Positions 1-64,000 of a stretch of DNA of 64,000 bases are shown here, piece by piece (within the stretch, counting starts at the first letter, position 1; each line of letters begins with the position of its first letter). The position numbers and the translations under genes were made by a program. The stretch is taken from the NCBI RefSeq assembly GCF_000169175.1, contig NZ_AAWS01000006.1, positions 7,192 through 71,191 of the forward strand. Reading direction: 5' to 3'. The notes under the pieces are model-generated. The model was not told the DNA's origin, did not search any database, and saw only the letters and a program-made list of their open reading frames with translations. This DNA comes from Microscilla marina ATCC 23134. Lineage in GTDB: Bacteria > Bacteroidota > Bacteroidia > Cytophagales > Microscillaceae.

Positions 1-2107
1 GAAAACGAAAGCCTTCAGCAGTGGCGTTTACTACCCCTATGTTTGCCGGATCATTGCTCCCTCGGTTACTTGCCTGATTGCCTATCCATACAAAGGGTAC
101 TCTTCCCGAAAAAATACCTGTTCCTCCTCTCAACTGGGTGCTTTGGTCGCCATTGAGGTCTACATTGAAACCAAAGCGAGGCGCAAATAAAGGGTTAACA
201 TTAGGCAACTCGCCCACATCTAATTTCTCATTGTTGTCCTCATTATCTTTAAAAGTAAGTGCCGTAACCAAAGGGTTAGACGTGATGCTTGAAAAATACA
301 TAGGAAAGTCGACCCGAAAACCAAAGGTAAGTTTTACCTGATTGTTTATCTGGCGCTCTAACTGCCCGTATACGCCCAGTTGCCCCAAGTCTACCTCTAC
401 CAAATTAAACGGCTTTTGTTGAAACTGTGCCACCTCTGCATTGTAGTCGCGATAAGCCGCATCATTAGGGTCGGTAGTAGCCAGGAAATCGGCCACCGAA
501 GAAAAAGAGTATCCACCCGCTGAGGCAGGCACCGGAAACACCCCGTAGTAAAATAAGTTAAATGAGTTGTTGAACTGAAACATCTCAAAGTTTGCCCCAA
601 AAGTCCAGGTATTTTTTCCAGTATAAATGGTAAAGTTATTGGTAAACTGAAAAACGTCTTGATCGAGTACATTGTTAACTGAAAAAGGTTCGTACCCTAC
701 TGTAGTGTAAGACAAATTGTTTTCGGCAATTTCGATGGTAGGAAAAGGGGTACTAAATGGGGTTCTGAAATCGCGAAACTGTGTATACCCTACCACCAGG
801 TTATTAGACATTTTGCTTCCCAAACTTGTACTTAGCTCGGCTACTATCGAGTTGATGTTGTTGTTGATGGCATACCCCGAATTACGAAAAGGCAAAGTAT
901 TGACACTGGGCGAGCGCCCTCCGGTAAAGTTGATAGCAAAAGGGTTGGGGCCTTGCTCCCGCACCGACTTAAGGTAATTGTAACGCAAAGTCAGGCGGTT
1001 TTGCTTGTTGATGTTCCAGTCTAACTTGGCAAGAAACTTATCATTGGTTGTGTTGTATACATAGTTTTCATAAGGACCTGTTTCGTACCCGTATTGGTCG
1101 CGCAGGCGATTGCTGATTTGGTCCATTACTGAGGCTTCTACCCTTGACACATTGACTCCGGCAATCCCCGGACGACTGGCTATAAAGTTAGAGCCTGGGT
1201 CTTCGCGGCGTACCGACTCCCCATTGATAAAGAAAAATAGCTTGTCTTTGATAATAGGTCCGCCTAACCTAAAACCGTACTGGGTAAACTTAAGGTCGGG
1301 GTTGGTTACTTCTTCATCAGCTACTTTGTTTCCTATCATTTGTTCGTTTCTGATAAAGGTATAAACCGACCCTTTAAACTCATTGGTGCCACTCTTGGTA
1401 ATGGCATTTACCCCTGCCCCAGTAAAGCCACTCTGACGTACATCATACGGGGCAATACTCACCTGCAACTGATCTATAGCGTCTAAGCTCACCGGTTGGG
1501 CGCTGGTTTGTCCGCCAGGGGTGGGGGCATCCAACCCAAACGAGTTGTTAAAAATAGACCCATCCAACGAAAAATTATTAAACAAGGCATTGCGCCCCAT
1601 AAAACTGTTGCCATCACTTTGAGGAGTCAAGCGTGTATAATCTTGCTGGCTTCGGCTAATGGTGGGCAATGCTTCTATTTTGTCGCGGTTGATGTTAGAG
1701 GTTGCCCCAGTGCGGTCATTGTTAAACAACTGATCGCTCACTACGACTACCTGCTCAAGGGTGGCGGCATCTGCTTTTAACTGAAAATCTACTGCCAGGT
1801 TTTGTCCTAGCTTTACAAAAACATTTTCTTTTTTTTGAGGCTTAAATCCCACAAAATTTACCTGAAAAGTATAAGGACCACCCGGACGAAGGTTAGGCAA
1901 ATAAAAACGCCCGCTTGCCTGAGTCACTGCCCCATATTGGGTACCCGTAGGCTTGTGTACAATCACGACGGTTGCCCCTGGCAAAGGTTCGTTTTTATTA
2001 TCGGTTACTTTGCCATTAAAGGCTGAGTTGGTTACCTGAGCAAAGGTATTGGTAAAACCAGCCAATACTCCAAGTACTGATACAATAAGCGTAAATCTTT
2101 TGATCAT
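1..2107 (-). CDS. TonB-dependent outer-membrane receptor with N-terminal carboxypeptidase-regulatory-like domain. Partial: the start codon is at 2105-2107 and the C-terminus lies beyond the window start.
   Basis: Reverse-strand translation from the ATG (rc of 2105-2107) gives MIKRFTLIVSVLGVLAGFTNTFAQ (signal peptide). This is followed by GKVTDNKNEPLPGATVVIVHKPTGTQYGAVTQASGRFYLPNLRPGGPYTFQVNFVGFKP (CarbopepD_reg-like) and then plug-domain-like sequence. The frame stays open to position 1. The ORF track omits it because it runs off the edge. Confidence 0.75.
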   Translation of the reverse strand, partial: MIKRFTLIVSVLGVLAGFTNTFAQVTNSAFNGKVTDNKNEPLPGATVVIVHKPTGTQYGAVTQASGRFYLPNLRPGGPYTFQVNFVGFKPQKKENVFVKLGQNLAVDFQLKADAATLEQVVVVSDQLFNNDRTGATSNINRDKIEALPTISRSQQDYTRLTPQSDGNSFMGRNALFNNFSLDGSIFNNSFGLDAPTPGGQTSAQPVSLDAIDQLQVSIAPYDVRQSGFTGAGVNAITKSGTNEFKGSVYTFIRNEQMIGNKVADEEVTNPDLKFTQYGFRLGGPIIKDKLFFFINGESVRREDPGSNFIASRPGIAGVNVSRVEASVMDQISNRLRDQYGYETGPYENYVYNTTNDKFLAKLDWNINKQNRLTLRYNYLKSVREQGPNPFAINFTGGRSPSVNTLPFRNSGYAINNNINSIVAELSTSLGSKMSNNLVVGYTQFRDFRTPFSTPFPTIEIAENNLSYTTVGYEPFSVNNVLDQDVFQFTNNFTIYTGKNTWTFGANFEMFQFNNSFNLFYYGVFPVPASAGGYSFSSVADFLATTDPNDAAYRDYNAEVAQFQQKPFNLVEVDLGQLGVYGQLERQINNQVKLTFGFRVDFPMYFSSITSNPLVTALTFKDNEDNNEKLDVGELPNVNPLFAPRFGFNVDLNGDQSTQLRGGTGIFSGRVPFVWIGNQASNRGSNDPANIGVVNATAEGFRF

Positions 2108-2577
2108 ATTACATAAATATTTGTTAGAAGAAATGTATTCAATGCTACTGTAGCACTTGCACTTAAAACAGAAGGGACAAATCGTTGGGCAGTTGCATAG
2201 ATTTGACAAAGCTTCATCAGTCAAAGGTGTATACTATCAGCTGTTTTGGTTATGTGTGATGCCAACCATATAGTTGTAGTATCAAACATAAATTGCGCAA
2301 AGTAACAAAATATTTACATAAAAATAACCATAAGGCAACTTCACTCAATCTTTTAACTTAGAATAATACCAGTGTTACCCCTGCTTTAGATAGGGTATAT
2401 ATACAAAAATGGGCACTCATTCATCTTTTGACAGATGTATGATGCCCAACATTTCAACAGAGCGTGTTGATTATATTTTTAATACCATTGTGGTTTTCTT
2501 AATAAACATACCTAAAATATCTTGTTCACGTCAAACACAGTTCCAAAGAGTGCTATAGGAGAAGGTTAAAATTCAAG

Positions 2578-3003
2578 TAAATTAGTACTACTTATTTTGT
2601 TGTTGGGCAATGGCTTGGTCTAGTACCAAGTCTGATTGAAAACCCATACAAACTCACTTGTAGTGGTCTTAAGGCTTTTGGCAAGACCAACACAATGCAC
2701 GTTCTTCGCTATCGTTACCTGCTCTCTTGGTCAGCTACGCTTAAGACCAAGAGGAGGGGGAAAATCAGGTAAATTAGTACTACTTATTTTGTTGTTGGGC
2801 AATGGCTTGGTCTAATACCAAGTCTGATTGAAAACCCATACAAACTCACTTGTAGTGGTCTTAAGACTTTTGGCAAGACCAACACGATGCACGTTCTTCG
2901 CTATCGTTACCCGCTCTCTTGGTCAGCTGCGCTTAAGACCAAGAGGAGGGGGAAAGTCAAGTAAATTAGTACTACTTATTTTGTTGTTGGGCAATGGCTT
3001 GGT
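2578..3003. repeat. Tandem direct repeat: two full units of about 191 bp plus a 44-bp partial third unit. Each unit starts with a copy of the last ~45 bp of the CDS 2972..3271 and contains internal inverted repeats (tggtcttaag / cttaagacca).
   Basis: Units 2578-2768 and 2769-2959 are near-identical on direct reading, with a few SNPs. The third copy, 2960-3003, runs into the 3' end of the 99-aa gene. Confidence 0.85.
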
Positions 3004-3271
3004 CTAATGCTACTTTTTCATCATATAAACCGTCGTTTCCTTTAAACCTAGACTCAGAGATGAACAAATAACAACCTCCATTATAATGAGACGAATACTT
3101 TGCGTATAATTCATCGCCTGGCAATATTTGTATGTAATTCATTCGATCTTTGCCTGTGAGCTGTACCGTAAAGGTCTTACCATCTTGCACATCTTGAGTA
3201 AGGTAAGCCCCTCCTCTCAACGATTGAATAACTACACACTTGCGTAAACGCGTATCTACAGGTGTTGACAT
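2972..3271 (-). CDS. Hypothetical small protein (99 aa), terminal gene of the MoxR-associated cluster.
   Basis: ATG-initiated ORF 12 bp downstream of the 611-aa gene on the same strand. No recognisable motif. Confidence 0.45.
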   Translation of the reverse strand: MSTPVDTRLRKCVVIQSLRGGAYLTQDVQDGKTFTVQLTGKDRMNYIQILPGDELYAKYSSHYNGGCYLFISESRFKGNDGLYDEKVALDQAIAQQQNK

Positions 3272-3282
3272 TAGACTACATT

Positions 3283-5118
3283 TTATAATTTAGGCTCTAA
3301 CCACAAAAAACCTGCACACAACAAAAACAAGCCAAAGAAATAGAGCAAGGGTATTGGGCGACGTTGGGTAAGTGGTACCATCGCATTTGACTTGGTTTGG
3401 GTAGCTGTTTGTTTTGCCCAACGGTTATTGGCACGTATTTGCTGGATGGTTTGCCAGCTTTGCCAGTCGTCCTTGTCAAAAATGTACAAGGGGGTTTGGG
3501 TTGTATCTCCTTTTACTTGTAATTGGTGCCAGCCTTGGTGTTTTGCCCATAGATTGCCTTGCCACTTTTGATCAAAGTTTACCTGGTTTTGTAAATAAAA
3601 CTCCAGTACATTGCCTGCTTGAGTAAGCGTGCCTACTGGCTGGGGTAAAGCCGTGCTAAGGGTAAGTTTGCAAGCCATATTTACCTTAGGAAAAACCGTG
3701 TTTGCCTCCCATACGTGCACAGGTGTTTGTTTTTTGGCGAGCTTGCTCAACAGGTGTGACCAGTAAGCAGCATAATAATTGGGGTTGCCATCCAGCAATA
3801 GCTGGTAAGACTCAGCAATGAGGCTTATGCCCACTGCCCCCAACCCGGTCACGTTGTACCCTACCAATGCTTGCCCTTGTTGGTTGCGTACCAAGGCAAG
3901 CGTACCTAGTTTTTGCTGTAGCAAGTAGGGGAGCTGCTTCAACTCAAAGTTGCCTTTTACCCCCAGGTCACTGCCATTAATCAAGGTTTTTTCGCGCTCG
4001 ACGCGCCCCAGTGGAAAGTTTGTCAAGGTGGCGGGCACCCTCCCCGATTCGTCCGCCTGAATGAGCACCCCCAAGCCTTCGTTTTTGACTGCCTGACGCA
4101 GTACTGCTATAGTACCCACTCCCAAACCCTGGGCGTATTCAGCGTCTAGTATCAGCAAATCTATTTGCCTGAGCAGGGTAGTGTTTAGTTGAAAACTGGT
4201 GGCGCTTTGGTTAACAAATTCATCTTTGACCTTGTTTTTAGAAATAATCGCACGTACTGCCACCTGGTGCCCTTCAGCAGCCAACCAGTTTTTGAGGTAT
4301 TTGGTCTCAAAACGGGGAAAACTGTTGATAATCACGATGTTTAACTTTTGTTTGGGACGAATGTGTACCGGAACAGATTCGTTGTGTAATGTATCTCCAG
4401 TGGGGGCTTTTACCAACATCCGATAGATAAACTGCCCGGCTTCTTTTGGGGAGTCACGCAAGGCAAAGCTTTCGGTCTGGCGACTGCCAATCAAGGCAGA
4501 GTCTACTGCACCACCAGGGCTTGCCAACACCAATGTCACATTGGTATCGGTAGGGTTATGATAGCTCCCTTTTACCTGCCAAAGGTCTTGGGCAATGGTT
4601 TGGCGAGCGTAACTTACAGTGGTAAAACCCGCAGGAATTGGGTTGAGGTGAAATACAGTGTTGAATGCCTTAAGTGTGGGCAATTCATAAGGTTGCACTC
4701 CATTGCCTACTATGTGAAGCGTACCCAATTGGGGATAGTTTCGTTGAATAAATGCCGCATCTGGGGCTTTGATTGTATGTTTGTCAATGCCTCCCCCTTG
4801 ATAAGCAAACACGAGCACACTATCTTCACGCTCACGCAGGCTGTCAACCGTTGCCAATGTATATTCGTTGGTAAGCAAAATGGCGGATAAAGTCTTTTGG
4901 GCGGTTTGGCAGGCAGGTTGCAGCCCCAACATTGCCAAAGCCACCACCAGGCCTGTGCTTGCCAATAGCCGCCCTGCCAAATATTTTTTATTCGATCGTT
5001 GCCAGGCTTGCCAACTCAACAATGCCCACATCCCTAAAGTCACCCACACTACCACCCAAAAGGTTTGGCTGTTTACCAACCACACAATATGTTCTGGTTT
5101 CATTTCTTCAGGTTTCAT
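3283..5118 (-). CDS. Membrane protein of the MoxR/DUF58/BatA-N cluster, with a possible class-I glutamine-amidotransferase-like (ThuA/DUF4159-like) fold in the C-terminal half.
   Basis: 611-aa ORF. Its start codon overlaps the upstream stop (ATGA at 5115-5118). It has N-terminal TM helices and a C-terminal hydrophobic tail. The segment LILDAEYAQGLGVGTIAVLRQAVKNEGLGVLIQADESG resembles a GATase1-like beta-alpha unit. Confidence 0.5.
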   Translation of the reverse strand: MKPEEMKPEHIVWLVNSQTFWVVVWVTLGMWALLSWQAWQRSNKKYLAGRLLASTGLVVALAMLGLQPACQTAQKTLSAILLTNEYTLATVDSLREREDSVLVFAYQGGGIDKHTIKAPDAAFIQRNYPQLGTLHIVGNGVQPYELPTLKAFNTVFHLNPIPAGFTTVSYARQTIAQDLWQVKGSYHNPTDTNVTLVLASPGGAVDSALIGSRQTESFALRDSPKEAGQFIYRMLVKAPTGDTLHNESVPVHIRPKQKLNIVIINSFPRFETKYLKNWLAAEGHQVAVRAIISKNKVKDEFVNQSATSFQLNTTLLRQIDLLILDAEYAQGLGVGTIAVLRQAVKNEGLGVLIQADESGRVPATLTNFPLGRVEREKTLINGSDLGVKGNFELKQLPYLLQQKLGTLALVRNQQGQALVGYNVTGLGAVGISLIAESYQLLLDGNPNYYAAYWSHLLSKLAKKQTPVHVWEANTVFPKVNMACKLTLSTALPQPVGTLTQAGNVLEFYLQNQVNFDQKWQGNLWAKHQGWHQLQVKGDTTQTPLYIFDKDDWQSWQTIQQIRANNRWAKQTATQTKSNAMVPLTQRRPIPLLYFFGLFLLCAGFLWLEPKL

Positions 5119-7571
5119 TTCCCCAGTTTATTTAAATAAATTTCCAACAAACGATTTTTCATTTTGCGTTGCATGCTGGGTTCGGCAGCATTTTGCGGCA
5201 ACGCGCGCCACAAGGCATTGATAAGGTAGGGCAGTACCCGCTTGATGTCGGCAGGGGCTAGTTGGTCTTGAGTAAGCTTTTGTAAGGTTTTCAAAGCAGT
5301 CAAAAACTGTCCGGGTTTGTCTATAGCCACTGTAGCAAGTTCACTGCCTGCCGCCCTCAACCACTGTTTTTGCCTTGCAGTGGGCAAAGTTATCCGGTGG
5401 TTACGCCATTGCTCCAGCAGGGGCAACACCTTGCGAATATTGGGGTACAAGACCTTGTCTTCGGTGCTGCGTTTTTTATACACATTTTGGATGTCTTCCA
5501 ATTCGCCCTTAAGACGTTTTTCCTTTTCTTTGATGGGTGGGGGTTCAAACCCAATGCGCTCTACATACACCCTTGATTTTTGCTGAATCTGTTTGATGAG
5601 TTTCAAGGCTTTGTATTGGTAAGGTAATGATGCTTTGGGGCGGTTGGTGCGCAAATGTAGCTCCGACTGCCACATATTTACCAAGGCTTCTTTCAATTGT
5701 TTTTTGAGCACTTCATCAAAAAATGTCGCCTCTTCCATCAAGTCGTGCAAGTGCATCACACTGGTAGGCACATAATCGTTGGGGTTGTTAGAGGGTGCCG
5801 CAGACTTGGGGCGGTGGTTATGGTCTTTTTCGTTGCGTTTGAGCACCTCCAGCGACGAAGTGCGTTTTTTCCATTGGCTATGCCCGTGGTCTTTGTGGTC
5901 GTGTCCATCGCCCTCGTAGTGAACCTCTGTAATTATTTTACCAGTTTTTTTGTCTTTGTAACGCACCGTATCTCTTTTACCTTTGTCATTGTGCTTATGA
6001 TGTCCATGGTCATGATGATCGTGGTCGTGATCGTGGTCGTCGTGCCTATCATCTGCGCCAATACTTACCTCATACTCTTCGCCCAAAAACTTTCCATAGC
6101 GCAAGCGCAAAATCTTTTGGTCTACTCCAATACCATTGCTTCTGTATTCAAAAGAATCTTGGGGCATCGTTGCCTTATTACGTAACAATTTTTCGGTGTC
6201 GATGATCAATTGTCGTTGGCTACGAAAATAATCAGGCAGTTTGTTTACCCCATTGCCCATTTCTGCGGTCAATTGCTCGCGGGTGGTGTCCTGAATGCTC
6301 ACAAAATACATTTCAGTACGTCCTTTTTGGGCTTGCGGGCTTTTATTGTCTATTGCCTCCACAAAAAAATAGAGTTCGTCGCCAGGTGCCATGCCTAGTT
6401 GTTGTAGGTTCAGCGTTTTGTGCAGCTGATGGCTTCGCCCACCAGGGACAAAATTGCCAAAACGTAGTTTTTGTTCTCTAAACTTGACCGACTCGCCCTG
6501 TCCCTTGCTTACGGTTGCCACTATGTAGGCATCGGTTATGCCATAATCATCGGTTATTTTGGCGCTAAGGCTGATATTGATGTTGGGTTTAAACTCAAAT
6601 TCTTCATAGTCATTGATCCCCACAAGGGAAAGTTTGGGGCGCGCATCAGGCACGGGAGTCAGGGCAAAAAACTCGCTGCTTTGCCACTCATTTGATGAAC
6701 TCAAAGCAGCTTTTTGGCTGGTTTGTCTAAACACTAGCTGATAAAACCCTTTCTCTTTGAGTCGCCACTGTGCCACATACTCATTGGCTTGCTGTGGGCT
6801 AGGCTGTAGCCGGAGCGAATCGCCTGTATTGAGTACAATGGCAGCTTGGGCGATGTCGCCTTTGAAGCGGACTTTCCAACGAATCACGCTATTCTCTACA
6901 GCTTTTATATTGAGTTCGGGGGCTACCTGGGTGCCTAGCCGGGTATAAGCAGGAGCCTGCACTATAGCCTGTATGCTTTGAATACTGGCGGGTAGCTGTT
7001 GAGGCAATTGGGTGGTATTGTGCAAAGTGTCGTTGGCTACACTGGTGGGGGTGCCTTTGGGCAAATGGGCAACGCCAAAGCTAAGGGTAAATAGCAAGCT
7101 GGCAAGTACGCCACTACCCAACAAAGTAAGGGCGGCTTTGGGCAATTGATGGGGCAATGTGGCTTGGGTGGCTACCTCTATCAGGGCATTGCTCACTTTT
7201 TGCCGTTGCATTTTGGCGAGCAGGTTAAGGTCTTCTTCAGGCAAGAGCAACAACTCGCTGCTGTTTTCTAATACAGGATGGTGTTTGTTTAAATACTGCG
7301 CCACATCATACAAAGTAATTTGGCGCAAGCCCCGCCACCAAAGTAAGCCTACCCACACCAATACAGTAAGTAAAGCTCCTGCCCCAGCCAATGCTCCTGC
7401 CGACCAACGTACTGCCAGGTACACAGCTGCCATTGTCAATGCACTGATGCTCAAAGCCCACAATAGCAGTTCAACGCGCTTGTACTTGCGCCACTTGCTT
7501 TGAAGTTTCTTCAGTATTTGCCGGGTGGTGGCTTCCTGCGATTGGCTTATTTGAGTGGTGTCTGTATTCAT
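5115..7571 (-). CDS. Large membrane/coiled-coil protein (DUF4175-like) with an internal His/Asp-rich tract. The likely start is the internal ATG at 7569-7571 (MNTDTTQ...), which avoids a 118-bp overlap with the upstream gene.
   Basis: The listed ORF is 860 aa (5115..7697). It has TM helices near the N-terminus and low-complexity HDDHDHDHDHHDHGHHKHNDKG. It is conserved with the MoxR/DUF58 genes in Bacteroidetes; this is recalled from memory and not searched. Confidence 0.5.
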   Translation of the reverse strand: MNTDTTQISQSQEATTRQILKKLQSKWRKYKRVELLLWALSISALTMAAVYLAVRWSAGALAGAGALLTVLVWVGLLWWRGLRQITLYDVAQYLNKHHPVLENSSELLLLPEEDLNLLAKMQRQKVSNALIEVATQATLPHQLPKAALTLLGSGVLASLLFTLSFGVAHLPKGTPTSVANDTLHNTTQLPQQLPASIQSIQAIVQAPAYTRLGTQVAPELNIKAVENSVIRWKVRFKGDIAQAAIVLNTGDSLRLQPSPQQANEYVAQWRLKEKGFYQLVFRQTSQKAALSSSNEWQSSEFFALTPVPDARPKLSLVGINDYEEFEFKPNINISLSAKITDDYGITDAYIVATVSKGQGESVKFREQKLRFGNFVPGGRSHQLHKTLNLQQLGMAPGDELYFFVEAIDNKSPQAQKGRTEMYFVSIQDTTREQLTAEMGNGVNKLPDYFRSQRQLIIDTEKLLRNKATMPQDSFEYRSNGIGVDQKILRLRYGKFLGEEYEVSIGADDRHDDHDHDHDHHDHGHHKHNDKGKRDTVRYKDKKTGKIITEVHYEGDGHDHKDHGHSQWKKRTSSLEVLKRNEKDHNHRPKSAAPSNNPNDYVPTSVMHLHDLMEEATFFDEVLKKQLKEALVNMWQSELHLRTNRPKASLPYQYKALKLIKQIQQKSRVYVERIGFEPPPIKEKEKRLKGELEDIQNVYKKRSTEDKVLYPNIRKVLPLLEQWRNHRITLPTARQKQWLRAAGSELATVAIDKPGQFLTALKTLQKLTQDQLAPADIKRVLPYLINALWRALPQNAAEPSMQRKMKNRLLEIYLNKLGK

Positions 7572-7579
7572 GGTTCTTT

Positions 7580-9010
7580 TTATTGAGTATTCTCTAGTGA
7601 TTTTTGCTGGTTTTTGGCAAGCATACGGTTGCCATTGCCTCGGTTTGCCAGCATCCTTTCTATCAATACGCCTGCTACCAATGCCCACCACAACCACCCT
7701 CTAAAGCTTCGGGTTTCAGTGGTGGGGGTAGTGGGTTGCCTTTGTTGGGCTATAGTTTGGGGCACTGCCTGTGCACTGTTGAGTTGCCTTTGGTCAAATT
7801 GTCGCACTCGTGCCGCTGCCGCTGGGTTGGCAAACAACAACTGGGTAAGCTCCCCCAGCAAACCAGCCTCTAATGCCTGAGGGTTTAACTCTGGGTTTAG
7901 GCGTTGGCACAACCAATGCCTCTGGGCTTGGCTACTATCATTTACTATCCACTGGGGCACATTTTTCGCCTGATAAAACAGTTGACGCGCCTTTATTTTT
8001 TCATAATCTTTAGCCACAAGCTTCCCTTTTTTCAACACCACCAACCAATCAGTTTTGCGTGTAGCATCCAGTTTTTTTGTAGCATATACTTTCACCTCAG
8101 CACCCATATATTCACCCACGGCTTGCAGGGCTGCCGCCAAATATTGTCGATCAACAGCAAAGTCTTGATCATATAGTAGCTGTACGTTTTGCGCCTTGGG
8201 TGAGCGAATGGGTACTATGTTTTGAGGGGCAGTGGCAAAGCTTACTTGTTGGTTTTGGGCCTTGATCAAGGGCAAATCCCTGATTTGAATAGAAGGTTGC
8301 CGCTTTACTTTTTCTTTGAGCAAACGGGTACCTTCTTTTGTGCTCCTGCCAATACTCAACCAAAGACTGTCGTTGGGCAGCTGTAGGGCATCTGCCAAAA
8401 ACACTTGTTTGCGCTCTATAGGTAAGGGCAACCATTGCACTTTTAGGTTCAGTTTGGGGCGGTTTCCCGCAAAATTTCGGGCAGCATTGGGAGCAAGTAT
8501 CCATACCTTTTCGGGAGCATTAGCGCGGGCGTCTATTTCTCGCAAAAACGACCAATAATCCACATTGTTTGCTTTGGCGGAATTGGTAGACAAACTGGTT
8601 TTAATAGCGGTTAATTGCGTGGGCAATACTTTGGGCATTCCTGGCTTAAGCAAATGAATGGCATAGCCTTTTTGTTGCAAAGAATCTATGGCAGGCCGCG
8701 CCATAGCATCTCTCAACATTGCCTCTTCGGTCAGTAGCCATTGGGTAGACAAGTGGGCGACTTTTTTGGGCTGTTGTTGGCTCACGTCTAGCAAAATAAA
8801 CACGGCAACTAACACCAACCCTGAACGCAATAGGTACAATCCTGCTTCGTTGAATCGAATGCTGCTCAAACGGGTGTTTTCGGCGGCAATCATCCACTGT
8901 ACACTGCCTACCTTTACTGTTTTGCCTGATTTACGACTCCACAAGTGTATAATGAGCGGTACAAGCAAGCCTAATAAAGCCCAGAGATATGTTGGTTGTT
9001 GTATGGTCAT
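7580..9010 (-). CDS. BatA-N-terminal-like protein (N-terminal double-transmembrane domain, TIGR02226-like), without an obvious VWA domain.
   Basis: The N-terminus LWALLGLLVPLIIHLWSRKSGK matches the P-I-I-I-H-L-x-R-R signature of the aerotolerance BatA N-terminal domain. It is 476 aa and sits in the MoxR/DUF58 cluster. Confidence 0.6.
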   Translation of the reverse strand: MTIQQPTYLWALLGLLVPLIIHLWSRKSGKTVKVGSVQWMIAAENTRLSSIRFNEAGLYLLRSGLVLVAVFILLDVSQQQPKKVAHLSTQWLLTEEAMLRDAMARPAIDSLQQKGYAIHLLKPGMPKVLPTQLTAIKTSLSTNSAKANNVDYWSFLREIDARANAPEKVWILAPNAARNFAGNRPKLNLKVQWLPLPIERKQVFLADALQLPNDSLWLSIGRSTKEGTRLLKEKVKRQPSIQIRDLPLIKAQNQQVSFATAPQNIVPIRSPKAQNVQLLYDQDFAVDRQYLAAALQAVGEYMGAEVKVYATKKLDATRKTDWLVVLKKGKLVAKDYEKIKARQLFYQAKNVPQWIVNDSSQAQRHWLCQRLNPELNPQALEAGLLGELTQLLFANPAAAARVRQFDQRQLNSAQAVPQTIAQQRQPTTPTTETRSFRGWLWWALVAGVLIERMLANRGNGNRMLAKNQQKSLENTQ

Positions 9011-9399
9011 GAGTCAATAGTTTTTAGTCGGGAGTCCATAGCGTTGACAAGGTGCTAGGGACTAGGTGCAAGCTACACCCTGTTCCATAGGTAACTACAT
9101 TTTTATATCACACTGATTTTTAATAGTTTACAAAACCGACAGACGGAAGTCGATAGTCAATAGTTTTTAGTCGGGAGTCGGGAGTTTTTGGCTGTTTTCT
9201 TAGTTTTTATTGATCAGAAAGTAGTTGATGCGCCCTAATCAATAGTCAATGGTCGATAGTGGCTGACGCGTGTAACTAAAATCTTCACTAAGTAAGCTTT
9301 ATTAGTCGAAAGCCCGTAGTTTTTCTCATAATTAAGAAATCGCTTTGCGCAACCATAAAACAATAGAGCCATAAAACAATATAACCATTAAGCCATTTT

Positions 9400-10317
9400 T
9401 TAAAACCTCCTCTTCACCAAAAAGTCATTCAGTGCCCTGTCTAGTGGTTCGCCCATCGAGAATAAATCGTAACTGATCTCTAAATCCAACATTTGAGTTT
9501 TTATTTTGTTCAAATGCTGCGCTAACTGTTCCTTGTATTGTTTGCGCACTTTTTGGCTGTCTACTTGCACCCTTTGCCCGGTTTCCAGGTCTTCCAGCGT
9601 TACCGTTCCTTTATAATTTAGTTCTAGCTCGTTGTTGCCCATCAAGTGAAAAAACAGCACTTCATTGCGCAAAGCACTCAATTGCTCCAGGGTTTTATAA
9701 ATCTCGTGGCTGTGTTGGTACATGTCGCTTATAAAAACAATCATTTCTTTGTTGCCTCCTTGGTTATGGTATAACAAAGGACTATCGTTTACCGCTGGAA
9801 ACTTGCCCCCTGGTTTTATCTGAAGTAACTCGTATACAAAGCGGTGTAAGTGCTGGCGGTGTTGACGAGGGGCTAACTGTACCAGTTGATTTTCGTTGAT
9901 GGCAAACAAACCTATAGCATCGCCTTGCTCCAGGGCAAGGTGTGCCAATGTTGCAGCAAGCAAACGGGCAAAATCTATTTTTTTAATGCTTACCTTACTG
10001 CCTTTAGGTTGGTCTTCGTGCAGCATAGAGGCACTGGCATCTATCACAAACTTAACCGTAATGTTGGTTTCTATTTCTGACTCTTTGACAAAGTATCTGC
10101 CCGAACGGGCGTACATTTTCCAGTCGAGCAAACGCAAATCGTCGCCTGGCTGGTAGCTACGATATTGCCTGAACACCTGCCCCTGCCCGGTTTTGATGCT
10201 TTGGTTTTGCCCTAGTAAATAACTACCAATAATCATTTTACTCATGAGCACCAAGCCCTCTACCGAGTTGAGTAATTCGGGTTGTAAAAGGTCATTGTAT
10301 TCTTGTTGGTTTTTCAT
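9400..10317 (-). CDS. DUF58 domain protein (MoxR-associated, VWA-like).
   Basis: Motifs GDDLRLLDWKMYARSGRYFVKESE and VIDASASM are typical of DUF58. It lies immediately downstream of the MoxR ATPase. Confidence 0.8.
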   Translation of the reverse strand: MKNQQEYNDLLQPELLNSVEGLVLMSKMIIGSYLLGQNQSIKTGQGQVFRQYRSYQPGDDLRLLDWKMYARSGRYFVKESEIETNITVKFVIDASASMLHEDQPKGSKVSIKKIDFARLLAATLAHLALEQGDAIGLFAINENQLVQLAPRQHRQHLHRFVYELLQIKPGGKFPAVNDSPLLYHNQGGNKEMIVFISDMYQHSHEIYKTLEQLSALRNEVLFFHLMGNNELELNYKGTVTLEDLETGQRVQVDSQKVRKQYKEQLAQHLNKIKTQMLDLEISYDLFSMGEPLDRALNDFLVKRRF

Positions 10318-10757
10318 ATTTAGTCGATAGTTAGGAGTCCGTAGTCGGGAGCTTCTACAAGCTGTTAGTCGTTAGCCATTGGCTCGCGAAGCGATTTTTT
10401 TGTCATTCCGAAGAACTGAGGAATCAGCTTGGTTTTCAAGCAGCTAATCTACTTTGTAAAACACTGATTTTTAAGTGTTTATAAATTATTAAATGGAATT
10501 ACTATGCTGTTTGCTTAAGTCCTAGTTAGCTAAAAGGTTGTAGGTACGACTTTATCCACAGTCGACGGTTGACAGTGCTGATGCGTATCTTAAAATATTC
10601 ACCAAGACAACAAGATTGGTCAATAGTACCTTGTAGCTACCTCAAACAATCATATTTGCAAGTATGACAATCATTAATATTTGATTGTACGCCAATGCTA
10701 GATATTGCTGCACACGAAACAGCCATCAACCATCGACTGAATGCTATCACCTACCAC

Positions 10758-11759
10758 CTATTCCAACCTACTTTTGGGCAAATCGACTTGTTTGAGCAAC
10801 TCGGTAGTTGCCTGGTCAGCCGCAATGCCTTGAGCCTCTGCCTTAAAGTTCATCAATACACGGTGACGCAACACAGGGTACGCCATTGCTTTTATATCGT
10901 TGAGTGTTACTGCAAATCTGCCCTGTAGCAAGGCGCGGGCTTTGGCAGTCAAAATCATTGCTTGCCCGGCGCGAGGCCCTGCTCCCCAACGCACCCAATC
11001 TTTGACAAAAGCCACCGAAGTGGTATCGGGGCGGGTGGCACGCACTACCTTATTTACAAAGGCTACCAGGTCTTGGGCAATGCTTACCTCGCGTACCAAC
11101 TCTTGCACTTGTTTTATTTCTTTGCCCGACATCACAGGCTCAATTCGCACTTTTTGGGTGCCTGTAGTACCTGTCAATATCCCCAGTTCGTCTTGTTCGG
11201 TGGGGTAACCAATCTGAATAAACAATAAAAAACGGTCGAGTTGGGCTTCGGGCAAAGCGAAGGTGCCCGCTTGCTCGATAGGGTTTTGGGTGGCAAGAAT
11301 GAAAAAGGGGCGGTCGAGTTCGTAGGTTTTGCCTCCATAAGTTACCTCAAACTCTTGCATGGCTTCCAGCAGTGCCGACTGGGTTTTGGGTGGGGTTCGG
11401 TTGATCTCATCGGCAAGAATGATGTTGGCGAAAATGGGTCCTTTGTTAAACTTAAATACCCGTTCGCCTGTGGCTTGGTCTTCTTGCAATATTTCGGTAC
11501 CTGTAATGTCGGTGGGCATCAAATCGGGCGTAAACTGGATACGCCTAAAGGGTAGCTCTATGGCTTGCGATAGGGTGCGAATCATCAAGGTTTTGGCGAG
11601 TCCTGGTACCCCTTCGAGCAAGGCGTGCCCGCCTGCCATAAAGGTAATGAGCAATTGCTCGATGGTATCTTCCTGCCCTACTATTTTTTTATGAATTTCT
11701 TTCTTCAGCAAAGCAAGTTTGTCAATCAACTGCCCTACTTCGGCTTCGGTTGTTTTCAT
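10758..11759 (-). CDS. MoxR-family AAA+ ATPase.
   Basis: Walker A GHALLEGVPGLAKT, Walker B ILADEINR, sensor ATQNPIE. It is 333 aa, typical of MoxR. Confidence 0.9.
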   Translation of the reverse strand: MKTTEAEVGQLIDKLALLKKEIHKKIVGQEDTIEQLLITFMAGGHALLEGVPGLAKTLMIRTLSQAIELPFRRIQFTPDLMPTDITGTEILQEDQATGERVFKFNKGPIFANIILADEINRTPPKTQSALLEAMQEFEVTYGGKTYELDRPFFILATQNPIEQAGTFALPEAQLDRFLLFIQIGYPTEQDELGILTGTTGTQKVRIEPVMSGKEIKQVQELVREVSIAQDLVAFVNKVVRATRPDTTSVAFVKDWVRWGAGPRAGQAMILTAKARALLQGRFAVTLNDIKAMAYPVLRHRVLMNFKAEAQGIAADQATTELLKQVDLPKSRLE

Positions 11760-11856
11760 GGGTTATATGAGCTTCAAGGTGCAAGCTACAAGTAGCAAGC
11801 GTTTTTATATGGTTACAATTTCTTGTTTTTTTGGGTATTGGGTTTGGCGAAAACTG

Positions 11857-12672
11857 CTATTTTCCCAATGCTTTTTTATATTTTTTTTCGTCTTCGAGGA
11901 TAGCTACTATTACTTGGCAAAACACATCAAACTCTCCTTTATCATTTTTTTCACCAAACCCTTTAATAAGCAGTTCAAGTTCCTGAATAGAAAAACCTTC
12001 TGCATCAATATCTATCAGCCTATCTTCAATTGCTTCTCTTCTAAGTTTTTTTAACTTCTCAACATCCAAACCTAATATTTCTATTGTATCTGTCACATTC
12101 TTGTTGTTAGCATCCTTTGCCTTAATTGCTCCACCATAATCGTATACAAAGTAACTTTCACAATTAGTCATCTTAGGATGAATCGCTATTTCTTTATTAC
12201 TTTTTTTTGCATCACAATGTAGTTTTTTCGGAGAGCTAACCACCTGAACAATAACACTATCTCCTTTTTGTAACAAATCTGTATATGGGTTAATTTTCTT
12301 ATGTGGTTTTTCTGCAAAGTTCATTGCATACAAGACTTCCTTATTTGTATGATACTTTTGCATAATAACCTCCCATGTATCATCTGCTTCACATACATGT
12401 GTAATATTTTTTTGATCACCATTACAAGAAGCAAATAGGTTACTATACTCGTACATTTTTTCAGGATATTTATCTTTATCCTTAGGCAACAAATGTTCAA
12501 TTGGGGTGTAATGATTATCAAATATTCTCATGCCACAATAACAACAGATATACCCCTGTTCTTCCAACAAATATTTCTTCAAAAACCCAGGAGGTTGCCA
12601 AGCTGTTGGGTTATTTTTCTTTTTCCAATCTTCAAACTTTTGAGGTGATGCTTGCTTATTGATGTACTTCAT
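11857..12672 (-). CDS. HNH endonuclease, PtuB-like (TIGR02646-type), putative Septu component B.
   Basis: YICCYCGMRIFDNHYTPIEHLLPKDK...SNLFASCNG...HVC gives a CxxC-H-N-H(C) HNH arrangement. Its start overlaps the ATPase stop by 4 bp (ATGA). Codon usage is AT-rich. Confidence 0.6.
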   Translation of the reverse strand: MKYINKQASPQKFEDWKKKNNPTAWQPPGFLKKYLLEEQGYICCYCGMRIFDNHYTPIEHLLPKDKDKYPEKMYEYSNLFASCNGDQKNITHVCEADDTWEVIMQKYHTNKEVLYAMNFAEKPHKKINPYTDLLQKGDSVIVQVVSSPKKLHCDAKKSNKEIAIHPKMTNCESYFVYDYGGAIKAKDANNKNVTDTIEILGLDVEKLKKLRREAIEDRLIDIDAEGFSIQELELLIKGFGEKNDKGEFDVFCQVIVAILEDEKKYKKALGK

Positions 12673-14033
12673 CTACCTAAGACCTCCTTTCGTTTAATGA
12701 CAGCTAACTTTGCATTTAACTCTCGGTCATGAGTAAGGTTAAAATCTTGAAATAATTGTTCAATATAATCTCGTGCCTTGCTTAAATTTTCTTTACCACC
12801 TTCTTCTATTAATTTTTGTACTTTGGTTAATTTAGGTTCAAATTCACGAGGTCGAGCAGATACCCCCATTACTTCTTCTAAAATCCAGTTGACATCTCTG
12901 CCTAGAGTAGAATCGGGCTGTTCACAAGTGATTTGATTGTTTTCGTTGCGAAATAAAAATATATTTCGAGCATCCACATTATTCAATACATGCGGCGAGT
13001 GCGTAGTCACGATAAATTGAATGTTAGGGAAAGTTTGCTGTAGGGCAGGCAATACATTGCGTTGCCAAGCAGGATGCAAGTGTAGTTCTATTTCGTCTAT
13101 CATTACCACACCTTCGCCCTCTAGTTTATTCTCTAAAGCAGGGTTAGCAATGGTGAGGCGGCGGGCAATGTCGCACACGAGCATAATGAGGGTTTTCTCT
13201 CCGTCGGATAGTTGGTTGATATCAAAGTCTTGCCCGTTTTTGTTAATGGCGAGGCTATAATCGCTTGCCTTAAACTCAAAAACAGGTGAGTCATTCACTT
13301 TCACAGATAAATTGGTATACTTGTCTGAACCTAAGGCAGAAAAAAAAACATCTAATGCTTTTCTTACTACTTCGAGGCGAAAGTCTCTATAACTAAAATC
13401 ACTCTTATTTCTTATCTGTCGTACTTCCTCATCCTCAATTTGTTTGAACCATTCTGAAAAGTCTTCGGCATGAGAAATTTTAGAACTAAAAGCATTTTGA
13501 TATGTAGCAAGTTGGGGAAGAATTTTCTTGATTGGATTGTTATCATTTACCTCTCCCTCTTCAATTTCATGTTTTTGATTGGTTCTTCGTAAAAAGTGAT
13601 GTTTTTCTGTTTGATAATACGCAACTATAGGCAAGGAACCATTGGCGTTTACAATGGATGTTTTTTTAAGGTTAAAACTCCCAATGCTTATCTCTTGATT
13701 TGTAAATTTACTTATTCTAATTCCATTAGCTTGTTGCCCTGTCAGCTTGACTTGTAATGCCTCATCACTATTTATTCGAATATCTTGATTTATTAAGTTA
13801 AAGCCTTTCAATAAAAACCGATCAAAAAAGTATTGATCTGATTCATTCCATTTCGCAAGCCTCAAAAACCACAAGGACGCCATCCCCAAAGCATCCAACA
13901 CTGACGACTTACCCGAACCATTGGTACCAATAAATACCGCTAAGTTGTTGTCAGGAAACTGGATTTTGAGGTGTTTAAAACCACGGAAATTATTTAACTC
14001 TAACTCTTTGATTTTCATATCTTCTCTATCCAA
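12669..14033 (-). CDS. AAA_15/AAA_21-type ATPase, PtuA-like, putative Septu component A.
   Basis: Walker A FIGTNGSGKSS, Walker B VVMIDEIELHLHP, and TTHSP near the C-terminus: the OLD/RecF-like ABC ATPase signature. An alternative start at M6 (MKIKELEL) is possible. Confidence 0.65.
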   Translation of the reverse strand: MDREDMKIKELELNNFRGFKHLKIQFPDNNLAVFIGTNGSGKSSVLDALGMASLWFLRLAKWNESDQYFFDRFLLKGFNLINQDIRINSDEALQVKLTGQQANGIRISKFTNQEISIGSFNLKKTSIVNANGSLPIVAYYQTEKHHFLRRTNQKHEIEEGEVNDNNPIKKILPQLATYQNAFSSKISHAEDFSEWFKQIEDEEVRQIRNKSDFSYRDFRLEVVRKALDVFFSALGSDKYTNLSVKVNDSPVFEFKASDYSLAINKNGQDFDINQLSDGEKTLIMLVCDIARRLTIANPALENKLEGEGVVMIDEIELHLHPAWQRNVLPALQQTFPNIQFIVTTHSPHVLNNVDARNIFLFRNENNQITCEQPDSTLGRDVNWILEEVMGVSARPREFEPKLTKVQKLIEEGGKENLSKARDYIEQLFQDFNLTHDRELNAKLAVIKRKEVLGR

Positions 14034-14073
14034 TATTTTTCACTCAAATGTACAGCTTTTTGGGTAAAACAGT

Positions 14074-14700
14074 TTAAGCCGTCATCGCATACATCACTAT
14101 GTTCACCGCAAACTTGGTATTGTCTTGAGCCATCCAACGTTTGTTGCGGTGGTCGTAGTCCCATTCGCAACCATAGTCTTTGTTGCTGTAAAGCACCCCA
14201 ATGCGTCCTTTTATTTCTATGGCTTTGAGGTATTCGTGCACCAAGTCATCGCCCCAACCGTTGAGCTCTTGTGAGGTAGCAGGAGGTCCTTCGTCAAACT
14301 TGAAAAAAATGTCGTATAGTTCGTGGTTGTTGGGGATTTTCTTGAGGGCGTTTGCCCCAAAAATATCCGCCATCTGACGCTCAAACGATTTGGCAAACAA
14401 GCCATCTATATCGTGGTTGCAATCGTCTACAAACACAAACCCACCGTTGCGTACATATTTCTCAAAATTGCTCCGTTCTTTGGTGTTAAACTGTACCAAC
14501 TTATGCCCACTGAGGTAACAAAAGGGTTGACTAAAAATTTTATCGCTTGCCAATGGCACCACTTGTTCTTTGATGTCTACCGGAATGGTGGTATACTCTA
14601 TCAGCGAGTTCATCATATTTGAAGGCATGCGCTGGTCGGTGTTCCAGTCGCCAGAGTTGTACTGCAGGCGGGTAAAAGTAAATTTGTTACGGTTGATCAT
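14074..14700 (-). CDS. DUF4159-like protein. The probable start is the internal ATG at 14698-14700 (MINRNKFTFTRLQYNSGDWN...).
   Basis: An N-terminal RLQYNSGDWN motif and a ThuA-like fold are remembered for DUF4159. The upstream extension in the ORF track is encoded by intergenic repeat sequence. Confidence 0.5.
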   Translation of the reverse strand: MINRNKFTFTRLQYNSGDWNTDQRMPSNMMNSLIEYTTIPVDIKEQVVPLASDKIFSQPFCYLSGHKLVQFNTKERSNFEKYVRNGGFVFVDDCNHDIDGLFAKSFERQMADIFGANALKKIPNNHELYDIFFKFDEGPPATSQELNGWGDDLVHEYLKAIEIKGRIGVLYSNKDYGCEWDYDHRNKRWMAQDNTKFAVNIVMYAMTA

Positions 14701-14893
14701 AATATTAGCGATAAGGTACAAGCAACAAGCTTCAAGTATCAATAGTAGCAAGCCATTAGCTGCAAGCAACAAGTAGTTGTAATCCCCTAACAGATTATCT
14801 AATACCTAAACTTGTCAAGCTTTAGCTAATTCAATAAAAAAGCGACAAACCAAAAGCATTACTTGTTGCTTGTCGCTCAAAGCTCGTTGCTAC

Positions 14894-16210
14894 TTATATA
14901 GCATCCGACAAACTGGTAAAGGTAAAGTCTCGTATCTTCATGGCAGGTACAAGGTTACCGTTGACTCTTTGTTGTTGCCCTAGTTCTTCGAGGTTGTTGA
15001 GCATAATGACCGGGCTCTCGTTGAAACGGAAGTTTTTTACGGGGAATTTGATTTTTCCATTCTCGATATAGAAAGTGCCATCACGGGTAAGCCCAGTATA
15101 CAATAAGGTTTGTGGGTCTACCGAACGGATATACCATAAGCGAGTGACCAACACCCCTTTCTTGGTACTCTTGATCATGTCCTGAATACTGGCACTGCCC
15201 CCTAGCATAATGCCGTTAGAAGGTGCTGGCGTATAAATTTTGCCTTTCTTTTTTGCCCAGTAACGTGAATAAAACATGTTTTTTACCACGCCTTTTTCTA
15301 TCCAGCTCATTTTCTGAATAGGTTGTCCGTTGCCATCCCATGATGCTGACGGCACTTCTTTGTTCCAAGGGTCAGAATAAATGGTAATGCGTTCGTCTAC
15401 CAGTTTTTCGCCTAGTTTGTTTCCTCCCCCTTTTTTTGCCAAAAAACTACGCCCTTCGTCTGCCTGGCGTGCTCCCATGTTACTTATCATATTACCAATG
15501 AGTGCCTCGGCAGCTACTGGTTCCAAAATCACGGTATATTTACCCGGCTCAATCGCCTTGGGCTTGCGTGATAACAATGCTTTGTCGAGTGAAATTTGCG
15601 AGGCAGTGGCAGAATTAAACTTCTTTACATCATTATAGTCACGGGTAACCCAACCCGACCCAGTGCCGTCGTTGGTACGCATGGTCACCGAAAAACTTAG
15701 GTTGGTACTTTGATTAAAAGCAAACAACCCTTTAGAGTTCATCATGGCGTTGAACCCAGCACTGTCGTTTAAAAATCCGGCAGCGGTTACGTCCTTTTTA
15801 GCGGCTGGTCCTATGCTATCTGCCGCTACCTTTGCCCGGTATTCTGGGGTAATGTCGGCAGTAGATTTAACAAATGTAGGCGTGTCTTTGTATTGTTGAG
15901 GACCCAAAGGAGGCATGTACTCTGGGTTTTCGGGCGAAAGCCGGGCAAGTTCTTCTGAGCGACGGATCACTTTTTCAAGCGATTGATCGTCAAACTCGGT
16001 AATAGTGGTGGTTCCGGTTTTTTTACCAAAACTAGATTGTACTCCCAGGGTCATGGTAGAACGCACCCCACTGGTAGTAATGGTATTACGGGCATAACGA
16101 ACGTTGCCACTGTCGCTCCCGTTGAGGGTAACAATGCAGTCGTCAGCTTTGGAAAAGCTGAGTGCTTTCGCCAAAATCTTTTTAGCTTCTTCTTTACTTA
16201 ATATAGACAT
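14894..16210 (-). CDS. TldD/PmbA family metallopeptidase (U62).
   Basis: 438 aa with a conserved C-terminal TldD/PmbA region (…GVLVTRLWYIRSVDPQT…NGKIKFPVKNFRFNESP). Confidence 0.8.
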   Translation of the reverse strand: MSILSKEEAKKILAKALSFSKADDCIVTLNGSDSGNVRYARNTITTSGVRSTMTLGVQSSFGKKTGTTTITEFDDQSLEKVIRRSEELARLSPENPEYMPPLGPQQYKDTPTFVKSTADITPEYRAKVAADSIGPAAKKDVTAAGFLNDSAGFNAMMNSKGLFAFNQSTNLSFSVTMRTNDGTGSGWVTRDYNDVKKFNSATASQISLDKALLSRKPKAIEPGKYTVILEPVAAEALIGNMISNMGARQADEGRSFLAKKGGGNKLGEKLVDERITIYSDPWNKEVPSASWDGNGQPIQKMSWIEKGVVKNMFYSRYWAKKKGKIYTPAPSNGIMLGGSASIQDMIKSTKKGVLVTRLWYIRSVDPQTLLYTGLTRDGTFYIENGKIKFPVKNFRFNESPVIMLNNLEELGQQQRVNGNLVPAMKIRDFTFTSLSDAI

Positions 16211-16423
16211 TGTATGAATTTCTTTTTTAATTGATAAACCTGATAGTCCAGAGTTGGTAGTTAGTAGTTAGTAGCCCAATATTGCTTTCCTAAGCCTTGA
16301 TTGACTGAAAGTTGTGGTTGTACGTTTGTCCACAGACCACAGTCGACAGTGCTGATGCATACCATAAGCTTGTTGCTTATCACTTTAGAAACTACGGACT
16401 CCCAACTATAAACTACCGACTCA

Positions 16424-18070
16424 TTATATCTTCCTGGCTGTATTTATCACATTTACGTTATCAAATCGGGTGGTAGAACTACCGTGCGACACTGCACTTA
16501 CCTGTGAAGGTTGCCCCTTGCCATCGAAGAATGACCCAAAAACACGATAATCACTGTCGTCGCATATTTTGGTACAAGAGTTCCAAAACTCCTGCGTGTT
16601 TGACTGATAAGCCACATCACGCACTGGCCCAGTAATTTTCCCATCTTTGATTTCAAAGAAAAGCGTTCCGCCGAATTGGAAGTTGTAGCGTTGCTGATCT
16701 ATAGAGTAAGACCCACGCCCTACAATGTAAATCCCCTTTTCTACATCTTTGATCATATCGTTTACCGAGTACTTTTCTTTGCCCGGCTCAAGCGATACAT
16801 TGGGCATACGCTGAAACTGTACATCGTTCCAGCTTTGTGAGTAACAACAGCCATGCGACTCGTTTTGGTCGAGCATGTGCACCTGGTCGCGAGTTGCCTG
16901 GTAGTTTACCAATACCCCATCTTTTACCAAATGCCATTTTTTGGTTTTTACCCCTTCGTCATCGTAGCCTACAGCTCCTAAAGAACCCGGCAGGGTTTTG
17001 TCAGCCACCAGGTTTACCAGCTTGCTTCCATAGTTAAATTTCTTGGTTTTCCATTTGTCGAGCGTGGCAAAACTGGTACCAGCATAGTTGGCCTCATAGC
17101 CCAATACCCGATCGAGTTCTAGGGGGTGCCCTACCGACTCATGAATGGTAAGCCCCAGGTGGTTGGGCTCCAGCACCAACGAATATTTCCCAGGCTTGTT
17201 CGACTTGGCGCTCAGCATTGCTTTGGCTTGTTTGGCGGCGTCTATACAGTCTTGTACCAAATCGTAAGAGTCGCGGTACAATGTCACTCCAGTGCCTTTG
17301 GGTCCAGCAATTTTATCTTTGGCTTTGGGCTCCATATACTCATAGCCCATACCCATAGGGGCACCTAAACCACGGCGGCTCTGAAACTTGCCTTTTTTAC
17401 GGTCTACTATGCTAATATTGGGTGTAGACCATATACGGTGTACATCCTGATCTATGTAAGAGCCTTCGGTAGAGGCAAAGTATTTTTGTTCGTTTACCAA
17501 AAATAAGTAGTTGGCGGCATAAGTAGCGCCATTCTTCAAAGCTTCTGAGTTTGCTTTTAGCAATAAATCTACTTTGTCGGAAATAGGAACTTTAAATGCG
17601 TTCTTTTTGATAGGTGTTTTCCAACTTACATCACCATGTCCTTTGACTGGAGCCAGTTTTACCGGCTCTTTCTGAAATTTTGAATTGGCTTTGGCTATAG
17701 CTACTGCTTGTTCAGCAGCTTTGGCTATGCCTTCTTTGGTAACATCATTGGTAGAGGCAAAACCCCAGGTACCATTGGCTATTACTCTGATACCCACCCC
17801 AAACGATTCTGTATTTACCAGGTTTTGTACTTTGTTTTCACGGGTAATTACATATTGGTTCAAATAGCGCCCTATGCGCACATCGGCATAAGTAGCTCCC
17901 CTAGATTTAGCAGCGTTGAGTCCTATATTAGAAAGAGTTTTCTTTTTGGCCACGGTCATCAACGGGTCCAGCATGTGTTCTATTGACACATCTTTGCCGA
18001 AAATAGGTATAGGAAGCATCATCGCTCCGGCACCTAAACCAGCCAATTGTAAAAAGTTACGTCTATCCAT
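16424..18070 (-). CDS. TldD/PmbA family metallopeptidase with a twin-arginine signal peptide.
   Basis: N-terminus MDRRNFLQLAGLGAGAMML (Tat motif). It has an HExxxH-like HESVGHPLELD segment typical of TldD. 548 aa. Confidence 0.8.
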   Translation of the reverse strand: MDRRNFLQLAGLGAGAMMLPIPIFGKDVSIEHMLDPLMTVAKKKTLSNIGLNAAKSRGATYADVRIGRYLNQYVITRENKVQNLVNTESFGVGIRVIANGTWGFASTNDVTKEGIAKAAEQAVAIAKANSKFQKEPVKLAPVKGHGDVSWKTPIKKNAFKVPISDKVDLLLKANSEALKNGATYAANYLFLVNEQKYFASTEGSYIDQDVHRIWSTPNISIVDRKKGKFQSRRGLGAPMGMGYEYMEPKAKDKIAGPKGTGVTLYRDSYDLVQDCIDAAKQAKAMLSAKSNKPGKYSLVLEPNHLGLTIHESVGHPLELDRVLGYEANYAGTSFATLDKWKTKKFNYGSKLVNLVADKTLPGSLGAVGYDDEGVKTKKWHLVKDGVLVNYQATRDQVHMLDQNESHGCCYSQSWNDVQFQRMPNVSLEPGKEKYSVNDMIKDVEKGIYIVGRGSYSIDQQRYNFQFGGTLFFEIKDGKITGPVRDVAYQSNTQEFWNSCTKICDDSDYRVFGSFFDGKGQPSQVSAVSHGSSTTRFDNVNVINTARKI

Positions 18071-18453
18071 ATTTTAAAAAATTAATAAGGTTGGATGATT
18101 ATATGTCAGTAATTATAAATTGATATAAAACCCTGATAAACAGGTATATTTTTCACGGCTCAATCAAATGAGTCGCAAACTTTACGTGTTTCTTAAGGTT
18201 TTTGTATATTTTTTTAACAATAGTTTGGTAAAACAGGGCTATTAGCCAAACTAAAGTTGCTATAACCTCGTTTAATAGCAGTTTGTTTTAGATAGGGTGA
18301 AGTTAATAGAAACTTGAGGAAATAGGTAGATTTTCGTTTTTTTTAACAAAAAGAGGGTTAACTTGACATATATAAAGAATATTGGCGGGGTAGCAAAACA
18401 AAGTTTGGGTAGTAAGCCACAAAATATCAGTCAGAAATACCAGCAAATAAGCA

Positions 18454-19482
18454 TTATCCGTTGAGCATGGTATTTTGATCGTTGTCAAACCAATCTTTAA
18501 TGGCTTTGATCCCATTGAGTGCCACTTGCAACGGTGGCATTTGTAATAACAATCCTTTTACGTTGAGTTTTTCGAGGTGGGGCAAGTGGGTGATGCTATG
18601 GGGCAAGTGGGTAATTTTAGTGTTTTCCAGGTTGAGTTTTTTCAAACTTTTAAGTCGGCTTATTTCAGGCAATAAAGTAGTAATATTGGTTTGACTAATG
18701 TCGAGATCTTCCAGACAGGACAGTTCAAACAATGCTTTGGGCAACAAACTCACTGGCAGGCTTTTTAGGCTGAGTTTACGCAATTGGGTAAGCTTGCCTA
18801 CGTTTTCGCCCAGTTGACTAATGTTGTTGTGGTTGAGACACAAGGCTTTTAAATTATATAATGTGTATATTTCTACAGGTACCTTGTCTAATCCCATCCC
18901 TGACAAGTCAAGTTCGTGGGTCTCACGTGCTTCAGAAATCCTCAGTCGACAATCAATCAATTTTTGAGACTGGTCGTTCAGGTGGTTTTCATCGGCAAAG
19001 ATATGTTCCAGGTGTTGCAACTGTAATAAGGTAAAAGGCAGGTCGGTAATTTGATTGGCGGTAATATTTAATAGTTCAAGTTGAGTAAGTTGTCCAATAG
19101 CCGCTGGAATACCCAACAGTTGATTGTGTTCAATAGAAAGCGATTTGAGGGCACACAAACAAGTAATTACTTCCGGAAACTTTTGTAATTGATTAGAGGT
19201 AAGGTTTAAACGCTCAAGGTTTTGGAGTTGGGCAAGTTCTTTAGGCAAATCTTTGAGTTGGTTTACCACCAAATTGAGTTCCCGCAAATTACTTAACCGG
19301 GCAATGTGTGCCGGAATAACCGATATACGATTGAAATGTAAACGAAGAATTTCTAACTGCGGCAACTCAAATACTTGAGCAGGAATGGCGTTGAGTGCCA
19401 AGCCTCCCAAATCTAATTCATTTAAATTTTTATCCTTTACTTCTTGTATTCTTTGGTATGCCTTTTTTTCGAGACTGTTCAT
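18454..19482 (-). CDS. Leucine-rich repeat (LRR) protein. The probable start is MNSLEKKAYQRIQ at 19480-19482.
   Basis: It has more than ten LxxLxLxxNxL 22-24-residue repeats. It shares an N-terminal motif with the other LRR paralogs in the window. Confidence 0.7.
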   Translation of the reverse strand: MNSLEKKAYQRIQEVKDKNLNELDLGGLALNAIPAQVFELPQLEILRLHFNRISVIPAHIARLSNLRELNLVVNQLKDLPKELAQLQNLERLNLTSNQLQKFPEVITCLCALKSLSIEHNQLLGIPAAIGQLTQLELLNITANQITDLPFTLLQLQHLEHIFADENHLNDQSQKLIDCRLRISEARETHELDLSGMGLDKVPVEIYTLYNLKALCLNHNNISQLGENVGKLTQLRKLSLKSLPVSLLPKALFELSCLEDLDISQTNITTLLPEISRLKSLKKLNLENTKITHLPHSITHLPHLEKLNVKGLLLQMPPLQVALNGIKAIKDWFDNDQNTMLNG

Positions 19483-19895
19483 CTGGATTTGCCTTTTTAC
19501 TCTTTTCCAATATATAAAATACTGATGAAAAATGCTAACAATAGTCCACAGCATTCAGTCGATAGTCGATGGCTTTTTCGTAAATACTCACATCTAACAA
19601 TATACTGATAACCAATGGTTTAAAAGTTATTCTACCGTATTGATATTTTTTTGGCTGTTTGCTCAAAAGTCCCAAATACAGTTTTTATTGAGTAAATAAC
19701 TCAGAATAATTGAAAGGGTTAACCTCCCCAATATAAAAAACGCTGAACCATTGATACTAAGGAATGTGACCGCCCCGTAAACGGGATTTCGGGCGTAGCC
19801 CTCAACAATAACAGCCCGATTTAGAACAGAGCCACAAGTTTTATAATCGATTATTTTATTCTTGTCGCTTGTGGCTCATGAGTCATAGCTTTAGG

Positions 19896-21113
19896 CTACA
19901 CCAACTTCCCTCGTTTCCATACCTTGTGCGGCTTGAGCTTGCCTTGGTGGTACAAAATCTCCCGATAATCGCTGGTAGCAAAGCCCGCCAAATCAGCCAG
20001 TTGTCCGGCAACCAATTGCCCCCTGTCGTGCAGGTTGAGCGCCTTTGCCGCCCTAAACGTCATTCCGGCAAAAGTTTCTGCGGTGGTGAGCTTTTCTACT
20101 GCACCCAATACTGCTGCTTGCATGAGCAAGTCGCCCATAGGCGCTGAGCCTGGGTTCCAGTCGGTAGCAATTGCCACACAAGCCCCTTGGTCGAGCAATT
20201 TACGCGCAGGAGCATAGTCCATGCCCAAGCCAAAAGTAACCCCTGGCAATACCACTGCTACAGTATCAGCTTTCGCAAAAAGTGCCACTTCTTGGTCGGT
20301 GCTGGCTTCGAGGTGGTCAGCACTGATTGCCCCCACTTCGCACGCAAGTGCACTGCCCCCGGTACTAAACTGATCGGCGTGAATGGTAATGTCAAACCCC
20401 AGAGCCTTTGCCTTGTTGAGGTAATGCCTGCCCTCTTCTACTGAAAAGGCGGTATCTTCGACAAATATATCTACTCGGTTGGCAAGTTTACGCGATTTTA
20501 CTTCGGGCAGTAGTTTTGCCAACACATCGTTGAGGTAGGCAGTAGAATCATCGTATTCGGGTGCCCGCATGTGGGCTGCCAGACAAGTCGCCACTATGTC
20601 TATAGCATGGGTATCATTTACTTTTTTAATGGCTTCCAACATTTTAAGCTCCGCCTCTACCGACAAACCATAACCACTTTTTACCTCACAGGTAGTTACT
20701 CCTTCGGCCAAATGCCTTGATGCTCGTTGGGTGGCTGAGGCTACTAAGGTATCAAGCGAAGCTTCACGGGTTTTTCTTACCGAATCAAGAATTCCTCCTC
20801 CAGCGCGCGCTATCTCAAGGTAAGGCTTACCTGCCACTCGCATGGCATAGTCGCGGGCACGGCTGCCCCCAAAACAAATATGGGTATGAGCATCGACAAA
20901 CCCAGGCAACAAGACACAATCTTCTTCTATGCGTTCTACCTGATCGCAGGTTTTTACCAGCTGATCAAAATCGCCTATTGCTTCTATAATATCATTACTT
21001 ACCAAAACTCCGGCATTTTCTCTGATTACCAATTGCTCATCGCTGATGGCTCCTTTTACAGGAAGGTTTTCGAGGGTAACAACTTGCTTAAAAGGTCCTA
21101 TTAATTTTTTCAT
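19896..21113 (-). CDS. hutI: Imidazolonepropionase (amidohydrolase).
   Basis: GFVDAHTHICFGG metal-binding motif, ...IHADQFS..., and D-W-N-P-G-S near the C-terminus. 405 aa, typical of HutI. Confidence 0.8.
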   Translation of the reverse strand: MKKLIGPFKQVVTLENLPVKGAISDEQLVIRENAGVLVSNDIIEAIGDFDQLVKTCDQVERIEEDCVLLPGFVDAHTHICFGGSRARDYAMRVAGKPYLEIARAGGGILDSVRKTREASLDTLVASATQRASRHLAEGVTTCEVKSGYGLSVEAELKMLEAIKKVNDTHAIDIVATCLAAHMRAPEYDDSTAYLNDVLAKLLPEVKSRKLANRVDIFVEDTAFSVEEGRHYLNKAKALGFDITIHADQFSTGGSALACEVGAISADHLEASTDQEVALFAKADTVAVVLPGVTFGLGMDYAPARKLLDQGACVAIATDWNPGSAPMGDLLMQAAVLGAVEKLTTAETFAGMTFRAAKALNLHDRGQLVAGQLADLAGFATSDYREILYHQGKLKPHKVWKRGKLV

Positions 21114-21606
21114 GATGATAGTTTATAACATTGACGGGACAATATATGAGAAATTCAGCCCTTGATGAATCAGGATTTACAATTTTTGGTATAAAATCAA
21201 ATGATTTCACTTTATTTAAGGCAAAAATTACTTAGCTTACCCTCAATGAGGATATGGTAAATATTGCCCCCTCACAACCTCACCAAAAATAGTCGCATTC
21301 AAAAAAGTTTTACACTCAACGATTGCGCTATTTTTGTGGCAATTTTTTAAGTCAATCAATAAAAAATCAATCATTTATTAAAAGTAAACAGCCATCGTGG
21401 GAAAGATATTTTTGACTTTGAAACAAGGCATTTTTTCAGTTCGTAGAGCTTTTATGGACATTGAGGCAAGCCTCTGAGTCACAGAAAAAACTCGCCCAAA
21501 TCAAAAAACTATTTTTTGTCCATGACTTATTAAAATAACTTTCGTTTATAGCAGAACTCATATTGAGTTCACAAAAAATTAAGTTTGTAACCAAATCCAT
21601 TAATCT

Positions 21607-23109
21607 ATGAACTTCAAAACAATTACAAATCAAATGAACTTTTGGGGGGTAATGACCCTTGTTTGCTTGTTCCTTGCCAAACCCCAACAATCTAAAGCCC
21701 AAGGCGACTTGATGGCTATGGCAGACAGTGCCAATGTATTTGCCATTCCTTTTGGCTACACTCAAATCGGTGAAACTGGTTATGTAGGGTTTCGCTTACA
21801 ACCTGAGCTTGCTTTTGGCAAAATAGGGGTTGGTTTAGACATTCCTATTATGTTTAGTACCAAAGATGGTTCGTTCCGGGCAGAAGAATTTCAAGACGGA
21901 TTGGGCGGTGTTTTGCGTATGATTCAGTATTTCCGTTATGGACGTAAGCGTCGCGATCCTTTTTACATCAAAGTAGGGGTGCTCAGAAGATCATATTTAG
22001 GATTTGGCGGCTTATTGAACAACTATACCAACTCGCCTAGTTTTGAGCGTCGTAAGGTAGGTTTTGAATTTGACATCAGCCCTGGCAACAGGTTTTTTGG
22101 GGTAGAGGGTTTATACAGCGATATTAATGGCTTGAACCTGTTGGCTGTTCGTCCTTATGTACGTCCTTTTGTCAACTCTCTTGCGCCTATTATCAATACC
22201 TTCGAGATTGGGGTAGGAGTCGTACATGACCGTTCGCAACAAGCTCTACCGGTAGCATCTACCACCACACCTTTGCCTATCACCATTCCTACTACCTCGG
22301 CAGACTCTACTACCGACTTACGAGATACCCGCTATGTAAACAACGGAATGACTGGTTTGAACGTAGACGCGGGCATCACCCTTTTAAACATTCCTTTTAT
22401 AAAGGTAGATGCTTATACCCAATATGCTTTTTTGTTGAAAAACAACTCTGACAGCCTCAAAAAAGACTTGGATGCTATAGCTTCAGTGGCTGGAAACGAA
22501 GCCGTGAAAGAATATGGTACTGGTTCGGGTTTTAGTGCTGGGGTAAGGGCTCGTTTGAACTTCATTGCCAATATATTTGCTATGGAAGCACGTTTGGAAT
22601 ACCAAAACTACAGTAAGTTCTTCCGCCCTCAGTTTTTTGATGCTGCCTACGAAATAAATAAGGATGCAGGTATTTTGGCGCTTGCTACTGACACTACTGC
22701 TACCAATGGTATTTATGGTACTTTGAGTGGGCATTTGTTGAATAAAATTAAAATTACGGGTGGTTTACAATTGCCTTTTGAGATTAGCAAAACCAACCCT
22801 GCTTTATTGTTTATTCAGGGAGATGCTACTGGTTTGATCCCTAAAGTAGTATTATCAGGAACTTATGTAAAGGGCAACCTTTTTACGTTGCAAGATGCTT
22901 TGGTGTTAGACGATCGCTCACTTGCCAATGTAAGAGCGGCTTATCAGTTGTATTCCTGGCTTACTTTAGGCGTTGACTTCCGCTGGACGTTTGCCAAAGT
23001 AACCAACGACACTTTTGACCCTCCCATAGAAAGAGTAGAGGCTACTCGTTATGTGATGCCTTATGTAGGGATAAATATTCCTTTATTTAGTAACAAATCT
23101 GCTAACTAA
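21607..23109 (+). CDS. Hypothetical secreted/outer-membrane protein with a signal peptide. An alternative start is at 21637.
   Basis: MTLVCLFLAKPQQSKAQ signal-peptide-like N-terminus. It has alternating beta-strand-like composition and ends in an aromatic-rich C-terminus. Confidence 0.5.
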   Translation: MNFKTITNQMNFWGVMTLVCLFLAKPQQSKAQGDLMAMADSANVFAIPFGYTQIGETGYVGFRLQPELAFGKIGVGLDIPIMFSTKDGSFRAEEFQDGLGGVLRMIQYFRYGRKRRDPFYIKVGVLRRSYLGFGGLLNNYTNSPSFERRKVGFEFDISPGNRFFGVEGLYSDINGLNLLAVRPYVRPFVNSLAPIINTFEIGVGVVHDRSQQALPVASTTTPLPITIPTTSADSTTDLRDTRYVNNGMTGLNVDAGITLLNIPFIKVDAYTQYAFLLKNNSDSLKKDLDAIASVAGNEAVKEYGTGSGFSAGVRARLNFIANIFAMEARLEYQNYSKFFRPQFFDAAYEINKDAGILALATDTTATNGIYGTLSGHLLNKIKITGGLQLPFEISKTNPALLFIQGDATGLIPKVVLSGTYVKGNLFTLQDALVLDDRSLANVRAAYQLYSWLTLGVDFRWTFAKVTNDTFDPPIERVEATRYVMPYVGINIPLFSNKSAN

Positions 23110-23130
23110 GGAGTAAAATCTTATTTATAT

Positions 23131-23174
23131 AAAACAAAAGCGAGACAAAGTTACTTTGCCTCGCTTTTGTTTTG
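23131..23174. terminator. Bidirectional rho-independent terminator between the convergent genes.
   Basis: Perfect 14-bp stem aaaacaaaagcgag / ctcgcttttgtttt with a 15-nt loop. It is flanked by A-run and T-run. Confidence 0.65.
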
Positions 23175-23227
23175 TTATGTATATAGGTGTTTGCTTGTCG
23201 CTCATTGCTCAAAGCCTTTATCTCTCT

Positions 23228-25522
23228 CTATTTGCCAAACTTTGCTTTCAAGGCGGCCAGTTTAGAGTTAAAGTCTCCTTCTGGAACTTCTTCTTCTTTT
23301 TTACTTTTATTGCCTACTCCGTCTTTGCGTCGGTTTTGCGGCTTGTTTTTGCGGTCTTTGTTATTGCGTCGTTTGGCCGTATCAGCAGCTCCAGCTTCGC
23401 CTTTCATTGTCAGTTGAATACGCTTGCGTTCTACGTCTACGTCCAACACCATTACCTCTACCTTTTGCTGTACTTTTACTACCTCGTTGGGGTCGCTTAC
23501 AAAAGTATTGGACAACTCGCTGATATGCACCAAACCATCCTGGTGTACACCAATATCTACAAAAGCACCAAACTTAGTTACATTGGTTACTACACCGTTG
23601 AGCTTCATTCCGGTTTTGAGATCTTCTATAGTATTTACGCCTTCGGCAAACTCTACCACCTCAAACTTAGCCCGAGGGTCGCGCCCTGGTTTGGCAAGTT
23701 CTTGCAAAATATCGTTCAGTGTAGGCAAACCCACCGTATCGGTTACATACTTTTTAGGGTCAATCTGCTGGCGTAACTTGTCGTCTTTCATGAGGTCGGT
23801 TACTGAGCAGCCCAAGTCTTTAGCCATTTGTTCTACAATGGGGTAACTTTCGGGGTGTACTGCACTGGCATCGAGTGGGTTGGGAGCATCGCCAATGCGC
23901 AAGAAACCAGCCGCTTGTTCAAACGCCTTGTTGCCCAAACGCTTTACTTTTTTGAGTTCCGCCCGGCTTTTAAACGCACCGTTTTCATTGCGGTATTCTA
24001 TGATATTTTGCGCAAGCACAGGGCCTAAACCAGATACATAAGTCAGGAGTTGTTTACTTGCTGTATTTACTTCTACCCCTACCTTGTTTACACTACTCTC
24101 TACCACGTCGTCCAGGCTTTTCTTGAGAGCGGTTTGGTCTACATCGTGTTGGTATTGCCCTACTCCTATCGATTTTGGGTCTAGTTTTACCAGCTCAGCC
24201 AGTGGGTCCATCAAACGGCGTCCAATAGAAACCGATCCTCTGACAGTAATGTCTTCATCAGGAAACTCTTCGCGTGCTACCTCAGACGCTGAGTAGATAG
24301 ACGCTCCGCTTTCATTGACCATTACCACCAAAACTTCTTTAGACAAGCCAATGCTGCGAATAAAAGCTTCGGTTTCGCGGCTTGCGGTACCATTGCCAAT
24401 GGCTATAGCCTGTACATCGTATTTTTTGCACAAATCGTGAATGGTGGCCATTGCTTCGGTGCGGCGACGATCGGGAAAGATAACGTCGTGCTTCAGCAAC
24501 TTACCTTGTGGGTCGAGGCATACTACCTTGCAGCCTGTACGAAAACCAGGGTCGATTGCTAAGACTGCTTTTTGCCCCAAAGGAGCCGCCAGTAAGAGTT
24601 CACGTAAGTTGTCGGCAAATACCTGAATAGCCTCAGAATCGGCCTTTTTCTTTGCCTTAAGGCGCACTTCGGTTTCCATAGAAGATTTAAGCAAACGCTT
24701 GTAGGCATCTTTTACGGCAAGTTCCATTTGCTCGGTGTTTTCGGCATTGCTGCCTTCTTTCACAAAACGGTGGGCAAGTTTTTGTAGAGCTTCTTCTTCT
24801 TCGGGCGAGGTATCAAGCGACAACATGCCTTCTTTTTCACCTCTACGAATGGCCAATACCCGATGTGAAGGAGCCTCTTGCACGGCTTCTTCCCAGTCGA
24901 AGTAGTCCATATATTTTTTGGCTTCTTCTTCTTTGCCTGGAATCACTTTTACGGTGTAGGCGCCTTTTTTCCAGAACAAGTCGCGCATAGTAGCACGGGC
25001 TTCCACATCTTCGTTTACTTTTTCGGCAATAATGTCGCGGGCTCCGGCAAGGGCTTCTTCCTCAGTATTTACGCCCTTTTCGGGATCAATAAATTTTTTG
25101 GCTTCTGCTATTAAGTCAAAATCTTCCTGAGCGAATATTTTTTCTCCCAAAGGTTCCAACCCTTTTTCGCGGGCAATGGTAGCGCGGGTGCGCTTTTTGG
25201 GTTTGTAAGGCAGGTACAAATCTTCGAGGGCTGTCATAGTTTCGGCAGCCTCTATTTTCTTTTTGAGTTCAGGGGTGAGTTTACCCTGTTCTTCTATCGA
25301 TTTTAGTATAGCCTCTCTTCTTTTGTCCAAGTCGCGCAGTTGCGTCAGTCGGTCACGAATTTGTGCAATGACAACTTCGTTTAAGCTTCCGGTGGCTTCT
25401 TTACGGTATCGGGCAATAAAAGGAATGGTAGCCCCTTCGTCGAGCAATAACGCCGTGGCTGCCACCTGGTGCTCAGTAATATTTAGTTCCTGAGCTATTT
25501 TTGGAAAATGTGGATTGTTCAT
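23228..25522 (-). CDS. tex: Transcription accessory protein Tex (YqgF/RNase H-like, HhH and S1 domains).
   Basis: N-terminus MNNPHFPKIAQELNITEHQVAATALLLDEGATIPFIARYRKE is the canonical Tex start. It has an S1 domain near the C-terminus and a basic tail. 764 aa. Confidence 0.9.
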   Translation of the reverse strand: MNNPHFPKIAQELNITEHQVAATALLLDEGATIPFIARYRKEATGSLNEVVIAQIRDRLTQLRDLDKRREAILKSIEEQGKLTPELKKKIEAAETMTALEDLYLPYKPKKRTRATIAREKGLEPLGEKIFAQEDFDLIAEAKKFIDPEKGVNTEEEALAGARDIIAEKVNEDVEARATMRDLFWKKGAYTVKVIPGKEEEAKKYMDYFDWEEAVQEAPSHRVLAIRRGEKEGMLSLDTSPEEEEALQKLAHRFVKEGSNAENTEQMELAVKDAYKRLLKSSMETEVRLKAKKKADSEAIQVFADNLRELLLAAPLGQKAVLAIDPGFRTGCKVVCLDPQGKLLKHDVIFPDRRRTEAMATIHDLCKKYDVQAIAIGNGTASRETEAFIRSIGLSKEVLVVMVNESGASIYSASEVAREEFPDEDITVRGSVSIGRRLMDPLAELVKLDPKSIGVGQYQHDVDQTALKKSLDDVVESSVNKVGVEVNTASKQLLTYVSGLGPVLAQNIIEYRNENGAFKSRAELKKVKRLGNKAFEQAAGFLRIGDAPNPLDASAVHPESYPIVEQMAKDLGCSVTDLMKDDKLRQQIDPKKYVTDTVGLPTLNDILQELAKPGRDPRAKFEVVEFAEGVNTIEDLKTGMKLNGVVTNVTKFGAFVDIGVHQDGLVHISELSNTFVSDPNEVVKVQQKVEVMVLDVDVERKRIQLTMKGEAGAADTAKRRNNKDRKNKPQNRRKDGVGNKSKKEEEVPEGDFNSKLAALKAKFGK

Positions 25523-25569
25523 GTATTCACAATAATATCAAAATAAGTGAACAAAGTTACAAAAACTTG

Positions 25570-25745
25570 GGGTTTGGGCAGACGTTGATTTGGTAAATAT
25601 TTCTTTTTTATAAGAAAAACACCTCTTCATCTACTATCTTACCCTTCCCCGAAAGTTGATGAATAAATTCTGCTTCCCTGGGTGACATAGAATTATCTGA
25701 CACAATCACCTTTTTTAGTTTTTTTAGCTTTAGTTCAAAAGCCCC
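25570..25745 (-). pseudogene. Remnant of the 3' end of an LRR-protein paralog, plus about 35 bp of its downstream flank. It is truncated by the adjacent MITE-like element.
   Basis: 25575-25745 aligns at roughly 85-90 percent with 31125-31300, which is the C-terminus and downstream of the LRR gene 31159..31944. There is no intact ORF. Confidence 0.55.
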
Positions 25746-25928
25746 AACAAGGTTCTAGTGCACTGGGGATTAAATAAATATACTATTTATTCGAGGGTAT
25801 TTTGTTTGCTGACGCACTTCAAAAAGTGCGCATAGCCAAAGCTACGCAAACTTTTTTAAGTAAAGTCAGCGAGCTAAAGACTCCGAATAATGTGGTAGTA
25901 ATTTAGTCTCCAGTGCACTAGGTACAAC
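25741..25928. mobile_element. MITE-like palindromic intergenic element (copy A) with terminal inverted repeats gccccaacaaggttctagtgcactgggg / tctccagtgcactaggtacaac.
   Basis: The terminal inverted repeats are visible directly. Related copies occur at 33879-33979 and 35707-35940. Confidence 0.6.
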
Positions 25929-26468
25929 TTGTTTAACTGCGATGAGCTCAGCACAGTTAAACTGTAGCTTCGGTTTTTCAAAAGTAATTTTTTTGCTATG
26001 CTTCTCTTAACCTAATGGCTATGGTGGAGACACAAACCGAGGCGAAAAAATAGTAGGGTAGAATAGACGACACAAAAAACATCTTTCCCTTATTTTTTTC
26101 CTATTCTAAAAAATAGTAGGGCAAAACAAACAATTTGTTTCTTTTACACCTCAAATTGCTGCTATCATCCCTGATTTTGAACACTTCTTTATATGCTGCC
26201 TAAAGTTTCCACCTCTTCTTACTATAGGTACAATTTGAATAAAAAAAATACAATGAAATTCTTTCCAATTACCAGTTATACCCCAAAAACGACCACTTAT
26301 ACCTCGTTTTGGGAAAGTATTTTTCTTTGTAAGACCTTTGCCGGTGGGGATTCCGAAAACCCAACAACAGAGTAGGAAATTAGATATTACAATACTTACC
26401 AGGCAGATGGTGGATAATAAGTGCCTATCAAAATAATTCAAGACTGCCTGTTGGTTAATACACAAGTT

Positions 26469-29400
26469 ATGATACATTTTACAAACAAGGTCGTCGGACT
26501 AAAACCGCCTGTGCAGCCTTTTTACCTGGCTTGCTTGCTGGCTTTTGTTGCGTGCATTCATCCGCTCAAAGCGCAACTTACTGCTGTGTCTAATAGCACA
26601 GTGATGTCTGTCGATGGTTCTGAAAGCCCAGCAACAAGTAATATTTGGAAATTTTTTGATGGGGCAAATCTTTCAACCAACGATTCTGACCTTACCGGAA
26701 ATCAGGTGATTTCGTTACAAAAGAAAGGAAGAGCACGCCGCTCGTATACAGTGACCGAGGCTGGTTATTACCGGGTACGGGTAAAGGCTGCATTGCGTGC
26801 CAAGGTGCTGAACACACAACGCCCAAATGTGGGCATACGCATAGATGGTATCGATTTGGGTAATATACCAGTGCCCTCTGACTCTTACACCGACTTACAT
26901 TCTTTGGCCATTTATTTAACTGCTGGCAACCACAATATAGAACTCAGAAGAGTTCCTTCACAAGAAGGTGATCAAACCGCCTTTGTAGACGATTTGCGCC
27001 TTGAGAAACTACACGATTGGCAAATTTGGATAAACAGCCAGACAAACAGTAGCCAGATGGTAACTATACCAGCAGGAACCACTGTAGTAATGAATGGAAA
27101 CATCAAGGCAAAACGCATCATGGTGAAGGGACACCTGGTGGCGGCCCAAAACCGTGACCTGGATATTACTACTCATAATATTATGGTGATGGGAGCAGGA
27201 GCTTTGTTTGAACTTGGGCAGGCACTGGTTCCTTACCCTAAACAAGCCACCATTACCCTCAATGCACCTGGGGATGGTACTGCTCACTCAACAATGGGAG
27301 ATAATTATTTGGGAGCTATGGGAGGTGCCCGCCTGGAGATGCATGGTTTGGCAAAAACCAGTTGGACAAAACTGCAAAGTGGCGGTGCTGTTGGTAGCAA
27401 TCAAATTGTGTTGGAAGGGGCTATCCCCCACTGGAAAGCGGGTGATGAGATCATCATTACATCCAATCGTCTTACCAAGGAAGAAGGTGTCTGGGTTGAT
27501 CGATCCGAAAAACGCACCATTCATTCAGTAGCAGGAAGACGAGTTACCTTAAGCACCGCTTTGACCTATGCGCATAATGGAGGGGTAAAAACTTACAAAA
27601 ATGCTGAAGACTCCCCAACCTGGACGGCCGACCTAAGAGCCGAAGTAGGTATGCTTACCCACAATATTAAAATACAGGGAGCCCCTACTACTACAGGCTA
27701 TGGTGGCCACATCATGATAATGGGCAATGGCAAGGCTTATGTAAGTGGCGTGGAACTATACAACATGGGGCAAAAACAGAAAATGGGGCGTTACCCGTTC
27801 CACTGGCATATGTTGGGTAAGGCAGGTAAGGGACAATACTTCAAAAACTCCAGTGTGCACCAATCGTACAACCGAGCCATTACCATTCATGGTACAGACA
27901 GCACACTCGTTGAAAACAATTTTTGTTATGACCACATCGGGCATGGCGTCTTTCTGGAAGATGGCAGCGAACGTTTTAACACCATCAAAAAAAATGTGGT
28001 ATTGCTTACCAAACGTCCCGAAAAAGGAGAAGAACTAATTATTTCTGATAACGAGCTTGATAAAATGCAAGACCGCACCCCAGCCAGCTTCTGGATTACC
28101 AACCCCCAAAACACCTTTGAAGACAACATAGCCGCTGGCACACATGGTACAGGGTATTGGTTTGCGTTCCCTCTCAAGCCTACAGGAGCATCAGCTAACG
28201 ACCCTCGCTTTAAGGATATGGAACCATACAAGTCGCCTCTTATTAGTTTTAAGGGTAATGTGGCCCATAGTTGTATGTCTGGTTTTGATATTTTTGACCA
28301 AATACGTTCTGATCACAAGATTTTGGTGAGCATGGGATGGGATAACAAGGAAGAACACTTGATGGAAGACTGCCTGTGGTTTGCCAATGATTTGGCACTG
28401 TATGCAGGCTTTGGCTGGCTTGAACATATTGTGCAAGGTCCTACCGATAACCTTATTTTTAGAAACAATATATTCGTTGAAAACAAGGCGGCTACTATGT
28501 TTGCCAGCAACTGCATTGTAGATAAGTCGGTGTTTGTGGCTCATTCAGGTTATGATTTGATTCCTGCAAACGAGGAGCGCCGGGCGTATTTGGTATACGA
28601 TGGCCCTGGCCAAATACATCATAGTCATTTTATAGGGTGGGATCATAAAAAAGCCAACTTGTTGGGGAACATTGGTTCAGCTATCAAACATGTAAACCAT
28701 ATATTTAGGGGTAACACCACTAATCAGGTAGTTCGTTGTGAATTAGATAACTTCAATATTCAACCAACAAATGACCAGCCTTTATTCAGACTTCGCCCCA
28801 GAGTTTGGTCTGTGGTGGTTAAAGACGAAACCGGAACTTTTACCGGGATACCTAACACTGCTTTGGTAAGCAACCATCCTTTTATATTGGTGGGCGATGA
28901 AAAAAACCCATATCCAAACAAATGGGCAAATGTTTATCGCAGTCATCATCGTTTTGCTTTGGCTACGTTGCGTTATCCTGATATTGAAACAAACAAGTTT
29001 CCCAATATTGTGGTTACCCGTCAAAAACAAGGTGCTGAGTCCCGACAGGTTTCTTACAAACCAGATGGTGTGCAGGTAGGTAATTACCAATCGCTGCCTG
29101 TAATTGTAAACGAGGGCTTTGAATATATATATGAGTTTGACAAGCTGCCTTCAACGCAGATGATACAAATGCGAATGGATGATGCTACAACAGGCGATGA
29201 GAACACTACTGTCTTCAAAGACTTTGGTAAACTGGGTGGTTTAGAGGTAGCCGCTATTGATTGCCCCAGTTGCCCTGATAAGACCGCTTTAAGTATGTCT
29301 TCGTATACATCTTTAGATGATTTGCGTAGCGCGCCGGGCAGTGGGTACTACATAGAGCCAGCGGGTGATTTGTATGTAAAAGTAAAAGCCATTGGCAACA

Positions 29401-30743
29401 GGCAATATTATAAACTCACTTGGAATACCAACTTTGTGGTACCTATGATGGATACCGACGGAGATGGTATGTCAAATGTGGACGAGTATCTTAAAAGTCG
29501 CAGTATGTTTGATGCCAAAGATTTGGAGACTGGTTTTGATAAAACTGATGACGCTGATAACGCTGATAAATTTGAGGGTTGGACAAAGTTGTACCATGTT
29601 GTAAATGTGCAAGTAAAAGATGGTACCTTGCGTGGAACCTCTAACAATAGTGGTATAAGAGCAGCCATTATTAACGATCAATTTAACTTCCAGGCTGATC
29701 GGGTGCAAACCATTCAGGTACGAATGAAGGCTTCGCATAATGTGCCTGTTCTATTGTTTTTTTATATCAATAATGAATCTTATTTTCCAGCACAAAATAA
29801 GCCGGTAATTGCTCATTATACTGGCAATGGAGACTGGCAAACGCTTACTTTTAATGTGAGCAATCACCCTGCATGGAATGGTACCATCAAAGCCCTACGC
29901 CTTGACCCAGTAAATGTGCCAAATACTTCCTTTGAGATTGATTGGATCAAATCGAGTCACATAGATACTGATGGAGATGGCATGTCAGATGTGGAGGAAA
30001 ATCATAAGAACCGTGATCAGCTTGATGCCAAAGATTTGGAGACTGGTTTTGATAAAACTGATAACGCTGATAAACTTGAGGGTTGGACAAAGTTGTACCA
30101 TGTTGTAAATGTGCAAGTAAAAGATGGCACCTTGCGCGGAACCTCTGGCAATAATAATAATAGAGTAATCATTATTAACGATCAATTTAACTTCCAGGCC
30201 AATCAGGTACGCACCATTCAGGTACGAATGAAGGCTTCGCGTAATGTGCCTGCTCTATTGTTTTTTTATATCAATAATGAATCTTATTTTCCAGCAGAAA
30301 ATGAACCGATAACTACTCATTATACAGGCAATGGAGACTGGCAAACGCTTACTTTTAATGTGGGCAATCACCCTGCCTGGAATGGTACCATCAAAGCTCT
30401 ACGCCTTGACCCAGTAAATGTGCCAAATACTTCCTTTGAGATTGATTGGATCAAGAGTTGTACTAATTGTGCGGCAGCAGGAGGTTCATCGGCCAGAACC
30501 ACCACCCAAGGCTTTGTCCAACCACAGCCAGAAAGTAAGGTAAGTATTTACCCCAACCCACTGGGCGAGCAGTTATTTATCAAGGGCATTGGCGAAGGTA
30601 CCATCGTTCGCATTTTTGATATGCAGAGCAAGCTTCGTAAAAAACTGGCATACAAAGGTTCTATTAATGTAACCGACCTCGAAGCGGGTATTTATTTGGT
30701 AGAAGTAAATGGCACATTTTATAAAGTGCTAAAGGAGGAGTAA
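26469..30743 (+). CDS. Secreted G8-domain / CEMIP-TMEM2-like right-handed beta-helix protein. It has thrombospondin-type-3-like Ca-binding repeats and a T9SS (Por) C-terminal sorting domain. The start is probably MIHFTNK... at 26469, with the signal peptide ending ...PLKAQ.
   Basis: The G8-like segment is ...GDEIIITSN.... The motif GRYPFHWHMLG...VHQSYNRAITIHGT...NNFCYDHIGHGVFLEDGSERFN matches the CEMIP/TMEM2 core (GRYPIHFH...HCFF.EDG.E..N). DTDGDGMSNVDE / DTDGDGMSDVEE are calcium-binding motifs. The C-terminus VSIYPNPLGEQLFIKG...IYLVEVNGTFYKVLKEE is a T9SS CTD. Confidence 0.7.
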   Translation: MIHFTNKVVGLKPPVQPFYLACLLAFVACIHPLKAQLTAVSNSTVMSVDGSESPATSNIWKFFDGANLSTNDSDLTGNQVISLQKKGRARRSYTVTEAGYYRVRVKAALRAKVLNTQRPNVGIRIDGIDLGNIPVPSDSYTDLHSLAIYLTAGNHNIELRRVPSQEGDQTAFVDDLRLEKLHDWQIWINSQTNSSQMVTIPAGTTVVMNGNIKAKRIMVKGHLVAAQNRDLDITTHNIMVMGAGALFELGQALVPYPKQATITLNAPGDGTAHSTMGDNYLGAMGGARLEMHGLAKTSWTKLQSGGAVGSNQIVLEGAIPHWKAGDEIIITSNRLTKEEGVWVDRSEKRTIHSVAGRRVTLSTALTYAHNGGVKTYKNAEDSPTWTADLRAEVGMLTHNIKIQGAPTTTGYGGHIMIMGNGKAYVSGVELYNMGQKQKMGRYPFHWHMLGKAGKGQYFKNSSVHQSYNRAITIHGTDSTLVENNFCYDHIGHGVFLEDGSERFNTIKKNVVLLTKRPEKGEELIISDNELDKMQDRTPASFWITNPQNTFEDNIAAGTHGTGYWFAFPLKPTGASANDPRFKDMEPYKSPLISFKGNVAHSCMSGFDIFDQIRSDHKILVSMGWDNKEEHLMEDCLWFANDLALYAGFGWLEHIVQGPTDNLIFRNNIFVENKAATMFASNCIVDKSVFVAHSGYDLIPANEERRAYLVYDGPGQIHHSHFIGWDHKKANLLGNIGSAIKHVNHIFRGNTTNQVVRCELDNFNIQPTNDQPLFRLRPRVWSVVVKDETGTFTGIPNTALVSNHPFILVGDEKNPYPNKWANVYRSHHRFALATLRYPDIETNKFPNIVVTRQKQGAESRQVSYKPDGVQVGNYQSLPVIVNEGFEYIYEFDKLPSTQMIQMRMDDATTGDENTTVFKDFGKLGGLEVAAIDCPSCPDKTALSMSSYTSLDDLRSAPGSGYYIEPAGDLYVKVKAIGNRQYYKLTWNTNFVVPMMDTDGDGMSNVDEYLKSRSMFDAKDLETGFDKTDDADNADKFEGWTKLYHVVNVQVKDGTLRGTSNNSGIRAAIINDQFNFQADRVQTIQVRMKASHNVPVLLFFYINNESYFPAQNKPVIAHYTGNGDWQTLTFNVSNHPAWNGTIKALRLDPVNVPNTSFEIDWIKSSHIDTDGDGMSDVEENHKNRDQLDAKDLETGFDKTDNADKLEGWTKLYHVVNVQVKDGTLRGTSGNNNNRVIIINDQFNFQANQVRTIQVRMKASRNVPALLFFYINNESYFPAENEPITTHYTGNGDWQTLTFNVGNHPAWNGTIKALRLDPVNVPNTSFEIDWIKSCTNCAAAGGSSARTTTQGFVQPQPESKVSIYPNPLGEQLFIKGIGEGTIVRIFDMQSKLRKKLAYKGSINVTDLEAGIYLVEVNGTFYKVLKEE

Positions 30744-31158
30744 CAGTACTTTCTTATAAAAATTGAAAGTGAGGGTTAGTTGTAAAATTGGAGTGTTGGC
30801 TCCACCTCAATTACCACTAACCCTTACTCTCATGTTAATCAAAAGACGAAGTTTGTACGAAGAAATGCAAAATTGTTCAGCTGTAGATCTCAGAAATACT
30901 CACAGAAAAACACATGAGATGGCCTTTGTTTTATTGGGCATATTATTAGGCATGCTCCGTAAACACGATGGTGTTCTCTCAAGTATTCAGACTTGTTTGC
31001 GAGTGCAAAGCTCAGTCATAGCTCAAGTCTATTGAGTCATTCGGCTAGAAAGCCTGTCTTGTCAAGATCGGAGGCTTCTTTTTACCATAAGTTTCAAGTG
31101 ACCTAAAGAAACACTTAAAACAGCCTGGGCAGACGTTAATTTGGCAAATATTTCTTTT

Positions 31159-31944
31159 TTATAAAAAAAACTCATCTTCGTCTATTATCTTACACTTCCC
31201 CGAAAGTTGGCGAATAAATTCTACTTCCTTGGGTGACATAGGATTACCTGACACAATCACCTTTTTTAGTTTTTTTAGCTTTAGCTGAAAAGGTAGAAAC
31301 TGTACCTCATTATAAGCTATATCCAACACTTTCAGTTTTTGAAGCGCCCCTGATACACTAAGGTCATCACTATACAACTTATTACTACGCAGGTTTAACT
31401 CTGACAACTCAGTTAACTTAGCCATTTCTTCAGGCAACGATTTTATTTTATTATAACTTAGATCAAGGTTTTGTAGCTGGTCTAAGTTCCCTATCTCTGG
31501 TGGGACTGTTTCTATACTATTATCACTTAAATTAAGTACTTCCAAACTCTTTAACTGCTCTATTTCGGGAGGTATATGCGTAATTTGTCGTTGAATCAAA
31601 AACAAAGACTTCAAACCTGTAAAAGCGAACAACTCTGGTGGAAACGGATTCACCATTATTTTTAATGAATGACCATCGGCAGTAGACAATGGCTTTGTGT
31701 TTTTATTGTTGCCAGGCTTTAAAAAATACAGCTCATTGTCATATATTTCAATCGCGTCTACTTGCTTAATAAACTCCATTTCTACATTATTCTTAATGCA
31801 AGAAATAGGATATTTTCTTAACTCCTTGGTCACTTTTTCATTGTACTCTCCATTTTTCCCCAAACACAATTGAAAAGCAAGTGCTATGTTATGAGCATCT
31901 TTAGTTTTCAAAAGAGATAATATCTTTTTGTTATGATCTTCCAT
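31159..31944 (-). CDS. Leucine-rich repeat protein (paralog family).
   Basis: LRR repeats (LxxLxxLNLSDNSIETVPPEIGNL...). The N-terminal motif KKILSLLKTKDAHNIALAFQLCLG is shared with 54611 and 55877. Confidence 0.7.
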   Translation of the reverse strand: MEDHNKKILSLLKTKDAHNIALAFQLCLGKNGEYNEKVTKELRKYPISCIKNNVEMEFIKQVDAIEIYDNELYFLKPGNNKNTKPLSTADGHSLKIMVNPFPPELFAFTGLKSLFLIQRQITHIPPEIEQLKSLEVLNLSDNSIETVPPEIGNLDQLQNLDLSYNKIKSLPEEMAKLTELSELNLRSNKLYSDDLSVSGALQKLKVLDIAYNEVQFLPFQLKLKKLKKVIVSGNPMSPKEVEFIRQLSGKCKIIDEDEFFL

Positions 31945-32398
31945 TGTTTTTTAATACTTATAAAACCACAAAAATACACCTTTGCTCAAAAAAAAAACAC
32001 GCAAGGCTTCTCTTTAGTCATCTTTCAATAAATAATTTGAGCTATTAAAGTGTATCTATTGCCCTCATTCTTCTCAAAAAAAAGCTTCATAACTTCGGCT
32101 ATGCACCGTTTTTTTGCATCGTCTGAGAACAATATATTTTCTTGAATTGGCACCTCTTATTTTTTCCGGATCACTTATCAATTTTATGAAAAAAAATTTC
32201 ATTAATATTTCTTGGCAAATGTGGACGCTAAATATATGATACATTGTATTTTTGGGTAAAGCTTTATAATAGAGACCAGTGGTAAGCGGCAAATCGCAAG
32301 TTGTATATACCTTCTTCTACTTTATACTTGTGTTAGGTCACTTGCTACCTACCTCTTTCAAAATATACTTACTAACAAGTCTAACAATTTCAAAAACA

Positions 32399-33673
32399 AT
32401 GAGCAACGAAAACGACAACGCGACTGACAACAACCTTCGCACGGCAAAACTAATCATGGTGACTGCCAACAACAACAACAAGTATTATGAAATGCAAGAA
32501 AACGGTGATGGCACCTTTACAGTAAGCTATGGCAGGGTAGGTGGACGTGCTACTACCCGAAGCTATTCAATGCGGGAGTGGGACCAGAAGTACCGCGAAA
32601 AAACCCGCAAGGGCTACGCTGATCAAACCCACTTATTTGCCGAAAGCAAAGAGGAAATAAAACTGGCTGACATTGACGATAAGGGAGTAGAAAAGCTTGT
32701 TAATCTATTGACCAAATATGCCAAAAAATCTATTGGCGACAACTATAATGTAACTGCCGACCAGGTAACCCGCAAACAAGTGGATGAGGCGCAAGAGATT
32801 TTGGACAAGATTGTAGGGATGGTAGAAAAGAAAAGTAAGGATATAAAAGTCAAGCTTAAGCTGGAAGATCTTAACCGTAACTTGTTGAATTTGTACCAGA
32901 TTATCCCTCGTAAAATGTCTAATGTAAACGACCATTTGTTTACTGGTGCATCTACTCAAGACGATGTGGAAACCATGGAAAAGAAAATGGCAGAAGAACA
33001 GGCGACACTTGATGTAATGCGTGGACAGGTAGACATTAATGAAAAAACCAAAGTAGCTGCTGAGGAGGAGAACACCAACGAAATAAACTTGTTGGAGGCA
33101 ATGGGGCTGGAAATGGCTACGGTGACCGATGAGGCGGTAATTAGTAAAATCAAGGACTTGATGCAAGACGAAGCGCATAAGTTCCACAAGGCATTTGAGG
33201 TAACTAATATCAAGACGCAGAATTGGTACGACGACTTTAAAAAGACAGCTAAAGATCAGAAAACTGAGCTTTTTTGGCACGGGAGCCGTAACGAAAACTG
33301 GATGTCCATTCTGGAAAACGGTCTGGTGCTACGCCCCGCCAATGCGGTAATCACCGGAAAAATGTTTGGGTACGGTTTGTATTTTGCTGATAAGTTTCGT
33401 AAATCACTGAACTACACCTCTTTGCGTGGTTCTTACTGGACAGGAGGCACGGCAAAAGATGGTTTTCTTGCCTTATACGAGGTGCACGTAGGCAACCAAT
33501 ACCACCTCAAAAAACACCAATCGTGGTGTTATGAATTGAGCGAGAAAAACCTCAAGAAAAAAGGGGATTATGATTCTCTGTTTGCCGAAGGCGGCGCCGA
33601 TTTACGCAACAATGAGTACATCATTTATAATCACTCGCAGTGTACGGTCAAGTACTTGGTACAGGTGAAGTAG
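32399..33673 (+). CDS. Poly/mono-ADP-ribose polymerase homolog (WGR domain, PARP helical regulatory domain and PARP catalytic domain). The start is probably MSNENDN at 32399.
   Basis: WGR: YYEMQENGDGTFTVSYGRVGGRATTRSY. Catalytic: LFWHGSRNENWMSILENGLVLRP...TGKMFGYGLYFADKFRKSLNYT...LYEVHVGNQYHLK...NEYIIYNHSQCTVKYLVQVK. This aligns to the PARP1 catalytic core with the H-Y-E triad preserved. Confidence 0.8.
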   Translation: MSNENDNATDNNLRTAKLIMVTANNNNKYYEMQENGDGTFTVSYGRVGGRATTRSYSMREWDQKYREKTRKGYADQTHLFAESKEEIKLADIDDKGVEKLVNLLTKYAKKSIGDNYNVTADQVTRKQVDEAQEILDKIVGMVEKKSKDIKVKLKLEDLNRNLLNLYQIIPRKMSNVNDHLFTGASTQDDVETMEKKMAEEQATLDVMRGQVDINEKTKVAAEEENTNEINLLEAMGLEMATVTDEAVISKIKDLMQDEAHKFHKAFEVTNIKTQNWYDDFKKTAKDQKTELFWHGSRNENWMSILENGLVLRPANAVITGKMFGYGLYFADKFRKSLNYTSLRGSYWTGGTAKDGFLALYEVHVGNQYHLKKHQSWCYELSEKNLKKKGDYDSLFAEGGADLRNNEYIIYNHSQCTVKYLVQVK

Positions 33674-33878
33674 TAGTAGTCGATAGCATTCAGTCAATGG
33701 TCGATAGTATTTATAAGCTGTTAGCTATTGGCTGTTGGCTTTATAAAAAATACAGCATTAATTCTTAAATTTTACAAACGACAGGCTACTTGCTTGTCGT
33801 TTGTTGCTTAAGCAAATATGATTATTTATTGCTTTAGGTTTGTTATATTTGCAAACTTGGATAAATCATTCGTTCATA

Positions 33879-33979
33879 GCCCCAACGAGGTTCTAGGGAC
33901 TAGTGCATTAGGTACTAAGTTACTCACATATTATTTGGCGACTTATTTAATCCCTAATGCACTAGGTGCAAGGTTCTAG
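33879..33979. mobile_element. MITE-like palindromic element (copy B).
   Basis: gccccaacgaggttctagggactagtgcattagg ... cctaatgcactaggtgcaaggttctag, with inverted arms of about 25 bp around a roughly 45-bp loop. Confidence 0.55.
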
Positions 33980-34236
33980 ATACACCCTGTTCCATAGGCA
34001 ACTAATGACCATAAGTAACAGTAAGGACTTAAGACACTATCAAACACTCTACAAAATAGGCTGAAGTCCTCTATTTAGATATTTTTAAAATAAGTGTTGA
34101 AATTTAAAAGCTGACATAGCATATCCTCTGATTTGTAGTATAAGTAGAGTGATTTTGTACTGATAAAAGAACACTCAAAGCCCCACAGGACAGGCATACA
34201 CCTGACTGTGGGATGTTCCCAAAATTTTGCGCCAAA

Positions 34237-35673
34237 ATGAATTATAAGGAAGTTGTAGACAATAATCCCCTTCTTGAGACTGTGGCTAAGGTAGCCCAGC
34301 AAACCGGGCTTGAAACTTATGTGGTAGGTGGCTTTGTACGCGATTTGATACTTAAGCGCCCCTCGAAAGACATAGATATTGTATGTGTAGGCAGTGGTAT
34401 AGAACTGGCAAAGGCGGTAGCTGAAGAGCTACCTGATAAACCACAAGTAAATTATTTTAAGAATTTTGGTACGGCTCAAATCAAGGCTCAAGACTGGGAA
34501 CTGGAGTTTGTAGGAGCTCGGAAAGAGTCTTATCAACGCAATTCGCGCAAGCCAATTGTGGAAAATGGCACCCTCGAAGATGACCAAAACCGCCGAGATT
34601 TCACCATCAATGCTTTGGCCATTAGCCTACAGGCAAATAATTATGGTGAAGTGATAGACCCCTTTGGGGGAATAAAGCATCTGGAGCAGCGGGTAATTAA
34701 AACTCCGCTTGACCCAGACATTACTTTTTCTGATGATCCATTGCGAATGATGCGTGCCATGCGCTTTGCTACTCAGCTAAAGTTTGACATAGAACCCAAT
34801 ACGTTTGAGTCTATTCAAAAAAACAAAGAGCGTATCAAGATTGTATCGCAAGAGCGCATTACGGTAGAGCTCAATAAAATTGTAGCAGCCTCGGTGCCCT
34901 CTTATGGGTTTAAATTGTTGTTTTATGCTGAGTTGCTACACTTGATCTTTCCTGAAATGGTAGATCTGCATGGGGTCGATGTAGTAGAGGGCAAAGCACA
35001 CAAAGACAATTTTTTCCATACACTACAGGTACTTGACAATGTGGCCAAGGTATCGGACGACTTGTGGCTACGTTGGTCAGCCATTATGCATGACATTGCC
35101 AAACCTGTTACCAAACGCTTTGACAAACGGGCGGGATGGACTTTTCACGGGCATGAAGACAAAGGAGCTAAAATGGTTCCGCATATTTTTCGTAGGCTTA
35201 AGTTGCCCATGAACGACCGCATGCGTTTTGTGCAAAAATTAGTACGCTTGCACCTGCGCCCCATTCCATTGTTCCGCGACCACATCACCGATTCAGCCAT
35301 TCGCCGCTTATTGTTTGATGCTGGCGATGATATAGACGCGCTGATGATGCTTTGCCGGGCAGATATTACGTCTAAAAACCACGAGAAAGTAAAGCGTTTT
35401 CTCAAAAACTTTGATGTGGTAGAACGCAAGCTCAAAGAAATAGAAGAAAAAGACCGAATGCGCAACTTTCAACCGGTGATTACGGGTGAGGTAATTATGG
35501 AAGCGTTTGACCTGAAACCCAGCCGTGAGGTAGGACTGATAAAAACGGCAGTAAGAGAAGCGGTACTGGACGGTGAAATTCGTAATGAAATAGAAGAAGC
35601 TTTTGCTTTTATGGTAAAAAAAGGCAAAGAATATGGGCTTACCCCAGTAAAAACCATCAAAGAGTTGTCTTAG
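34237..35673 (+). CDS. cca: CCA tRNA nucleotidyltransferase / poly(A) polymerase family with an HD domain.
   Basis: [19 protein letters not shown] nucleotidyltransferase motif, [10 protein letters not shown], and a downstream HD domain (HDIAKP). Confidence 0.85.
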
Positions 35674-35694
35674 CCCTAAGGCAACTCTTTTTTC
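35659..35694 (+). terminator. Rho-independent terminator overlapping the cca stop.
   Basis: 9-bp stem aaagagttg / caactcttt followed by a T-run. Confidence 0.55.
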
Positions 35695-35706
35695 AAATTA
35701 GAATAA

Positions 35707-35940
35707 CCTAGTGCATCAGGCACTAAGTCACTCACATATTACTTGGCGACTTTTGCCCCCTGACTTCCTCGTAAAAAAGTTAGATAGCTAAGGTTCCGAT
35801 ATGCATCGGAATTCAAAAAGCGAACTATCCGCCATTTTCACGACTCGTCAGAAAACAAAACCGAGCTTTTCGCGAGCTCAACGTAGTTAATTCATCCAAA
35901 TTAATAAGCAACTTATTTAATCCCTAATGCACTAGCACAG
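35707..35940. mobile_element. MITE-like palindromic element (copy C), carrying a roughly 150-bp internal insertion relative to copy B.
   Basis: cctagtgcatcaggcactaagtcactcacatattacttggcgac ... gcaacttatttaatccctaatgcactag. The arms are homologous to copy B, and the inner segment is related to the inner part of copy A. Confidence 0.5.
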
Positions 35941-36002
35941 ACTTGTAATTGAATAAACGACTTAAGCGCACTTGCTGCTTATAGTGAGTAAGTAGCTTGT
36001 TG

Positions 36003-37238
36003 CTATTTATACCGCACAGGGTTATGCGCCCATCCTCCCCACGCCGACTCATCCCAAATATATTTTGCTTTCATTGCTTGAGCTTTTTCATACATAACCG
36101 CTGCTTTTTGGTCATGGCTATTGCCACGCATCAGCAGTGCCAAAGCGTAGCTTTCGTACAAAGCAATAGAATGAGGCAAATACTCAAATAGTTTTTGGTA
36201 GCAAATCTCTATGACCTCTCTGGGCAAACAATAGGTAATATCTATCTCAAGGGCTGCCAATAGGTCTATTGGGTCTTGAGATAGTAAGGTTTCTTTGATC
36301 AGCTCAGGTAAATAGGCAGCTCGTTGGGGGCGTTGGATGTATTGGCGAACAAAGCTTTCGAACCGATGACTGGTACGAAAAACCAAGGCTTGTGGGTGAT
36401 GTTCTAGTGACTCTTTATCTGGTATATCAGCTGTTTGCCCTGTCAAGTATTGGGCTTTCCTTTTTTCGAGGTTCCACCACCACGAGACGTGGGCTTGCTG
36501 CCCTTCAGCATAAGTTCTGATAATGGGTGAAGTAAGCAAACCGTGACAATAATCACTAGGGGTAGTGGTTTCGTCTAACAGTGTTTTGAGGCGTTGTTGG
36601 AGTTGCCAACTATAGGTAAAGTCAATATTGGCTCTGATAATTTCGCTTACCCTGAGTACTTGGTCTAAGTTGGTTTTGATACGTAAATGCATATCATATT
36701 GGCTATAAGCTTTTGCGTAGTTGGTTTGGTGCTGGTTGTCCCACAGGCGCAAGGCATACACTGCTTGGGTAGCTGCATTACGATAATTGTAATATTGAGG
36801 CTCGATGTATTGATTGATATAGGTTTGCAAAGTAGGAATCAAGCTTTCGTCGTTGTATAAAAACAAAGCAGATAGCCAAGCAGGTGAAAAAAAGATATGA
36901 TCGTTGGCGGTCAAAATAGCCTCTTTGACTTGGGGCAAAAACTGGCGCTTTTTTAATAAACCTGCCACCCAACATGCTGTTAGTAAAGCTTCGCGTTGGT
37001 AGGGTGCCCAAAGGTTTGTAGTTACATCTTGCTTACTAAATTTAAACAACGCCTCTATGTGTTCGTCGGGAATGGCAGCAAGTACGTAGCGGGTTCGCAG
37101 GATGAAATAGTCCCAATGTTGGTCGTAATGACTAAATACTTTGAGCCCAAATAAATGCCTTCGGAAGAATACAGAAAGATATGCATTAATCAAATCAGGA
37201 GGATAATATCGCAAGTTATCGCTGTTAGGGAGAAACAT
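36003..37238 (-). CDS. Hypothetical protein (411 aa), Trp/Tyr-rich, with no recognisable domain.
   Basis: Long ATG ORF between cca and the macrodomain gene. A degraded partial copy of its interior occurs at 38555-38750. Confidence 0.5.
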   Translation of the reverse strand: MFLPNSDNLRYYPPDLINAYLSVFFRRHLFGLKVFSHYDQHWDYFILRTRYVLAAIPDEHIEALFKFSKQDVTTNLWAPYQREALLTACWVAGLLKKRQFLPQVKEAILTANDHIFFSPAWLSALFLYNDESLIPTLQTYINQYIEPQYYNYRNAATQAVYALRLWDNQHQTNYAKAYSQYDMHLRIKTNLDQVLRVSEIIRANIDFTYSWQLQQRLKTLLDETTTPSDYCHGLLTSPIIRTYAEGQQAHVSWWWNLEKRKAQYLTGQTADIPDKESLEHHPQALVFRTSHRFESFVRQYIQRPQRAAYLPELIKETLLSQDPIDLLAALEIDITYCLPREVIEICYQKLFEYLPHSIALYESYALALLMRGNSHDQKAAVMYEKAQAMKAKYIWDESAWGGWAHNPVRYK

Positions 37239-37345
37239 ATTTTTACGCTAAAATTTAAACTTATTTTCTTTCCAATCGAGGCTTGAAGCCTCCATTTCTT
37301 TGCTGTAAATTGTAGCAAAAAAAACAGACCTAATTTATTAAAAAT

Positions 37346-37798
37346 ATGGCAATAACATTTAAAAAAGGGGGCTCTTTATTTGACGAAGATGTAGTGGCTA
37401 TAGTAAACCCAGTAAACACTGTGGGTGTGATGGGCAAAGGGCTGGCACTAGAGTTTAAAAAACGCTTTCCGACAAACTACGATTTATATCGGGCTGCTTG
37501 TAAAAACGACGAGGTACATACAGGACAAATGTTTGTAACCCATACGGACAACACTCCTGGCATCATTGTTAACTTTCCGACCAAACAACATTGGCGGGGA
37601 AAATCAAAATTAGCTTACGTGAGTGAGGGGCTAGATGATTTGGCAAAAGTGATAGCCGCCGAAAAGATGGCTTCTATTGCTTTGCCTCCTCTGGGCTGTG
37701 GGTATGGTGGCTTGGCCTGGACTGAGGTAAAGCGCTTGATTGAAGAAAAGCTGTCAGAAGTGGCCAATGATGTAGAGGTAATTGTCTTTGAACCTTAA
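37346..37798 (+). CDS. Standalone macrodomain protein of the DarG/TARG1-like clade (putative ADP-ribosyl hydrolase).
   Basis: IVNPVNTVGVMGKGLALEFKKRFP, NFPTKQHWRGKSKLAYV and PPLGCGYGGLAW match the DarG/TARG1 macrodomain signature (VNTVNCVGVMGKGIALQFK, NFPTK.HWR, PPLG.G.GGL). Confidence 0.75.
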   Translation: MAITFKKGGSLFDEDVVAIVNPVNTVGVMGKGLALEFKKRFPTNYDLYRAACKNDEVHTGQMFVTHTDNTPGIIVNFPTKQHWRGKSKLAYVSEGLDDLAKVIAAEKMASIALPPLGCGYGGLAWTEVKRLIEEKLSEVANDVEVIVFEP

Positions 37799-38133
37799 GA
37801 TACATTCAACTTTTTACGCTCTAAATATTTAATAGCTTCGTAAATCTTCCACTCTTATTTCTGGGCTTACAATCACCCCTGATTGTGCGGCAAAAAATAA
37901 TTATCCAGATATTAACACTTGAGTTTTTAGTGGCTTTTATCGAATTTTGCCTTGTAATTTTTCTCCAAAGTTATACTATGCCCTTAAGGTGAGTTGTCAT
38001 AAACTTTGAGCCTTAAGGGTTTTTTATTATAGTAAAAGCATAATAGTTATCGTGTGAAAACACAATTAAAACAATATTTTAATTATACTATAATTAACAC
38101 TAATTTTATAATAAAATTATTTTAAATATTTAT

Positions 38134-38415
38134 ATGAATACAGTAGAACAGATTATAGAAAAGATCAAGCAGATACGAAAAGAAAGAAAAATTAAACAAG
38201 AGGCTTTGGCGAAAGCTATAGGAGTAACTACTGGGCAATACTCGCACTATGAAACCCTCAAAACAGAAATCTCTTTGAGTAATTTTTTAAAAATACTTGC
38301 TTACTTTGAAATGTCAGTGAAAGACTTTTTTATGCTTGACTCCGCTACCATTTCCAAAGAAAACCTGGACGAGGTAATCCAAAGGCTAGAGTCCTTGCGA
38401 GATGGTAACGAATAG
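38134..38415 (+). CDS. XRE-family helix-turn-helix transcriptional regulator.
   Basis: IKQEALAKAIGVTTGQYSHYE is an HTH_3-like motif. It is preceded by a very AT-rich region. Confidence 0.6.
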   Translation: MNTVEQIIEKIKQIRKERKIKQEALAKAIGVTTGQYSHYETLKTEISLSNFLKILAYFEMSVKDFFMLDSATISKENLDEVIQRLESLRDGNE

Positions 38416-38440
38416 ATTTTAATGACATTTTTATATTTCA

Positions 38441-38750
38441 AGGATAACCTGTTTGATCATTCGTCGCTTGCCACTATTCCCTACCCCCTTCCTCATCCAA
38501 CACTTTCAGAAAAGTAGCAGGTTCGGGGCGTACCCGATAGTTGTCGATCGGGTCGGCTTCTTTGATTTGGGGCAAAAACTGGCGTTTTTTAATAACCCCG
38601 CCACCCAACATGCAGTAAACAATGCTTCGCGTATGTGATGCACTCAAGGGCTTGTGTTACTTTGCTTGCTAAATTTAAACAAAGCTTCTATGTGTTCGTC
38701 GGAAATAACAGAAGGCAGGAAACGGGTTTGAAGGACAAAGTCTTTCCATT
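38441..38750 (-). pseudogene. Mosaic of two gene fragments. 38478-38549 is a copy of the 3' end of gene 44361..45233. 38555-38750 is a degraded copy of an internal part of gene 36003..37238.
   Basis: Direct sequence similarity of 38478-38549 to 44378-44449, and of 38555-38750 to 36915-37105. There are no intact ORFs. Confidence 0.6.
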
Positions 38751-38858
38751 CATAAGTTGAAATGTAAACTAAACTAAACAAAAAATGGCTCCTAATAAAA
38801 AAGTAAGGAGCATAGAATAAATCTACACTCCTTACTTTTTGTTTACTGTCAATTGATA

Positions 38859-39188
38859 TTAGACAAAAATACTTTCTGATACTTCTTGCTTTTCAACTCT
38901 AAGCGCGATTGGTATGGCCAGTTTAATCCCATTTGCATCAAGTTGTCGCAACACCTCCATATTCACCTGGCTTGTGCCCAGGCTAACTTTATCATATTCT
39001 GACCCTACAGTTAGTTTATCCTCTGGCTTCCAAACTGCTATAGCAAACCAATAGTCAATATCGTGCGAATACTCTCCCAGCTTGTAAGTTGTCCAGGTTT
39101 TCTTCTCTGTTACATCGAATTTTTCAGGAATTTCTCTTAATAATTTCATTGCTATCTCAATCTGTTCGTGGGTAGTATCAAACCGCAA
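38859..39188 (-). CDS. C-terminal domain of the MscS-family channel. It lies in-frame downstream of the TGA at 39219-39221. The gene is either interrupted or read through.
   Basis: …DIDYWFAIAVWKPEDKL…VNMEVLRQLDANGIKLAIP aligns with the MscS C-terminal alpha/beta domain (INFVVRVWSNSGD…VLERIKREFDAAGISFPYP). It is the same frame as 39219..42797. Confidence 0.55.
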   Translation of the reverse strand: MRFDTTHEQIEIAMKLLREIPEKFDVTEKKTWTTYKLGEYSHDIDYWFAIAVWKPEDKLTVGSEYDKVSLGTSQVNMEVLRQLDANGIKLAIPIALRVEKQEVSESIFV

Positions 39189-39218
39189 ACGAATGATATT
39201 ATTAACAAAATAACGTGG

Positions 39219-42200
39219 TCAGGAGTCTTTATTTTTTATAGTGCTATTGATAAACACCCTGTTAGAAATGACATTTTTTTCGCCATAAAAATTGTTAATC
39301 ACAGAACTTCGTAAACCTATTTTATGTACCCAGCCATCTATGCCTGCCACTACTACTCTTTCTCCTACTTTAAAAGGTTTGGTAATAAGTAATGTAAGCC
39401 CTCCTAACAAATCGGCAAGAATATCTTTTAGCGCAAATGCCAAAGCAAAACCACCAATGCCTAAACCAGCAAGAATGGCTCCTGCATTAAAGCCTAATGT
39501 TTCGATAGAAAGTGTGATTGCAAATAGCCAAATCACTACAATAGTTAAAGCCTTTAGGAAGTAAACCATAGGCAAAAAATCTGCTTTTTTCAACCATTCC
39601 AGCTCATCTACTTTTTCTTCTCCCTCTCGTTTTCGTTTTTTAAAGAATCGGGAAAGAAGAACAATTGTCCTTGATTTTTTTTGTGTGAGCAATGCCTCTG
39701 TATACTTGCCCTCTTTGGCTTTTGTAGTGGTTGAGATAACACGAGCTACCATAGATTTGACTATTTTTATTAGGAACCAGGCGATCAAAACGATAAAAGA
39801 CAGTTTGATAATCATGTACAATAAAACTTTGTACCTTAATCGGTTTCTTGTGGATCTCAATGCCCCAATTTTTCCCTTCAAAAAAATCAGCCTAGCCAAA
39901 CTCGTTTGAGGTCTTTCTTCTTTATCCATCTTATCCAGCTCAGATTTGGGGTGACCAATAAGCTCAGCGATGCTCTTTTTAAGTACCACATTTTTGGCTT
40001 CCAATGCGCTAATAATGTCGGCATAAATATCTATTTCTTTCTCTATACCTCCAGGTGTTTGCCTTTCCTTAAAAAGAGTGATCCATTTTTTCGTCGCTGC
40101 AATTTGCACATGGTAATCAAACAATAAATCAGTGCTAATGCTAATGATAGAGTCCTGGCTACTTTGAGCAACTGGAGCTAACAAAGGAATATTTCGTCCT
40201 GTTTTTACCTGAAAAGCATTGATTAATTCATTGGCTTTTTCAGGTACCAGCCTTATTTTAATTTTTATCCATTCTTCTTCATAAGCAAGCTCAAGTTGTT
40301 CTAAATGTTTATTAAGAAATGTAAGTAAGACAGGAATAGAATCTTTTTCTGCGTATTCAAGCTTTGTTAATTTTTCTAATTTGTATATTTGGGTTTGCAG
40401 TATCCTTTGTTGTTGTTCTAACTGAATAAGTTCTACATAATTTGATGTGAGTATTTTAGAGTAGTTTTGAGTTTCAGAAGAGTTAATAAACCCAAGAAAA
40501 AATTCTTCAATGCCATTATCCGAATTCAGACGGTTAACTGCCAATTGTTCACTTACTTCTAAGGCAGTACCTTTCAGGGCTACTTTTTTATTGTCAAATT
40601 CCTGTTGTAATTCCTCTAATTGTTTATGAATGCTTCCTCGTTCACCAGTATTTTTTTGCATCTTGATAAACTGAGCCTGTAATTCGTTTTTCTCTTCTGT
40701 CTGACTCAGCCTCTTTAGCTCCCGCTGAATGCTTAGTTCCACCCCAAACAACTCATGGGTAAGCGATTCGAAATTGCTTATTCGTTCATATTTCAATGCT
40801 TCATTTACTTTAGCAGGTACTTCTTTGCGTTTTATTTTAGCCTGACTATACAGCTTTTTTATTTGTCCTGCATAAAGATTTTGTTGCAATAAAATATCGG
40901 TTATTTTTTCCCGCTTTACAAGTAACTGCCTGAGATACATCTGTAAAGAGTCCAATGATGTTTTCAGAGAATCTTTCAGACTTTTGCGTTTTTGAATAGT
41001 TTCTACATTTTGTGCCAGTAAGTTTTGATACTTTTCTCCTGCAATGTTTTTAAACAAACTTTTGCTTTTTGCCTTTTCTGCTTCGGGCTTCACCAACAAG
41101 CTATCCACTTTTTGTTCTTTTTTAGTAAATATCTGGACTTGTTTTCTTTGAGCTCGTTTGTGTATAAGAGCATATAGTTGAGAACGAATGCCATATTTAT
41201 CCTCCTGTGACTCTCTTTTAATAATTCTGAACAAAGGTCCTTTCAATATGTTCAATTCTCTTTTTATAGTTTTGGCAGTATCTTCTGCTCCTTTATATCT
41301 TTTGTAATAACTTTCTAGTCTCCGTTGTCTCATTGCCAAGCTATCTGTCAGTGTAGTAAAAGTATTGAGTAGCTTTTTTTTGCCAATGTTTTCAAGCTTT
41401 GCTTTCCATTTTTCTACTTTCATTAATGACTTGGCTGTTCTCTCAAGGCTATTTTTTTTGCTGGCAATCTCATCATAGTTCGCCATTAGCTTTTTTATTT
41501 CTTTAGCATTCAGTTCAATTTGTTTTTTTGCATTCTCGCTCAAAATTATTACTTCTGCATTTTGCTTAGTCAGGCTTTCTTCTTCTGCAATAATGGCTTT
41601 ATACCAGTTTGCTGACAGCATTGATTCAGGTTTTACTTCTCCTTTCTCTTCAAGGTTCTTAATGAGTTTTGCAATAAAAATCATCTTTGACAGATGCTCG
41701 CCAATTACTGCAGCTTCAGCAGTAAAAACTTCCTTACTAGCAATAAGCGCCTTCAACTGACTTTGCAATTCATTGGTGTTTTTTATTTGAACAGAGTCAT
41801 ACTTCAGCAAACTATTCAATGCCTGTATTGTCTTTTTTGTATCTTTCGACTCTTCTATACGCTTTGTTTTGGGAGGTTTTTTCAGCTCTATTTTTTTGTA
41901 CCTTACTTCTGCCTCTTTTCCCAAGGCCATTACTTTATTGTAGGCTACCAGGTAAGAACTCTTTATCCAATTTTTTTCTTCAGATAGTTCGGCAAAAGTT
42001 CTCAATAGTTTTTTAGGAGTCATTGCGGCATACTTGTTCTGTAATGCTACATTTTTTTGCTCGTTTGCCTGTTTTTCTTTGGCAGTAAACAGTTGTAACG
42101 CTACCTGTGCTATAGCTTTTTTATTTTCTGCAATATCGCTCCCAAGGCTTATAATCTCTTTTTTTACTACTTTATTGATTCCTTCAAATCGTTTTTCGAT

Positions 42201-42797
42201 TCCAGATAGCTTTTGTTGCTTTGCCTTAATATTTTCTTGCGACAATGATGCGGGCAATTTGGATGCTATTAGTGTACCATCATTTATTCGTAATTTTACC
42301 TCTAATAAATAAGGGGTTAGCAATATAAGATCATTCTTAAACCTATTGCTCGAAAACAGCACCTCATCTACTTGAGTAAGCAGGGTTTCTAAAGCTGTTT
42401 GTTTGCGTTCCAACAACAGTGCTTTTTGCTTGTAAGCATTTAAAAGGCGAGCAATATGTTTGGCTTTAAGCACCGAAATTTCAAGGGGAGTCAATTCTTT
42501 GGCAGGTTTTCGAAAGGTAGAATCAGGCAGGCGAAAATTGCTCAGTTGTCTGTCACTTTCCTGAATAATTTTCTCATCGCTATAAAATTTCCGTAGCTCT
42601 TTTCGATAACTAAACTGAGAAGTACTAAACATTTTATCTGCTTGCCTAAGCAATGCCTCATTACTCAAATTGTGTAAGTTACCAGTGGTTTGTGCCCAGG
42701 TACTATTGTAAACAAACAACAATGCTATACAAAATAGTTGATGAATAAATACTCTTTTTATTATAATTACTTGATAATTTGAAAAAAGTCTTTTCAT
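39219..42797 (-). CDS. Large MscS-family mechanosensitive channel (MscK/KefA-like). It has a roughly 950-aa N-terminal coiled-coil/periplasmic region and is terminated by an in-frame TGA before its conserved C-terminal domain.
   Basis: MscS TM3/beta domain: GAILAGLGIGGFALAFALKDILADLLGGLTLLITKPFKVGERVVVAGIDGWV. N-terminal signal/TM, then a long K/E-rich coiled coil. AT-rich codon usage. Confidence 0.65.
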   Translation of the reverse strand: MKRLFSNYQVIIIKRVFIHQLFCIALLFVYNSTWAQTTGNLHNLSNEALLRQADKMFSTSQFSYRKELRKFYSDEKIIQESDRQLSNFRLPDSTFRKPAKELTPLEISVLKAKHIARLLNAYKQKALLLERKQTALETLLTQVDEVLFSSNRFKNDLILLTPYLLEVKLRINDGTLIASKLPASLSQENIKAKQQKLSGIEKRFEGINKVVKKEIISLGSDIAENKKAIAQVALQLFTAKEKQANEQKNVALQNKYAAMTPKKLLRTFAELSEEKNWIKSSYLVAYNKVMALGKEAEVRYKKIELKKPPKTKRIEESKDTKKTIQALNSLLKYDSVQIKNTNELQSQLKALIASKEVFTAEAAVIGEHLSKMIFIAKLIKNLEEKGEVKPESMLSANWYKAIIAEEESLTKQNAEVIILSENAKKQIELNAKEIKKLMANYDEIASKKNSLERTAKSLMKVEKWKAKLENIGKKKLLNTFTTLTDSLAMRQRRLESYYKRYKGAEDTAKTIKRELNILKGPLFRIIKRESQEDKYGIRSQLYALIHKRAQRKQVQIFTKKEQKVDSLLVKPEAEKAKSKSLFKNIAGEKYQNLLAQNVETIQKRKSLKDSLKTSLDSLQMYLRQLLVKREKITDILLQQNLYAGQIKKLYSQAKIKRKEVPAKVNEALKYERISNFESLTHELFGVELSIQRELKRLSQTEEKNELQAQFIKMQKNTGERGSIHKQLEELQQEFDNKKVALKGTALEVSEQLAVNRLNSDNGIEEFFLGFINSSETQNYSKILTSNYVELIQLEQQQRILQTQIYKLEKLTKLEYAEKDSIPVLLTFLNKHLEQLELAYEEEWIKIKIRLVPEKANELINAFQVKTGRNIPLLAPVAQSSQDSIISISTDLLFDYHVQIAATKKWITLFKERQTPGGIEKEIDIYADIISALEAKNVVLKKSIAELIGHPKSELDKMDKEERPQTSLARLIFLKGKIGALRSTRNRLRYKVLLYMIIKLSFIVLIAWFLIKIVKSMVARVISTTTKAKEGKYTEALLTQKKSRTIVLLSRFFKKRKREGEEKVDELEWLKKADFLPMVYFLKALTIVVIWLFAITLSIETLGFNAGAILAGLGIGGFALAFALKDILADLLGGLTLLITKPFKVGERVVVAGIDGWVHKIGLRSSVINNFYGEKNVISNRVFINSTIKNKDS

Positions 42798-43325
42798 AAC
42801 TGATCAAAGGGTGAATAATTGTTTAATAATGATTAATTACATTTCAATGGTATAGTGATTTGTCAGCTTTATCTAAGCCTCATTTTTTTTCAAGTATCTT
42901 AGTTTGGGCTGCCCTTATTGTTGGTTGATATCAAGATTTTAGATAAACATGGATCAGGGTTCCTTGAGAGGTAGACGTAGGGAAGTTTTTCCGTTTAATT
43001 TCAGCATAGGGAATATTTTCAGTATTTCTGCAAAATCGGTTATATTGTGTGCCACTAGGTGGGTTACTATTGCCAATCTTTCAGATAGTGTGCATGCTCG
43101 CCCAAATAAATGCTTATACTATGATTGGCAAGGCTTGCCATTTTCTTGCAAACAGCCAGTACCTCTTTATTTTCCTGCCTACACTCAAGTTTCCCAACGA
43201 AAACCACCCAGTTGATGTAATTTTTCAGAAAAGAGAATTTATAACCTATTTCAATCTTTTAATGATGTCCATAGGTTAACCATCGTCCTGCTCTCAAAAT
43301 ATTTTTTGACTAGCCGCACTAACAA

Positions 43326-44021
43326 TCAGTCCCTCTTGTAATATAAAAAAGCTTCATGCTTGACTATATCACCACTCATCAACCTTCTGTGATTATATAT
43401 TTTACTTTCACAAAGAGACATTTCCTGTTCGAGCCAGCCCAATATGCGGCTTCTCCTGTAGTCATCTTTATCTGTCAACAGGTTAAATACTATGTAAGCG
43501 TTTTCATTTAAAAGGTTTACATAGCTTTTAAGGTCTTCAAGCTCTATATGATTTGCTCCTCCACTAATTGTAATACAATTAAAATCATACTTTGTAAGGT
43601 TTTTATTTTTTATTACATTTTTTACAATAAAAGTATCATCATAAATTTCAGGGTAATCACGATTAAGTGCATCGATGGCTTCTGGCAGGATATCGACTCC
43701 TACCAAAGATTTAATATCCACATTGCTGTTTTCTTTTAATGCTTTGCCCATTAAACCTGAACCACAGGCAAGATCAAGTACATTAAGTTCTTTATGAGTT
43801 TTCGCAGCATACTTTAGCAGCAAACAAGACAATTCTTCATACGCTTTATAATCAAGTAAATCGCAATATAATCTACTATACAATTTTGGGTATGAATAAA
43901 TACTGGCATAATCCCAGGTTTTAAACACTTTTTCTGCGCCATTGGCAAAATCTACTTTAAAGGTTTCGCTTCCTTGGCTTGTGCCTTGTAAGGGAGTAAT
44001 TTTAATAATTGATTCAGTCAT
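43326..44021 (-). CDS. Class I SAM-dependent methyltransferase.
   Basis: VLDLACGSGLMG (motif I) and VDILPEAI (motif II). 231 aa. Confidence 0.6.
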   Translation of the reverse strand: MTESIIKITPLQGTSQGSETFKVDFANGAEKVFKTWDYASIYSYPKLYSRLYCDLLDYKAYEELSCLLLKYAAKTHKELNVLDLACGSGLMGKALKENSNVDIKSLVGVDILPEAIDALNRDYPEIYDDTFIVKNVIKNKNLTKYDFNCITISGGANHIELEDLKSYVNLLNENAYIVFNLLTDKDDYRRSRILGWLEQEMSLCESKIYNHRRLMSGDIVKHEAFLYYKRD

Positions 44022-44360
44022 TTTTTGAAGTTATTTGCATGAAAGTACCATCATTTACAGTCAGTAAAATCATTTAAACCCAGCCTCATAAAATATTTTA
44101 TAGAACCCTTAAAGGTTTCAAATATCTGTTTTTAAACAGGGCATATTCTATGTAATGAAAAATACATCAACTGGTCATTTTATTACATCAGCAAGTAAAT
44201 TACTTTAATTTACTAAAAAAACCAGTATAAAAACACATATTGAATTAAAATCACGTAATTATACCTATTAAAACACAAAAAAATACTGAGCGTATTTGGG
44301 ATTTATGAAGAAGACAGAGGAAATGCTTTATTAGGAGGAAAAAAAGGAGGTTTCACACCA

Positions 44361-45233
44361 TCAGGAACGATGTTCAACACCCTCTTCCTCATCCAACACT
44401 TTCAGAAAAGTAGCAGGTTCGGGGCGCACCCGATAGTTATCGGTCAGGTCGGCAAAAATGATCTTTCCTTCAGAATTGGTTATAATCACGGTGGGTAAAA
44501 CTGTGTTGGAATCGTAACCCAATATTTCAAAGCCTTTAGGAATGCCGTTTTCTGAGATAATTTCTAATTGGCGAGCTGCCCGGCTTTTTACATCTACCAG
44601 AAAGTGAAAAGGAACTTTCATTTTTTCTGCCAATTGGCGTGAATACCCGTGAGGTTGGGGGCTTACCAAGGCTACCTTTACCCCTCTTTGGTTGAGTTCT
44701 TTGTATTGTTGGGCTACTTCTTTGATTTGTGCCATACACAATGGGCACCAATTGCCCCGATAAAATAGCCATAGAGTGGGGTGTCCGTCAAACTCTTTGC
44801 TTTGTACTTGTTCGCCTGCCTCGTTTTCTAACACAAAACTAGGCAATGGTTTGCCCACCGCAAGCAACTCTTTATTGCGTAAGGTAAAACGTGAATACCA
44901 ATAAATATAAATGAGCCAACCCAAAGTGTTGCTTACTGCAAATACTATGGCTGCATAAACTGGGGGAGTTTGGGTGGTGTAAGCCGTTACTATCGCCCAC
45001 CCAGTGCTTACCAACATCAAGGCTGTGTATTTGGGCATAGCAGCTTTGGTACGGGCAAAAGGACGAAAAATGAATAACCCCGCAAACATAAGGGCTATAG
45101 CCCACCCGCCCAAGGCTACCCCCAACCAAGGCAAACTAAAATCTAACAAAAGCTGACGAACAGCATAAATACCTATGACCATTCCATAAACAGGAAAAGC
45201 AGTAATAAATATCGATTTGGCTACATTTACCAT
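44361..45233 (-). CDS. Membrane-anchored thioredoxin-fold (redoxin/AhpC-TSA-like) protein.
   Basis: About 130 aa of N-terminal TM helices, then a C-terminal GNWCPLCMAQ (CxxC) motif in a thioredoxin-like region. Confidence 0.6.
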   Translation of the reverse strand: MVNVAKSIFITAFPVYGMVIGIYAVRQLLLDFSLPWLGVALGGWAIALMFAGLFIFRPFARTKAAMPKYTALMLVSTGWAIVTAYTTQTPPVYAAIVFAVSNTLGWLIYIYWYSRFTLRNKELLAVGKPLPSFVLENEAGEQVQSKEFDGHPTLWLFYRGNWCPLCMAQIKEVAQQYKELNQRGVKVALVSPQPHGYSRQLAEKMKVPFHFLVDVKSRAARQLEIISENGIPKGFEILGYDSNTVLPTVIITNSEGKIIFADLTDNYRVRPEPATFLKVLDEEEGVEHRS

Positions 45234-45445
45234 GACTTGATGAATGTGTTTTATATTTTACAACTTACAAAGCATTCTCGGTTTATTGTGAAGCCTGCAT
45301 TTAAATTTTTAAGTTTACAACCGCTTTTTTTTACAAAAAAGTTCTGTCATACAATAACGAGTTTGTTTAAAGTCAACCAAAAAGACATGCTTTAAAACCC
45401 AAAGCTGTTCGCTAAACAAACTCCAAGACTTTGAAAATACTTAAT

Positions 45446-46588
45446 ATGAAGAAATTAGTTTTTACTTTGTTATTTCTGGGCACTTATGCCTTACTTTCTG
45501 CTCAACCTTCTGCCTATAAAGCCCAGCCGTTTGCAGATGATGTTCCATTGACTACTCCGTCTATGCTGGATGCTGACTACATAGCCCGTGTAATGGCAGC
45601 ACTACCGCTGCCTGAAGCTGCTCCCGAAAACATAAAGCAGTTGTCCAAAGTTGCCTCGGTTCAAAATCATTATAAGGAGTTTACTATTGCCTGGCAAAAA
45701 TTAGAGAGTAAAAAACTGTCACGCTTACGCAAATGGCGGGACAGTGAAATTACTGACTTGCATAAAAAGCAAACCAATTTGTTCTACCCTTTTGCTGGTC
45801 CCGATTTTCTGAATGCTTACCTGCTTTTTCCTACCTGCGACAATTATTTGTTGTTTGGACTAGAGAAAATGGGCACATTGCCTACAATGGCGCAGCTGAG
45901 GGGTAATTATTTGTTTCGCTTACGCAAATCGTTGTCTATTTTGATGAAGCGCAATTACTTCATTACCCGCGACATGATCAACAACCTTAATAGCAATGTA
46001 AAAGGAGTGTTGCCTTTGATCGCAGTATTTATGGCGCGCACCGACAATAAGATATTGAGTATTCAGAAGGTGTATGTACAAAAAAACGGCAAACCTAAAT
46101 TTGTGGCTTTTAACGACAATAAGTGGCATCCAGGGATCAAAGGGGTAACAATTGAGTTTAAAAATAAGAACCGTGATTTGCCTCAACGCATGTATTACTT
46201 TGGGACCAACTTTGTAAATACCGCCATGTATACCAAAAAAAACCTGGTTAATTTTATTACTAACTTTAAAAACAAGATGACTTTTACCAAGTCGGCTTCT
46301 TACTTGTTGCACGGTCACAACTTTAGTATTATTCGTAATATTATCCTCAATCAGACATCGGCTTCGGTACAAGACGATACTGGAGTGCCCTACCGCTATT
46401 TTAAAAACAGTTGGAGTGTAAAACTATACGGTAAGTATGCCCGCCCGGTGCGTGACTTTAACTATGGGTTTCAGACTGACTTAAACAGGCTATTTAAGAC
46501 AGATAAAACCGTTAAGCCCATTGACTTTACTTTTGGTTATCATTGGTGGACAGATAAATCAAGTATTTTGGTTTTCAGGAAAAAATAG
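45446..46588 (+). CDS. Hypothetical secreted protein (signal peptide MKKLVFTLLFLGTYALLSAQ).
   Basis: The ORF has a signal peptide and no recognised domain. Confidence 0.5.
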   Translation: MKKLVFTLLFLGTYALLSAQPSAYKAQPFADDVPLTTPSMLDADYIARVMAALPLPEAAPENIKQLSKVASVQNHYKEFTIAWQKLESKKLSRLRKWRDSEITDLHKKQTNLFYPFAGPDFLNAYLLFPTCDNYLLFGLEKMGTLPTMAQLRGNYLFRLRKSLSILMKRNYFITRDMINNLNSNVKGVLPLIAVFMARTDNKILSIQKVYVQKNGKPKFVAFNDNKWHPGIKGVTIEFKNKNRDLPQRMYYFGTNFVNTAMYTKKNLVNFITNFKNKMTFTKSASYLLHGHNFSIIRNIILNQTSASVQDDTGVPYRYFKNSWSVKLYGKYARPVRDFNYGFQTDLNRLFKTDKTVKPIDFTFGYHWWTDKSSILVFRKK

Positions 46589-46794
46589 CTATTCCAGAGG
46601 GCAGTGATTCAGGCAAAAACACTGTCCTTTTTGGGTCATTTGGCGGGTTCGGTTTACTTTCTTTTGCTTTATATTCAAAACCACTCTTCAGAGCGTTTAC
46701 TTTCAGACAAATAAGCTCACCTTCAGTTGCACAAATCAATAAAAGGAATATATTTGTAAATGAGATGGTTATAACTAAAAAATGAACTATTGAT

Positions 46795-48081
46795 ATGGTT
46801 GAAGATAACCCTACAAACCCCGATTCAGGAGACAAAAAACCTACCCACGATCCGTTTGATATGCTCAAAGGAGACACTCCTACCGGCAGCACTCCACCTC
46901 CAGAAAAAGAAGAAAATAAAGAGGAAGACAACACAGGAAACAAACAAGAAACTTCTTCCACAACGGGTAGCGACCCGTTTGATATGGTAGAAAAACACCC
47001 TACCTCCGGAACAACACCCTCTACCCCTACTGTCAATACTGGTGGCGACCCGTTTGATATGGTAGAAAAGCAACCTACTTCTGGTACCACTCCCCCCATT
47101 ACCAATACTGCTGACCCGCTCAACACAGCAGGGCAATCTACGGGTTCTACATCTCAGCCTGACTTGCCTAAACCATCAGAAGACCCTTTAACTGGGCAAT
47201 CGGGTACTGCGGGTTCTGCGTCTCAACCTAATTTGCCACAAACTCCCCTGACGGGGCAGTCAGGTACAACTACTGGTTCTACCTCTCAACCTGATTTGTC
47301 TTCTACACCACAAAACCTGTCTACTCCTCCCCCTCCTAATACATCAATACCTACACCTACTGCTACCTCTGTACCCAACCCGCAGCCCATACCCAATATT
47401 GCTACGCCACCACCCAATGCCCACAAAGCAGCAGAGCGGGAAGCGTATCAGTCTAAAATAGATATGAATGCAGTATTGGCTGCTGCCAATAAGGTAAACC
47501 AAATGCCTAAACTACAGGCCACTTCTATGGAAAAATTAGATGAAGCACTATTTACCAAACGGCATAGAACCAAAGTAGGCCCTGAAGAAAAAGAGGAGGT
47601 AGAACAAAAGCTTCAGTATTTGGTAAATAAGATTAAAAAAGACTTGGCTTTTTATAACAATAAAGAGAAAAAGTCGGGTAAATGGACATTGATATTCAGT
47701 GTATTGTCTTCTTTATTGGCGGCTTCTGTAACCGTATTACTAGGTTTGAATATTACAGACTTTATGCGTAAACATAATTTTGACTGGTATATCAATACTA
47801 TAGCCTTGATTATTAGTGCATTTATTTCGGTAATTGGAGTTTTGCAAAACTTTACAGACTCCAAACCTTTATGGGTTAAATATACCGATACCTCCAACAA
47901 GTATCAACAGTTGCTAGACAATATTGAGTATATGCAACTGGCAGGTAATTATATCACACTAGATGATGTAAATCAGATAAAACTTGCCTATAACCGAATA
48001 AAAGATGGTACAAACAACTATATCATTCAGGTAAGAAGCCAAGATGATGGTACTGGAAACTCGTCACTTCTCAGGTCGTAA
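46795..48081 (+). CDS. Repeat protein. The N-terminal Pro/Thr/Ser-rich low-complexity region carries three DPFDM(V/L)EK repeats. The C-terminal region is two-TM plus helical and may be SLATT/DUF4231-like.
   Basis: DPFDMLKGD, DPFDMVEKHPTSGTTP and DPFDMVEKQPTSGTTPP repeats. The C-terminus has WTLIFSVLSSLLAASVTVLLGL and YINTIALIISAFISVIGVL TM helices followed by an amphipathic tail. Confidence 0.5.
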   Translation: MVEDNPTNPDSGDKKPTHDPFDMLKGDTPTGSTPPPEKEENKEEDNTGNKQETSSTTGSDPFDMVEKHPTSGTTPSTPTVNTGGDPFDMVEKQPTSGTTPPITNTADPLNTAGQSTGSTSQPDLPKPSEDPLTGQSGTAGSASQPNLPQTPLTGQSGTTTGSTSQPDLSSTPQNLSTPPPPNTSIPTPTATSVPNPQPIPNIATPPPNAHKAAEREAYQSKIDMNAVLAAANKVNQMPKLQATSMEKLDEALFTKRHRTKVGPEEKEEVEQKLQYLVNKIKKDLAFYNNKEKKSGKWTLIFSVLSSLLAASVTVLLGLNITDFMRKHNFDWYINTIALIISAFISVIGVLQNFTDSKPLWVKYTDTSNKYQQLLDNIEYMQLAGNYITLDDVNQIKLAYNRIKDGTNNYIIQVRSQDDGTGNSSLLRS

Positions 48082-48149
48082 CTCCTCTTATGGTGATTAC
48101 AAAAAGGCTGTCTCATCATAGATTTTAGGAAAATGTTATTCTAAATACT

Positions 48150-48184
48150 ATTCATACCTGCCAGGTTTTTGAAGCCTGGCAGGT
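48150..48184. terminator. Bidirectional terminator hairpin between convergent genes.
   Basis: Perfect 13-bp stem catacctgccagg / cctggcaggtatg with a 9-nt loop (tttttgaag). Confidence 0.6.
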
Positions 48185-48212
48185 ATGAAATTTCTTAAAA
48201 ACCGTTTTTACT

Positions 48213-49022
48213 TTACTTTTGCCAATGTTGCTGTATAATCTCCAGCATTTGTGAATGTACTTCTCCACTGGCTACAATTTCTCCCTTGAACACACTATCG
48301 TCCCCTCCACTAAAGTTGGTCACGGTTCCGCCTGCTTCTTGTACAAGACAAGCACCAGCGGCTACATCCCAAGGCTTTAGATTGTACTCAAAAAAACCTT
48401 CAAAACGCCCACAAGCTACATACGCCAGGTCTACTGCTGCTGACCCCATACGACGCAAGCCATGGGTATTTTGCATAAACCCATTGAGTATCTCCAGGTA
48501 ATTGCGCATTTGGTCAAAGTTATAATAAGGAAAACCTGTAGCAAGCAAGCTATCGCTTAGGTCTTGGGTGCTTGATACCCTAATTTTGGCATTGTCCATA
48601 TAGGCTCCTCCATCTTTCCAGGCATAAAAACACTCATTTCGGTTTATTTCATAGACTACCCCTGTTATCACTTCGGTGTTTTGCATAAGTGCTATACTGA
48701 TAGCAAAAATTGGCAATCCGTGCAAAAAGTTAGTGGTACCATCCAACGGATCTACTACCCAATGGTATTCTTTACCCGACAATTGGTGGTTGGCTGAGTC
48801 CTCTTCAGATACAAACCCAGCTTCGGGTAGTACCTTGGTCAATGCTTTGATAAGCATTTCTTCTGATCGTTTGTCTACATAAGACACCAAGTCGTTTTTA
48901 CCTTTGTACTCAATCATTGAGCGGTCAAAGTTTCTCAGTTCAGTTCTTATAAAATATCCTACATCTTTGGTGATTTGAATCACTTGCTCAACCAATGGTT
49001 GTAAGTCTATTGTACTACTCAT
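48213..49022 (-). CDS. suhB: Inositol monophosphatase family protein.
   Basis: WVVDPLDGTTNFLHGLP is the IMPase motif, and WDVAAG lies in the C-terminus. 269 aa. Confidence 0.85.
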   Translation of the reverse strand: MSSTIDLQPLVEQVIQITKDVGYFIRTELRNFDRSMIEYKGKNDLVSYVDKRSEEMLIKALTKVLPEAGFVSEEDSANHQLSGKEYHWVVDPLDGTTNFLHGLPIFAISIALMQNTEVITGVVYEINRNECFYAWKDGGAYMDNAKIRVSSTQDLSDSLLATGFPYYNFDQMRNYLEILNGFMQNTHGLRRMGSAAVDLAYVACGRFEGFFEYNLKPWDVAAGACLVQEAGGTVTNFSGGDDSVFKGEIVASGEVHSQMLEIIQQHWQK

Positions 49023-49041
49023 GTTTTAAATGTTTATTTTT

Positions 49042-50685
49042 TTAAGTGAAGCTTCCAGTAGTTCCTTTAGTAATTTTCTTTACCAACATGGTGAGTATTA
49101 AACCTATTGCCATAAATGCTGACAAACGTCCTAAATAATCGCCATGACGGGCATACATAGTTATTTTGGTATGAGACTTTATACCTTGCTTAAGCACTGC
49201 TTTTTTACCATAATCAGTTTGAGCTATTGCCTCTCCAAATTGATTGATTACTCCTGAGGTACCAGTATTGGCACAAAATACCACATCACGGCGTGTCTCA
49301 ATGGCACGCAAACGGGTGTAGGCAAAATGTCGGTGATGCCCATCAGTGTCTCCCCACCAGCCATCATTGGTGATCACAGCCAGTGCATTGGCTCCGTTGT
49401 GAATGTAACGACGGGTAAAGTCTCCATGAATAGATTCAAAACAAATCAAAGGAGCTATTTTCATCTTTTTTTCACCTTTGTCTTTAGCAAGTAAAGTAAA
49501 CACTTCGCGGGCTGGTTGGGTACCATACGAGCCACTGGTACCACCAAAGTCTATCAACCAATCACCCAATATACCCAATACTTGAGGATAAGGTAAAGTT
49601 TCTACCCCAGGCACTAACTTGGATTTATGATAGAACCCGGCAGAAGGCGGATGCTCTTGTAAGAAAACAGCCGTGTTGAACACCTCATAGTACCTTCCTG
49701 TTTTGGGGTGTACACGGGCACTAGTAGTAGGTTTTACTCTGCCATAAAATCGCGAAGTAGTGGCTCCAGTGATCATTGCTAGATGGGGGTATTTTTTCAG
49801 GAAAGTTTGGGCTTGCCTAAATACTGCATACTGGCTAAGGGAAGCTTCATTGTATTGTTCATCGAAAGCGGTTTCGGGCAATAATAACAAACGGGTATTG
49901 GCACTTAAGTAAGGTTGGGCCTGCGCTAAAAAACGCTGCATTTGTTGGGGGTAAGGAGTAAAATTGGAGCCTTCGGCAAATTTTTGGGTATAAGGATCTA
50001 CATTGGGTTGTACAATGACTACCTCAGTTGTGAGGCTGTTTTGTGGAGAATAACCAGCTTTGAGCGCGATGGATGCAATGGCTGGCACTCCCACCAACAA
50101 GGCAAGGTATATAGTATAAGTAATACGGTTATGTTTCAGTTGGCTACTGATGAGTAAGTATGTTAAAATGTTTGCCACAAGCACCCACAAAGAACCACCC
50201 AAAACACCCGTATATTCATACCATTGAATGAGGTAAGGGGCAGTGGCAAATGCATTGCCCAGGGTAAGCCAAGACCACGAAAGTTGCCAGTGCAGGTGCA
50301 AGTACTCAAAACTCAACCAATACAGCGTCAAGGTCAAATAACCATAGTTATTGCCCAATATTTTTCGGGTAATACGATAAGCCAACAGAGGTAGGGTCAT
50401 GAGCAGGGCATTCAAAACAATGGCAACTATTGCCCCCACCACACTTGCCTTTGCCAACCACCAGGTAACGGCAATGTTCCACCCTAATGTAACTCCCAGA
50501 CAACACAACCAAAAGATGAGGTTTCCTCGTTTTTGGTTCTCAATATGTGCCTCAACCATTAAAACCGGGGCAAACCCCACGCATAAAAACAATGGGTGTA
50601 GTTGCCACCCTAACCACAGGCTTATGATACTTGCCAGTACTAAACTGATACAATATTTGAATGAAATTTTTGGAGTTTCGCGCAT
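49042..50685 (-). CDS. lnt: Apolipoprotein N-acyltransferase.
   Basis: About 7 N-terminal TM helices, then a CN-hydrolase domain (LLLLPETAF…ICFES…). 547 aa, typical of Lnt. Confidence 0.7.
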   Translation of the reverse strand: MRETPKISFKYCISLVLASIISLWLGWQLHPLFLCVGFAPVLMVEAHIENQKRGNLIFWLCCLGVTLGWNIAVTWWLAKASVVGAIVAIVLNALLMTLPLLAYRITRKILGNNYGYLTLTLYWLSFEYLHLHWQLSWSWLTLGNAFATAPYLIQWYEYTGVLGGSLWVLVANILTYLLISSQLKHNRITYTIYLALLVGVPAIASIALKAGYSPQNSLTTEVVIVQPNVDPYTQKFAEGSNFTPYPQQMQRFLAQAQPYLSANTRLLLLPETAFDEQYNEASLSQYAVFRQAQTFLKKYPHLAMITGATTSRFYGRVKPTTSARVHPKTGRYYEVFNTAVFLQEHPPSAGFYHKSKLVPGVETLPYPQVLGILGDWLIDFGGTSGSYGTQPAREVFTLLAKDKGEKKMKIAPLICFESIHGDFTRRYIHNGANALAVITNDGWWGDTDGHHRHFAYTRLRAIETRRDVVFCANTGTSGVINQFGEAIAQTDYGKKAVLKQGIKSHTKITMYARHGDYLGRLSAFMAIGLILTMLVKKITKGTTGSFT

Positions 50686-50792
50686 GTTTTATTTGCATTA
50701 AAGTAACTTAAGTAGGGCATTTATTACCATACAGATACTCATCTGCAAAGGTACACGTTTTCAAAAGGTTTGGGTAAAAAAGTGGGGTAAAG

Positions 50793-51500
50793 TTAGATAA
50801 GGTCAAATGCCTGAGCAAAGCGAATCAAATCCACAAAGCGCCTAATTTCTAACTTACGCTTCAGGTTTTTGCGGTGTTGCTCGACAGTAGCCTTAGAGAT
50901 AAACAACTGTTCACCTATTTCGGTATTTTGATAACCTAAAGCCAATAAGGGAACTATTTCTAGCTCGCGTGGGGTCAAGCTGGCAAATTTATGATAGTTC
51001 ATTTTCATGTAATTTGTTTCTTCCAATGCCCTTACCATTTTATTGGTAACCTTGCCCACTTTTGCCAAAGGGATAGTAATACCAGCCAAACACGGTTGTT
51101 TATTATAAATACGTGAGGTAGTATACAATGGCTCAAGGCCTTTCACTGGGTCAATTGCCGCCCTTTGTACAAATCCGACGGCTTTACGTTTATGCTTGAG
51201 CAATACGTCTTTGATAAGTATGATCGACTTATTATAATCATCAGGATTCACATAACGCTTAAACAGGTCAGTAGGGGCATTTTGTACATCTTGCAAAGTA
51301 AGCTCAAAGCGCTCTAGGTGTTGCTTACTCAAAAACTTAGGAGCAAAAGTATGGATGTCATTCAAGTGCAGTAAAGCCCCTTGAATCAACTCACAGGCTT
51401 CCTCAAACGAATACCCGTTTTTAGTAATTCTTTGTTCTATCAAAAAGGTTTGACGTTCAAGAGCAACTAGTATTTCTTTTTCAGTAATAATTTGCTTCAT
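50793..51500 (-). CDS. LuxR-type HTH regulator, tandem paralog 5 of 5.
   Basis: C-terminus ASLTPRELEIVPLLALGYQNTEIGEQLFISKATVEQHRKNLKRKLEIRRFVDLIRFAQAFDLI (GerE/LuxR HTH). N-terminus MKQIITEKEILVALERQTFLIEQ. Confidence 0.75.
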   Translation of the reverse strand: MKQIITEKEILVALERQTFLIEQRITKNGYSFEEACELIQGALLHLNDIHTFAPKFLSKQHLERFELTLQDVQNAPTDLFKRYVNPDDYNKSIILIKDVLLKHKRKAVGFVQRAAIDPVKGLEPLYTTSRIYNKQPCLAGITIPLAKVGKVTNKMVRALEETNYMKMNYHKFASLTPRELEIVPLLALGYQNTEIGEQLFISKATVEQHRKNLKRKLEIRRFVDLIRFAQAFDLI

Positions 51501-51504
51501 TTTT

Positions 51505-52212
51505 CTAAATCAAATCAAACGCCTGAGCAAAGCGAATCAAATCCACAAAGCGCCTAATTTCTAACTTACGCTTCAGGTTTTTGCGGTGTTGCTCTACGGT
51601 AGCCTTAGAAATAAACAGCTGTTCGCCTATCTCATTATTTTGGTAGCCCAAAGCCAATAAAGTAATGATTTCTTTTTCGCGAGGGGTGAGTGAAGCAAAT
51701 TTGTGGTAGTTGTAACGCACATATAGAGTTTCCTCGATTGCACGAAGCATTTTATTTGTTATAACATCGATTGTTTTCAATGAAACGTGAACTCCCAATA
51801 ACTCTTGCTTGCTTTTCAATAAACTATTAGTTGTAAAAGTTCCTGGCTGAGATATATGAGGTCGGAAACGTTGAATAAAGCTCACTTTTTGACCTTTGGC
51901 TCCACGCAATATCTGCGTATTAACTAAATATGCCGCTCGTTCAAAGTCACCTGGGTTCAAATACTTTTGCACATAATTCGCAGGATTTTGTAATAAATCA
52001 TTGAGGTTCACACTAATGAAATCGTAAAAATCCTCATAAATATACCTTGGTAAAAGAGTGTGGACATCACTTAGGCTTACCATTGAACCTTTAGGTAAGT
52101 TTTGATTCAAGTCTTGCACCTTTATGATTTCCCTGTTCAATTTCTGCTCAATCAAAAACGTCTGGCGCTCTAAAGCTGCTATTATTTCTTTTTCAGTAAC
52201 AATCTTTTTCAT
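51505..52212 (-). CDS. LuxR-type HTH regulator, tandem paralog 4 of 5.
   Basis: Same conserved termini as the other four. Divergent middle region. 4-bp spacing to neighbours. Confidence 0.75.
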   Translation of the reverse strand: MKKIVTEKEIIAALERQTFLIEQKLNREIIKVQDLNQNLPKGSMVSLSDVHTLLPRYIYEDFYDFISVNLNDLLQNPANYVQKYLNPGDFERAAYLVNTQILRGAKGQKVSFIQRFRPHISQPGTFTTNSLLKSKQELLGVHVSLKTIDVITNKMLRAIEETLYVRYNYHKFASLTPREKEIITLLALGYQNNEIGEQLFISKATVEQHRKNLKRKLEIRRFVDLIRFAQAFDLI

Positions 52213-52213
52213 G

Positions 52214-52921
52214 TTAAATCAAATCAAATGCCTGAGCAAAGCGAATCAAATCCACAAAGCGCCTGACTTCCAGCTTACGCTTCAGGTTTTTGCGATACTG
52301 TTCTACGGTAGCCTTAGAAATAAACAGCTGTTCGCCTATCTCATTATTTTGGTAGCCCAAAGCCAATAAAGTAATGATTTCTTTTTCGCGGGGTGTCAAA
52401 GCAGCAAATTTGTAGTAGTTATTGCGCATGTACAGTGTTTCTTCTAATATACGCAGCATTTTATTAGTTACTTGCCCGACCTTTTCTAATGAGATAAGCA
52501 CACTAACCAAGGATTTTTTATAACTTTGACCATTTATCAATGTATAAAGCGGCAAATAATTCCCTGAGCCTACAGGTTTTACACGTTGAATATAACCAAT
52601 ACTTTTTCCCTTTAAAACAAAATCTTGTACTAGCCTAACTCCTTTTTCAAAATCACCTGGGTAGACTCCATTTTTGATAAATAAAGTAGGGTCATTCGCT
52701 ACAGTTTCTGTGGAGACATTCAGCTTTTTTTCAAAGTTTTTACCAAGATACTCAAGTGTAAACTCCTTATAACTATACAGGTTTACAGCATAATTATCTT
52801 CCTTGGTTAAAGTATTTGCCTCCTCAATAGTCATTTGTTGTGCTTTCAGCTTTTGCTCTATTAAAAAAGCCTGACGTTCTAGAGTTGCTATTATTTCTTT
52901 TTCAGTAACAATCTTTTTCAT
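52214..52921 (-). CDS. LuxR-type HTH regulator, tandem paralog 3 of 5.
   Basis: Same conserved termini. Divergent middle region. Confidence 0.75.
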   Translation of the reverse strand: MKKIVTEKEIIATLERQAFLIEQKLKAQQMTIEEANTLTKEDNYAVNLYSYKEFTLEYLGKNFEKKLNVSTETVANDPTLFIKNGVYPGDFEKGVRLVQDFVLKGKSIGYIQRVKPVGSGNYLPLYTLINGQSYKKSLVSVLISLEKVGQVTNKMLRILEETLYMRNNYYKFAALTPREKEIITLLALGYQNNEIGEQLFISKATVEQYRKNLKRKLEVRRFVDLIRFAQAFDLI

Positions 52922-52922
52922 G

Positions 52923-53639
52923 TTAAATCAAATCAAATGCCTGAGCAAAACGGATTAAATCCACAAAGCGCCTGACTTCCAGCTTGCGCTTCAGGTTTTT
53001 GCGGTGTTGCTCTACGGTAGCTTTAGAAATAAACAGTTGCTCACCAATCTCATTGTTTTGGTAGCCCAATACCAGTAAAGTAATGATTTCTTTTTCGCGA
53101 TTGGTAAGAGTAGCAAATTTGCGGTAATGATGGCGTACATATAGCGTTTCTTCTAACAAACGGGTCATTTTATTAGTAGCAACACCAAACTCTTCTACAG
53201 GAAGTACTAAGTTACACAATTTACCTGTCAAAACATTTTGCTTGGCTACAGTAAACATCCCACTATAATCACTATCTTTCTTATACAACTTTGTGCGTTG
53301 TATATAGCTTATGGGTAAGTCTTTTGATTTTGTTGATAAATGTTTCTTTAGTAAAACTACTGATTTTTCAAAGTCTCCTGGAAACAAGCATTCTTGTATA
53401 ACAGACATTGGTTTTTCAAAGAATATATTGTGCGGAATGTTTAACATATCTAACGATTTGTGCCCTATGTACGAAGGCAGCATAGTTTTCAAATCTAACA
53501 AGTTAATAACAATTCGCCCTGGTAAACTATCGTTCAATGCTTCTATGCTTACCCCGTCTTTATTCATTCTTTGCTGAATCAAAAAAGCCTGACGCTCTAA
53601 CGCTTCTAATATTTCTTTTTCTGTAAAAACTTTTGCCAT
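52923..53639 (-). CDS. LuxR-type HTH regulator, tandem paralog 2 of 5.
   Basis: Same conserved termini. Divergent middle region. Confidence 0.75.
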   Translation of the reverse strand: MAKVFTEKEILEALERQAFLIQQRMNKDGVSIEALNDSLPGRIVINLLDLKTMLPSYIGHKSLDMLNIPHNIFFEKPMSVIQECLFPGDFEKSVVLLKKHLSTKSKDLPISYIQRTKLYKKDSDYSGMFTVAKQNVLTGKLCNLVLPVEEFGVATNKMTRLLEETLYVRHHYRKFATLTNREKEIITLLVLGYQNNEIGEQLFISKATVEQHRKNLKRKLEVRRFVDLIRFAQAFDLI

Positions 53640-53640
53640 T

Positions 53641-54354
53641 TTAAATCAAATCAAATGCTTGGGCAAAACGAATTAAGTCTACAAATCGCTTTATTTCCAG
53701 CTTACGCTTTAGGTTTTTACGATGTTGCTCTACAGTAGCTTTAGAAATAAACAGTTGTTCGCCTATTTCACTGTTTTGGTAGCCCAATGCCAGTAAAGTA
53801 ATGATTTCTTTTTCGCGAGCGGTAAGTGAGGCAAATTTGTGGTAATGATGACGTACATACAACGTTTCTTCCAACAAACGGGTCATTTTATTGGTTACTT
53901 GCCCTAGGTTTTTGACCCTAATCAGTATATTAGATAATTCTTTTTTATGGCGGTTTTGTTTAGTAACAGTAAACATGCCTTCATACACATCGCCACCATA
54001 TAACTTTAACCTTTGAATAAAACTTACTGGTGCAAAACGATTCTCACCTGAAAAGTGACTGGACACAATAGAAGCATTTTTTTCAAAATCCCCTGGATAC
54101 ACAAGCTTTTGGATATACTCAGAAGGGTTTTTGAAATATAACTCTCTAGGAGCATCAAGCATTTTTAAGGATTGGTCGCTCAAATAAACGGGTACAAAAT
54201 CTTCTGAACTATTCAAGGTTACCATGACCCCCTTTGGCACACTTTCATTTAAATCTACAATGCTCATAGCATCCAGGTTCAATTTCTGCTCAATCAGAAA
54301 AGCCTGGCGCTCTAATGCCTCTAATATTTCTTTCTCACTAACAATGCGCTTCAT
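53641..54354 (-). CDS. LuxR-type HTH regulator, tandem paralog 1 of 5 (promoter-proximal).
   Basis: Same conserved termini. Divergent middle region. It is preceded by a 256-bp AT-rich divergent promoter region. Confidence 0.75.
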   Translation of the reverse strand: MKRIVSEKEILEALERQAFLIEQKLNLDAMSIVDLNESVPKGVMVTLNSSEDFVPVYLSDQSLKMLDAPRELYFKNPSEYIQKLVYPGDFEKNASIVSSHFSGENRFAPVSFIQRLKLYGGDVYEGMFTVTKQNRHKKELSNILIRVKNLGQVTNKMTRLLEETLYVRHHYHKFASLTAREKEIITLLALGYQNSEIGEQLFISKATVEQHRKNLKRKLEIKRFVDLIRFAQAFDLI

Positions 54355-54610
54355 GTTATGTTGTTAACTTGATTGATAAAGGTTGTGTTTTCAGTGTCTT
54401 TTCAGCTTTTCCTCTTTTGCCCTTCTCTATAATTTACAATTTTAACAATAAACGCCAAAATTAGTAAAACCATCAAATATACCCTCAAGTGTATAGTAAT
54501 GCTTCTTTTTAATAAAAAAAAATATTTAAACTTCAGAGTATTACCTGCTTGAAAAAACACCATAAGTTGCCTAACTTTTACTATTCACTCAAGCCCAACT
54601 TACAACCTAA

Positions 54611-55324
54611 ATGAATGCTCAATATTTAAAAAACGATCCAGAGTTTGCCCACAAACTCACCCAATTGCTTGATAGCTATGACGATGTCAACATCAGGCTT
54701 GCCTACCAACTGATGCAAGGAGGTGGAGTGCCCAACTCATTGGCTAAACGTATTTCTGATAATATTCAAGGTAAAATTTTATGCCTGGAGTATAGGCTTA
54801 CTTCTCTTTTGACACACTTACAAATACTTCAGATACACGATACTCACTTGCAAGAGTTACCCTCAGCTATTGGCGATTTACAAGCACTGGTTATACTGGA
54901 GCTCATCAACAATCAACTTGTTTGTTTGCCACCCGAAATACAATACCTGCAACAACTGACCGACTTGCAACTAGTAGCCAATCGCCTCATTGGCTTGCCA
55001 GAAGAAATAAAAGCACTTAAAAAGCTTGAAAAGCTGAACATATACGGTAATCAACTTAAGGTATTTCCAGAAGCATTACTTCATTTACCCAAACTTGAAT
55101 CGTTGAACTTGGGAGCCAATCAACTACAGGCTTTACCCACTCAAATGCCTCAGATGCGTGCTTTACGAAAATTGGATATTGGCACCAACCCTATGCAAAA
55201 TATAGTAGCAGTGCTCACTCAAATGCCTTGGTTAGAAATATTATCGTTGAGCGGGCTCAAGCTGTCAGACCGGGAATGGCAACAATTAAAAGTAAAATTG
55301 CCCTATACACAAATCATTCGTTAG
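54611..55324 (+). CDS. Leucine-rich repeat protein (paralog family).
   Basis: LxxLxxLxLxxNxLxxLPxEI repeats. N-terminal motif KLTQLLDSYDDVNIRLAYQLMQGGGVP. Confidence 0.7.
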   Translation: MNAQYLKNDPEFAHKLTQLLDSYDDVNIRLAYQLMQGGGVPNSLAKRISDNIQGKILCLEYRLTSLLTHLQILQIHDTHLQELPSAIGDLQALVILELINNQLVCLPPEIQYLQQLTDLQLVANRLIGLPEEIKALKKLEKLNIYGNQLKVFPEALLHLPKLESLNLGANQLQALPTQMPQMRALRKLDIGTNPMQNIVAVLTQMPWLEILSLSGLKLSDREWQQLKVKLPYTQIIR

Positions 55325-55876
55325 ACTTGAGGTATAAAGAGTGTAAGTCGATTTTATTATTTTGAATAAAAAAATTAATTTGGCTTATTAAATCAATAAT
55401 CCACAGCGCTGACAGGTGCAAGTTCTTAGATACCAACGTATATCAGTACTAAACCCTGTTCTACAAGCAACTAATAAATCCATAGTACATTCATTTTCAG
55501 CAGATGATGAGTTTGTTAGTTAAAAATTTTTGAAATGGAGTTAACATTCGCTCTTAAGTAGCAGCAAGTAATTAGCTATAAGCTACAAGTAAGGGTAACT
55601 CGCTCATAATATGGCTGTTACACCTACTCATTAGATATATTTAATTCTGCCTCGGTACTTACGTTGAAAAACAATGTTTTACAGAATGACTTCCAGCGAC
55701 TGTATGTATTTTTTACTTCGTTTGCCCAAAGTGCCTCACCATACATTTTAATGGTAGTCAAGTGCTTAAATAGTTGACGGAAAAAATCTACGGAGAATTG
55801 TTAAATAAAAGTAGGCTTAAAACTTCTTTGAGGTAAGTCATAAGGCATACTTTGAAAGCTCGACTCTGACATTATA

Positions 55877-56647
55877 ATGAATACACCTAATTACTTACAA
55901 GACAACCCTGACTATATAAAAAAAGTAAGTCAATTGCTCCTGAGCGACAACCCCGAAAATATAGAGTTGGGGTTTCAGATCGTAAAAGGTGCTGGCACTA
56001 TTCCAGTCAAACTCTACCCTATACTCACCAATAACCGATATAAGGTGGTAAAGTGTCTCGAATATAGTTTTACCGATTTATTACAATCACGCAAGAAGAT
56101 TAACTTGAACTACTTAAGGCTAAAGCGACTTCCTTTGCCGCTTTTGCAACTCAAAAGCCTTCAACACCTGGGGCTTGCTGGCAATCCCCAACTCAACAAC
56201 CCACAAACGTTTGAGCTGCTTGCTCAAATGCCAGGGCTGAAGGCATTAGATTTATATTCCTGGCACTTGACAGAAGTACCCAAGGCATTGCTCAACCTCC
56301 AACATCTCCAGCATTTGGGGTTAGGAGCCAACCCCCACCTCAACCTTGACTTAGTTTTTACTCAACTCAGGGGCTTGCCTCAACTTGAGTCGTTGAGTTT
56401 GTACAATAACAAGCTCAAGACTTTGCCTCCAGGTATTCGTGTACTTGATCAACTCAAAAAACTTGATTTAAGTGATAACTATTTTGAAGGTTTGCCAGAA
56501 GTGATCCACCAAATGCCTCGCCTCAAACACTTGGAATTGTGCGATAATAGAGGGACTGATTACTGGGATCATTTCTGGGATATTGATAATGAGGATGCCC
56601 GTAAATTACAAAAGGAATTTCCAAACATAGTGATCACATTTGGCTAA
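55877..56647 (+). CDS. Leucine-rich repeat protein (paralog family).
   Basis: LRR repeats. N-terminal motif KKVSQLLLSDNPENIELGFQIVKGAGTIP. Confidence 0.7.
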   Translation: MNTPNYLQDNPDYIKKVSQLLLSDNPENIELGFQIVKGAGTIPVKLYPILTNNRYKVVKCLEYSFTDLLQSRKKINLNYLRLKRLPLPLLQLKSLQHLGLAGNPQLNNPQTFELLAQMPGLKALDLYSWHLTEVPKALLNLQHLQHLGLGANPHLNLDLVFTQLRGLPQLESLSLYNNKLKTLPPGIRVLDQLKKLDLSDNYFEGLPEVIHQMPRLKHLELCDNRGTDYWDHFWDIDNEDARKLQKEFPNIVITFG

Positions 56648-56963
56648 CAAGCCTCTCGCCAAAGTCTGTACTATTCATATATTTTGAAGGTGATAGATTC
56701 CTTAGGAATGGTACCAAAATAAATTTACATTCTTAACCTCATCTTTTGAGGCTATACTTTGTTAAAAAATAGCCGAATAGCGCTGCTATTAGCCGATTTT
56801 TTACCGCGTCTAGCAACAAAATATTTTATTAAACTATAGAAATTTATTTTTACACCATTCCTTAACAATCTTTAACATACCCGCTAACATTTTTTAACAG
56901 CCCAAATTGAGTTGGCTGTTTTGGTAAAGGTAATTTTGTATCAAACACAATTACTTAAATGCC

Positions 56964-59957
56964 ATGAGAAGACCAACCCAACTCAATTTTTCTTTACTCA
57001 ACCACCTTTTAGGTTACTTACTATTTGTCGTTGCTTTTATTACGTATGCCCTTACTATAGAACCTACGGCAAGTTTTTGGGACTGCGGCGAGTTTATAGC
57101 TGGAGCTTATAAACTACAGGCACCTCATCCACCAGGCACTCCTTTCTTTTTGCTTGTTGGCAGGCTGTTTTCACTATTGGCAGGCAACGACCTCACTCAG
57201 GTTGCTTACTGGGTAAATATGGTATCGGTAGTATGTAGTGCAGGCACTATTTTGTTGTTGTTTTGGAGCATTACTTTGCTGGGACTAAAATTGATGTCAG
57301 TTAGCAAACATCAACTTTCGACGGTTCAAACCATTACCCTGCTAAGTGCAGGGGTAGTAGGCGCTTTGGCTTACACCTTTTCCGATTCGTTTTGGTTTTC
57401 GGCAGTAGAAGCCGAAGTATACGCCATGTCATCATTGTTTACAGCTTTTATATTTTGGGCGATGCTAAAATGGGATAGCGTCCACAACCCTCGTTTTGCC
57501 AACCAATGGCTATTACTCATTGCTTATGTTACTGGCTTGTCGCTAGGAGTACACATACTCAACTTGCTTACGATTCCAGCTTTGGGGCTGATATTTTATT
57601 TTAAGTATACAAAAAAAATCAGCTTTTGGGGCATAGTCAAAGCATTGGTTATCAGTGGCTCAATTATTTTATTCATTTTGATTGGGGTGATCAGCACTTT
57701 ACCAGGCTTGGCGCTAAAGTTGGAAGTATTTGCTGTCAATACGCTGGGCTTGCCTTTTAATAGCGGGGTTTGGATGGTCATTGTTGGAGTGGCAAGCAGC
57801 CTTGGTTATGGCATTTATTATACCCAGCGCATCCAAAAAGTACAACTCAACACCTTAGTTTTAGCTTTTACGCTGTTGTTGGTTGGCTATAGCTCTTACG
57901 GGATCATTGTAGTGCGGGCACAATACGATACTCCCATTAACATGAACAAGCCAAGCGAAATTAGTCGTTATGTGAGTTATGTAAACCGAGAACAATATGG
58001 CAACAATGCCTTGTTTTACGGGCCTACCTATGAGTCACGCCTAATTGATAGCCAACCTGTCAGTGGGGTATATCGTCGTAGGGGCAAACGTTACGAAAGG
58101 GTAGACTTTAAGCCAAAGTATGTCTATGATCAATACATGTATTTTCCTCGTATTTATAGCCAACGCGACAACCACCCAACGCTGTACCGACAAATACTCA
58201 AAAAACGTAAAGGGCAAAAGCCTTCCATGCGCGATAACCTGACTTTCTTCTGGGATTTTCAGCTGGGGCATATGTACTGGCGATACTTTCTTTGGAATTT
58301 TGCCGGACGTGAAAGTGATATACAAGACGCAGGCATATTGATGCCCCATCAGGTAAAAAGTAGTTTGCCTGAAGTACTCAAACGTAACAAAGCCAATAAC
58401 CAGTTTTATATGTTGCCTTTACTGCTGGGGTTGATTGGTGCTTTTTTCCAATACCGTAAGAGCAAAGCCCTATTTATGATCAATGCCCTCTTGTTTGCTA
58501 TGCTGGGCTTGGCACTGGTGTTTTACTTTAACTCACCTCCTGTCGAGCCTCGCGAACGAGACTATATTTATGTGGGCTCTTTTTATGCTTTTGCAGTATG
58601 GATAGGTTTTGGAGCAATGGCGCTGGGCACTTGGGTACAACAATTATTTAAACAGTCTCCACTTGCGGTATTATTTGTTAGTATGCTTTGTATGTGGGTG
58701 CCTTTACTTATGGCTATCGAGGGCTGGAACGATCATGATAGGTCAAACAGGGTATTTTCGGTCAACTCTGCCAAAAATATGCTCAATAGTTGTGCTCCTG
58801 ACTCTATCTTGTTTGTAAGCGGCGACAACGAAACTTACCCTTTGTGGTACGCCCAAGAAGTAGAAGGGGTACGAACAGATGTGAGGGTTTGTAACTTACA
58901 ATTAATGACAGGCGCCTGGTATACCGAGCAATTGCGACGAAAGGTGTACCAATCAGATGCCTTGCCCTTTGGCTTAGACCAGCCACACTATGCCAGAGGT
59001 ACCAATGCCTATTTGCCTTATATTGCGGCTACCAAAAATCCAGCTTTTAGTCCACAAACTGCCCAAAAACTTTTGCAAAAGGGAATGAACCTAAAACAGT
59101 ATTTTCAATTGTTGAAAAAACACGATGCCCGTTTGCGTTATCAAAGTGGTACCCGCCAGTTGCATACGTTTCCTACTCAAAAACTGGTGTTGCCCATCAA
59201 CAAAGAGAGCATACTGAAGCAAGGCATTATTCCAGAGGATAAAAAACACTTGCTAAACCACCAAATGGAGTGGGTGCTTCCCCAAAAGTATTTGTACAAA
59301 GACGACTTGGCAATTTTAGACTTGATTGCTCATAATGAATGGAAACGACCAATTTATTTTTCTACCCATTTAGACGCTAAAAGTTACCTGGGACTAAAAG
59401 AATACCTGCAAATGGAAGGGTTGGTGTATAGGTTATTACCCGTAAAGGTACAAGGAGCAAGCAATGGATATGTAAACACGACATTGGCTTACAAAAATTT
59501 ACTACAAAAAGCAGACTGGACCGGGCTAAATAATCCTGACATTTATTATGATGAAATGCACCGAAGAATGGTCATGTTTAGCCGAGGGGCTTTTGCTCGT
59601 TTGGCGGCTCAGTTATACCAGGAAGGAAAGCCAGAAAAAGCCAGAAAAGTAGCTTTGTTTTGTCTGGACAAAATGCCCGATCAAGCCATTTCTTTTGACT
59701 ACTACACTGTTCCTTTGATAGGTATTTTACTAAAAGCCGGAGAAAAAAAACGGGGGGTAGATATAGGCAAAATGTTGGTACAACGTGCGGATGAATACTT
59801 GGTATACTTACTGGACCACTCGCCCCATAACCGACAAGCCATTATTACACATTACAGCATACTGGGGCAGCTTGCCCAACTCTTCGAGCAACATCAGTTG
59901 CCTGAAGCCAAGGCTATCAATGGCTTGATGATGAAATATTATCAGCAATTAAAATAA
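56964..59957 (+). CDS. Large polytopic membrane protein, DUF2723-like (distant GT-C / PMT-ArnT-like glycosyltransferase fold).
   Basis: N-terminal motif TASFWDCGEFIAGAYKLQAPHPPGTPFFLL is characteristic of DUF2723. It has more than ten TM helices, then a roughly 400-aa soluble C-terminal region. 997 aa. Confidence 0.55.
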   Translation: MRRPTQLNFSLLNHLLGYLLFVVAFITYALTIEPTASFWDCGEFIAGAYKLQAPHPPGTPFFLLVGRLFSLLAGNDLTQVAYWVNMVSVVCSAGTILLLFWSITLLGLKLMSVSKHQLSTVQTITLLSAGVVGALAYTFSDSFWFSAVEAEVYAMSSLFTAFIFWAMLKWDSVHNPRFANQWLLLIAYVTGLSLGVHILNLLTIPALGLIFYFKYTKKISFWGIVKALVISGSIILFILIGVISTLPGLALKLEVFAVNTLGLPFNSGVWMVIVGVASSLGYGIYYTQRIQKVQLNTLVLAFTLLLVGYSSYGIIVVRAQYDTPINMNKPSEISRYVSYVNREQYGNNALFYGPTYESRLIDSQPVSGVYRRRGKRYERVDFKPKYVYDQYMYFPRIYSQRDNHPTLYRQILKKRKGQKPSMRDNLTFFWDFQLGHMYWRYFLWNFAGRESDIQDAGILMPHQVKSSLPEVLKRNKANNQFYMLPLLLGLIGAFFQYRKSKALFMINALLFAMLGLALVFYFNSPPVEPRERDYIYVGSFYAFAVWIGFGAMALGTWVQQLFKQSPLAVLFVSMLCMWVPLLMAIEGWNDHDRSNRVFSVNSAKNMLNSCAPDSILFVSGDNETYPLWYAQEVEGVRTDVRVCNLQLMTGAWYTEQLRRKVYQSDALPFGLDQPHYARGTNAYLPYIAATKNPAFSPQTAQKLLQKGMNLKQYFQLLKKHDARLRYQSGTRQLHTFPTQKLVLPINKESILKQGIIPEDKKHLLNHQMEWVLPQKYLYKDDLAILDLIAHNEWKRPIYFSTHLDAKSYLGLKEYLQMEGLVYRLLPVKVQGASNGYVNTTLAYKNLLQKADWTGLNNPDIYYDEMHRRMVMFSRGAFARLAAQLYQEGKPEKARKVALFCLDKMPDQAISFDYYTVPLIGILLKAGEKKRGVDIGKMLVQRADEYLVYLLDHSPHNRQAIITHYSILGQLAQLFEQHQLPEAKAINGLMMKYYQQLK

Positions 59958-60270
59958 CTATTTAGCCAACTTGTAAGTTAACCTCTTGCTTTGAAACAGT
60001 ATAAAACTAAAAGGCAGAGGTTTTTATATGTTCAAACCTTTCAACACCAATTATTTATCTGTATTTTAAGCCAATCAAACCAACAGTGTATACATTTGGT
60101 TTAGTCATAGTTAACGGGTAGTAGCAGGTAATATTTCCCAGGAATAAGTATATAATATATAAAATTCCTTTTATTCATACCAAACAGGCATTTGGTACAA
60201 TACATGTCTGCTATGCCTATACATCACCAAACAATCTTTTCACTATTATTTGTCAAATCTACAATAACAA

Positions 60271-61899
60271 ATGCAGCGATTTAAAGAGTTTATTACTGAG
60301 TTAGAGTTTCTAGAGGTTGAGTTTCTGGCAATACTTTTTGTCCTCATACCTATCTGGATCATCTACCTGGCAATCAGAGATATTTTGAACAAACGCCAAA
60401 CCATCAAACACAACTTTCCGGTGGTAGGTCGTTTACGTTATTTGCTTGAGTCAATAGGTCCAGAGTTAAGGCAGTACATTGTGGCAAGTAACCGCGAAGA
60501 ACTCCCCTTTAACCGAAGTCAACGCTCTTGGGTGTATGCTTCATCGAAGAAACAAAATAACTACGAAGGTTTTGGAACCGATAAAGATATTTATGCTCCT
60601 GGTCATGTATTTATCAACCCTGCCATGTTTGCCTACCAGCTCCCCGAAAACCACCCTAACCTGAAAGACCCTCATTTTTTGCCTTGCGCCAAAGTCATGG
60701 GAGAGTACAACCAACGCAAAAGACCTTTTCGTCCTTATTCATTAGGCAACATTTCGGCCATGAGTTTTGGTTCGCTTTCGCGAAATGCCGTGACAGCCCT
60801 GAACCGAGGCGCCCACACCAGTGGTTGTTATCATAACACAGGAGAAGGAAGCTTGTCGCCTTACCACAGCCACGGCAGTGATGTTATGTTTCATTTTGGT
60901 ACAGGTTATTATGGGGTACGCAACAAAGACGGTAATTTCTCGATGGACAAATTGGTAGAGCTGGTAGAGAAAAACTCTTTTATAAGAGCTGTGGAAATCA
61001 AACTCTCGCAAGGTGCCAAGCCAGGCAAGGGGGGGATTTTACCGGCGTCTAAAATTACCAAAGAAATTGCCGAAATACGTGGGCTTCCAATGGGCAAAGA
61101 CATACTGTCGCCTGCCTCACACACAGCTTTTACCAACGTGCCCGAAATGTTAGACTTTATAGAAGATGTTGCCGAAAACACAGGATTGCCTGTAGGGTTT
61201 AAATCTGCGGTAGGGCAACTCAAAATGTGGGAAGAATTAGCCGATTTGATGGTTCAAAGAGGGAAAGGTCCAGATTTTATTACCATTGACGGTGGTGAAG
61301 GAGGGACGGGTGCTGCTCCTCACTCTTTTGCCGATCATGTATCCTTACCTTTTGCTTTTGCTTTTACCAGTGTATATCAAATATTCTTAGAGCGAGGACT
61401 TACCGATAGGGTTGTATTTGTTGCCTCTGGTCGTTTGGGCTTTCCAGCCAAAGCCTTAATGGCAATGGCTATGGGCGCTGACCTTATTCAGATGGCACGC
61501 GAACCTATGATGGCCATTGGTTGTATTCAGGCACAAGTATGCCATACTAACAAATGTCCGGCAGGGGTAGCTACCCAAAACAAGTGGTTGTCTTCAGGGC
61601 TTGACCCTACTTTCAAATCGGTACGTTTTCATAATTATATGACTGCTTTCCGCAAAGAAGTATTACAAATATCTCATGCTTGCGGCTACGAACACCCTTG
61701 TCAGATTACGATGCATGATATAGAGGTGGGAATGGGCGCTAGTCGTAGTACTCAAACCCTTGCCGATAATTATGGCTATACCAAAACTCCTGTAGAGTTT
61801 AAAGGCATGCAATCACTATTGGATTGTCCTCACTTGGGTGGTTTGGGTAAAAATATCACCAGTGTCGAAGCTTTAACCAAAGTAAAGGCAACGCATTAA
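60271..61899 (+). CDS. FMN-binding glutamate synthase family protein (GltB domain-2-like).
   Basis: ISAMSFGSLS, EIKLSQGAKPGKGG and ITIDGGEGGTGAAP are the conserved glutamate-synthase FMN-domain motifs. There is an N-terminal TM helix. Confidence 0.85.
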   Translation: MQRFKEFITELEFLEVEFLAILFVLIPIWIIYLAIRDILNKRQTIKHNFPVVGRLRYLLESIGPELRQYIVASNREELPFNRSQRSWVYASSKKQNNYEGFGTDKDIYAPGHVFINPAMFAYQLPENHPNLKDPHFLPCAKVMGEYNQRKRPFRPYSLGNISAMSFGSLSRNAVTALNRGAHTSGCYHNTGEGSLSPYHSHGSDVMFHFGTGYYGVRNKDGNFSMDKLVELVEKNSFIRAVEIKLSQGAKPGKGGILPASKITKEIAEIRGLPMGKDILSPASHTAFTNVPEMLDFIEDVAENTGLPVGFKSAVGQLKMWEELADLMVQRGKGPDFITIDGGEGGTGAAPHSFADHVSLPFAFAFTSVYQIFLERGLTDRVVFVASGRLGFPAKALMAMAMGADLIQMAREPMMAIGCIQAQVCHTNKCPAGVATQNKWLSSGLDPTFKSVRFHNYMTAFRKEVLQISHACGYEHPCQITMHDIEVGMGASRSTQTLADNYGYTKTPVEFKGMQSLLDCPHLGGLGKNITSVEALTKVKATH

Positions 61900-62071
61900 C
61901 GATAATCCATCGCCCGCTCGTATTTACGTTGAGCTCATAGGCAACTAACAAACTTGTAATACATTTATTTTCAATGCATTATAAGTTTGTTAGTTAGAAT
62001 TTGATTTAAAATTAGCTGAAAAGGCTAAGTCATCTGAAATCAAGACTTACAAAAAAGTATAACTAAAGTAG

Positions 62072-62101
62072 CCCTGGCAAATCAAGTCAGGGCTTTTTTA
62101 T
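62072..62101 (+). terminator. Rho-independent terminator.
   Basis: gccctgg-caaatcaagt-cagggc hairpin followed by TTTTTTAT. Confidence 0.6.
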
Positions 62102-62107
62102 GTTTGC

Positions 62108-62830
62108 TTACATAAACAACCAACCAAAGTAGCCGTACCCTGCCCCTACCCATAAAAAGCTATCAAATCGATCGGTGATGCCCCCTTGCCCTGGTAACAC
62201 TTTCCCGAAATCTTTGACATGGTGTAGTCGTTTGTAGTAAGAAGCTGCCAAATCGCCCGTAAGAGCCAATACCACACTTGCCAGACCAGTAGCAAGGGCT
62301 TGCCACCAGGCATAGTCAAGCCAGGTTTTGGCAAGCAAAGCAGCAGTCAAACCAAAACAAGCTCCTCCTATAAAACCTTCACGGGTTTTGGCGGGGCTAA
62401 TGTGGGTAAAAAAGGGAGTCTTGCCAAAAAGTTGTCCTGATATCTGGCTAAAACCATCAAATGTAACCACTACAAAATAACCAGTAAGAATAACTGCGGA
62501 AGGTAGTCGAAAGGCAAACGATAAAAAACCTGTGACAAGTAAGAGGTATAACAACCCTATTTGCCCATAGGCAGCAAATGGCAAGGGGTTTTGTAATGCT
62601 ACTTTTACCACTTCAACCAAAATAGTGAGTATAAGCAATATGGCAAAAGCTACAAACCAGTAGCCCTCTGCCAAAATACATATTTTGACTCCTACAATGA
62701 TGCAAAGGTAACTGACAAGTTTTACCCAACGTTGCTGTTGTTCTTGGGGCGGTACTTTGCGGTTGCCCAGCGCCATGCCTACTATGCCAATGAGCATGTA
62801 GGGCATAAGGTAGTAAAATACAGGATGCAT
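62108..62830 (-). CDS. cdsA: Phosphatidate cytidylyltransferase (CDP-diglyceride synthase).
   Basis: ISPAKTREGFIGG and GQGGITDRFDSFL are CdsA signature motifs. Multiple TM helices. Confidence 0.7.
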   Translation of the reverse strand: MHPVFYYLMPYMLIGIVGMALGNRKVPPQEQQQRWVKLVSYLCIIVGVKICILAEGYWFVAFAILLILTILVEVVKVALQNPLPFAAYGQIGLLYLLLVTGFLSFAFRLPSAVILTGYFVVVTFDGFSQISGQLFGKTPFFTHISPAKTREGFIGGACFGLTAALLAKTWLDYAWWQALATGLASVVLALTGDLAASYYKRLHHVKDFGKVLPGQGGITDRFDSFLWVGAGYGYFGWLFM

Positions 62831-62833
62831 TGA

Positions 62834-63409
62834 TTAATTTTTTAAGACCCAGTACAAGCCCTTTACATTGGAACGAGGCTCAGGAATAATAAGAATAATG
62901 ATAATTTCTTCGATGCAGGCAAGGGTACCCCAACCCAGCGCCAGGTAACACAGCCAAGTTTGAAATCCAAAAACAAACCACACAAACATAAATATGCCTT
63001 GCAAATAACCCGTCACTTTAAACATATAAGTATGTAAACCTATCAAGCCTTTGAATTTAACAAACACTACCAAATAGGCCAAAAACCAGCAAAACAGGTA
63101 CAAAATAAAAAGCCAATATAAGCCTTTGATATCTGCCATCCGAAACTGATACACTGCAAAAAAAGCCAAGGCAAATACACCTAAATCTGCCCAGGAGTCA
63201 AGCTTTGCTCCTAATTTGGTTTGCATATTAAACCCACGGGCGATGGCTCCATCCAGAATATCGGTAATGAGACTGATGGCAATAAAAACCACAAAGAGTT
63301 GTTCTTGTTGACTCGCAATAAAATAAAGGATCAAAGGAAAAACCAGCAAACGATACAACGAAAGTATATTAGGAATTGTCCATGTTGGTTCTTGGGAGTT
63401 TTGTGCCAT
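62834..63409 (-). CDS. CDP-alcohol phosphatidyltransferase family protein (PgsA/PssA-like).
   Basis: DILDGAIARGFNMQTKLGAKLDSWADL matches D-G-x2-A-R-x8-G-x3-D-x3-D. Its start is 4 bp from the cdsA stop (operon). Confidence 0.75.
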   Translation of the reverse strand: MAQNSQEPTWTIPNILSLYRLLVFPLILYFIASQQEQLFVVFIAISLITDILDGAIARGFNMQTKLGAKLDSWADLGVFALAFFAVYQFRMADIKGLYWLFILYLFCWFLAYLVVFVKFKGLIGLHTYMFKVTGYLQGIFMFVWFVFGFQTWLCYLALGWGTLACIEEIIIILIIPEPRSNVKGLYWVLKN

Positions 63410-63523
63410 GTTTCATATCAAATTATGTGATGTTTTACTTTAGTGAAGTGCCCAGCAATATTAAATGTAGCCTACTATGTATTACTTGTAGCTGATCGCT
63501 AATTACTTGCCGTTTCTTGGCTC

Positions 63524-64000
63524 CTAGGCATGCTCGTTTCGTAATACCTCTAACGGTGGCTTGTTTAATACTCCACGGCTATTGAGCATGCCAATCATAA
63601 TAGTGACAGCAGTAATGATAAAGTAGATCGCAAAGGTAGACCAGTAGTGGATATAGAATGGTACTTTAAAGGCAAAGTGTGCCAAAGCATAGGTGCTAAG
63701 CACCGCAAGTACAATACCCGACAAGGAAGCCAGACTACCCAAAAAGAAGTACTCTAACACATTGATCCAAAGAATTTGACGACGACTGGCACCCAGCGTA
63801 CGCAAAAGGACACTTTCTTGTACCCGCTGAAAACGACTGATAATGACCGACCCTACCAACACTACTAAACCAGTAAGAATGCTAAATAATGCCATAAACT
63901 GAATGACAAAAGCGACTTGTCCCAATACACCGTCAATGGTTTTGACTACCAACCCCAGGTCTATGACAGAAATGCCAGGGTACTTTTCTACGAGGGCTTT
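63524..64000 (-). CDS. FtsX-like ABC transporter permease. Partial: the N-terminus lies beyond the window end.
   Basis: The C-terminal FtsX domain (...LRTLGASRRQILWINVLEYFFLGSLASLSGIVLAVL...) has 3 TM helices. The reading frame stays open past the listed internal Met toward 64000. Confidence 0.65.
   Translation of the reverse strand, partial: KALVEKYPGISVIDLGLVVKTIDGVLGQVAFVIQFMALFSILTGLVVLVGSVIISRFQRVQESVLLRTLGASRRQILWINVLEYFFLGSLASLSGIVLAVLSTYALAHFAFKVPFYIHYWSTFAIYFIITAVTIMIGMLNSRGVLNKPPLEVLRNEHA

What the first reader, a model, noticed from the sequence alone, without database searches (positions are those of the whole stretch)
11760..14073. Low-GC two-gene cassette with Septu (PtuA/PtuB) anti-phage architecture, inserted between the MoxR cluster and the DUF4159/TldD genes
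The cassette has a 454-aa ATPase with GTNGSGKS ... MIDEIELHLHP ... TTHSP (AAA_15/AAA_21, OLD/RecF-like). Four base pairs into its stop, a 271-aa protein begins that carries a CxxC-H-N-H HNH nuclease motif set. This is the gene order and domain pair of the Septu defence system (ATPase PtuA, then HNH PtuB). Both genes are visibly more AT-rich than the flanking housekeeping genes. The pair splits a conserved MoxR-to-TldD neighbourhood, which is consistent with horizontal acquisition.
Basis: partly seen in the sequence, partly recalled or inferred. Interest (0 to 1): 0.7.

Follow-up and report, generated by a model that had tools for sequence, protein, structure and literature searches.

The report
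Septu defence pair with LysM insert
This is a two-gene Septu-type anti-phage system (ATPase PtuA plus HNH nuclease PtuB) carried as a small accessory cassette between two housekeeping genes of Microscilla marina; it is an ordinary member of a known family, except that its nuclease carries a LysM-fold insertion not found in the literature searched here and its ATPase has a hypervariable segment.

Summary
ptuA (12669-14018, minus strand, 449 aa) and ptuB (11857-12672, 271 aa) overlap by 4 bp. They match PADLOC PtuA (3e-116, full length) and PtuB (6e-49). PtuB passes TIGR02646, and its model matches only solved PtuB chains at E<=0.01. No RT, ncRNA or tRNA is present, and PtuA lacks the retron-type extensions, so this is standalone Septu.

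The cassette is accessory. In 60 co-directional Bacteroidota loci the DUF4159-MoxR gap has a median of 22 bp, against 2,314 bp here. A close relative (L091) has an empty site: 2,196 low-GC bp are replaced by 14 nt, with no terminal repeats. The cassette is not recent, though. Five Microscilla-clade genomes carry it at the same junction. Their flanking genes are 85-99% identical, but PtuB is only 61-79% identical and PtuA residues 61-180 only 17-39%.

The parts
14045..14052 (-). Promoter-like element TACATTTG, which fits the Bacteroidota -7 consensus TAnnTTTG, about 27 nt upstream of the ptuA ATG
   Evidence: Read from the sequence. GTACATTTGAGT is conserved upstream of ptuA in L082 and L083 and lies inside the 2.2-kb segment that is absent from L091. 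The consensus is from my own knowledge of Bacteroides promoters. Function is not tested, and the sigma-70 scan was at chance level.
12669..14018 (-). ptuA: ABC-type (Rad50/OLD-like) ATPase, 449 aa from the ATG at 14018 (454 aa if the upstream TTG at 14033 is used); stop codon at 12669-12671
   Evidence: PADLOC PtuA PDLC00271, 3.3e-116, residues 6-452 on model positions 1-417 of 421. Pfam AAA_15 and AAA_21. PDB relatives are retron Ec83/Ec78 PtuA and E. coli Septu PtuA 8ee4. Public record WP_002694670.1, 449 aa.
13905..13928 (-). PtuA Walker A, GTNGSGKS (aa 36-43 in 454-aa numbering)
13494..13853 (-). PtuA hypervariable segment (aa 61-180), within the N-terminal half of the ATPase domain; candidate trigger-sensing surface (inference)
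   Evidence: Pairwise identity is 17-39% among five Microscilla-clade alleles whose ATPase cores are 83-100% identical. Nucleotide identity to L082 falls to 0.18-0.48 here, against 0.83-0.98 in the core.
12996..13211 (-). PtuA conserved catalytic core: ABC signature LSDGEK (13194-13211), Walker B VVMIDE (13092-13109), LHLH, TTHS (12996-13007)
12672..12863 (-). PtuA C-terminal segment (aa 391-454), the expected PtuB-clamping helices
   Evidence: It co-varies with PtuB across alleles: L082 against L090 gives 92% here and 79% for PtuB, while the other pairs give 61-73% and 61-68%. The role is inferred from the Eco7 and Ec78 structures (PMC12673091, PMC12819146).
12669..12672 (-). ATGA overlap of the ptuA stop and the ptuB start (translational coupling)
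   Evidence: The same arrangement is seen in L082, L083, L088, L089 and L090; in L086 and L087 the overlap is 17 bp.
11857..12672 (-). ptuB: HNH (beta-beta-alpha-metal) nuclease, 271 aa, TIGR02646 family
   Evidence: PADLOC PtuB PDLC00332, 6.2e-49. TIGR02646 at 68.4 bits, above the 52.15 cut-off. AlphaFold model with pLDDT 93.2. The 12 Foldseek PDB matches with E<=0.01 are all PtuB chains.
12418..12558 (-). PtuB HNH N-terminal half: C43-x2-C46 zinc ligands, catalytic H60 (IEH), N78, C83
   Evidence: Q39, C43, Y45, C46, H60 and C83 are invariant, and N78 is invariant or nearly so, across alignments of 53 and 63 homologues.
12229..12417 (-). LysM-fold insertion (aa 86-148) between strand 2 and the helix of the HNH finger
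12202..12219 (-). PtuB HCDAKK: last His of H-N-H (H152), fourth zinc ligand (C153) and K157
   Evidence: C153 is invariant; H152 and K157 are nearly invariant.
11860..12060 (-). PtuB helical C-terminal domain (about aa 205-271), the expected PtuA-binding domain
   Evidence: Helices 205-219, 229-239 and 252-269 in the model. The role is inferred by homology to the Eco7 PtuB CTD (PMC12673091). This is the most variable part of PtuB (33-37% identity in block 211-240).
14057..14066 (.). Upstream copy of a perfect 10-nt direct repeat (TTTTTGGGTA on the + strand) in the DUF4159-ptuA spacer
   Evidence: An equally long match occurred in 21 of 5000 shuffles and in 23 of 1663 window-sampled pairs. It is not conserved at the L083 edges, so it is only a weak candidate for a junction scar.
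11828..11837 (.). Downstream copy of the 10-nt direct repeat, in the ptuB-MoxR spacer

Best explanation
The interval holds a standalone Septu anti-phage system of Microscilla marina ATCC 23134: a self-promoted, translationally coupled ptuA-ptuB operon of about 2.2 kb.

Shown here: PtuA is an ABC-type ATPase with intact Walker A, signature, Walker B and H-loop motifs. PtuB is an HNH nuclease with an intact Cys4 zinc site and H-N-H triad. The pair is an accessory cassette at an otherwise tight DUF4159-MoxR junction.

Inferred by homology to the E. coli Septu and retron PtuAB structures: ATP-bound PtuA dimers oligomerise, and their C-terminal helices clamp the helical C-terminal domain of PtuB, which holds the nuclease inactive. 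Phage infection releases nuclease activity, either through a fall in ATP or through a phage protein recognised by PtuA. The substrate is DNA (nicking or degradation) or tRNA-Tyr, depending on the homologue. The infected cell stops growing before phage progeny are made (abortive infection).

Two local peculiarities are shown. A LysM-fold module is inserted into the HNH finger of PtuB. PtuA residues 61-180 are hypervariable between alleles that share nearly identical ATPase cores. I infer that the hypervariable region is the surface exposed to phage triggers or inhibitors, and that the LysM module regulates access to the HNH active site or its activation.
For: Family assignment:
- PADLOC PtuA at 3.3e-116, full length; PADLOC PtuB at 6.2e-49. 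Both beat the retron I-A models (387 against 297 bits; 165 against 91 bits).
- Pfam AAA_15 and AAA_21. TIGR02646 above its cut-off.
- PDB sequence relatives are PtuA and PtuB of Septu 8ee4/8ee7 and of retrons Ec83 and Ec78.
- The PtuB model (pLDDT 93.2, pTM 0.85) has PtuB chains as its top 12 Foldseek matches, with 8eea_G at 1.3e-7.
- Catalytic and zinc residues are invariant in alignments of 53 and 63 homologues.
- The genes overlap by 4 bp.

Standalone status:
- No Rfam family and no tRNA in 64 kb. No YxDD motif in any ORF of 200 aa or more. The spacers are 55 and 97 nt and fold no better than shuffles.
- PtuA is colinear with 8ee4, and lacks the roughly 55-aa N-terminal extension and the roughly 30-aa flap implied by the offsets to Ec83 PtuA (domain map in PMC12673091 and PMC12819146).

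Accessory nature:
- Median junction of 22 bp in 60 loci, with no PtuA or PtuB hit in any of the 80 loci.
- Empty site in L091 against L083, at 92-96% nucleotide identity in the flanks and with a 2,196-bp segment of GC 0.354 missing.

Arms-race signature: flanking genes 85-99% identical, against PtuB 61-79% and PtuA residues 61-180 17-39%.

Mechanism literature:
- Septu EcB88 needs the Walker A/B and HNH residues, cleaves the tRNA-Tyr variable loop on infection and behaves as abortive infection (PMC13096335).
- In standalone PtuAB, DNA nicking is inhibited by ATP, the complex forms an inflammasome-like hexamer, and it is sensitised by the phage tail fibre (PMC12819146, PMC12673091).
Against: - Nothing here is experimental. 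No phage of M. marina was tested, and neither expression nor activity is shown.
- Pfam HNH and LysM are both below detection in this protein.
- The NCBIfam PtuA and PtuB equivalogs, which are built on retron Ec78, are below their cut-offs (284 of 500 bits; 81 of 150 bits).
- A 60-aa domain inserted between the N and the last H of the HNH motif could in principle alter or block catalysis.
- Substrate and trigger differ among characterised homologues (DNA or tRNA-Tyr; ATP level, tail fibre or msDNA), so they cannot be assigned here.
- The pair is isolated, with no other defence genes found nearby.
Confidence: 0.86

Rival explanations
1. It is an orphaned effector module of a type I-A retron (Ec78/Ec83-like) that lost, or is separated from, its reverse transcriptase and ncRNA. 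It would then depend on msDNA control, or would be unregulated.
For: The best NCBIfam names are the retron Ec78 PtuA and PtuB models. The best PDB sequence hits for PtuA are the retron Ec83 and Ec78 ATPases, at 1.6e-49 against 3.2e-37 for Septu 8ee4. The PADLOC retron I-A models also hit (297 and 91 bits).
Against: - Both NCBIfam scores are far below the equivalog cut-offs, and the PADLOC Septu models score higher.
- There is no RT-like ORF, no Rfam hit and no room for an ncRNA.
- PtuA lacks the N-terminal extension and the coiled-coil flap that retron PtuA uses to bind RT and msDNA (PMC12819146, PMC12673091).
- None of the nine loci that carry this PtuB lineage shows an RT next to the pair.
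Confidence: 0.03
2. It is a non-defence ATPase-nuclease pair, for example a DNA-repair or housekeeping module or a selfish addiction (toxin-antitoxin-like) cassette that persists without any anti-phage role.
For: AAA_21 is annotated in Pfam as a putative AbiEii/type IV TA domain, and SMC_N, RecF and Rad50 models hit the N-terminus. The pair has been kept at one chromosomal site across a clade. No neighbouring defence genes were found.
Against: - It is absent from all 80 other Bacteroidota loci and from a close relative, so it is not housekeeping.
- Divergence and mosaicism are extreme relative to the flanks, which is typical of genes in conflict with parasites.
- Full-length matches are to experimentally validated defence proteins (PMC13096335).
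Confidence: 0.06
3. It belongs to another ABC-ATPase-plus-nuclease defence family (PARIS AriA/AriB, Gabija, OLD, or an AbiEii-like system) and not to Septu.
For: The ABC ATPase head is shared. AriA matches at 1.9e-6 and the retron Eco8 OLD-like effector at 2.1e-11.
Against: - The partner is an HNH protein of the TIGR02646 family with a PtuB fold, not Toprim or DUF4435.
- PtuA models beat the alternatives by more than 100 orders of magnitude in E-value.
- No Toprim domain is fused to the ATPase.
Confidence: 0.02
4. The cassette is an inactive relic. The LysM insertion disrupts the HNH finger, and the locus survives only by chance.
For: The insertion lies between the N and the last H of H-N-H. 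The window protein fails the Pfam HNH and LysM models.
Against: - Both ORFs are intact in five diverged alleles, with all catalytic and zinc residues invariant.
- The same insertion is kept in at least 61 further 50%-identity representatives, and the two whose genomic context was checked (P0022, P0024) are each paired with a PtuA.
- The model packs the HNH core confidently around the insert (pLDDT 93).
Confidence: 0.03

Closest known systems
E. coli standalone Septu PtuAB (PDB 8EE4, 8EE7, 8EEA; Li et al. 2024, as cited in PMC12673091 and PMC12819146)
   Same: It is a two-gene ptuA-ptuB operon. The ATPase is of similar length (449 against 465 aa) and is colinear. It has no N-terminal extension or coiled-coil flap. 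The partner is an HNH PtuB with a helical C-terminal domain. 8eea_G is the best structural match to the PtuB model.
   Different: Sequence identity is low (about 18% for PtuB in the structural alignment). PtuB here is about 46 aa longer between the conserved halves because of the LysM-fold insertion. Oligomeric state, ATP inhibition and DNA substrate are untested here.
Septu EcB88 of E. coli JBBDAGI-19-0041 (PMC13096335)
   Same: It is a standalone PtuA and PtuB pair. The Walker A/B and H-N-H residues needed for its defence have counterparts here (K42, D313/E314, H60, N78).
   Different: EcB88 cleaves the tRNA-Tyr variable loop on T-even phage infection. Whether the M. marina system targets tRNA or DNA is unknown. 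That paper reports no LysM insertion.
Type I-A retron effectors PtuAB (Retron-Eco7/Ec78 and Eco4/Ec83; PDB 9e8z, 9kjx, 9vh1, 9nnh; PMC12819146, PMC12673091)
   Same: These are the closest sequence relatives of the PtuA C-terminal half in the PDB (1.6e-49). They share the PtuB fold and the PtuA-CTD/PtuB-CTD clamp architecture.
   Different: There is no RT, ncRNA or msDNA here. PtuA lacks the NTD (Eco7 residues 1-63) and the coiled-coil (255-310). The NCBIfam equivalog cut-offs are not met.
LysM domain (Pfam PF01476; for example SleL 4s3j, CEBiP 5jcd, Ecp6 4b9h, Volvox chitinase 5k2l, E. coli Kbp 7pvc)
   Different: It is cytoplasmic and is embedded inside an HNH nuclease, whereas classic LysM domains are N- or C-terminal modules of secreted proteins. 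The alpha2-beta2 loop is about 15-20 residues longer. The conserved Gly of GDT/GET is Asp in the window protein. Glycan binding is untested.
PARIS (AriA/AriB), Gabija (GajA/GajB) and OLD-family nucleases
   Same: They share the ABC ATPase head of the same superfamily and regulation of the nuclease by nucleotide or trigger.
   Different: Their nuclease is Toprim or DUF4435, either fused or separate, not an HNH. Sequence matches are marginal (AriA 1.9e-6).

Membership tests
Septu (PtuA/PtuB) | PtuA: an ABC-type ATPase that matches PtuA family profiles over its full length | tested here: met
   PADLOC PDLC00271, 3.3e-116, residues 6-452 on model positions 1-417 of 421. 24 of the top 25 PADLOC hits are PtuA models and the other is the retron I-A ATPase model. 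Pfam AAA_15 and AAA_21.
Septu (PtuA/PtuB) | Intact nucleotide-binding motifs in PtuA (Walker A, signature, Walker B, H-loop) | tested here: met
   GTNGSGKS 36-43, LSDGEK 275-280, VVMIDE 309-314, TTHS 343-346. Residues 271-390 are 83-100% conserved among alleles.
Septu (PtuA/PtuB) | PtuB: an HNH nuclease of the TIGR02646 family with catalytic H-N-H and a zinc site | tested here: met
   TIGR02646 at 68.4 bits against a cut-off of 52.15. PADLOC PtuB at 6.2e-49. C43, C46, H60, C83 and C153 are invariant; N78 and H152 are invariant or nearly so. The fold matches solved PtuB chains. The Pfam HNH model itself does not reach threshold.
Septu (PtuA/PtuB) | ptuA immediately followed by ptuB on the same strand as one operon | tested here: met
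   A 4-bp ATGA overlap. The same order is seen in the other loci carrying this PtuB lineage.
Septu (PtuA/PtuB) | Standalone: no associated reverse transcriptase or ncRNA | tested here: met
   No Rfam hit. No YxDD-containing ORF of 200 aa or more in 64 kb. The flanks are DUF4159 and MoxR. The spacers are unstructured. The rest of the genome was not searched.
Septu (PtuA/PtuB) | PtuA C-terminal helices bind the PtuB C-terminal domain; higher-order PtuA oligomer (6:2 in E. coli) | not testable with these tools
   Only indirect support: the PtuA C-terminus and PtuB co-vary across alleles, and the PtuB model has a helical C-terminal domain. No multimer prediction was available.
Septu (PtuA/PtuB) | Confers resistance to phage infection | not testable with these tools
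   This needs phage-challenge assays.
Type I-A retron effector PtuAB (NCBIfam NF041760 / NF041761 equivalogs) | Score above the equivalog cut-off; PtuA with the N-terminal extension and coiled-coil flap; adjacent RT and msr/msd | tested here: not met
   284 bits against a cut-off of 500, and 81.2 against 150. Alignment offsets show that the roughly 55-aa NTE and the roughly 30-aa flap are missing. No RT or ncRNA.
LysM domain (PF01476) | Sequence match to the Pfam LysM model above its gathering score | tested here: not met
   The window protein and its isolated insert give no LysM hit even at E<=10. Homologues do match: P0022 at 27.5 bits (cut-off 20.9), and 25 of 63 long forms at E<=0.01, the best at 3.2e-11. 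The window insert matches a profile of the homologous inserts at 35.2 bits.
LysM domain (PF01476) | Beta-alpha-alpha-beta fold superimposable on solved LysM domains | tested here: met
LysM domain (PF01476) | Binds GlcNAc-containing glycans (peptidoglycan, chitin) | not testable with these tools
   This needs binding assays. The location is cytoplasmic and the alpha2-beta2 loop is expanded, so the ligand may differ.
PARIS / OLD / Gabija | Toprim or DUF4435 nuclease partner or fusion | tested here: not met
   No Toprim or DUF4435 hit in either protein. The partner has a PtuB HNH fold.

The most novel reading that the evidence does not exclude
LysM-PtuB defines an uncharacterised Septu subtype in which a cytoplasmic LysM-fold module, wedged between the catalytic strands and the helix of the HNH finger, acts as the sensor or gate of the nuclease. 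It could bind a GlcNAc/MurNAc-containing metabolite whose level changes when a phage breaches or remodels the cell wall (peptidoglycan precursors or turnover products). Alternatively it could bind a phage protein; LysM folds also occur in phage baseplates. Either way, envelope damage would be coupled directly to nuclease activation. The hypervariable PtuA lobe would provide a second, rapidly evolving recognition surface.
Probability: 0.12. Interest if true: 0.7.

Novelty: new variant of a known kind. Interest (0 to 1): 0.38.

Why it matters
As a Septu locus this is routine. PADLOC-type tools would call it, although public records name the proteins only as "AAA family ATPase" and "HNH endonuclease family protein". 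Three things add value.

1. The triggers of standalone Septu are still debated (ATP depletion, tail fibre) and so are its substrates (DNA or tRNA-Tyr). A widespread PtuB subfamily with a ligand-binding-type fold inserted at the active-site finger offers a concrete, testable handle on how the nuclease is gated.

2. The Microscilla alleles form a natural experiment. The chromosomal site is the same and the ATPase cores are nearly identical, but PtuA residues 61-180 are essentially unrelated between alleles, and the PtuA C-terminus co-varies with PtuB. That maps the likely specificity surface and the likely interaction surface without any structure.

3. The L083/L091 pair gives a base-pair-resolved empty site. 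It shows that a 2.2-kb defence cassette can be gained or lost with no mobility genes and no terminal repeats.

Tried and rejected
- **Retron association.** Rejected. There is no Rfam family, tRNA, RT motif or structured spacer.
- **Target-site duplication.** A perfect 10-nt direct repeat brackets the cassette (21 of 5000 shuffles do as well). However, its upstream copy lies in the conserved promoter-like region, and the L083 edges have no repeat longer than 6 nt. I do not accept it as a duplication.
- **Sigma-70 promoter and terminator scan.** At chance level, and uninformative for Bacteroidota.
- **Recent horizontal transfer into this strain.** Rejected. Five clade members carry the cassette at the same junction.
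- **Defence island.** Rejected. The neighbours are housekeeping genes, and the only other PADLOC hit among the seven window proteins scanned is a weak methyltransferase match.
- **Search for relatives of the hypervariable PtuA segment.** It returned nothing, not even the protein itself. It is uninformative on whether the segment was imported or diverged in place.
- **Genome-collection scan.** It shows the general state of the junction, not clade history. That history came from exact-protein look-ups and one DNA probe.
- **Literature.** The LysM + PtuB search gave only irrelevant papers, and the LysM + Septu search matched "septum". Li et al. 2024 (PMC12318543) is not held, so its findings are cited second-hand.
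Full report
**1. The observation**

The minus strand between the MoxR start (11759) and the DUF4159 stop (14074) holds two ORFs. One is a 454-aa ORF, 12669..14033, starting at a TTG. The other is a 271-aa ORF, 11857..12672. They overlap by the 4-bp ATGA. PADLOC alignments begin at residue 6. A gene call on an independent contig and the public record both start at the ATG at 14018, giving 449 aa (WP_002694670.1). I therefore take 12669-14018 as ptuA.

All quoted motifs are present:
- GTNGSGKS (36-43)
- LSDGEK (275-280)
- VVMIDE-LHLH (309-320)
- TTHS (343-346)
- In the second protein: C43xxC46, H60, N78, C83, H152/C153

The genes are AT-rich relative to their neighbours:

| Gene | GC | GC3 |
|---|---|---|
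| ptuB | 0.324 | 0.265 |
| ptuA | 0.369 | 0.332 |
| MoxR | 0.494 | 0.530 |
| DUF4159 | 0.442 | 0.545 |

Across the window's other long ORFs (mean 0.419, sd 0.043), only ptuB is a clear outlier (z -2.2). The organism is Microscilla marina ATCC 23134.

**2. What it is**

PADLOC gives PtuA at 3.3e-116 over the full length, and PtuB at 6.2e-49. Both beat the retron I-A effector models. Pfam finds AAA_15, AAA_21 and SMC_N in PtuA and nothing in PtuB. PtuB passes NCBIfam TIGR02646 (68.4 bits, cut-off 52.15). The retron-Ec78 PtuA and PtuB equivalogs are far below their cut-offs.

Among solved structures, PtuA matches retron Ec83/Ec78 PtuA (1.6e-49) and E. coli Septu PtuA 8ee4 (3.2e-37). AriA of PARIS reaches only 1.9e-6. 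PtuB matches PtuB chains. An AlphaFold model of PtuB (53-sequence alignment, pLDDT 93.2, pTM 0.85) has PtuB chains of Septu 8eea and of retrons Ec83/Ec78 as its top 12 Foldseek matches.

The system is standalone:
- No Rfam family and no tRNA in 64 kb.
- No YxDD motif in any ORF of 200 aa or more.
- The two spacers are 55 and 97 nt and fold no better than shuffles.
- PtuA is colinear with 8ee4. Relative to Ec83 PtuA it lacks about 55 N-terminal residues and about 30 residues before the signature motif. Those are the NTD and the coiled-coil flap that retron PtuA uses to hold RT and msDNA (PMC12673091, PMC12819146).

**3. Genomic status**

In 80 Bacteroidota loci recovered through DUF4159, 60 have DUF4159 and MoxR co-directional. 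The median gap is 22 bp (53 are under 150 bp, maximum 676 bp), and none has a PtuA or PtuB hit. The gap here is 2,314 bp.

However, the four nearest PtuB relatives (P0002-P0005, 60-64% identical) all lie at the same junction in other Microscilla-like genomes or contigs: L082 (GCA_947493425.1), L083-L085, L089 and L090. In L083 a DUF2891 gene lies upstream of ptuA. In L089 it lies downstream of ptuB.

Those loci were found through PtuB, which biases them towards occupied sites. I therefore probed metagenome contigs with a clade-specific DUF4159 DNA pattern. The single hit, L091, carries DUF4159-DUF2891-MoxR with no ptuAB. L091 and L083 are 92-96% identical in their flanks. L083 positions 3360-5555 (2,196 bp, GC 0.354 against 0.445 and 0.462) are replaced by 14 nt in L091, and the edge repeats are no longer than 6 nt. 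The missing segment holds the conserved GTACATTTGAGT element upstream of ptuA, which fits the Bacteroidota -7 box TAnnTTTG (my knowledge), plus both genes. It ends within about 14 nt of the ptuB stop.

The cassette is thus a self-contained accessory module that is gained or lost without transposition hallmarks. A 10-nt perfect repeat brackets the window copy but is not convincing as a target-site duplication.

**4. Diversification**

Pairwise amino-acid identity among the five alleles:

| Segment | Identity |
|---|---|
| DUF4159 (flank) | 90-99% |
| MoxR (flank) | 85-97% |
| PtuA 6-60 | 66-84% |
| PtuA 61-180 | 17-39% |
| PtuA 181-270 | 42-70% |
| PtuA 271-390 (signature, Walker B, H-loop) | 83-100% |
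| PtuA 391-454 | 61-92% |
| PtuB | 61-79% |

The pattern is mosaic, not uniform. The window allele and L090 have identical cores but are only 25% identical in residues 61-180. L082 and L090 share the PtuA C-terminus (92%) and PtuB (79%) but not residues 61-180 (24%). Nucleotide identity between the window and L082 swings between 0.18 and 0.98 along the genes.

Published structures place the PtuB-binding helices at the PtuA C-terminus (PMC12673091, PMC12819146), which fits the co-variation. I infer that residues 61-180, inside the first half of the ATPase domain, form a specificity surface under conflict-driven turnover or segmental recombination. A search for outside donors of that segment returned nothing.

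**5. The LysM-fold insertion**

PADLOC PtuB models match in two pieces (1-97 and 145-261). Alignments place about 60 extra residues between SC83NG and H152CDAKK, which is between strand 2 and the helix of the beta-beta-alpha-metal finger. Solved PtuBs are 46-52 residues shorter there.

Evidence for the fold:
- The full model folds the insert as beta(88-93)-alpha(100-106)-alpha(111-119)-beta(139-144).

Evidence from sequence:
- Pfam LysM is not detected in the window protein.
- It passes the gathering score in the distant homologue P0022 and is detected in 25 of 63 long-form PtuBs, the best at 3.2e-11.
- The window insert scores 35.2 bits against a profile built only from the 61 non-Microscilla inserts, against a shuffle maximum of 7.3. 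The consensus of that profile is the LysM consensus with a longer alpha2-beta2 loop.

Distribution:
- An exhaustive profile search found 5,296 PtuB-family representatives. At least 61 50%-identity representatives outside the Microscilla clade have an insert of 50-87 residues.
- Two distant examples, P0022 and P0024, sit directly after a PtuA gene.

I found no paper describing this. That holds only within the library searched.

**6. How it most likely works**

Shown here: an intact ABC ATPase and an intact HNH nuclease, encoded as a coupled operon on an accessory cassette.

Inferred from homologues:
- ATP-bound PtuA dimers oligomerise and clamp PtuB through their C-terminal helices.
- Nuclease activity is held off until infection, then released.
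- In E. coli Septu, DNA nicking is inhibited by ATP and the system is sensitised by the tail fibre (PMC12819146, PMC12673091).
- In Septu EcB88 the outcome is cleavage of the tRNA-Tyr variable loop with abortive-infection behaviour, and it depends on the Walker and HNH residues (PMC13096335).

Which substrate and which trigger apply in M. marina cannot be told from sequence. The role of the LysM module (gate, ligand sensor or protein-contact surface) is speculation.

**7. Verdict**

It is accessory and polymorphic, but old at this locus. It is a new variant of a known kind because of the LysM-PtuB architecture. The allelic mosaic and the base-pair-resolved empty site are useful extras. Interest is moderate to low (0.38).

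Noticed in passing
window 50793-54354 (minus strand): Five head-to-tail paralogous genes of 235-238 aa. The one I scanned (50793-51500) has a C-terminal LuxR/GerE helix-turn-helix (PF00196, 5e-17). Their GC is low for the window (0.35-0.39).
   Followed up: partly
window 18454-19554, 31159-31944, 54611-55324: Three leucine-rich-repeat proteins (LRR_8, LRR_4) are scattered through the window. One of them (31159-31944) is among the most AT-rich genes (GC 0.340).
   Followed up: partly
window 39219-42797 and 43326-44021: A 1,192-aa low-GC (0.350) protein has only a C-terminal MscS-type channel domain. Next to it is a low-GC (0.335) SAM-methyltransferase with a weak PADLOC mad2 hit (1.3e-7). No defence system could be called here.
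   Followed up: partly
L083 2228-3340; L089 3002-4114; L091 2549-3676: A DUF2891 gene (its N-terminus looks like a signal peptide, host-like GC 0.468) is a second variable cargo at the same DUF4159-MoxR junction. It lies upstream of ptuA in L083 and downstream of ptuB, with a 4-bp overlap, in L089. It is alone in L091 and absent from the window, L082 and L090. The different orders imply more than one rearrangement or insertion at this site.
   Followed up: partly
L064 2717-3295; L074 9172-9624: In two unrelated Bacteroidota genomes the same junction holds other small cargo: a 192-aa ORF with a sub-threshold Uma2 (putative restriction endonuclease) match, and a 150-aa GNAT acetyltransferase. 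The junction seems to tolerate insertions in general.
   Followed up: partly
window 11828-11837 and 14057-14066: A perfect 10-nt direct repeat (TTTTTGGGTA) sits in the two spacers that bracket the cassette. It is rarer than chance (21 of 5000 shuffles; 23 of 1663 window-sampled pairs), but it is not mirrored at the L083/L091 insertion edges. Its meaning is unclear.
   Followed up: yes
L001, L060, L066 (genome contigs records): Contigs labelled as Alphaproteobacteria, Stenotrophomonas and Janthinobacterium MAGs carry DUF4159 and the MoxR/TldD neighbours at 55-79% identity to M. marina. L001 and L060 show the full co-directional cluster, and in L066 MoxR is divergent from DUF4159. The bins are probably mislabelled or contaminated.
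   Followed up: no
window 13434-13871 (PtuA aa 55-200): The word-indexed protein search with this segment returned no hit at all, not even the M. marina protein itself, although the exact full-length protein is in the collection. The segment evidently has no close relatives, and the tool appears to have a blind spot for it.
   Followed up: no

What the first reader, a model, noticed from the sequence alone, without database searches (positions are those of the whole stretch)
32399..33673. Eukaryote-like PARP (WGR, helical regulatory domain and catalytic domain with an H-Y-E triad) in a bacterium
The catalytic segment LFWHGSR..GKMFGYGLYFAD..NEYIIYN..KYLVQVK aligns residue-by-residue with the PARP1 ART fold. 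This includes the His-Gly-Ser, Tyr and Glu catalytic positions, so poly- or mono-ADP-ribosyl transferase activity is plausible. A WGR domain (SYGRVGG) and an alpha-helical PARP regulatory domain precede it. Bacterial PARPs are rare and patchily distributed, and presumably came from horizontal transfer out of eukaryotes. A DarG/TARG1-type macrodomain hydrolase gene sits 3.7 kb away at 37346..37798. Together they suggest a complete write-and-erase ADP-ribosylation module.
Basis: partly seen in the sequence, partly recalled or inferred. Interest (0 to 1): 0.75.

Follow-up and report, generated by a model that had tools for sequence, protein, structure and literature searches.

The report
Known Microscilla marina bacterial PARP gene
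This is a real bacterial PARP (poly-ADP-ribose polymerase-like enzyme), but this exact Microscilla marina protein is already catalogued in two published surveys, and the nearby macrodomain gene is not a conserved partner, so the finding is correct but ordinary.

Summary
Window 32399..33673 (+) encodes a 424-aa protein with a WGR domain, a helical domain and a PARP catalytic domain. Its H294/Y328/E406 triad aligns with PARP1 H862/Y896/E988 and is invariant in 27 relatives. Pfam's PARP_reg model does not match, but the PARP1 alignment and an AlphaFold model support the helical domain.

It is not new. The window comes from Microscilla marina ATCC 23134 and the protein is UniProt A1ZG37, "NAD(+) ADP-ribosyltransferase". 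Perina et al. 2014 discuss the two M. marina PARPs and tabulate the genome's erasers. García-Saura et al. 2018 list A1ZG37 by accession.

The "write-and-erase module" is not supported. The macrodomain gene (37346..37798) lies 3,672 bp away, beyond a CCA-adding enzyme gene and an opposite-strand gene. Among 82 related loci it recurs only in the same genus. Relatives at 80-82% identity keep PARP-CCA-unknown synteny but lack it. Its active site is DarG-type (Lys80, Trp83, no TARG1 Asp). It has no DarT neighbour and belongs to a huge family of standalone macrodomains.

Most likely function: a nucleic-acid-break-activated ADP-ribosyltransferase reversed in trans. This is inferred, not shown.

In passing: most relatives, including Cellulophaga phages, carry an undescribed winged-helix companion gene. 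This clade lacks it.

The parts
32399..33673 (+). PARP gene (424 aa; M. marina EAY30454.1 / WP_002694681.1 / UniProt A1ZG37)
   Evidence: ORF and translation; Pfam PARP and WGR; exact-sequence look-up
32441..32629 (+). WGR domain (aa 15-77). The eponymous motif reads Y44-G45-R46 (YGRVG) instead of WGR, and an NNNKYY motif is shared with PARP2
   Evidence: Pfam WGR aa 23-77; beta-strands at aa 15-57 in the model; family profile aligns to the PARP2 WGR; G45 and R46 invariant, Y44 at least 90% conserved
32681..33067 (+). Helical domain equivalent to the PARP regulatory/autoinhibitory HD (aa 95-223). It is below the detection limit of Pfam PF02877
   Evidence: phmmer/hmmsearch alignment to the PARP1/PARP2 HD; AF2 helices at 95-115, 125-147, 155-168 and 187-223; Foldseek; PF02877 not matched
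33107..33670 (+). ART (PARP catalytic) domain, aa 237-424
   Evidence: Pfam PF00644 at 101.9 bits; PDB alignments; Foldseek
33278..33280 (+). Catalytic His294 codon (equivalent to PARP1 H862)
33380..33382 (+). Catalytic Tyr328 codon (equivalent to PARP1 Y896)
33614..33616 (+). Catalytic Glu406 codon (equivalent to PARP1 E988)
33608..33610 (+). Asn404 codon at the position of PARP1 Tyr986, the determinant of chain length and branching. It is nearly invariant Asn in this family
   Evidence: alignment; role of Y986 from PMC7544232
34213..35673 (+). CCA-adding tRNA nucleotidyltransferase with an HD domain. It is a syntenic downstream neighbour of the PARP in Microscillaceae only and is probably housekeeping
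   Evidence: Pfam and NCBIfam; synteny in L001 and L004-L007
36003..37238 (-). 411-aa protein of unknown function (A1ZG39), syntenic with PARP-CCA in Microscillaceae and transcribed divergently from the macrodomain gene
   Evidence: no Pfam, NCBIfam or PADLOC hit; cluster 9 synteny
37346..37798 (+). Standalone DarG-type macrodomain (150 aa, A1ZG40). It is NOT an operon partner of the PARP. Catalytic Lys80 codon at 37583-37585
   Evidence: Pfam Macro; NCBIfam DarG 223 bits against a cut-off of 250, macro half only; PDB 5m31/5m3i at E 1e-40; PADLOC DarG, macro half only; residue mapping

Best explanation
The gene encodes a chromosomal bacterial PARP of compositionally native appearance, with the minimal PARP2/3-like architecture WGR - helical (autoinhibitory) domain - ART and an intact H-Y-E triad. 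The most likely mechanism, by analogy with the two bacterial PARPs assayed in vitro (Herpetosiphon aurantiacus, Clostridioides difficile CD160) and with PARP1-3, runs as follows. The WGR domain senses a nucleic-acid break. This relieves inhibition by the helical domain. The ART domain then uses NAD+ to ADP-ribosylate itself and other targets. Reversal is carried out in trans by hydrolases encoded elsewhere in the M. marina genome (Perina et al. list 2 PARG, 8 ARH3-like, 1 MacroD-like and 1 TARG1-like). The macrodomain gene 3.7 kb away is an independent orphan DarG-type hydrolase, not a dedicated partner. Shown here: domain architecture, catalytic residues, family conservation, lack of conserved linkage to the macrodomain, and identity with a published protein. 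Inferred: DNA-dependent activation, the nature of the product (poly, oligo or mono) and the targets.
For: Architecture and triad. Identity with M. marina A1ZG37, and its prior description. In-vitro DNA-dependent PAR synthesis by HaPARP and PAR synthesis by CdPARP, each reversed by its cognate PARG: PMC5966428 and PMC8120803. Strong purifying selection: the top 120 homologues are at least 53% identical, and there are long invariant blocks around the NAD+ site. Native composition: GC 0.435, GC3 0.52, similar to core genes. No PADLOC defence model matches. In independent mobile-element contexts, relatives sit among enzymes that act on nucleic-acid ends: L078 has DnaB-DnaG-PolIIIalpha-LigA-macro-like-PARP; Cellulophaga phage phi4:1 has tRNA NTase-PARP-companion-DNA ligase; megaphage L090 has PARP near an RNA ligase and an HD/kinase. 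Macrodomain not linked.
Against: No biochemical data exist for this protein or for any member of its Bacteroidota clade in the library I searched. The WGR Trp is replaced by Tyr (Y44). PARP1 Tyr986, which controls chain length and branching, is Asn404 here, and H-Y-E enzymes such as PARP3 and PARP4 are mono-transferases (general knowledge; PDB 8sx1 is deposited as 'Protein mono-ADP-ribosyltransferase PARP4'). Poly-ADP-ribose synthesis is therefore not assured. The AF2 model has low confidence in the active-site loops (aa 311-327, 341-351, 398-406). Most relatives have a winged-helix companion gene that this clade lacks, so regulation may differ from both the relatives and the eukaryotic enzymes.
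Confidence: 0.6

Rival explanations
1. One reading: the PARP and the DarG/TARG1-type macrodomain 3.7 kb downstream form a dedicated, co-inherited writer-eraser module.
For: Both genes exist and lie within 4 kb. The arrangement is kept in the 98%-identical uncultured Microscilla sp. (L004). CCA-410aa-macro order is kept in another Microscillaceae contig (L085). True adjacent macro-PARP pairs do exist elsewhere in the family (Ruminococcus L082/L083; probably L078). TARG1-class macrodomains can remove Glu/Asp-linked ADP-ribose (PMC9411070).
Against: The two genes are not in one transcription unit: two unrelated genes lie between them, one on the opposite strand. The macrodomain is absent within 9-10 kb in L005-L007, which keep PARP-CCA-unknown synteny at 80-82% PARP identity, and in all other Bacteroidota loci. 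The macrodomain family has more than 4,100 standalone members, and its sampled relatives have no PARP nearby. In one MAG that has both genes, they lie on different contigs (L080 versus L086). The active site is DarG-like (K80, H82, W83; Gly at the TARG1 Asp125 position), which points to thymidine-linked DNA ADP-ribose rather than PARP products. The adjacent macro proteins of L082/L083 are only distantly related to this one (E 1e-9 to 8e-8).
Confidence: 0.1
2. The enzyme acts on nucleic acids rather than proteins. It ADP-ribosylates DNA or RNA/tRNA ends as part of an end-repair circuit with the adjacent CCA-adding enzyme, and the DarG-type macrodomain reverses the nucleic-acid modification.
For: PARP lies next to a class II tRNA nucleotidyltransferase both in Microscillaceae chromosomes and, independently, in Cellulophaga phages phi4:1/phi17:2, where the PARP is 31% identical and the NTase 36% identical. 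Megaphage L090 has a PARP near an Rnl2 RNA ligase and an HD/P-loop kinase. DNA ligases lie next to the PARP in phi4:1 and L078. PARP1-3 modify DNA-end phosphates in vitro, and ALC1-like macrodomains reverse nucleic-acid ADP-ribosylation (PMC9411070).
Against: The contexts were noticed after the fact. Gene order differs: the NTase is upstream in the phage and downstream, after a 539-bp gap, in the window. The window's CCA enzyme is full length (486 aa, with an HD domain) and is probably the housekeeping cca. More than 70 other Bacteroidota PARP loci have no NTase nearby. The one distant co-occurrence (L082) is 7.5 kb away on the other strand. Large phages carry many repair genes anyway.
Confidence: 0.08
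3. The protein is a mono- or oligo-ADP-ribosyltransferase (PARP3-like) rather than a true polymerase.
For: An H-Y-E triad is necessary but not sufficient for polymerisation; PARP3 and PARP4 retain it (general knowledge; PARP4 is named a mono-ART in PDB 8sx1). The PARP1 Tyr986 position is Asn404 here and is nearly invariant in the family. PARP1 Y986S makes very short chains (PMC7544232).
Against: The two bacterial WGR-containing PARPs that have been assayed make PAR detectable with anti-PAR antibody (PMC5966428). Sequence similarity is higher to PARP1 and PARP2 (E 1e-18 and 1e-15) than to PARP3 (3e-06). The M. marina genome is reported to encode two PARGs, which implies a polymer substrate.
Confidence: 0.25
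4. The protein is an anti-phage or conflict effector that depletes NAD+ on sensing foreign DNA ends.
For: Relatives occur in phages, plasmids and phage-like islands. A Septu system lies elsewhere in the window.
Against: No PADLOC model matches. The immediate neighbours are housekeeping or chromosomal genes with stable synteny across Microscillaceae. Composition is native, unlike the Septu insert. Septu is 18 kb away, in a different operon context.
Confidence: 0.04

Closest known systems
Bacterial PARPs of the WGR-(helical)-PARP_cat type: HaPARP (Herpetosiphon aurantiacus Haur_4763) and CdPARP (C. difficile CD160), and the Bacteroidetes clade catalogued by Perina 2014 and García-Saura 2018
   Same: Same domain organisation and H-Y-E triad. 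The window protein (A1ZG37) is itself listed in García-Saura's Supplementary Table S1 and is one of the two M. marina PARPs noted by Perina. As those authors describe, PARP_reg is not detected by the Pfam HMM but a helical domain appears in models.
   Different: HaPARP and CdPARP have been assayed; this protein has not.
Human PARP2 / PARP1 C-terminal WGR-HD-ART module (e.g. PDB 4dqy_C, 6x0l_P, 7aeo_A)
   Same: Collinear WGR, HD and ART. H862/Y896/E988 equivalents, the HGS motif and Y907 (Y339 here) are conserved. Foldseek TMq is 0.60-0.62 to the multi-domain chains, and profile E is ~5e-25.
   Different: Only ~20% identity over the structural alignment. There are no zinc fingers, BRCT or N-terminal region. 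WGR Trp is replaced by Tyr. Tyr986 is replaced by Asn. I looked for no HPF1-like factor.
DarG antitoxin of the DarTG toxin-antitoxin system (for the macrodomain at 37346..37798)
   Same: ~55% identity to the T. aquaticus and M. tuberculosis DarG macrodomains (E 1e-40). The equivalents of TaqDarG N22, K29, K80, H82, W83, G117, G119 and G121 are all present.
   Different: Only 150 aa, so it lacks the C-terminal DarT-binding half: NCBIfam gives 223 bits against a cut-off of 250, matching model positions 5-148 of 338, and PADLOC matches 4-145 of 329. No DUF4433/DarT gene was found among the window genes scanned. N120 is replaced by Y120.
Human TARG1 / S. coelicolor SCO6735 (standalone ALC1-like macrodomain hydrolases)
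   Same: Standalone ~150-aa macrodomain of the same class. The catalytic Lys aligns with TARG1 K84.
   Different: Much weaker similarity (TARG1 E 5e-05, SCO6735 E 9e-07, against 1e-40 for DarG). TARG1's Asp125 is Gly here, so the Lys/Asp dyad proposed for Glu/Asp-ester hydrolysis is incomplete.

Membership tests
PARP (ARTD) family, clade-1-like bacterial PARP | PARP catalytic domain (PF00644) above the curated threshold | tested here: met
   101.9 bits against a cut-off of 26.7, E 4.3e-29; all 27 relatives also match
PARP (ARTD) family, clade-1-like bacterial PARP | H-Y-E catalytic triad in register with PARP1 H862/Y896/E988 | tested here: met
   H294/Y328/E406 aligned by phmmer and hmmsearch; invariant in 27 sequences
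PARP (ARTD) family, clade-1-like bacterial PARP | WGR domain (PF05406) N-terminal to the catalytic region | tested here: met
   30 bits against a cut-off of 22; the profile aligns to the PARP2 WGR. The motif reads YGR rather than WGR
PARP (ARTD) family, clade-1-like bacterial PARP | PARP regulatory domain recognised by Pfam PF02877 | tested here: not met
   No hit for the window protein at E <= 1; only 1 of 27 relatives, at E 0.037
PARP (ARTD) family, clade-1-like bacterial PARP | Helical domain between WGR and ART that is structurally equivalent to the HD | tested here: met
   phmmer alignment of aa 120-250 to the PARP1 HD; AF2 helices at aa 95-223, pLDDT mostly 80-90; Foldseek hits to WGR-HD-ART chains
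PARP (ARTD) family, clade-1-like bacterial PARP | DNA-stimulated poly(ADP-ribose) synthesis from NAD+ | not testable with these tools
   Needs an enzyme assay. It has been shown only for HaPARP (DNA-dependent) and CdPARP
DarTG toxin-antitoxin system (DarG antitoxin) | DarG-type macrodomain with the catalytic Lys80 | tested here: met
   E 1e-40 to 5m31/5m3i; K80, H82 and W83 conserved
DarTG toxin-antitoxin system (DarG antitoxin) | C-terminal DarT-binding domain (full-length protein of ~330-340 aa) | tested here: not met
   The protein is 150 aa. The NCBIfam equivalog score of 223 is below the cut-off of 250 and covers only model positions 5-148 of 338; PADLOC covers 4-145 of 329
DarTG toxin-antitoxin system (DarG antitoxin) | Adjacent DarT (DUF4433) toxin gene | tested here: not met
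   The flanking genes are a 411-aa protein with no hits, an XRE-type HTH and a 109-aa protein with no hits. No DUF4433 was found in any window gene scanned. The rest of the genome was not searched
TARG1-type terminal ADP-ribose protein glycohydrolase | Lys84/Asp125 catalytic dyad | tested here: not met
   The Lys is present (K80), but the Asp125 position is Gly in GCGYGG
Dedicated PARP-eraser operon (as in the macro-PARP pairs of L082/L083 or the PARP/PARG systems discussed for H. aurantiacus) | Writer and eraser adjacent on one strand and co-conserved across relatives | tested here: not met
   3,672 bp apart with two intervening genes, one on the opposite strand. The macrodomain is near the PARP in only 1 of 82 related loci outside the window, and that locus is the same genus
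PARP + winged-helix companion two-gene unit (seen here in Bacteroidota, a plasmid and Cellulophaga phages) | Companion gene immediately downstream of the PARP | tested here: not met
   Six-frame hmmsearch of the whole 64-kb window finds no copy, and nor do the nearest relatives' loci. The companion is present in 54 of 75 loci that have enough downstream sequence

The most novel reading that the evidence does not exclude
The Microscillaceae PARP is part of a nucleic-acid end-repair circuit. It reversibly ADP-ribosylates DNA or RNA/tRNA ends rather than proteins, works with the adjacent CCA-adding enzyme, and has its marks removed by the nearby DarG-type macrodomain. The same logic would explain the tRNA-nucleotidyltransferase-PARP-companion-ligase cassette of Cellulophaga phages.
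Probability: 0.07. Interest if true: 0.7.

Novelty: already known. Interest (0 to 1): 0.2.

Why it matters
As submitted, the finding rediscovers a catalogued protein. M. marina is the textbook "bacterium with two PARPs", and A1ZG37 is listed by accession in a 2018 survey, so it opens no new question. Its value is corrective in three ways. (i) Physical proximity of a macrodomain gene should not be read as a writer-eraser module without evidence of conservation. (ii) An intact H-Y-E triad does not establish polymerase activity. (iii) The physiological role of bacterial PARPs remains untested; the 2021 review lists both target and function as "unknown". The more promising lead lies outside the window. 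Most members of this PARP family, including phage and plasmid copies, are paired with an unannotated winged-helix protein. That pairing could give the field a handle on what bacterial PARPs act on or how they are regulated.

Tried and rejected
- NCBIfam has no model for the PARP, and PADLOC has none either.
- A look-up of contigs encoding the exact window protein returned only a 1.8-kb Logan contig with no context. Context was obtained from relatives instead.
- The sigma-70 promoter and intrinsic-terminator scan of 31.8-38.5 kb gave counts no higher than its shuffled controls. The scan's own description says organisms with other promoter types are not covered, and Bacteroidota use a different consensus (my own knowledge). 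It is uninformative.
- I looked for the companion gene in the 539-bp gap after the PARP and across the whole window by six-frame HMM search. There is none, and no remnant ORF.
- I looked for a second PARP, PARG, ARH or DarT among the ~41 window ORFs. There is none.
- The CCA-like gene in Ruminococcus L082 first looked like a third PARP-CCA co-occurrence, but it lies 7.5 kb away on the opposite strand. I rejected it as coincidence.
- Foldseek of the companion model gave only weak, generic winged-helix matches (best E 7e-3), so I assigned no specific family.
- One literature query was rejected for syntax.
- I did not attempt a phylogeny against eukaryotic PARPs.
Full report
1. OBSERVATION

The ORF at 32279..33673 (+) has an in-frame ATG at 32399 that gives a 424-aa product. 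All five quoted motifs are present at aa 43, 291, 320, 405 and 418. Pfam reports the PARP catalytic domain (PF00644) at E 4.3e-29 and 101.9 bits against a cut-off of 26.7, covering aa 251-424. It reports WGR (PF05406) at E 5.6e-07 and 30 bits against a cut-off of 22, covering aa 23-77.

phmmer against all PDB sequences finds 42 PARP1/2/3 chains, the best at E 1.4e-18. The alignment puts LFWHGSR on LLWHGSR, GKMFGYGLYFAD on GYMFGKGIYFAD and NNEYIIYN on YNEYIVYD. H294, Y328 and E406 therefore correspond to PARP1 H862, Y896 and E988. These three residues are invariant in an alignment of 27 relatives sharing 53-86% identity with the window protein.

The window protein has no hit at E <= 1, and only 1 of 27 relatives has one, at E 0.037. 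Even so, the phmmer and profile alignments run through the PARP1/PARP2 helical domain. An AlphaFold2 model (pLDDT 76.5, pTM 0.73) shows a beta-rich WGR at aa 15-70, an all-helical region at aa 95-223 and an alpha/beta ART at aa 237-424. Foldseek's best PDB hits are the multi-domain WGR-HD-ART chains of DNA-bound PARP1 (4dqy_C, TMq 0.62) and PARP2 (6x0l_P, TMq 0.60).

2. IDENTITY AND PRIOR KNOWLEDGE

An exact-sequence look-up shows the protein is EAY30454.1 / WP_002694681.1 / UniProt A1ZG37 of Microscilla marina ATCC 23134, named "NAD(+) ADP-ribosyltransferase" or "WGR domain-containing protein". The macrodomain is A1ZG40 and the 411-aa neighbour is A1ZG39.

- Perina et al. 2014 (PMC4245714, section 3.5 and Table 3) state that M. 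marina is the only bacterium in their survey with two PARP genes. They tabulate its 2 PARG, 8 ARH3-like, 1 MacroD-like and 1 TARG1-like genes.
- García-Saura et al. 2018 (PMC5966428) list A1ZG37 and A2A044 in Supplementary Table S1. They note that WGR-PARP_cat bacterial enzymes lack a defined PARP_reg domain yet model with a helical domain. That is exactly what I found.
- The 2021 review PMC8120803 records that only HaPARP and CdPARP have been assayed, and it gives both target and function as "unknown".

The finding is therefore already known at the level of sequence annotation and comparative genomics. I found no biochemistry for this protein.

3. THE FAMILY

A search of 5.8 billion proteins returned 3,920 hits at E <= 1e-5. 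The best 120 are all at least 53% identical, and every hit with a source name is from Bacteroidota (Microscillaceae, Cytophagales, Saprospiraceae, Chitinophagales, Flammeovirgaceae). A scan of one genome for each of 185,579 species with two family-specific peptide patterns confirmed 109 loci, of which 80 were kept. These include a second paralogue in the Microscillaceae genomes (L074, L076, L079), which fits the literature, and outliers in Treponema and Ruminococcus MAGs.

Related PARPs also occur in 16 phage records (Cellulophaga, Klebsiella and Xanthomonas/Stenotrophomonas phages, and a 462-kb uncultured phage at 41.5% identity) and in 22 plasmid records. The gene's composition (GC 0.435, GC3 0.52) resembles core genes in the window, so there is no sign of recent acquisition.

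4. IS THE MACRODOMAIN A PARTNER?

The macrodomain gene starts 3,672 bp after the PARP stop codon. Between them lie a full-length CCA-adding tRNA nucleotidyltransferase with an HD domain (34213..35673, +) and a 411-aa gene of unknown function on the opposite strand (36003..37238). The two genes therefore cannot be one operon.

I clustered every ORF within 10 kb of the PARP across 84 locus records: 82 distinct related places, one duplicate record, and the window itself.

- The window's macrodomain recurs only in L004, the 98%-identical uncultured Microscilla sp.
- Marine bacterium AO1-C, Microscillaceae UBA11690 and a Cytophagaceae MAG (80-82% PARP identity) keep PARP-CCA-~400 aa synteny but have no macrodomain within 9-10 kb.
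- A contig carrying a 78%-identical macrodomain keeps CCA-410aa-macro, but it ends before the expected PARP position (L085).
- ARH-type hydrolases lie beside the PARP in four loci.

The macrodomain itself belongs to a family of more than 4,100 proteins, mostly standalone and ~150 aa long, from several unrelated lineages. Two sampled relatives have no PARP or DarT nearby. In one MAG that has both genes, they lie on different contigs.

The macrodomain's nearest solved relatives are the DarG macrodomains (E 1e-40, ~55% identity). TARG1 scores only E 5e-05. I mapped the residues named by Jankevicius et al. 2016 (PMC5179494). The equivalents of TaqDarG N22, K29, K80, H82, W83, G117, G119 and G121 are all present, whereas TARG1's Asp125 corresponds to Gly in GCGYGG. 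The protein lacks DarG's C-terminal half: NCBIfam gives 223 bits against a cut-off of 250, and both NCBIfam and PADLOC match the macro half only. It has no DarT neighbour.

It is best described as an orphan DarG-type (ALC1-like) hydrolase. PMC9411070 proposes reversal of thymidine-linked ADP-ribosylation as the unifying activity of that class, although TARG1 and SCO6735 also act on Glu/Asp-linked protein ADP-ribose. The write-and-erase module is thus not supported, although action in trans on PARP products cannot be excluded.

True macro-PARP pairs, adjacent on the same strand with gaps of 12 to 21 bp, do exist in the Ruminococcus and Treponema-MAG branch. Their macro proteins are only distantly related to this one.

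5. MECHANISM

The best-supported reading is a break-sensing ADP-ribosyltransferase. WGR senses a nucleic-acid end, inhibition by the helical domain is released, and the H-Y-E ART transfers ADP-ribose from NAD+. Removal is carried out by hydrolases encoded elsewhere.

Direct support is the architecture, the catalytic residues and their strong conservation. Support by analogy comes from HaPARP and CdPARP.

Context from mobile elements is consistent with a role at nucleic-acid ends, but I noticed it after the fact:
- L078 carries DnaB-DnaG-PolIIIalpha-NAD-dependent ligase-macro-like-PARP, followed by C5 methylases.
- Cellulophaga phage phi4:1 carries tRNA nucleotidyltransferase-PARP-companion-DNA ligase-DNA methylase.
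- Megaphage L090 has its PARP about 3 kb upstream of an Rnl2 RNA ligase and an HD/P-loop kinase.

Caveats:
- The WGR Trp is Tyr here.
- PARP1 Tyr986, shown in PMC7544232 to control chain length and branching, is Asn404 and nearly invariant in the family. Poly versus oligo or mono transfer therefore remains open.
- The active-site loops of the model have low confidence.

The adjacency of the PARP to a class II tRNA nucleotidyltransferase in both Microscillaceae and Cellulophaga phages is intriguing (the NTase is 36% identical, E 5e-33). It may still be coincidence. Gene order differs, the window enzyme looks like the housekeeping cca, and more than 70 other loci lack it.

6. SIDE FINDING

In 54 of the 75 loci with enough downstream sequence, the PARP is followed directly by a small gene (85-105 aa, or 290-320 aa with a C-terminal extension that carries a WGR domain in the one long form scanned where Pfam detects it). 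The protein has the motif TTTLEVKN-LR--G--A-Q-DVS...NG-FR-Y, and the short forms end in a conserved FSxN tail.

- It has no Pfam family, and sources name it only "hypothetical protein", apart from two JGI calls of "arginine repressor".
- It models confidently (pLDDT 88) as a winged helix with only weak, generic structural matches.
- It is also present 8 bp downstream of the PARP on a Chondrinema plasmid (E 2.4e-24).
- It is present as gp030 directly downstream of the PARP in Cellulophaga phage phi4:1 (E 9e-14).
- It is absent from the whole window and from the coherent subclade containing M. marina.
- I found no description of it in the literature I searched.

7. VERDICT

The protein is already catalogued, and the proposed functional coupling to the macrodomain fails the conservation test. 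Novelty: already known. Interest: low (0.2). The companion-gene observation, although outside the window, is the lead worth passing on.

Noticed in passing
L002-L081 (e.g. L035 11270-11533; L003 11355-11624; L091 6227-6505; L088 7175-7639); absent from window 1-64000: A conserved, unannotated winged-helix protein lies immediately downstream of the PARP in 54 of 75 related loci, on a Chondrinema plasmid, and as gp030 in Cellulophaga phage phi4:1. It is 85-105 aa with a TTTLEVKN...NGxFRxY core and a C-terminal FSxN tail, or 290-320 aa with a C-terminal extension (WGR detected by Pfam in the one long form where it scores). It has no Pfam family and was not found in the literature searched. The M. 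marina subclade lacks it.
   Followed up: yes
window 11857-14018 (-): A Septu defence system: PtuA ATPase at 12669-14018 (PADLOC E 3e-116) and PtuB HNH at 11857-12672 (E 6e-49). It is inserted between the MoxR ATPase and DUF4159 genes of the BatA/aerotolerance-type operon and has clearly foreign composition (GC 0.32-0.37, GC3 0.27-0.33, against 0.53-0.57 for its neighbours).
   Followed up: partly
window 34213-35673 (+) and L088 5271-6005 (Cellulophaga phage phi4:1 gp032): The PARP is adjacent to a class II tRNA nucleotidyltransferase both in Microscillaceae chromosomes (PARP then CCA, 539-bp gap) and in Cellulophaga phages (NTase then PARP, 1-bp gap; NTase 36% identical, E 5e-33). This could be coincidence or a functional link to RNA/tRNA end repair.
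   Followed up: partly
L078 1-21191 ('Treponema' MAG contig CALBXN010000119.1): The PARP is embedded in a phage-like replication module: DnaB, DnaG, Pol III alpha, NAD-dependent DNA ligase, a 139-aa macro-like protein, the PARP, then C5 DNA methylases. Ruminococcus loci L082/L083 have a homologous 144-aa macro protein directly upstream of their PARP. These are genuine adjacent macro-PARP pairs, unlike the arrangement in the window.
   Followed up: partly
L090 4992-11263 (uncultured 462-kb phage LR756500.1): A megaphage PARP (41.5% identical to the window protein) is followed by an R2K ATP-grasp protein, an AAA ATPase, an Rnl2-type RNA ligase and an HD + P-loop kinase protein. This looks like an RNA-repair cassette.
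   Followed up: partly
L002 8082-8864, and L014, L015, L016: An ARH-type ADP-ribosylglycohydrolase (PF03747) is divergently transcribed just upstream of the PARP in four Cytophagales/Sphingobacteriales loci. These loci also have the long form of the companion gene (WGR confirmed by Pfam only in L002). It is a better candidate for a local eraser than the window's macrodomain.
   Followed up: partly
window 18454-19554, 31159-31944, 54611-55324, 55877-56647; also 26469-30743 and 56964-59957: The window holds several small paralogous leucine-rich-repeat proteins, plus other domains best known from eukaryotic proteins: a 1,424-aa G8/CEMIP beta-helix protein with a T9SS sorting tail, and a TMEM260-like O-mannosyltransferase.
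   Followed up: no
window 50793-54354 (-): Five tandem paralogous ~235-aa genes. The one scanned (50793-51500) has a LuxR/GerE-type HTH domain, and a similar array of four GerE genes lies in the AO1-C locus (L001).
   Followed up: no
window 37800-44100: A low-GC stretch (0.34-0.36) downstream of the macrodomain carries an XRE-type HTH gene (38134-38415), a 109-aa unknown, a 1,192-aa coiled-coil MscS-like protein and a methyltransferase. Compared with the related contig L085, where the macrodomain is followed directly by the CDP-alcohol phosphatidyltransferase/CTP-transferase genes found at 62-63 kb in the window, this region is rearranged or inserted in M. marina.
   Followed up: partly

Follow-up and report, generated by a model that had tools for sequence, protein, structure and literature searches.

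The macrodomains of the DarG antitoxins, the toxin-binding partners of the DarT ADP-ribosyltransferases, have been described in DarTG2 systems such as those of T. aquaticus and M. tuberculosis (PDB entries 5m31, 5m3e and 5m3i), in which the macrodomain is followed by a C-terminal DarT-binding domain of about 200 residues, the darT gene lies upstream, and N22 and K80 have been named as the catalytic residues (PMC13309987, PMC9411070). Enzymes that stand alone can also reverse the lesions made by DarT, the precedents being phage AdfM (PMC13309987), AdfN (PMC11825919) and SCO6735 (PMC9411070). AdfM of chimalliviruses (gp104 in PhiKZ; PMC13309987) is a free-standing DarG2-type macrodomain that lacks the toxin-binding domain, keeps the Asn and Lys residues and reverses DarT2 lesions enzymatically and in trans. 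SCO6735-type proteins are chromosomal stand-alone bacterial macrodomains that have no DarT partner and reverse the ADP-ribosylation of thymidine by DarT, and a genome-protector-like role has been proposed for SCO6735 (PMC9411070). Human TARG1 (C6orf130/OARD1; 4j5r and 2eee), of the ALC1/TARG1-like class, is likewise a stand-alone protein of about 150 residues, with a Lys84/Asp125 dyad.

The protein compared with these systems here is encoded on the plus strand of a window of 64 kb (the whole stretch of Microscilla marina DNA that was analysed), where it comes after a PARP gene, cca and a gene for a 411-aa protein, in the order given by the initial annotation. It is described in the following as a free-standing DarG2-type macrodomain, for which we favour, with reasonable though limited confidence, a role as a trans-acting ADP-ribosylglycohydrolase, namely a purely enzymatic eraser of ADP-ribose on DNA that, by analogy with AdfM, would serve as an orphan antitoxin or genome protector. 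The features of the locus are as follows.

37346..37798, plus strand: free-standing DarG2-type macrodomain gene, 150 aa, with the ADP-ribose-binding loops VNPVNTVGVMGKG and PPLGCGYGGL and the putative catalytic residues N21 and K80.
32399..33673, plus strand: WGR-PARP gene with an intact H-Y-E triad (Pfam, orthologue alignment), context only.
34213..35673, plus strand: CCA-adding tRNA nucleotidyltransferase gene (cca), with PolyA_pol head, RNA-binding and HD domains, context only.
36003..37238, minus strand: gene for the 411-aa protein, which belongs to a rare family and, from its modelled structure, is predicted to be an all-alpha helical repeat, context only.
37239..37345, no strand: intergenic region of 107 bp between the divergent 411-aa and macro genes, conserved in four Microscilla-clade loci.
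37299..37319, no strand: conserved palindrome TTTGCTGTAAATTGTAGCAAA in the macro/411-aa intergenic region, present once in the window.
37981..38025, plus strand: possible terminator of the macro transcript, read from the sequence, with a 9-bp stem (CCCTTAAGG ... CCTTAAGGG) and a 21-nt loop followed by TTTTTT; conserved in locus L001.
38134..38415, plus strand: gene for a 93-aa XRE-family HTH protein, absent from orthologous loci, context only.
38516..38799, minus strand: degenerate copy of part of the 411-aa gene (residues ~24-120), disrupted by a frameshift and an in-frame stop, context only.

The longest open reading frame of the PARP gene starts with a GTG at 32279 and has 464 aa, and its orthologues, of 411-425 aa, align from the ATG at 32399; this ATG is likely the true start (424 aa), and the 40 extra codons at 32279..32398 are probably not translated. 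The 107-bp intergenic region is presumed to hold a promoter. The possibility that its palindrome is an operator shared with PARP or cca was considered and rejected in view of its single occurrence in the window. The hairpin at 37981..38025 was not called by the terminator scan because its loop is longer than 8 nt.

The neighbours of the macro gene include cca, PARP, an MscS-like channel and other housekeeping genes, the XRE HTH gene being the sole one nearby with matches to phage families, and its G+C content is like that of these neighbours; since the surroundings are mostly housekeeping and of normal G+C content (0.39-0.45), the site is not an obvious defence island. On the 3' side, the first ~240 nt past the macro stop codon are common to the window and L001, after which the two diverge. 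The macro and HTH genes are flanked by the intact 411-aa gene and by its pseudogene fragment, which has 54% amino-acid and 79% nucleotide identity to the 411-aa gene and is roughly as far from the gene of M. marina itself as from its orthologue in L001. In the Microscilla-clade contigs L002 and L004, the genes that come directly after macro are CDP-OH_P_transf, CTP_transf_1, Glu_synthase, TMEM260, LRR and GerE genes (L002:3955-13704), and M. marina ORFs of matching size and order, likened by these two properties alone, are found inverted at ~53.6-63.4 kb (window 37800..63410). Given these inverted counterparts, the 3' flank reads as a rearrangement junction, which the pseudogene fragment also marks at the level of sequence; repeats shared by the two ends of the inferred inversion were looked for and none was found.

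Two further regions of the window may be mentioned. At 50793..55324 there are six ORFs of 235-238 aa, of which one is divergent and the other five follow each other in tandem on the minus strand; the genes of similar size that occupy this position in L002 and L003 have GerE (LuxR-type HTH) domains, the M. marina copies being likened to them by size and position. At 11857..14033, on the minus strand, a gene for an AAA_15/AAA_21 (AbiEii/OLD-like) ATPase of 454 aa overlaps a 271-aa ORF that has no Pfam match; a MoxR AAA_3 ATPase and DUF58 lie on one side of the pair, DUF4159 and TldD/PmbA genes on the other, and the two genes may have been inserted, as a defence-type unit, into a Bat/MoxR-like cluster.

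The macro ORF opens with an ATG, the strand opposite to it is closed by many stops, and the 150-aa product contains VNPVNTVGVMGKGLALEFKKRFP, NFPTKQHWRGKSKLAYV and PPLGCGYGGLAW, so that the protein and all three motifs are as the initial annotation had quoted them. It belongs to the Macro superfamily, Pfam PF01661 being matched over essentially the whole domain (profile positions 1-117 of 118) with 70.8 bits (cut-off 22; E=1.2e-19), too strong a match to be due to chance. The models of DarG score much higher, with 223.1 bits (E=5.6e-66) for NCBIfam antitoxin_DarG NF048014 and 229 bits (E=2.2e-68) for that of PADLOC, in both cases over the N-terminal ~145 of 329-338 model positions only, and it is because just half of the model is matched that the score for NF048014 falls below the equivalog cut-off of 250. 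Among PDB sequences, the closest are DarG of T. aquaticus (5m31, E=2.8e-40) and of M. tuberculosis (5m3i, E=6e-40), followed at a distance by SCO6735 and Bt_1257 (E~1e-6) and by human TARG1 (E~5e-5). Pairwise identity is 53% and 48% to the two DarG proteins, respectively, and 24% to TARG1, whose sequence was entered by hand in this comparison, with an outcome that agrees with the PDB matches. The MacroD-type equivalog model NF001666 yields 30.3 bits against a cut-off of 246. The PDB E-values, the MacroD score and a rough neighbour-joining (NJ) tree all place the protein nearer to DarG than to other macro subtypes and, as far as sequence comparison goes, it is a DarG2-type macrodomain inside the TARG1/ALC1-like class and not one of the MacroD/YmdB type. 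The assignment to the DarG/TARG1 clade was, thus, right and can be sharpened, and the HMM search, in which a best match to MacroD/YmdB had been named as the outcome that would speak against it, returned the DarG models as the best ones.

The conserved residues lead to the same subtype. The equivalents of N22 and K80 of T. aquaticus DarG are N21 (in IVNPVNTVG) and K80 (in FPTKQHW), the ADP-ribose-binding loops are those of DarG, and the position of Asp125 of TARG1 is occupied by Gly (in GYGGL), as it is in DarG. Although TARG1 is of the same class, of similar size and stand-alone architecture, and has the catalytic Lys in common with the M. marina protein (K84 and K80, respectively), it differs in the Lys/Asp dyad, of which only the Lys is present, besides being far less similar overall (E~5e-5 as opposed to 1e-40 for DarG). 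SCO6735, the chromosomal genome-protector precedent, is a distant relative in which Gln replaces the catalytic Lys and a mobile loop is longer, whereas the M. marina protein keeps the Lys in DarG-like fashion. AdfM, likened to it by architecture and residues, shares the stand-alone DarG2-like macrodomain with both the Asn and the Lys and without a toxin-binding domain; however, AdfM is borne by phages, whereas the M. marina gene is chromosomal, is not carried by a phage or other mobile element, lies among housekeeping genes and has the native base composition.

A canonical DarTG2 pair is not what is found at the locus. The protein stops at residue 150, whereas one with the C-terminal DarT-binding domain would have ~340-380 aa, and the position immediately upstream, where darT (PF14487) is found in DarTG2, is taken by the divergent gene of the 411-aa helical protein. 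A set of 94 macro-centred loci (80 metagenomic, 9 viral and 5 from look-ups) provided the material for a broader search. Full-length DarG proteins (320-400 aa) are encoded at 64 of them; an upstream same-strand ORF was found at 60 of these 64, and 52 of the 60 ORFs fall in one cluster of ~214 aa, an example member of which matches Pfam DarT PF14487 with E=5e-53. Neither a local DarT profile built from this cluster nor a profile of the DarG C-terminal domain, derived from the loci that encode full-length DarG, had a match in the six-frame translation of the whole 64 kb, where the best DarT score (E 0.019) was that of a 32-aa scrap only. The earlier statements that no DarT-like toxin gene is adjacent, and that this is not a canonical DarTG pair, are borne out and extend to all 64 kb.

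How the stand-alone form relates to the full-length one can be seen from the same loci. Stand-alone macros score 160-195 bits against the M. marina protein and the macro domains of full-length DarG up to 173, and in the rough NJ tree the two forms interleave, with the M. marina protein in a small subclade of nearly all stand-alone forms. Because the two forms score alike and interleave, the stand-alone architecture appears to be widespread and to have probably arisen repeatedly. The idea of a separate stand-alone clade, prompted by the top 120 homologues being nearly all stand-alone, was dropped for the same reason, the composition of the top 120 being rather a sampling effect. A recent truncation of a full DarG was also rejected, in that orthologues of 148-150 aa end at the same residue, most of the homologues listed in a search with more than 4000 matches have 147-160 aa, and the profile search in six frames detected no remnant of the DarG C-terminal domain in the window. 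With dN/dS values of 0.08-0.15 against three orthologues, the macro gene is, on sequence grounds, real and under purifying selection.

The contexts of stand-alone DarG-type macros vary, and are often mobile or defence-related. A stand-alone macro is found directly after BREX pglZ-brxL (L146:3515-8474), in a type I R-M operon directly after hsdM-hsdS and before PIN/DUF4411 and HTH-M78 genes (L153:4189-10217), and on a phage contig (L099). Other copies follow a Fic/RhuM gene (L087) or an HTH-M78 gene (L088) or adjoin an ATPase_2 gene (L085), and L115 has a DarT gene with a split DarG. Orphan DarG-type erasers may, thus, ride along with defence islands.

The activity, substrate and biological role of the M. 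marina protein, which we infer from its relatives, can be outlined as follows. By homology, VNPVNTVGVMGKG and PPLGCGYGGL would form the cleft that binds ADP-ribose, and N21 and K80 would serve to hydrolyse the latter off the modified substrate. The most likely substrate would be thymidine-linked ADP-ribose on single-stranded DNA, that is, the lesion made by DarT2-type transferases. With no DarT-binding C-terminal domain in the protein and no cognate DarT nearby, its action would be only enzymatic and in trans, as in AdfM, and would be directed at DNA ADP-ribosylation by transferases whose genes lie at other places in the genome or that come with mobile elements, phages or competitors. Since the related TARG1 is active on O-acetyl-ADP-ribose and on protein Glu/Asp-ADP-ribose as well, the substrate of the M. 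marina protein could be broader or different.

The initial annotation had read the proximity of PARP as a functional partnership, in which the macrodomain would strip the ADP-ribose put on protein or DNA by the WGR-PARP, as the eraser of a local writer/eraser module. The two genes are, indeed, only 3.7 kb apart, in an order common to the window and L001, the H-Y-E triad of the PARP is intact, human TARG1 removes the DNA ADP-ribosylation made by PARP1 (PMC11102865), and TARG1-like or MacroD-like erasers have been proposed for PARP-bearing bacteria (Perina et al. 2014; PMC4245714). However, the neighbourhood is not conserved across lineages. Of 80 loci centred on PARP and taken from reference genomes throughout Bacteroidota (PARP 46-98% identical; about half of the loci, counted by eye, with the full 10 kb on each side), a single one, L005, has by tblastn a macro of the DarG type within 10 kb; L005 is the same contig as L001, from an uncultured Microscilla. 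A MacroD-type macro is found at L017 only. Conversely, PARP, cca or the 411-aa protein was found at none of the 94 macro-centred loci. When all ORFs less than 6 kb from PARP were clustered, neither macro nor PARG nor ARH genes emerged as recurrent neighbours. Furthermore, the loci of the nearest other Microscillaceae, L003, L006, L007 and L008, keep PARP, cca and the 411-aa gene with an LRR gene at the position that the macro has in Microscilla; by sequence comparison, the macro belongs to a block absent from this site in other Microscillaceae.

The organization of the locus also speaks against a module of this kind, PARP and macro being transcribed separately, with cca and a gene of the opposite strand in between, and the palindrome upstream of macro does not recur near PARP. 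In our reading of Table 3 of Perina et al. 2014 (PMC4245714), M. marina has two PARPs, two PARGs, eight ARH3-like proteins, one MacroD-like and one TARG1-like protein, and TARG1-like proteins are absent in three of five PARP-bearing Bacteroidetes. The partnership is, therefore, not supported by the co-occurrence check that had been proposed for it, carried out here at the level of loci; the adjacency is confined to the genus Microscilla, where shared descent best explains it, nothing in the comparison favours a functional link in trans, and we regard an eraser dedicated to the neighbouring PARP as unlikely.

The PARP-centred loci offered some observations of their own. At 64 of the 80 Bacteroidota PARP loci, PARP is followed on its own strand, after 0-150 nt, by a small ORF (~82-125 aa) that has the motif TTTLEVK..LR..GY.A.Q.EVS...NG.FR.Y (set L005-L084, e.g. 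L051:3384-3674, plus strand). Profile searches gave no Pfam or PDB-sequence match for it and did not find it in the window, and its blastp-defined cluster has no member in L005-L012. At some loci (L017, L031) it is the N-terminal part of a protein of ~315 aa, which in L017 also has a WGR domain; there, a MacroD/YmdB-type macro, 56% identical to E. coli YmdB (sequence entered by hand), comes just after this fused protein downstream of PARP (L017:11260-12746). Approximately 20 PARP loci of Spirosomataceae (L056-L079) have a WYL+WCX regulator and pPIWI_RE_Z (PF18155) ORFs near (e.g. L065:1975-3003 and L070:8782-9216), which suggests that in this family PARP forms part of, or adjoins, a defence or DNA-damage island.

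Removal of ADP-ribose from DNA, which we favour for the M. marina protein, has also to be weighed against the processing of a metabolite by a housekeeping macrodomain, such as an O-acetyl-ADP-ribose deacetylase or an ADP-ribose-1''-phosphatase. Homologues are, in fact, annotated as 'Appr-1-p processing' or 'O-acetyl-ADP-ribose deacetylase', TARG1 itself is named 'O-acetyl-ADP-ribose deacetylase 1' in PDB entries, and the flanking genes are housekeeping ones of normal composition. These names are, however, generic labels of the macro family, the MacroD/YmdB-type model stays at 30 bits for a cut-off of 246, the closest characterized relatives are DNA ADP-ribosylglycohydrolases, and DarG2 macrodomains counteract DNA ADP-ribosylation exclusively according to the authors of the AdfM study (PMC13309987). 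A metabolite-processing function appears, on balance, improbable.

The 411-aa neighbour, identical (100%) to an NCBI entry of M. marina, had been described as having no recognizable domain and as possibly part of the same module as the macrodomain. The former statement holds across Pfam, NCBIfam, PADLOC and PHROGs, none of which gave a match. An AlphaFold model built from 38 sequences has a pLDDT of 86 and predicts an all-alpha helical-repeat protein of a rare family, with neither an enzyme nor a toxin fold. The idea that the two divergent genes form a module, in which the helical-repeat protein would target or regulate the macrodomain, or be regulated by it, finds some favour in their head-to-head arrangement around the well-conserved, palindrome-bearing 107 bp in all four Microscilla-clade loci. 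These four genomes are, however, closely related (macro 78-91% identical), so that the arrangement may be mere common descent. The 411-aa gene adjoins cca and PARP in L003, L006, L007 and L008, which have no macro at the site, while macro is found without the 411-aa protein at 94/94 loci; the predicted fold is a non-enzymatic one; and one distant family member is found beside an RlaP nucleotidyltransferase, which echoes the adjacency to cca rather than a link to macro. Since the 411-aa protein follows cca and PARP rather than macro, a common module with the latter is weakly contradicted, and we consider it a doubtful proposition with little chance of being correct.

In Microscillaceae, the 411-aa family invariably adjoins the CCA-adding nucleotidyltransferase. 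The distant member, P0254 (453 aa; L091:1412-3803 and L092), is encoded immediately downstream of RlaP (PF10127), a nucleotidyltransferase of the Pol-beta type, a single case that echoes this arrangement.

A more elaborate proposal, in which the macrodomain would have been recruited beside PARP, cca and the 411-aa gene as an eraser of PARP-made ADP-ribosylation on DNA/RNA ends or bases, with the 411-aa protein and the CCA enzyme perhaps in a nucleic-acid repair module, is quite improbable in our view; if true, it would provide a bacterial counterpart of the human PARP1/TARG1 cycle of DNA ADP-ribosylation. That the gene is the decaying remnant of a former DarTG locus, without present function, as might be imagined for what corresponds to the N-terminal half of DarG next to a rearrangement junction with a pseudogene fragment, is very improbable, given the strong purifying selection, the intact catalytic residues, the lengths recurring in orthologues and in most of the listed stand-alone homologues, and the lack of detectable remnants of DarT or of the C-terminal domain in the 64 kb.

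A trans-acting eraser of DNA ADP-ribosylation, thus, remains the reading we prefer for the M. marina protein. It is already annotated through an identical NCBI entry, 'macro domain-containing protein [Microscilla marina]', and the literature tabulates a 'TARG1-like' gene of M. marina (PMC4245714). Stand-alone DarG2-like macros are already known, and this is one further uncharacterized member in an unremarkable context: one more chromosomal orphan DarG2-type macrodomain for a very large and largely uncharacterized set, which matters little alone. A lesson to be drawn is that nearness to PARP in one genus does not amount to a conserved association. For work on bacterial PARPs, the by-products of the analysis are maybe more useful, namely the small ORF downstream of PARP at 64 of 80 loci and the rare family of helical-repeat proteins that, in Microscillaceae, goes with cca and PARP. 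Of moderate interest, though the M. marina locus is not especially informative in this respect, is the question of what chromosomal stand-alone DarG-type erasers guard against, for which the DarT enzymes of incoming elements, the effectors of competitors and endogenous transferases are the candidates.

What the first reader, a model, noticed from the sequence alone, without database searches (positions are those of the whole stretch)
38441..44450. Roughly 5.8-kb low-GC segment bracketed by a 70-bp direct repeat of a gene 3' end, with chimeric gene debris at one junction
Positions 38478-38549 repeat 44378-44449, which is the last roughly 24 codons plus the stop region of the redoxin-membrane gene 44361..45233, in the same orientation. 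The segment between them carries an XRE regulator just outside it, the interrupted MscS channel and a SAM methyltransferase, all AT-rich. Immediately abutting the left repeat is a degraded copy (38555-38750) of an internal piece of gene 36003..37238. A duplicated 3'-end target bracketing foreign-looking cargo is the footprint that site-specific integrative elements leave. No integrase is present now, so this looks like an old, decayed island or a recombination scar.
Basis: seen in the sequence. Interest (0 to 1): 0.55.

Follow-up and report, generated by a model that had tools for sequence, protein, structure and literature searches.

The report
Recombination scar displacing a gene's end
A 5.8-kb block of AT-rich DNA was added at the tail of a membrane peroxiredoxin gene in the ancestor of Microscilla marina, most likely by ordinary and illegitimate recombination rather than by an integrase. 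It left a 75-bp duplicate of the gene's end and a fused gene fragment, which makes it a tidy but ordinary rearrangement scar.

Summary
Positions 38483-38557 and 44379-44453 are a 75-nt direct repeat (93% identical, E 5e-26), equal to codons 261-285 of redoxin gene 44361..45233(-). A fragment of a geneA-like gene (38558-38799, codons 24-107) abuts the left copy.

The join at 38557/38558 is an in-frame fusion of geneA codon 107 to redoxin codon 261. It lies at a patch of microhomology (14/22; P about 3e-4).

The same junction and repeat occur in an independent assembly of a sister species, Microscilla sp. N, so the event is old. That species has since lost the MscS gene and most of the geneA fragment.

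More distant relatives lack the insert. In one, redoxin is followed by an R-M pair and the orthologous XRE, so the left repeat is the original gene end, displaced by 5.9 kb. Every lineage sampled has a different 3' neighbour of redoxin. A 19-kb inversion breakpoint lies beside the insert.

I found no integrase, tRNA, or phage or plasmid match. The geneA fragment is not the resident allele type, and the cargo has low GC3.

Best reading: a chromosomal fragment from a related lineage was added, using the redoxin tail as homology plus one illegitimate joint. This is Campbell-type or HFIR-like integration, not a decayed integrase island.

Interest is modest.

The parts
44361..45233 (-). Live membrane peroxiredoxin-like gene ('redoxin', 290 aa; N-terminal TM region plus AhpC/TSA domain)
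   Evidence: Pfam AhpC-TSA 9e-24 and Redoxin 4e-17. Orthologues at 92% (sp. N), 77-78%, 71% and 60-62% identity.
44379..44453 (-). Right copy of the 75-nt direct repeat (codons 261-285 of the live gene)
44361..44378 (-). New C-terminal tail and stop (VEHRS*) that replaced the ancestral stop; start of the inserted DNA
   Evidence: Orthologues and both displaced copies stop 2-4 codons after LDEEG/LDKEG. Only the live genes of M. marina and sp. N carry the ...RS* tail.
44022..44360 (.). AT-rich spacer (27% GC) between redoxin and the MTase
   Evidence: Conserved at 90% in sp. N, where a 232-nt MITE-like element sits at its redoxin end.
43326..44021 (-). Class I SAM-dependent methyltransferase (231 aa), intact cargo gene
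   Evidence: Pfam Methyltransf_25/23. 223/231 aa identical in sp. N. GC3 28%. Only sub-threshold NCBIfam hits, to small-molecule, protein and rRNA MTases. Not a recognisable DNA MTase.
42798..43325 (.). Spacer between MTase and MscS; homology with sp. N stops at 43258
   Evidence: No ORF has a family hit.
38859..42797 (-). Giant MscS-family channel gene (about 1312 codons) cut by one in-frame TGA at 39219-39221 (Arg in the orthologue)
   Evidence: Pfam MS_channel_2nd 8.5e-14. Full-length homologues are 1277-1312 aa. A single tblastx HSP runs across the stop, and conservation is equal before (71.4%) and after (70.6%) it. The gene is absent in sp. N.
38793..38845 (-). Hairpin plus T-run (terminator-like) after MscS, directly abutting the geneA fragment
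   Evidence: Inverted repeat I3, 24-nt arms, 83% complementary; sequence.
38558..38799 (-). gA5': pseudogenised fragment of a geneA-like gene (codons about 24-107)
   Evidence: One stop codon and one frameshift. Closest at protein level to the N-terminus of sp. N geneA (77.6%), not to the resident geneA (64.7%).
38557..38558 (-). Illegitimate joint: geneA nt 320 (codon 106.7) fused in frame to redoxin nt 782 (codon 260.7)
   Evidence: Alignment A1. 14/22 identity between the parental sequences at the joint, which 334 of 1,035,180 position pairs reach. Same joint in sp. N.
38483..38557 (-). Left copy of the repeat: the displaced, original 3' end of redoxin (codons 261-285)
   Evidence: Its position next to XRE matches the redoxin-(R-M)-XRE order of relative L086.
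38474..38482 (-). Tail (GRE) and stop codon (38474-38476) that follow the displaced copy, at about the position where orthologues stop
38134..38415 (+). XRE/HTH_3 regulator (93 aa), convergent with the displaced redoxin end; probably an orphan R-M control (C) protein
   Evidence: Pfam HTH_3 2e-13. PADLOC Control_protein 6e-8. A 61%-identical orthologue lies upstream of a C5 DNA methylase and a HaeII-like endonuclease in L086.
37346..37798 (+). Macro-domain protein (DarG-like macro domain only); conserved partner of geneA; last gene before the synteny break
   Evidence: The macro-geneA-PolyA_pol block is conserved in L081, L083 and L084.
36003..37238 (-). geneA: orphan 411-aa all-helical protein; full-length relative of the fragment at the joint
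   Evidence: No Pfam, NCBIfam, PHROG or PADLOC hit. The family has 6 members among 5.8 billion proteins. AF2 model is helical with pLDDT 57.
44385..63416 (.). Context: a 19-kb segment that is inverted in relatives L081/L088 (and L084); its left breakpoint holds the whole scar
   Evidence: L081 and L084 join 63416 to 37805. L088 joins 44385 to 63533.

Best explanation
In the common ancestor of Microscilla marina and Microscilla sp. N, about 5.8 kb of DNA was added inside the last 30 codons of the redoxin gene. The added piece, read on the gene strand, is: new redoxin tail, spacer, SAM-methyltransferase, giant MscS-family channel gene, then a 5' fragment of a geneA-like gene.

One joint used the roughly 75 bp of redoxin codons 261-285 as homology, so that stretch is now present twice. 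The other joint is illegitimate: geneA codon 107 fused to redoxin codon 261 at a microhomology patch.

The simplest single mechanism has three steps. A linear chromosomal fragment from a related lineage had its ends inside geneA and inside redoxin. Its ends were joined, making the chimeric joint. The resulting circle then entered by a single crossover in the redoxin tail (Campbell-type). This added the cargo instead of replacing the resident macro-XRE cassette.

The live gene kept function with a new 5-codon tail. Its original end, still beside its old neighbour XRE, was displaced 5.9 kb and decays as a pseudogene piece. No integrase was involved.

Later decay: a CGA-to-TGA nonsense mutation in MscS (M. 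marina), and deletion of MscS plus most of the geneA fragment (sp. N).

Shown: the anatomy, the age, the absence in other lineages, and the ancestral position of the left copy. Inferred: the foreign origin of the fragment and the circle/single-crossover route.
For: 1. Repeat and chimeric joint. The joint is in frame and lies where geneA and redoxin share 14/22 identity (P about 3e-4 over all position pairs).

2. The same joint, repeat, new tail and MTase occur in an independent assembly of a sister species with about 92% nt identity.

3. Relatives lack the insert. L086 has redoxin, HaeII-like REase, C5 MTase, then an XRE orthologue (61% aa), so the left repeat sits at the ancestral position. 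L085, L088, L002 and L092 each have a different 3' neighbour while the 5' neighbour is conserved.

4. The geneA fragment is not the resident type.
- It is 77.6% identical to the sp. N geneA N-terminus against 64.7% to M. marina geneA, with 10 against 2 discriminating sites.
- At nt level it shares 13 sites with L081/L084 (8 of them also with L082) that window and L083 both lack, against 2 sites shared only with window and L083.
- The M. marina N-terminal type looks vertical, because synonymous divergence from L083 is the same (dS about 1.5) as in the rest of the gene.

5. Cargo GC3 is 28-31% against 41-44% in the neighbours. The closest MscS orthologue (72%) sits in an unrelated context in L089.

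6. No integrase, tRNA or known RNA; no phage match, and only a 26%-identity MTase match on a Streptomyces plasmid record.

7. Precedent: single crossover of circular molecules with a short homologous segment leaves 109-950-bp duplications of the target in E. coli (PMC3240628). Additive insertion that shifts the old gene end or module downstream has been proposed for T6SS and Rhs loci (PMC5361080).
Against: - The donor arrangement (redoxin-MTase-MscS-geneA on one strand) was not found in any sampled genome. MscS homologues lie in other contexts, and MTase relatives were not found at all.
- The geneA fragment starts at codon about 24, directly after the MscS terminator, so an extra deletion or a pre-existing scar in the donor is needed.
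- The case for foreign origin rests on 68 aa of a decayed fragment (sign test P = 0.04) and on composition.
- The sp. N geneA nucleotide sequence could not be retrieved, so gene conversion into sp. N geneA is an inference.
- A 75-bp homology is short for RecA-dependent crossover.
- Contigs from one sample were assumed to come from one organism.
Confidence: 0.55

Rival explanations
1. A purely local event. One version is unequal illegitimate exchange between geneA codon 107 and redoxin codon 261 in an ancestor ordered geneA-macro-XRE-redoxin. This gave a 1.66-kb tandem duplication, after which the redundant macro'-XRE' copy was replaced by MTase-MscS. The other version is a single replicative template-switching event (MMBIR/FoSTeS-like). 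It copied the MTase-MscS locus, then 250 nt of the nearby geneA, then re-entered redoxin 75 nt behind the point of departure.
For: - The order of the pieces is exactly that of a tandem-duplication join point: end of unit fused to start of unit, same strand. The full geneA lies only 1.3 kb from the joint.
- There is microhomology at the joint.
- Both ends of the geneA fragment are junctions, as expected for a short templated patch.
- The MscS gene is 72% identical to the Org-E orthologue, within the range of vertically inherited neighbours.
Against: - The fragment is not of the resident (M. marina/L083) type but of a third type shared with the sp. N N-terminus.
- No trace of macro' or XRE' lies between the repeats in either species.
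- Cargo GC3 is well below that of the neighbours.
- The 75-nt repeat is 93% identical while the geneA pieces are 74-79% identical. This needs either gene conversion or different sources.
Confidence: 0.27
2. A decayed site-specific integrative island. An element with an integrase integrated into the 3' end of redoxin, supplying a substitute gene end. The 75-bp repeats are attL and attR, and the integrase was later lost.
For: - A direct repeat of a gene's 3' end brackets low-GC cargo that other lineages lack.
- The 3' flank of this gene differs in every lineage and holds an R-M module in one of them, as integration hotspots do.
Against: - No integrase, excisionase or transposase, or remnant of one, in two species.
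- The element-side flank of the left repeat is an in-frame fragment of a neighbouring chromosomal gene, joined at microhomology.
- The repeat ends before the present stop codon.
- Lineages with other cargo have no second repeat.
- The cargo has no phage match and only a 26%-identity MTase match on a Streptomyces plasmid record, and was not seen as a unit elsewhere.
- The cargo genes are housekeeping-like.
Confidence: 0.08
3. Chance similarity, a dispersed repeat motif, or an assembly artefact.
For: None beyond the draft status of the assemblies.
Against: - E 5e-26, and only two copies in 64 kb.
- The repeat is conserved coding sequence in all orthologues.
- The same structure occurs in an independently assembled sister genome.
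Confidence: 0.01

Closest known systems
Campbell-type single-crossover integration of a circular molecule through a short homologous segment, and homology-facilitated illegitimate recombination (HFIR). HFIR was described by de Vries & Wackernagel 2002, Prudhomme et al. 2002 and Meier & Wackernagel 2003, as cited in PMC5361080. E. coli data are in PMC3240628.
   Same: There is one homologous joint and one illegitimate joint at microhomology. Non-homologous DNA is added beside a conserved anchor gene. The homologous segment is duplicated on both sides of the insert; 109-950-bp duplications were seen experimentally. No dedicated recombinase is needed.
   Different: This is a natural, ancient event inferred from sequence. 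The homology is only about 75 bp. The donor and the route of DNA entry are unknown. Competence or conjugation in Microscilla was not examined.
Displacement of old 3' ends or modules in Rhs, CDI and T6SS effector-immunity loci ('orphan' 3' regions; PMC5361080).
   Same: An incoming module is joined to the conserved 5' part of a resident gene, and the former 3' end is pushed downstream, where it persists as an orphan.
   Different: The target here is an ordinary peroxiredoxin-like gene, not a polymorphic toxin. Only 25 codons are displaced. There is a single event rather than an array. There is no evidence that the displaced piece has a function.
Genomic islands integrated by tyrosine or serine recombinases into the 3' ends of tRNA or protein genes.
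   Same: Direct repeats of the target gene's 3' end flank compositionally atypical cargo, and the target gene stays intact.
   Different: There is no recombinase gene or remnant. The repeat abuts a chromosomal gene fragment. The element was not seen elsewhere.
Tandem-duplication join points and microhomology-mediated template switching (MMBIR/FoSTeS). This comparison rests on my own knowledge of the literature, not on a paper read here.
   Same: A chimeric in-frame join of two same-strand genes at microhomology; short templated patches; a small duplication at the re-entry point.
   Different: The two 'copies' share nothing except the 75 bp. The geneA patch is not of the resident allele type.

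Membership tests
Site-specific integrative island (integrase-mediated, attL/attR) | Integrase or recombinase gene, or a remnant, inside the element, usually next to one att site | tested here: not met
   All ORFs and spacers between the repeats in M. marina and sp. N were checked against Pfam and PHROGs, with ORF lists. Only MTase, MscS and the geneA fragment are present.
Site-specific integrative island (integrase-mediated, attL/attR) | Direct repeats (att core) at both ends | tested here: met
   75-nt repeat, 93% identical, with a 43-nt identical core.
Site-specific integrative island (integrase-mediated, attL/attR) | The element supplies a substitute 3' end, so the repeat runs through the end of the target gene | tested here: inconclusive
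   The repeat stops 6 codons before the present stop, at about the position of the ancestral stop. The live gene has a new 5-codon tail.
Site-specific integrative island (integrase-mediated, attL/attR) | Empty site in relatives, and the same element or att core used elsewhere | tested here: not met
   Relatives lack the insert, but none shows a second repeat. The unit has no phage match, only a 26%-identity MTase match on one Streptomyces plasmid record, and no MTase relative in the metagenome collection.
HFIR / Campbell-type single-crossover addition of a chromosomal fragment | One joint within homology, the other illegitimate at microhomology | tested here: met
   The 75-bp homology is duplicated. 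The geneA codon 107 | redoxin codon 261 joint shows 14/22 parental identity, P about 3e-4.
HFIR / Campbell-type single-crossover addition of a chromosomal fragment | Inserted DNA comes from another genome | tested here: inconclusive
   For: GC3 of 28-31% against 41-44%, and the non-resident type of the geneA fragment. Against: no donor arrangement was found.
HFIR / Campbell-type single-crossover addition of a chromosomal fragment | A DNA-uptake or transfer route and RecA dependence | not testable with these tools
   Needs experiments in Microscilla.
Tandem duplication | Join point fuses the end of the unit to its start, on the same strand | tested here: met
   On the gene strand, geneA 5' part then redoxin 3' part, with full redoxin upstream and full geneA downstream.
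Tandem duplication | The two units are copies of each other | tested here: not met
   Apart from the 75 bp and the geneA piece, nothing is shared. There is no macro or XRE remnant in the right unit.

The most novel reading that the evidence does not exclude
The interval between geneA/macro and the 3' end of redoxin may be a recombinase-independent cassette-exchange hotspot in Microscillaceae. Lineages carry alternative cargo there: R-M with a C-protein, MTase-MscS, LRR genes, or an inversion joint. The conserved flanking genes would act as homology arms, and occasional additive (not replacement) integration would leave displaced gene ends, as in Rhs and T6SS arrays but at an ordinary gene. The DarG-like macro protein, PARP, the orphan C-protein and the orphan geneA would then mark a defence-island-like neighbourhood.
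Probability: 0.15. Interest if true: 0.5.

Novelty: new member of a known kind. Interest (0 to 1): 0.3.

Why it matters
This is a clean natural example of a genomic islet that looks like an integrase footprint (a duplicated gene end around AT-rich cargo) but arose without a site-specific recombinase. It warns against reading every '3'-end direct repeat plus low GC' as a decayed integrative element. It also shows that a single comparison with a sister genome, plus a few outgroups, can date and polarise such a scar.

It also marks the 3' flank of this redoxin gene as a rearrangement hotspot in Microscillaceae: six different neighbours and a 19-kb inversion. The biological consequences appear small. 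The target gene keeps its function, one cargo gene (MTase) is maintained, and the other (MscS) is dying.

Tried and rejected
1. Is the 422/423-aa gene that follows MscS in L090 and L091 a distant geneA relative, which would make MscS-geneA a native pair? No: blastp E = 6.9 and hhalign probability 0.1%.

2. Is the MTase upstream of MscS in L090 an orthologue of the window MTase? No detectable similarity.

3. Do MITE-like elements with the TIR CTAGTGCATTGGGTACTAAG sit at the inversion breakpoints or at the joint? No. The only matches are at 33900 and 35708.

4. Was M. marina geneA's 5' end recently imported from an L083-like lineage, which would have made the fragment the ancestral resident type? 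Rejected, because synonymous divergence from L083 in that part (dS 1.5) equals the rest of the gene.

5. The 145 nt that sp. N has between the MTase and its 25-nt geneA remnant has no match anywhere in the fetched data.

6. Metagenome scan for MTase relatives: none. Metagenome scan for redoxin: only a 60% relative, with yet another neighbour.

7. Exact-protein look-ups of the window redoxin and of the sp. N geneA (P0002) returned nothing.

8. The AF2 model of geneA was of too low confidence (pLDDT 57) for a fold search.

9. A terminator-like hairpin created by substitutions inside the left repeat (38532-38553) is not conserved in sp. N, so I did not treat it as functional.
Full report
OBSERVATION

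The repeat is real. Positions 38483-38557 and 44379-44453 are 70/75 identical, in the same orientation, 5896 nt apart. blastn gives E 5e-26, and there is no third copy in the 64-kb window.

The right copy is codons 261-285 of the 290-codon gene 44361..45233(-). That gene encodes a membrane protein with an AhpC/TSA (redoxin) domain. The repeat does not reach the present stop codon: the last five codons (VEHRS) and the stop are unique.

Directly abutting the left copy, 38558-38799 is a decayed copy of codons about 24-107 of gene 36003..37238(-). I call this gene geneA; it encodes 411 aa and has no family hit. The match is 79% nt over 184 nt (E 2e-37) and E 7e-18 by tblastn.

Read on the minus strand, the joint is an in-frame fusion...KKRQFLPQIKEA|DPIDNYRVRPEPATFLKVLDEEGGRE*. 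GeneA nt 320 is joined to redoxin nt 782. Around the joint the two parental genes share 14 of 22 bases. Only 334 of 1,035,180 position pairs between the two genes reach that level.

The segment between the repeats (38558-44378, 5821 bp) is 34.7% GC against 41% for the window. Besides the geneA fragment it holds:
- a terminator-like hairpin (38793-38845);
- a giant MscS-family gene (38859-42797);
- a 528-nt spacer;
- a class I SAM methyltransferase (43326-44021);
- a 27%-GC spacer.

The MscS gene is cut by one in-frame TGA at 39219-39221, where the closest orthologue has Arg. Conservation after the stop (70.6%) equals that before it (71.4%), so the lesion is recent or a sequencing error.

SOURCE AND SISTER SPECIES

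GeneA and the MscS protein are 100% identical to Microscilla marina proteins on a 295-kb contig.

The closest other genome is 'uncultured Microscilla sp. isolate N' (L001), about 92% identical in nucleotides. It carries the same structure:
- the live redoxin with the same kind of new tail (ECRS*);
- the same spacer and MTase (223/231 aa identical);
- a second copy of redoxin codons 261-285;
- the orthologous XRE gene.

The chimeric joint is also there (...RFLPQVKG|TDLTNNYRVRPEPATFLKVLDEEGAVE*), but only about 25 nt of the geneA piece remain. The MscS gene is absent. Between the MTase and the remnant lie 145 nt with no match anywhere.

The event therefore predates the split of the two species. 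The M. marina state, with the longer geneA fragment, is closer to the original. Sp. N later deleted MscS.

In sp. N the two repeat copies share a substitution (CCAACAAC) that neither M. marina copy has. This hints at gene conversion between the copies.

MORE DISTANT RELATIVES

The geneA family is tiny: 6 proteins among 5.8 billion. Contexts were recovered for four members and for three redoxin orthologues. I treat contigs from the same sample as one organism; this is an inference.

L086 (redoxin 71% identical). Redoxin is followed by a convergent HaeII-like endonuclease, a C5 DNA methylase and a 93-aa XRE protein. The XRE protein is 61% identical to the window's XRE. The window XRE also hits the PADLOC 'Control_protein' model.

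Redoxin-XRE adjacency is therefore ancestral. It follows that the left repeat, 58 nt from the XRE stop, is the original end of the gene. Consistent with this, both displaced copies stop 2-3 codons after LDEEG, as all other orthologues do. Only the live genes of the two Microscilla species have the longer tail.

Other 3' neighbours of redoxin:
- L088: the gene that in the window begins at 63533.
- L085: a 92-aa gene and an LRR gene.
- L092: about 1.5 kb with no long ORF, then an unrelated convergent 540-aa ORF.
- L002: the contig ends about 460 nt after redoxin, and that stretch matches nothing in the window.

In all of these the divergent 5' neighbour (the 385-aa gene) is conserved. None has a second copy of the redoxin end, an MTase or an MscS gene nearby.

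The 3' end of this gene is thus a synteny break in every lineage sampled.

INVERSION

L081 and L084 join window position 63416 (CDP-alcohol phosphatidyltransferase) to 37805 (macro). L088 joins 44385 (redoxin end) to 63533. Relative to those genomes, M. marina has the 19-kb segment 44385-63416 inverted. The whole scar lies at its left junction.

The direction of change cannot be decided. The inversion joint (between macro and XRE) is distinct from the repeat joint.

WHERE DID THE PIECES COME FROM?

The closest MscS orthologue (72%, 1312 aa) lies in an unrelated context in L089, with composition matching its surroundings. Two homologues at 56-58% lie in yet other contexts.

The protein that follows MscS in L090 and L091 is not related to geneA. 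No MTase relatives were found.

The geneA fragment gives the most information.
- Over 68 aa it is 77.6% identical to the sp. N geneA (P0002), 71-72% to P0004 and P0005, and only 64.7% to M. marina geneA and P0003. At sites where P0001 and P0002 differ, it agrees with P0002 at 10 and with P0001 at 2.
- In nucleotides it shares 13 sites with L081/L084 (8 of them also with L082) that the window gene and L083 both lack, against 2 shared only with the window gene and L083.
- The two Microscilla geneA proteins are mosaic relative to each other. They are 58-65% identical over the first 80 columns and 82-100% identical from about column 140.
- Synonymous divergence between M. marina and L083 is saturated and equal in the N-terminal part (dS 1.5) and the rest (dS 1.5). 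The M. marina N-terminal type therefore looks vertically inherited.

The fragment and the sp. N N-terminus thus belong to a third sequence type. The simplest reading is that the fragment came in from another lineage together with the low-GC3 cargo. In sp. N it would later have converted the 5' part of the resident geneA. Both steps are inferences.

MECHANISM

The topology is that of a unit whose end has been joined to its start and then added in tandem. On the gene strand it reads: full redoxin, cargo, geneA 5' piece | redoxin 3' piece, XRE, macro, full geneA.

Three routes give this topology.

(a) Circle and single crossover. A linear fragment from a relative, with its ends in geneA and in redoxin, is circularised by an illegitimate, microhomology-assisted end join. 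It then integrates by a single crossover in the redoxin tail.

(b) Local unequal illegitimate exchange (tandem duplication), followed by replacement of the redundant copy.

(c) A single replicative template-switching event.

Route (a) explains in one step the duplicated homology, the chimeric joint, the non-resident geneA type, the composition and the lack of a recombinase. Experiments in E. coli show that such single crossovers leave 109-950-bp duplications of the target (PMC3240628). Additive insertion that pushes the former gene end or module downstream has been proposed for T6SS and Rhs loci (PMC5361080).

The weak points of (a) are the unseen donor arrangement, the start of the geneA piece at codon 24 directly after the MscS terminator, and the short homology.

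Routes (b) and (c) fit the nearness of geneA. They do not fit the allele type, or the absence of any macro or XRE remnant between the repeats.

An integrase-driven island is the least supported reading.
- No recombinase or remnant in two species.
- No tRNA or known RNA.
- No phage match, and only a 26%-identity MTase match on a Streptomyces plasmid record.
- The flank of the left repeat is a chromosomal gene fragment.
- No repeat in lineages with other cargo.

VERDICT

Its 'integrative element' reading is not supported, and its alternative 'recombination scar' is.

The feature is an old, recombinase-free insertion at a rearrangement hotspot. It is a new instance of a known kind of event and of modest interest.

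Noticed in passing
window 32411-37798 (PARP about 32411-33673; PolyA_pol/CCA-like 34213..35673; geneA 36003..37238; macro 37346..37798): This is a conserved block of PARP (WGR plus catalytic domain), nucleotidyltransferase, orphan geneA and a macro protein. The 150-aa macro protein matches only the macro half of the DarG antitoxin (NCBIfam 5.6e-66, 223 bits against a cutoff of 250; PADLOC DarG 2e-68). GeneA is divergent from it, is restricted to 6 proteins in Microscilla-like bacteria, and is predicted all-helical (pLDDT 57). It may be an ADP-ribosylation module; the role of geneA is unknown.
   Followed up: partly
window 44385-63416; joints at 37800-38130 and 63416-63533: This 19-kb segment is inverted relative to the L081/L088 and L084 genomes. 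Breakpoints are reused among three arrangements (M. marina, L081/L088, L082/L086). No inverted repeats or MITEs were seen at the joints.
   Followed up: partly
L001 10868-11100; window 35708-35935 and 33900: A MITE-like element with terminal inverted repeats CTAGTGCATTGGGTACTAAG. In sp. N a 232-nt copy sits exactly at the redoxin stop codon and supplies the TAG stop; it is absent there in M. marina. The window has one copy between PolyA_pol and geneA, and a further TIR match at 33900.
   Followed up: partly
window 38134..38415; L086 10877-13263: The XRE gene is probably an orphan R-M control (C) protein. Its orthologue in L086 heads an operon with a C5 DNA methylase and a HaeII-like endonuclease, both of which are missing in M. 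marina and sp. N.
   Followed up: partly
protein P0002 (sp. N geneA) against window 36003..37238: The geneA proteins of the two sister species are mosaic relative to each other: 58-65% identical in the first 80 aa and 82-100% identical from about aa 140. The switch lies in the most conserved stretch of the protein, which also contains the chimeric joint (codon 107).
   Followed up: partly
window 39219-39221: A single CGA(Arg)-to-TGA change truncates the 1312-codon MscS-family gene by 119 codons. There is no extra decay downstream of the stop, so this is a very recent pseudogene or a sequencing error.
   Followed up: yes
window 43326..44021: The cargo methyltransferase gives a partial hit to the PADLOC model mad2 (methylation-associated defence system; E 1.3e-7, MTase-fold region only). 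NCBIfam hits are all far below their cutoffs. Its substrate is unknown.
   Followed up: no
window 50790-54390: There are several tandem paralogous GerE/LuxR-type regulator genes: five mutually similar stretches in the window against two genes in L081 and L082. This was seen only as repeated tblastx and blastn hits.
   Followed up: no
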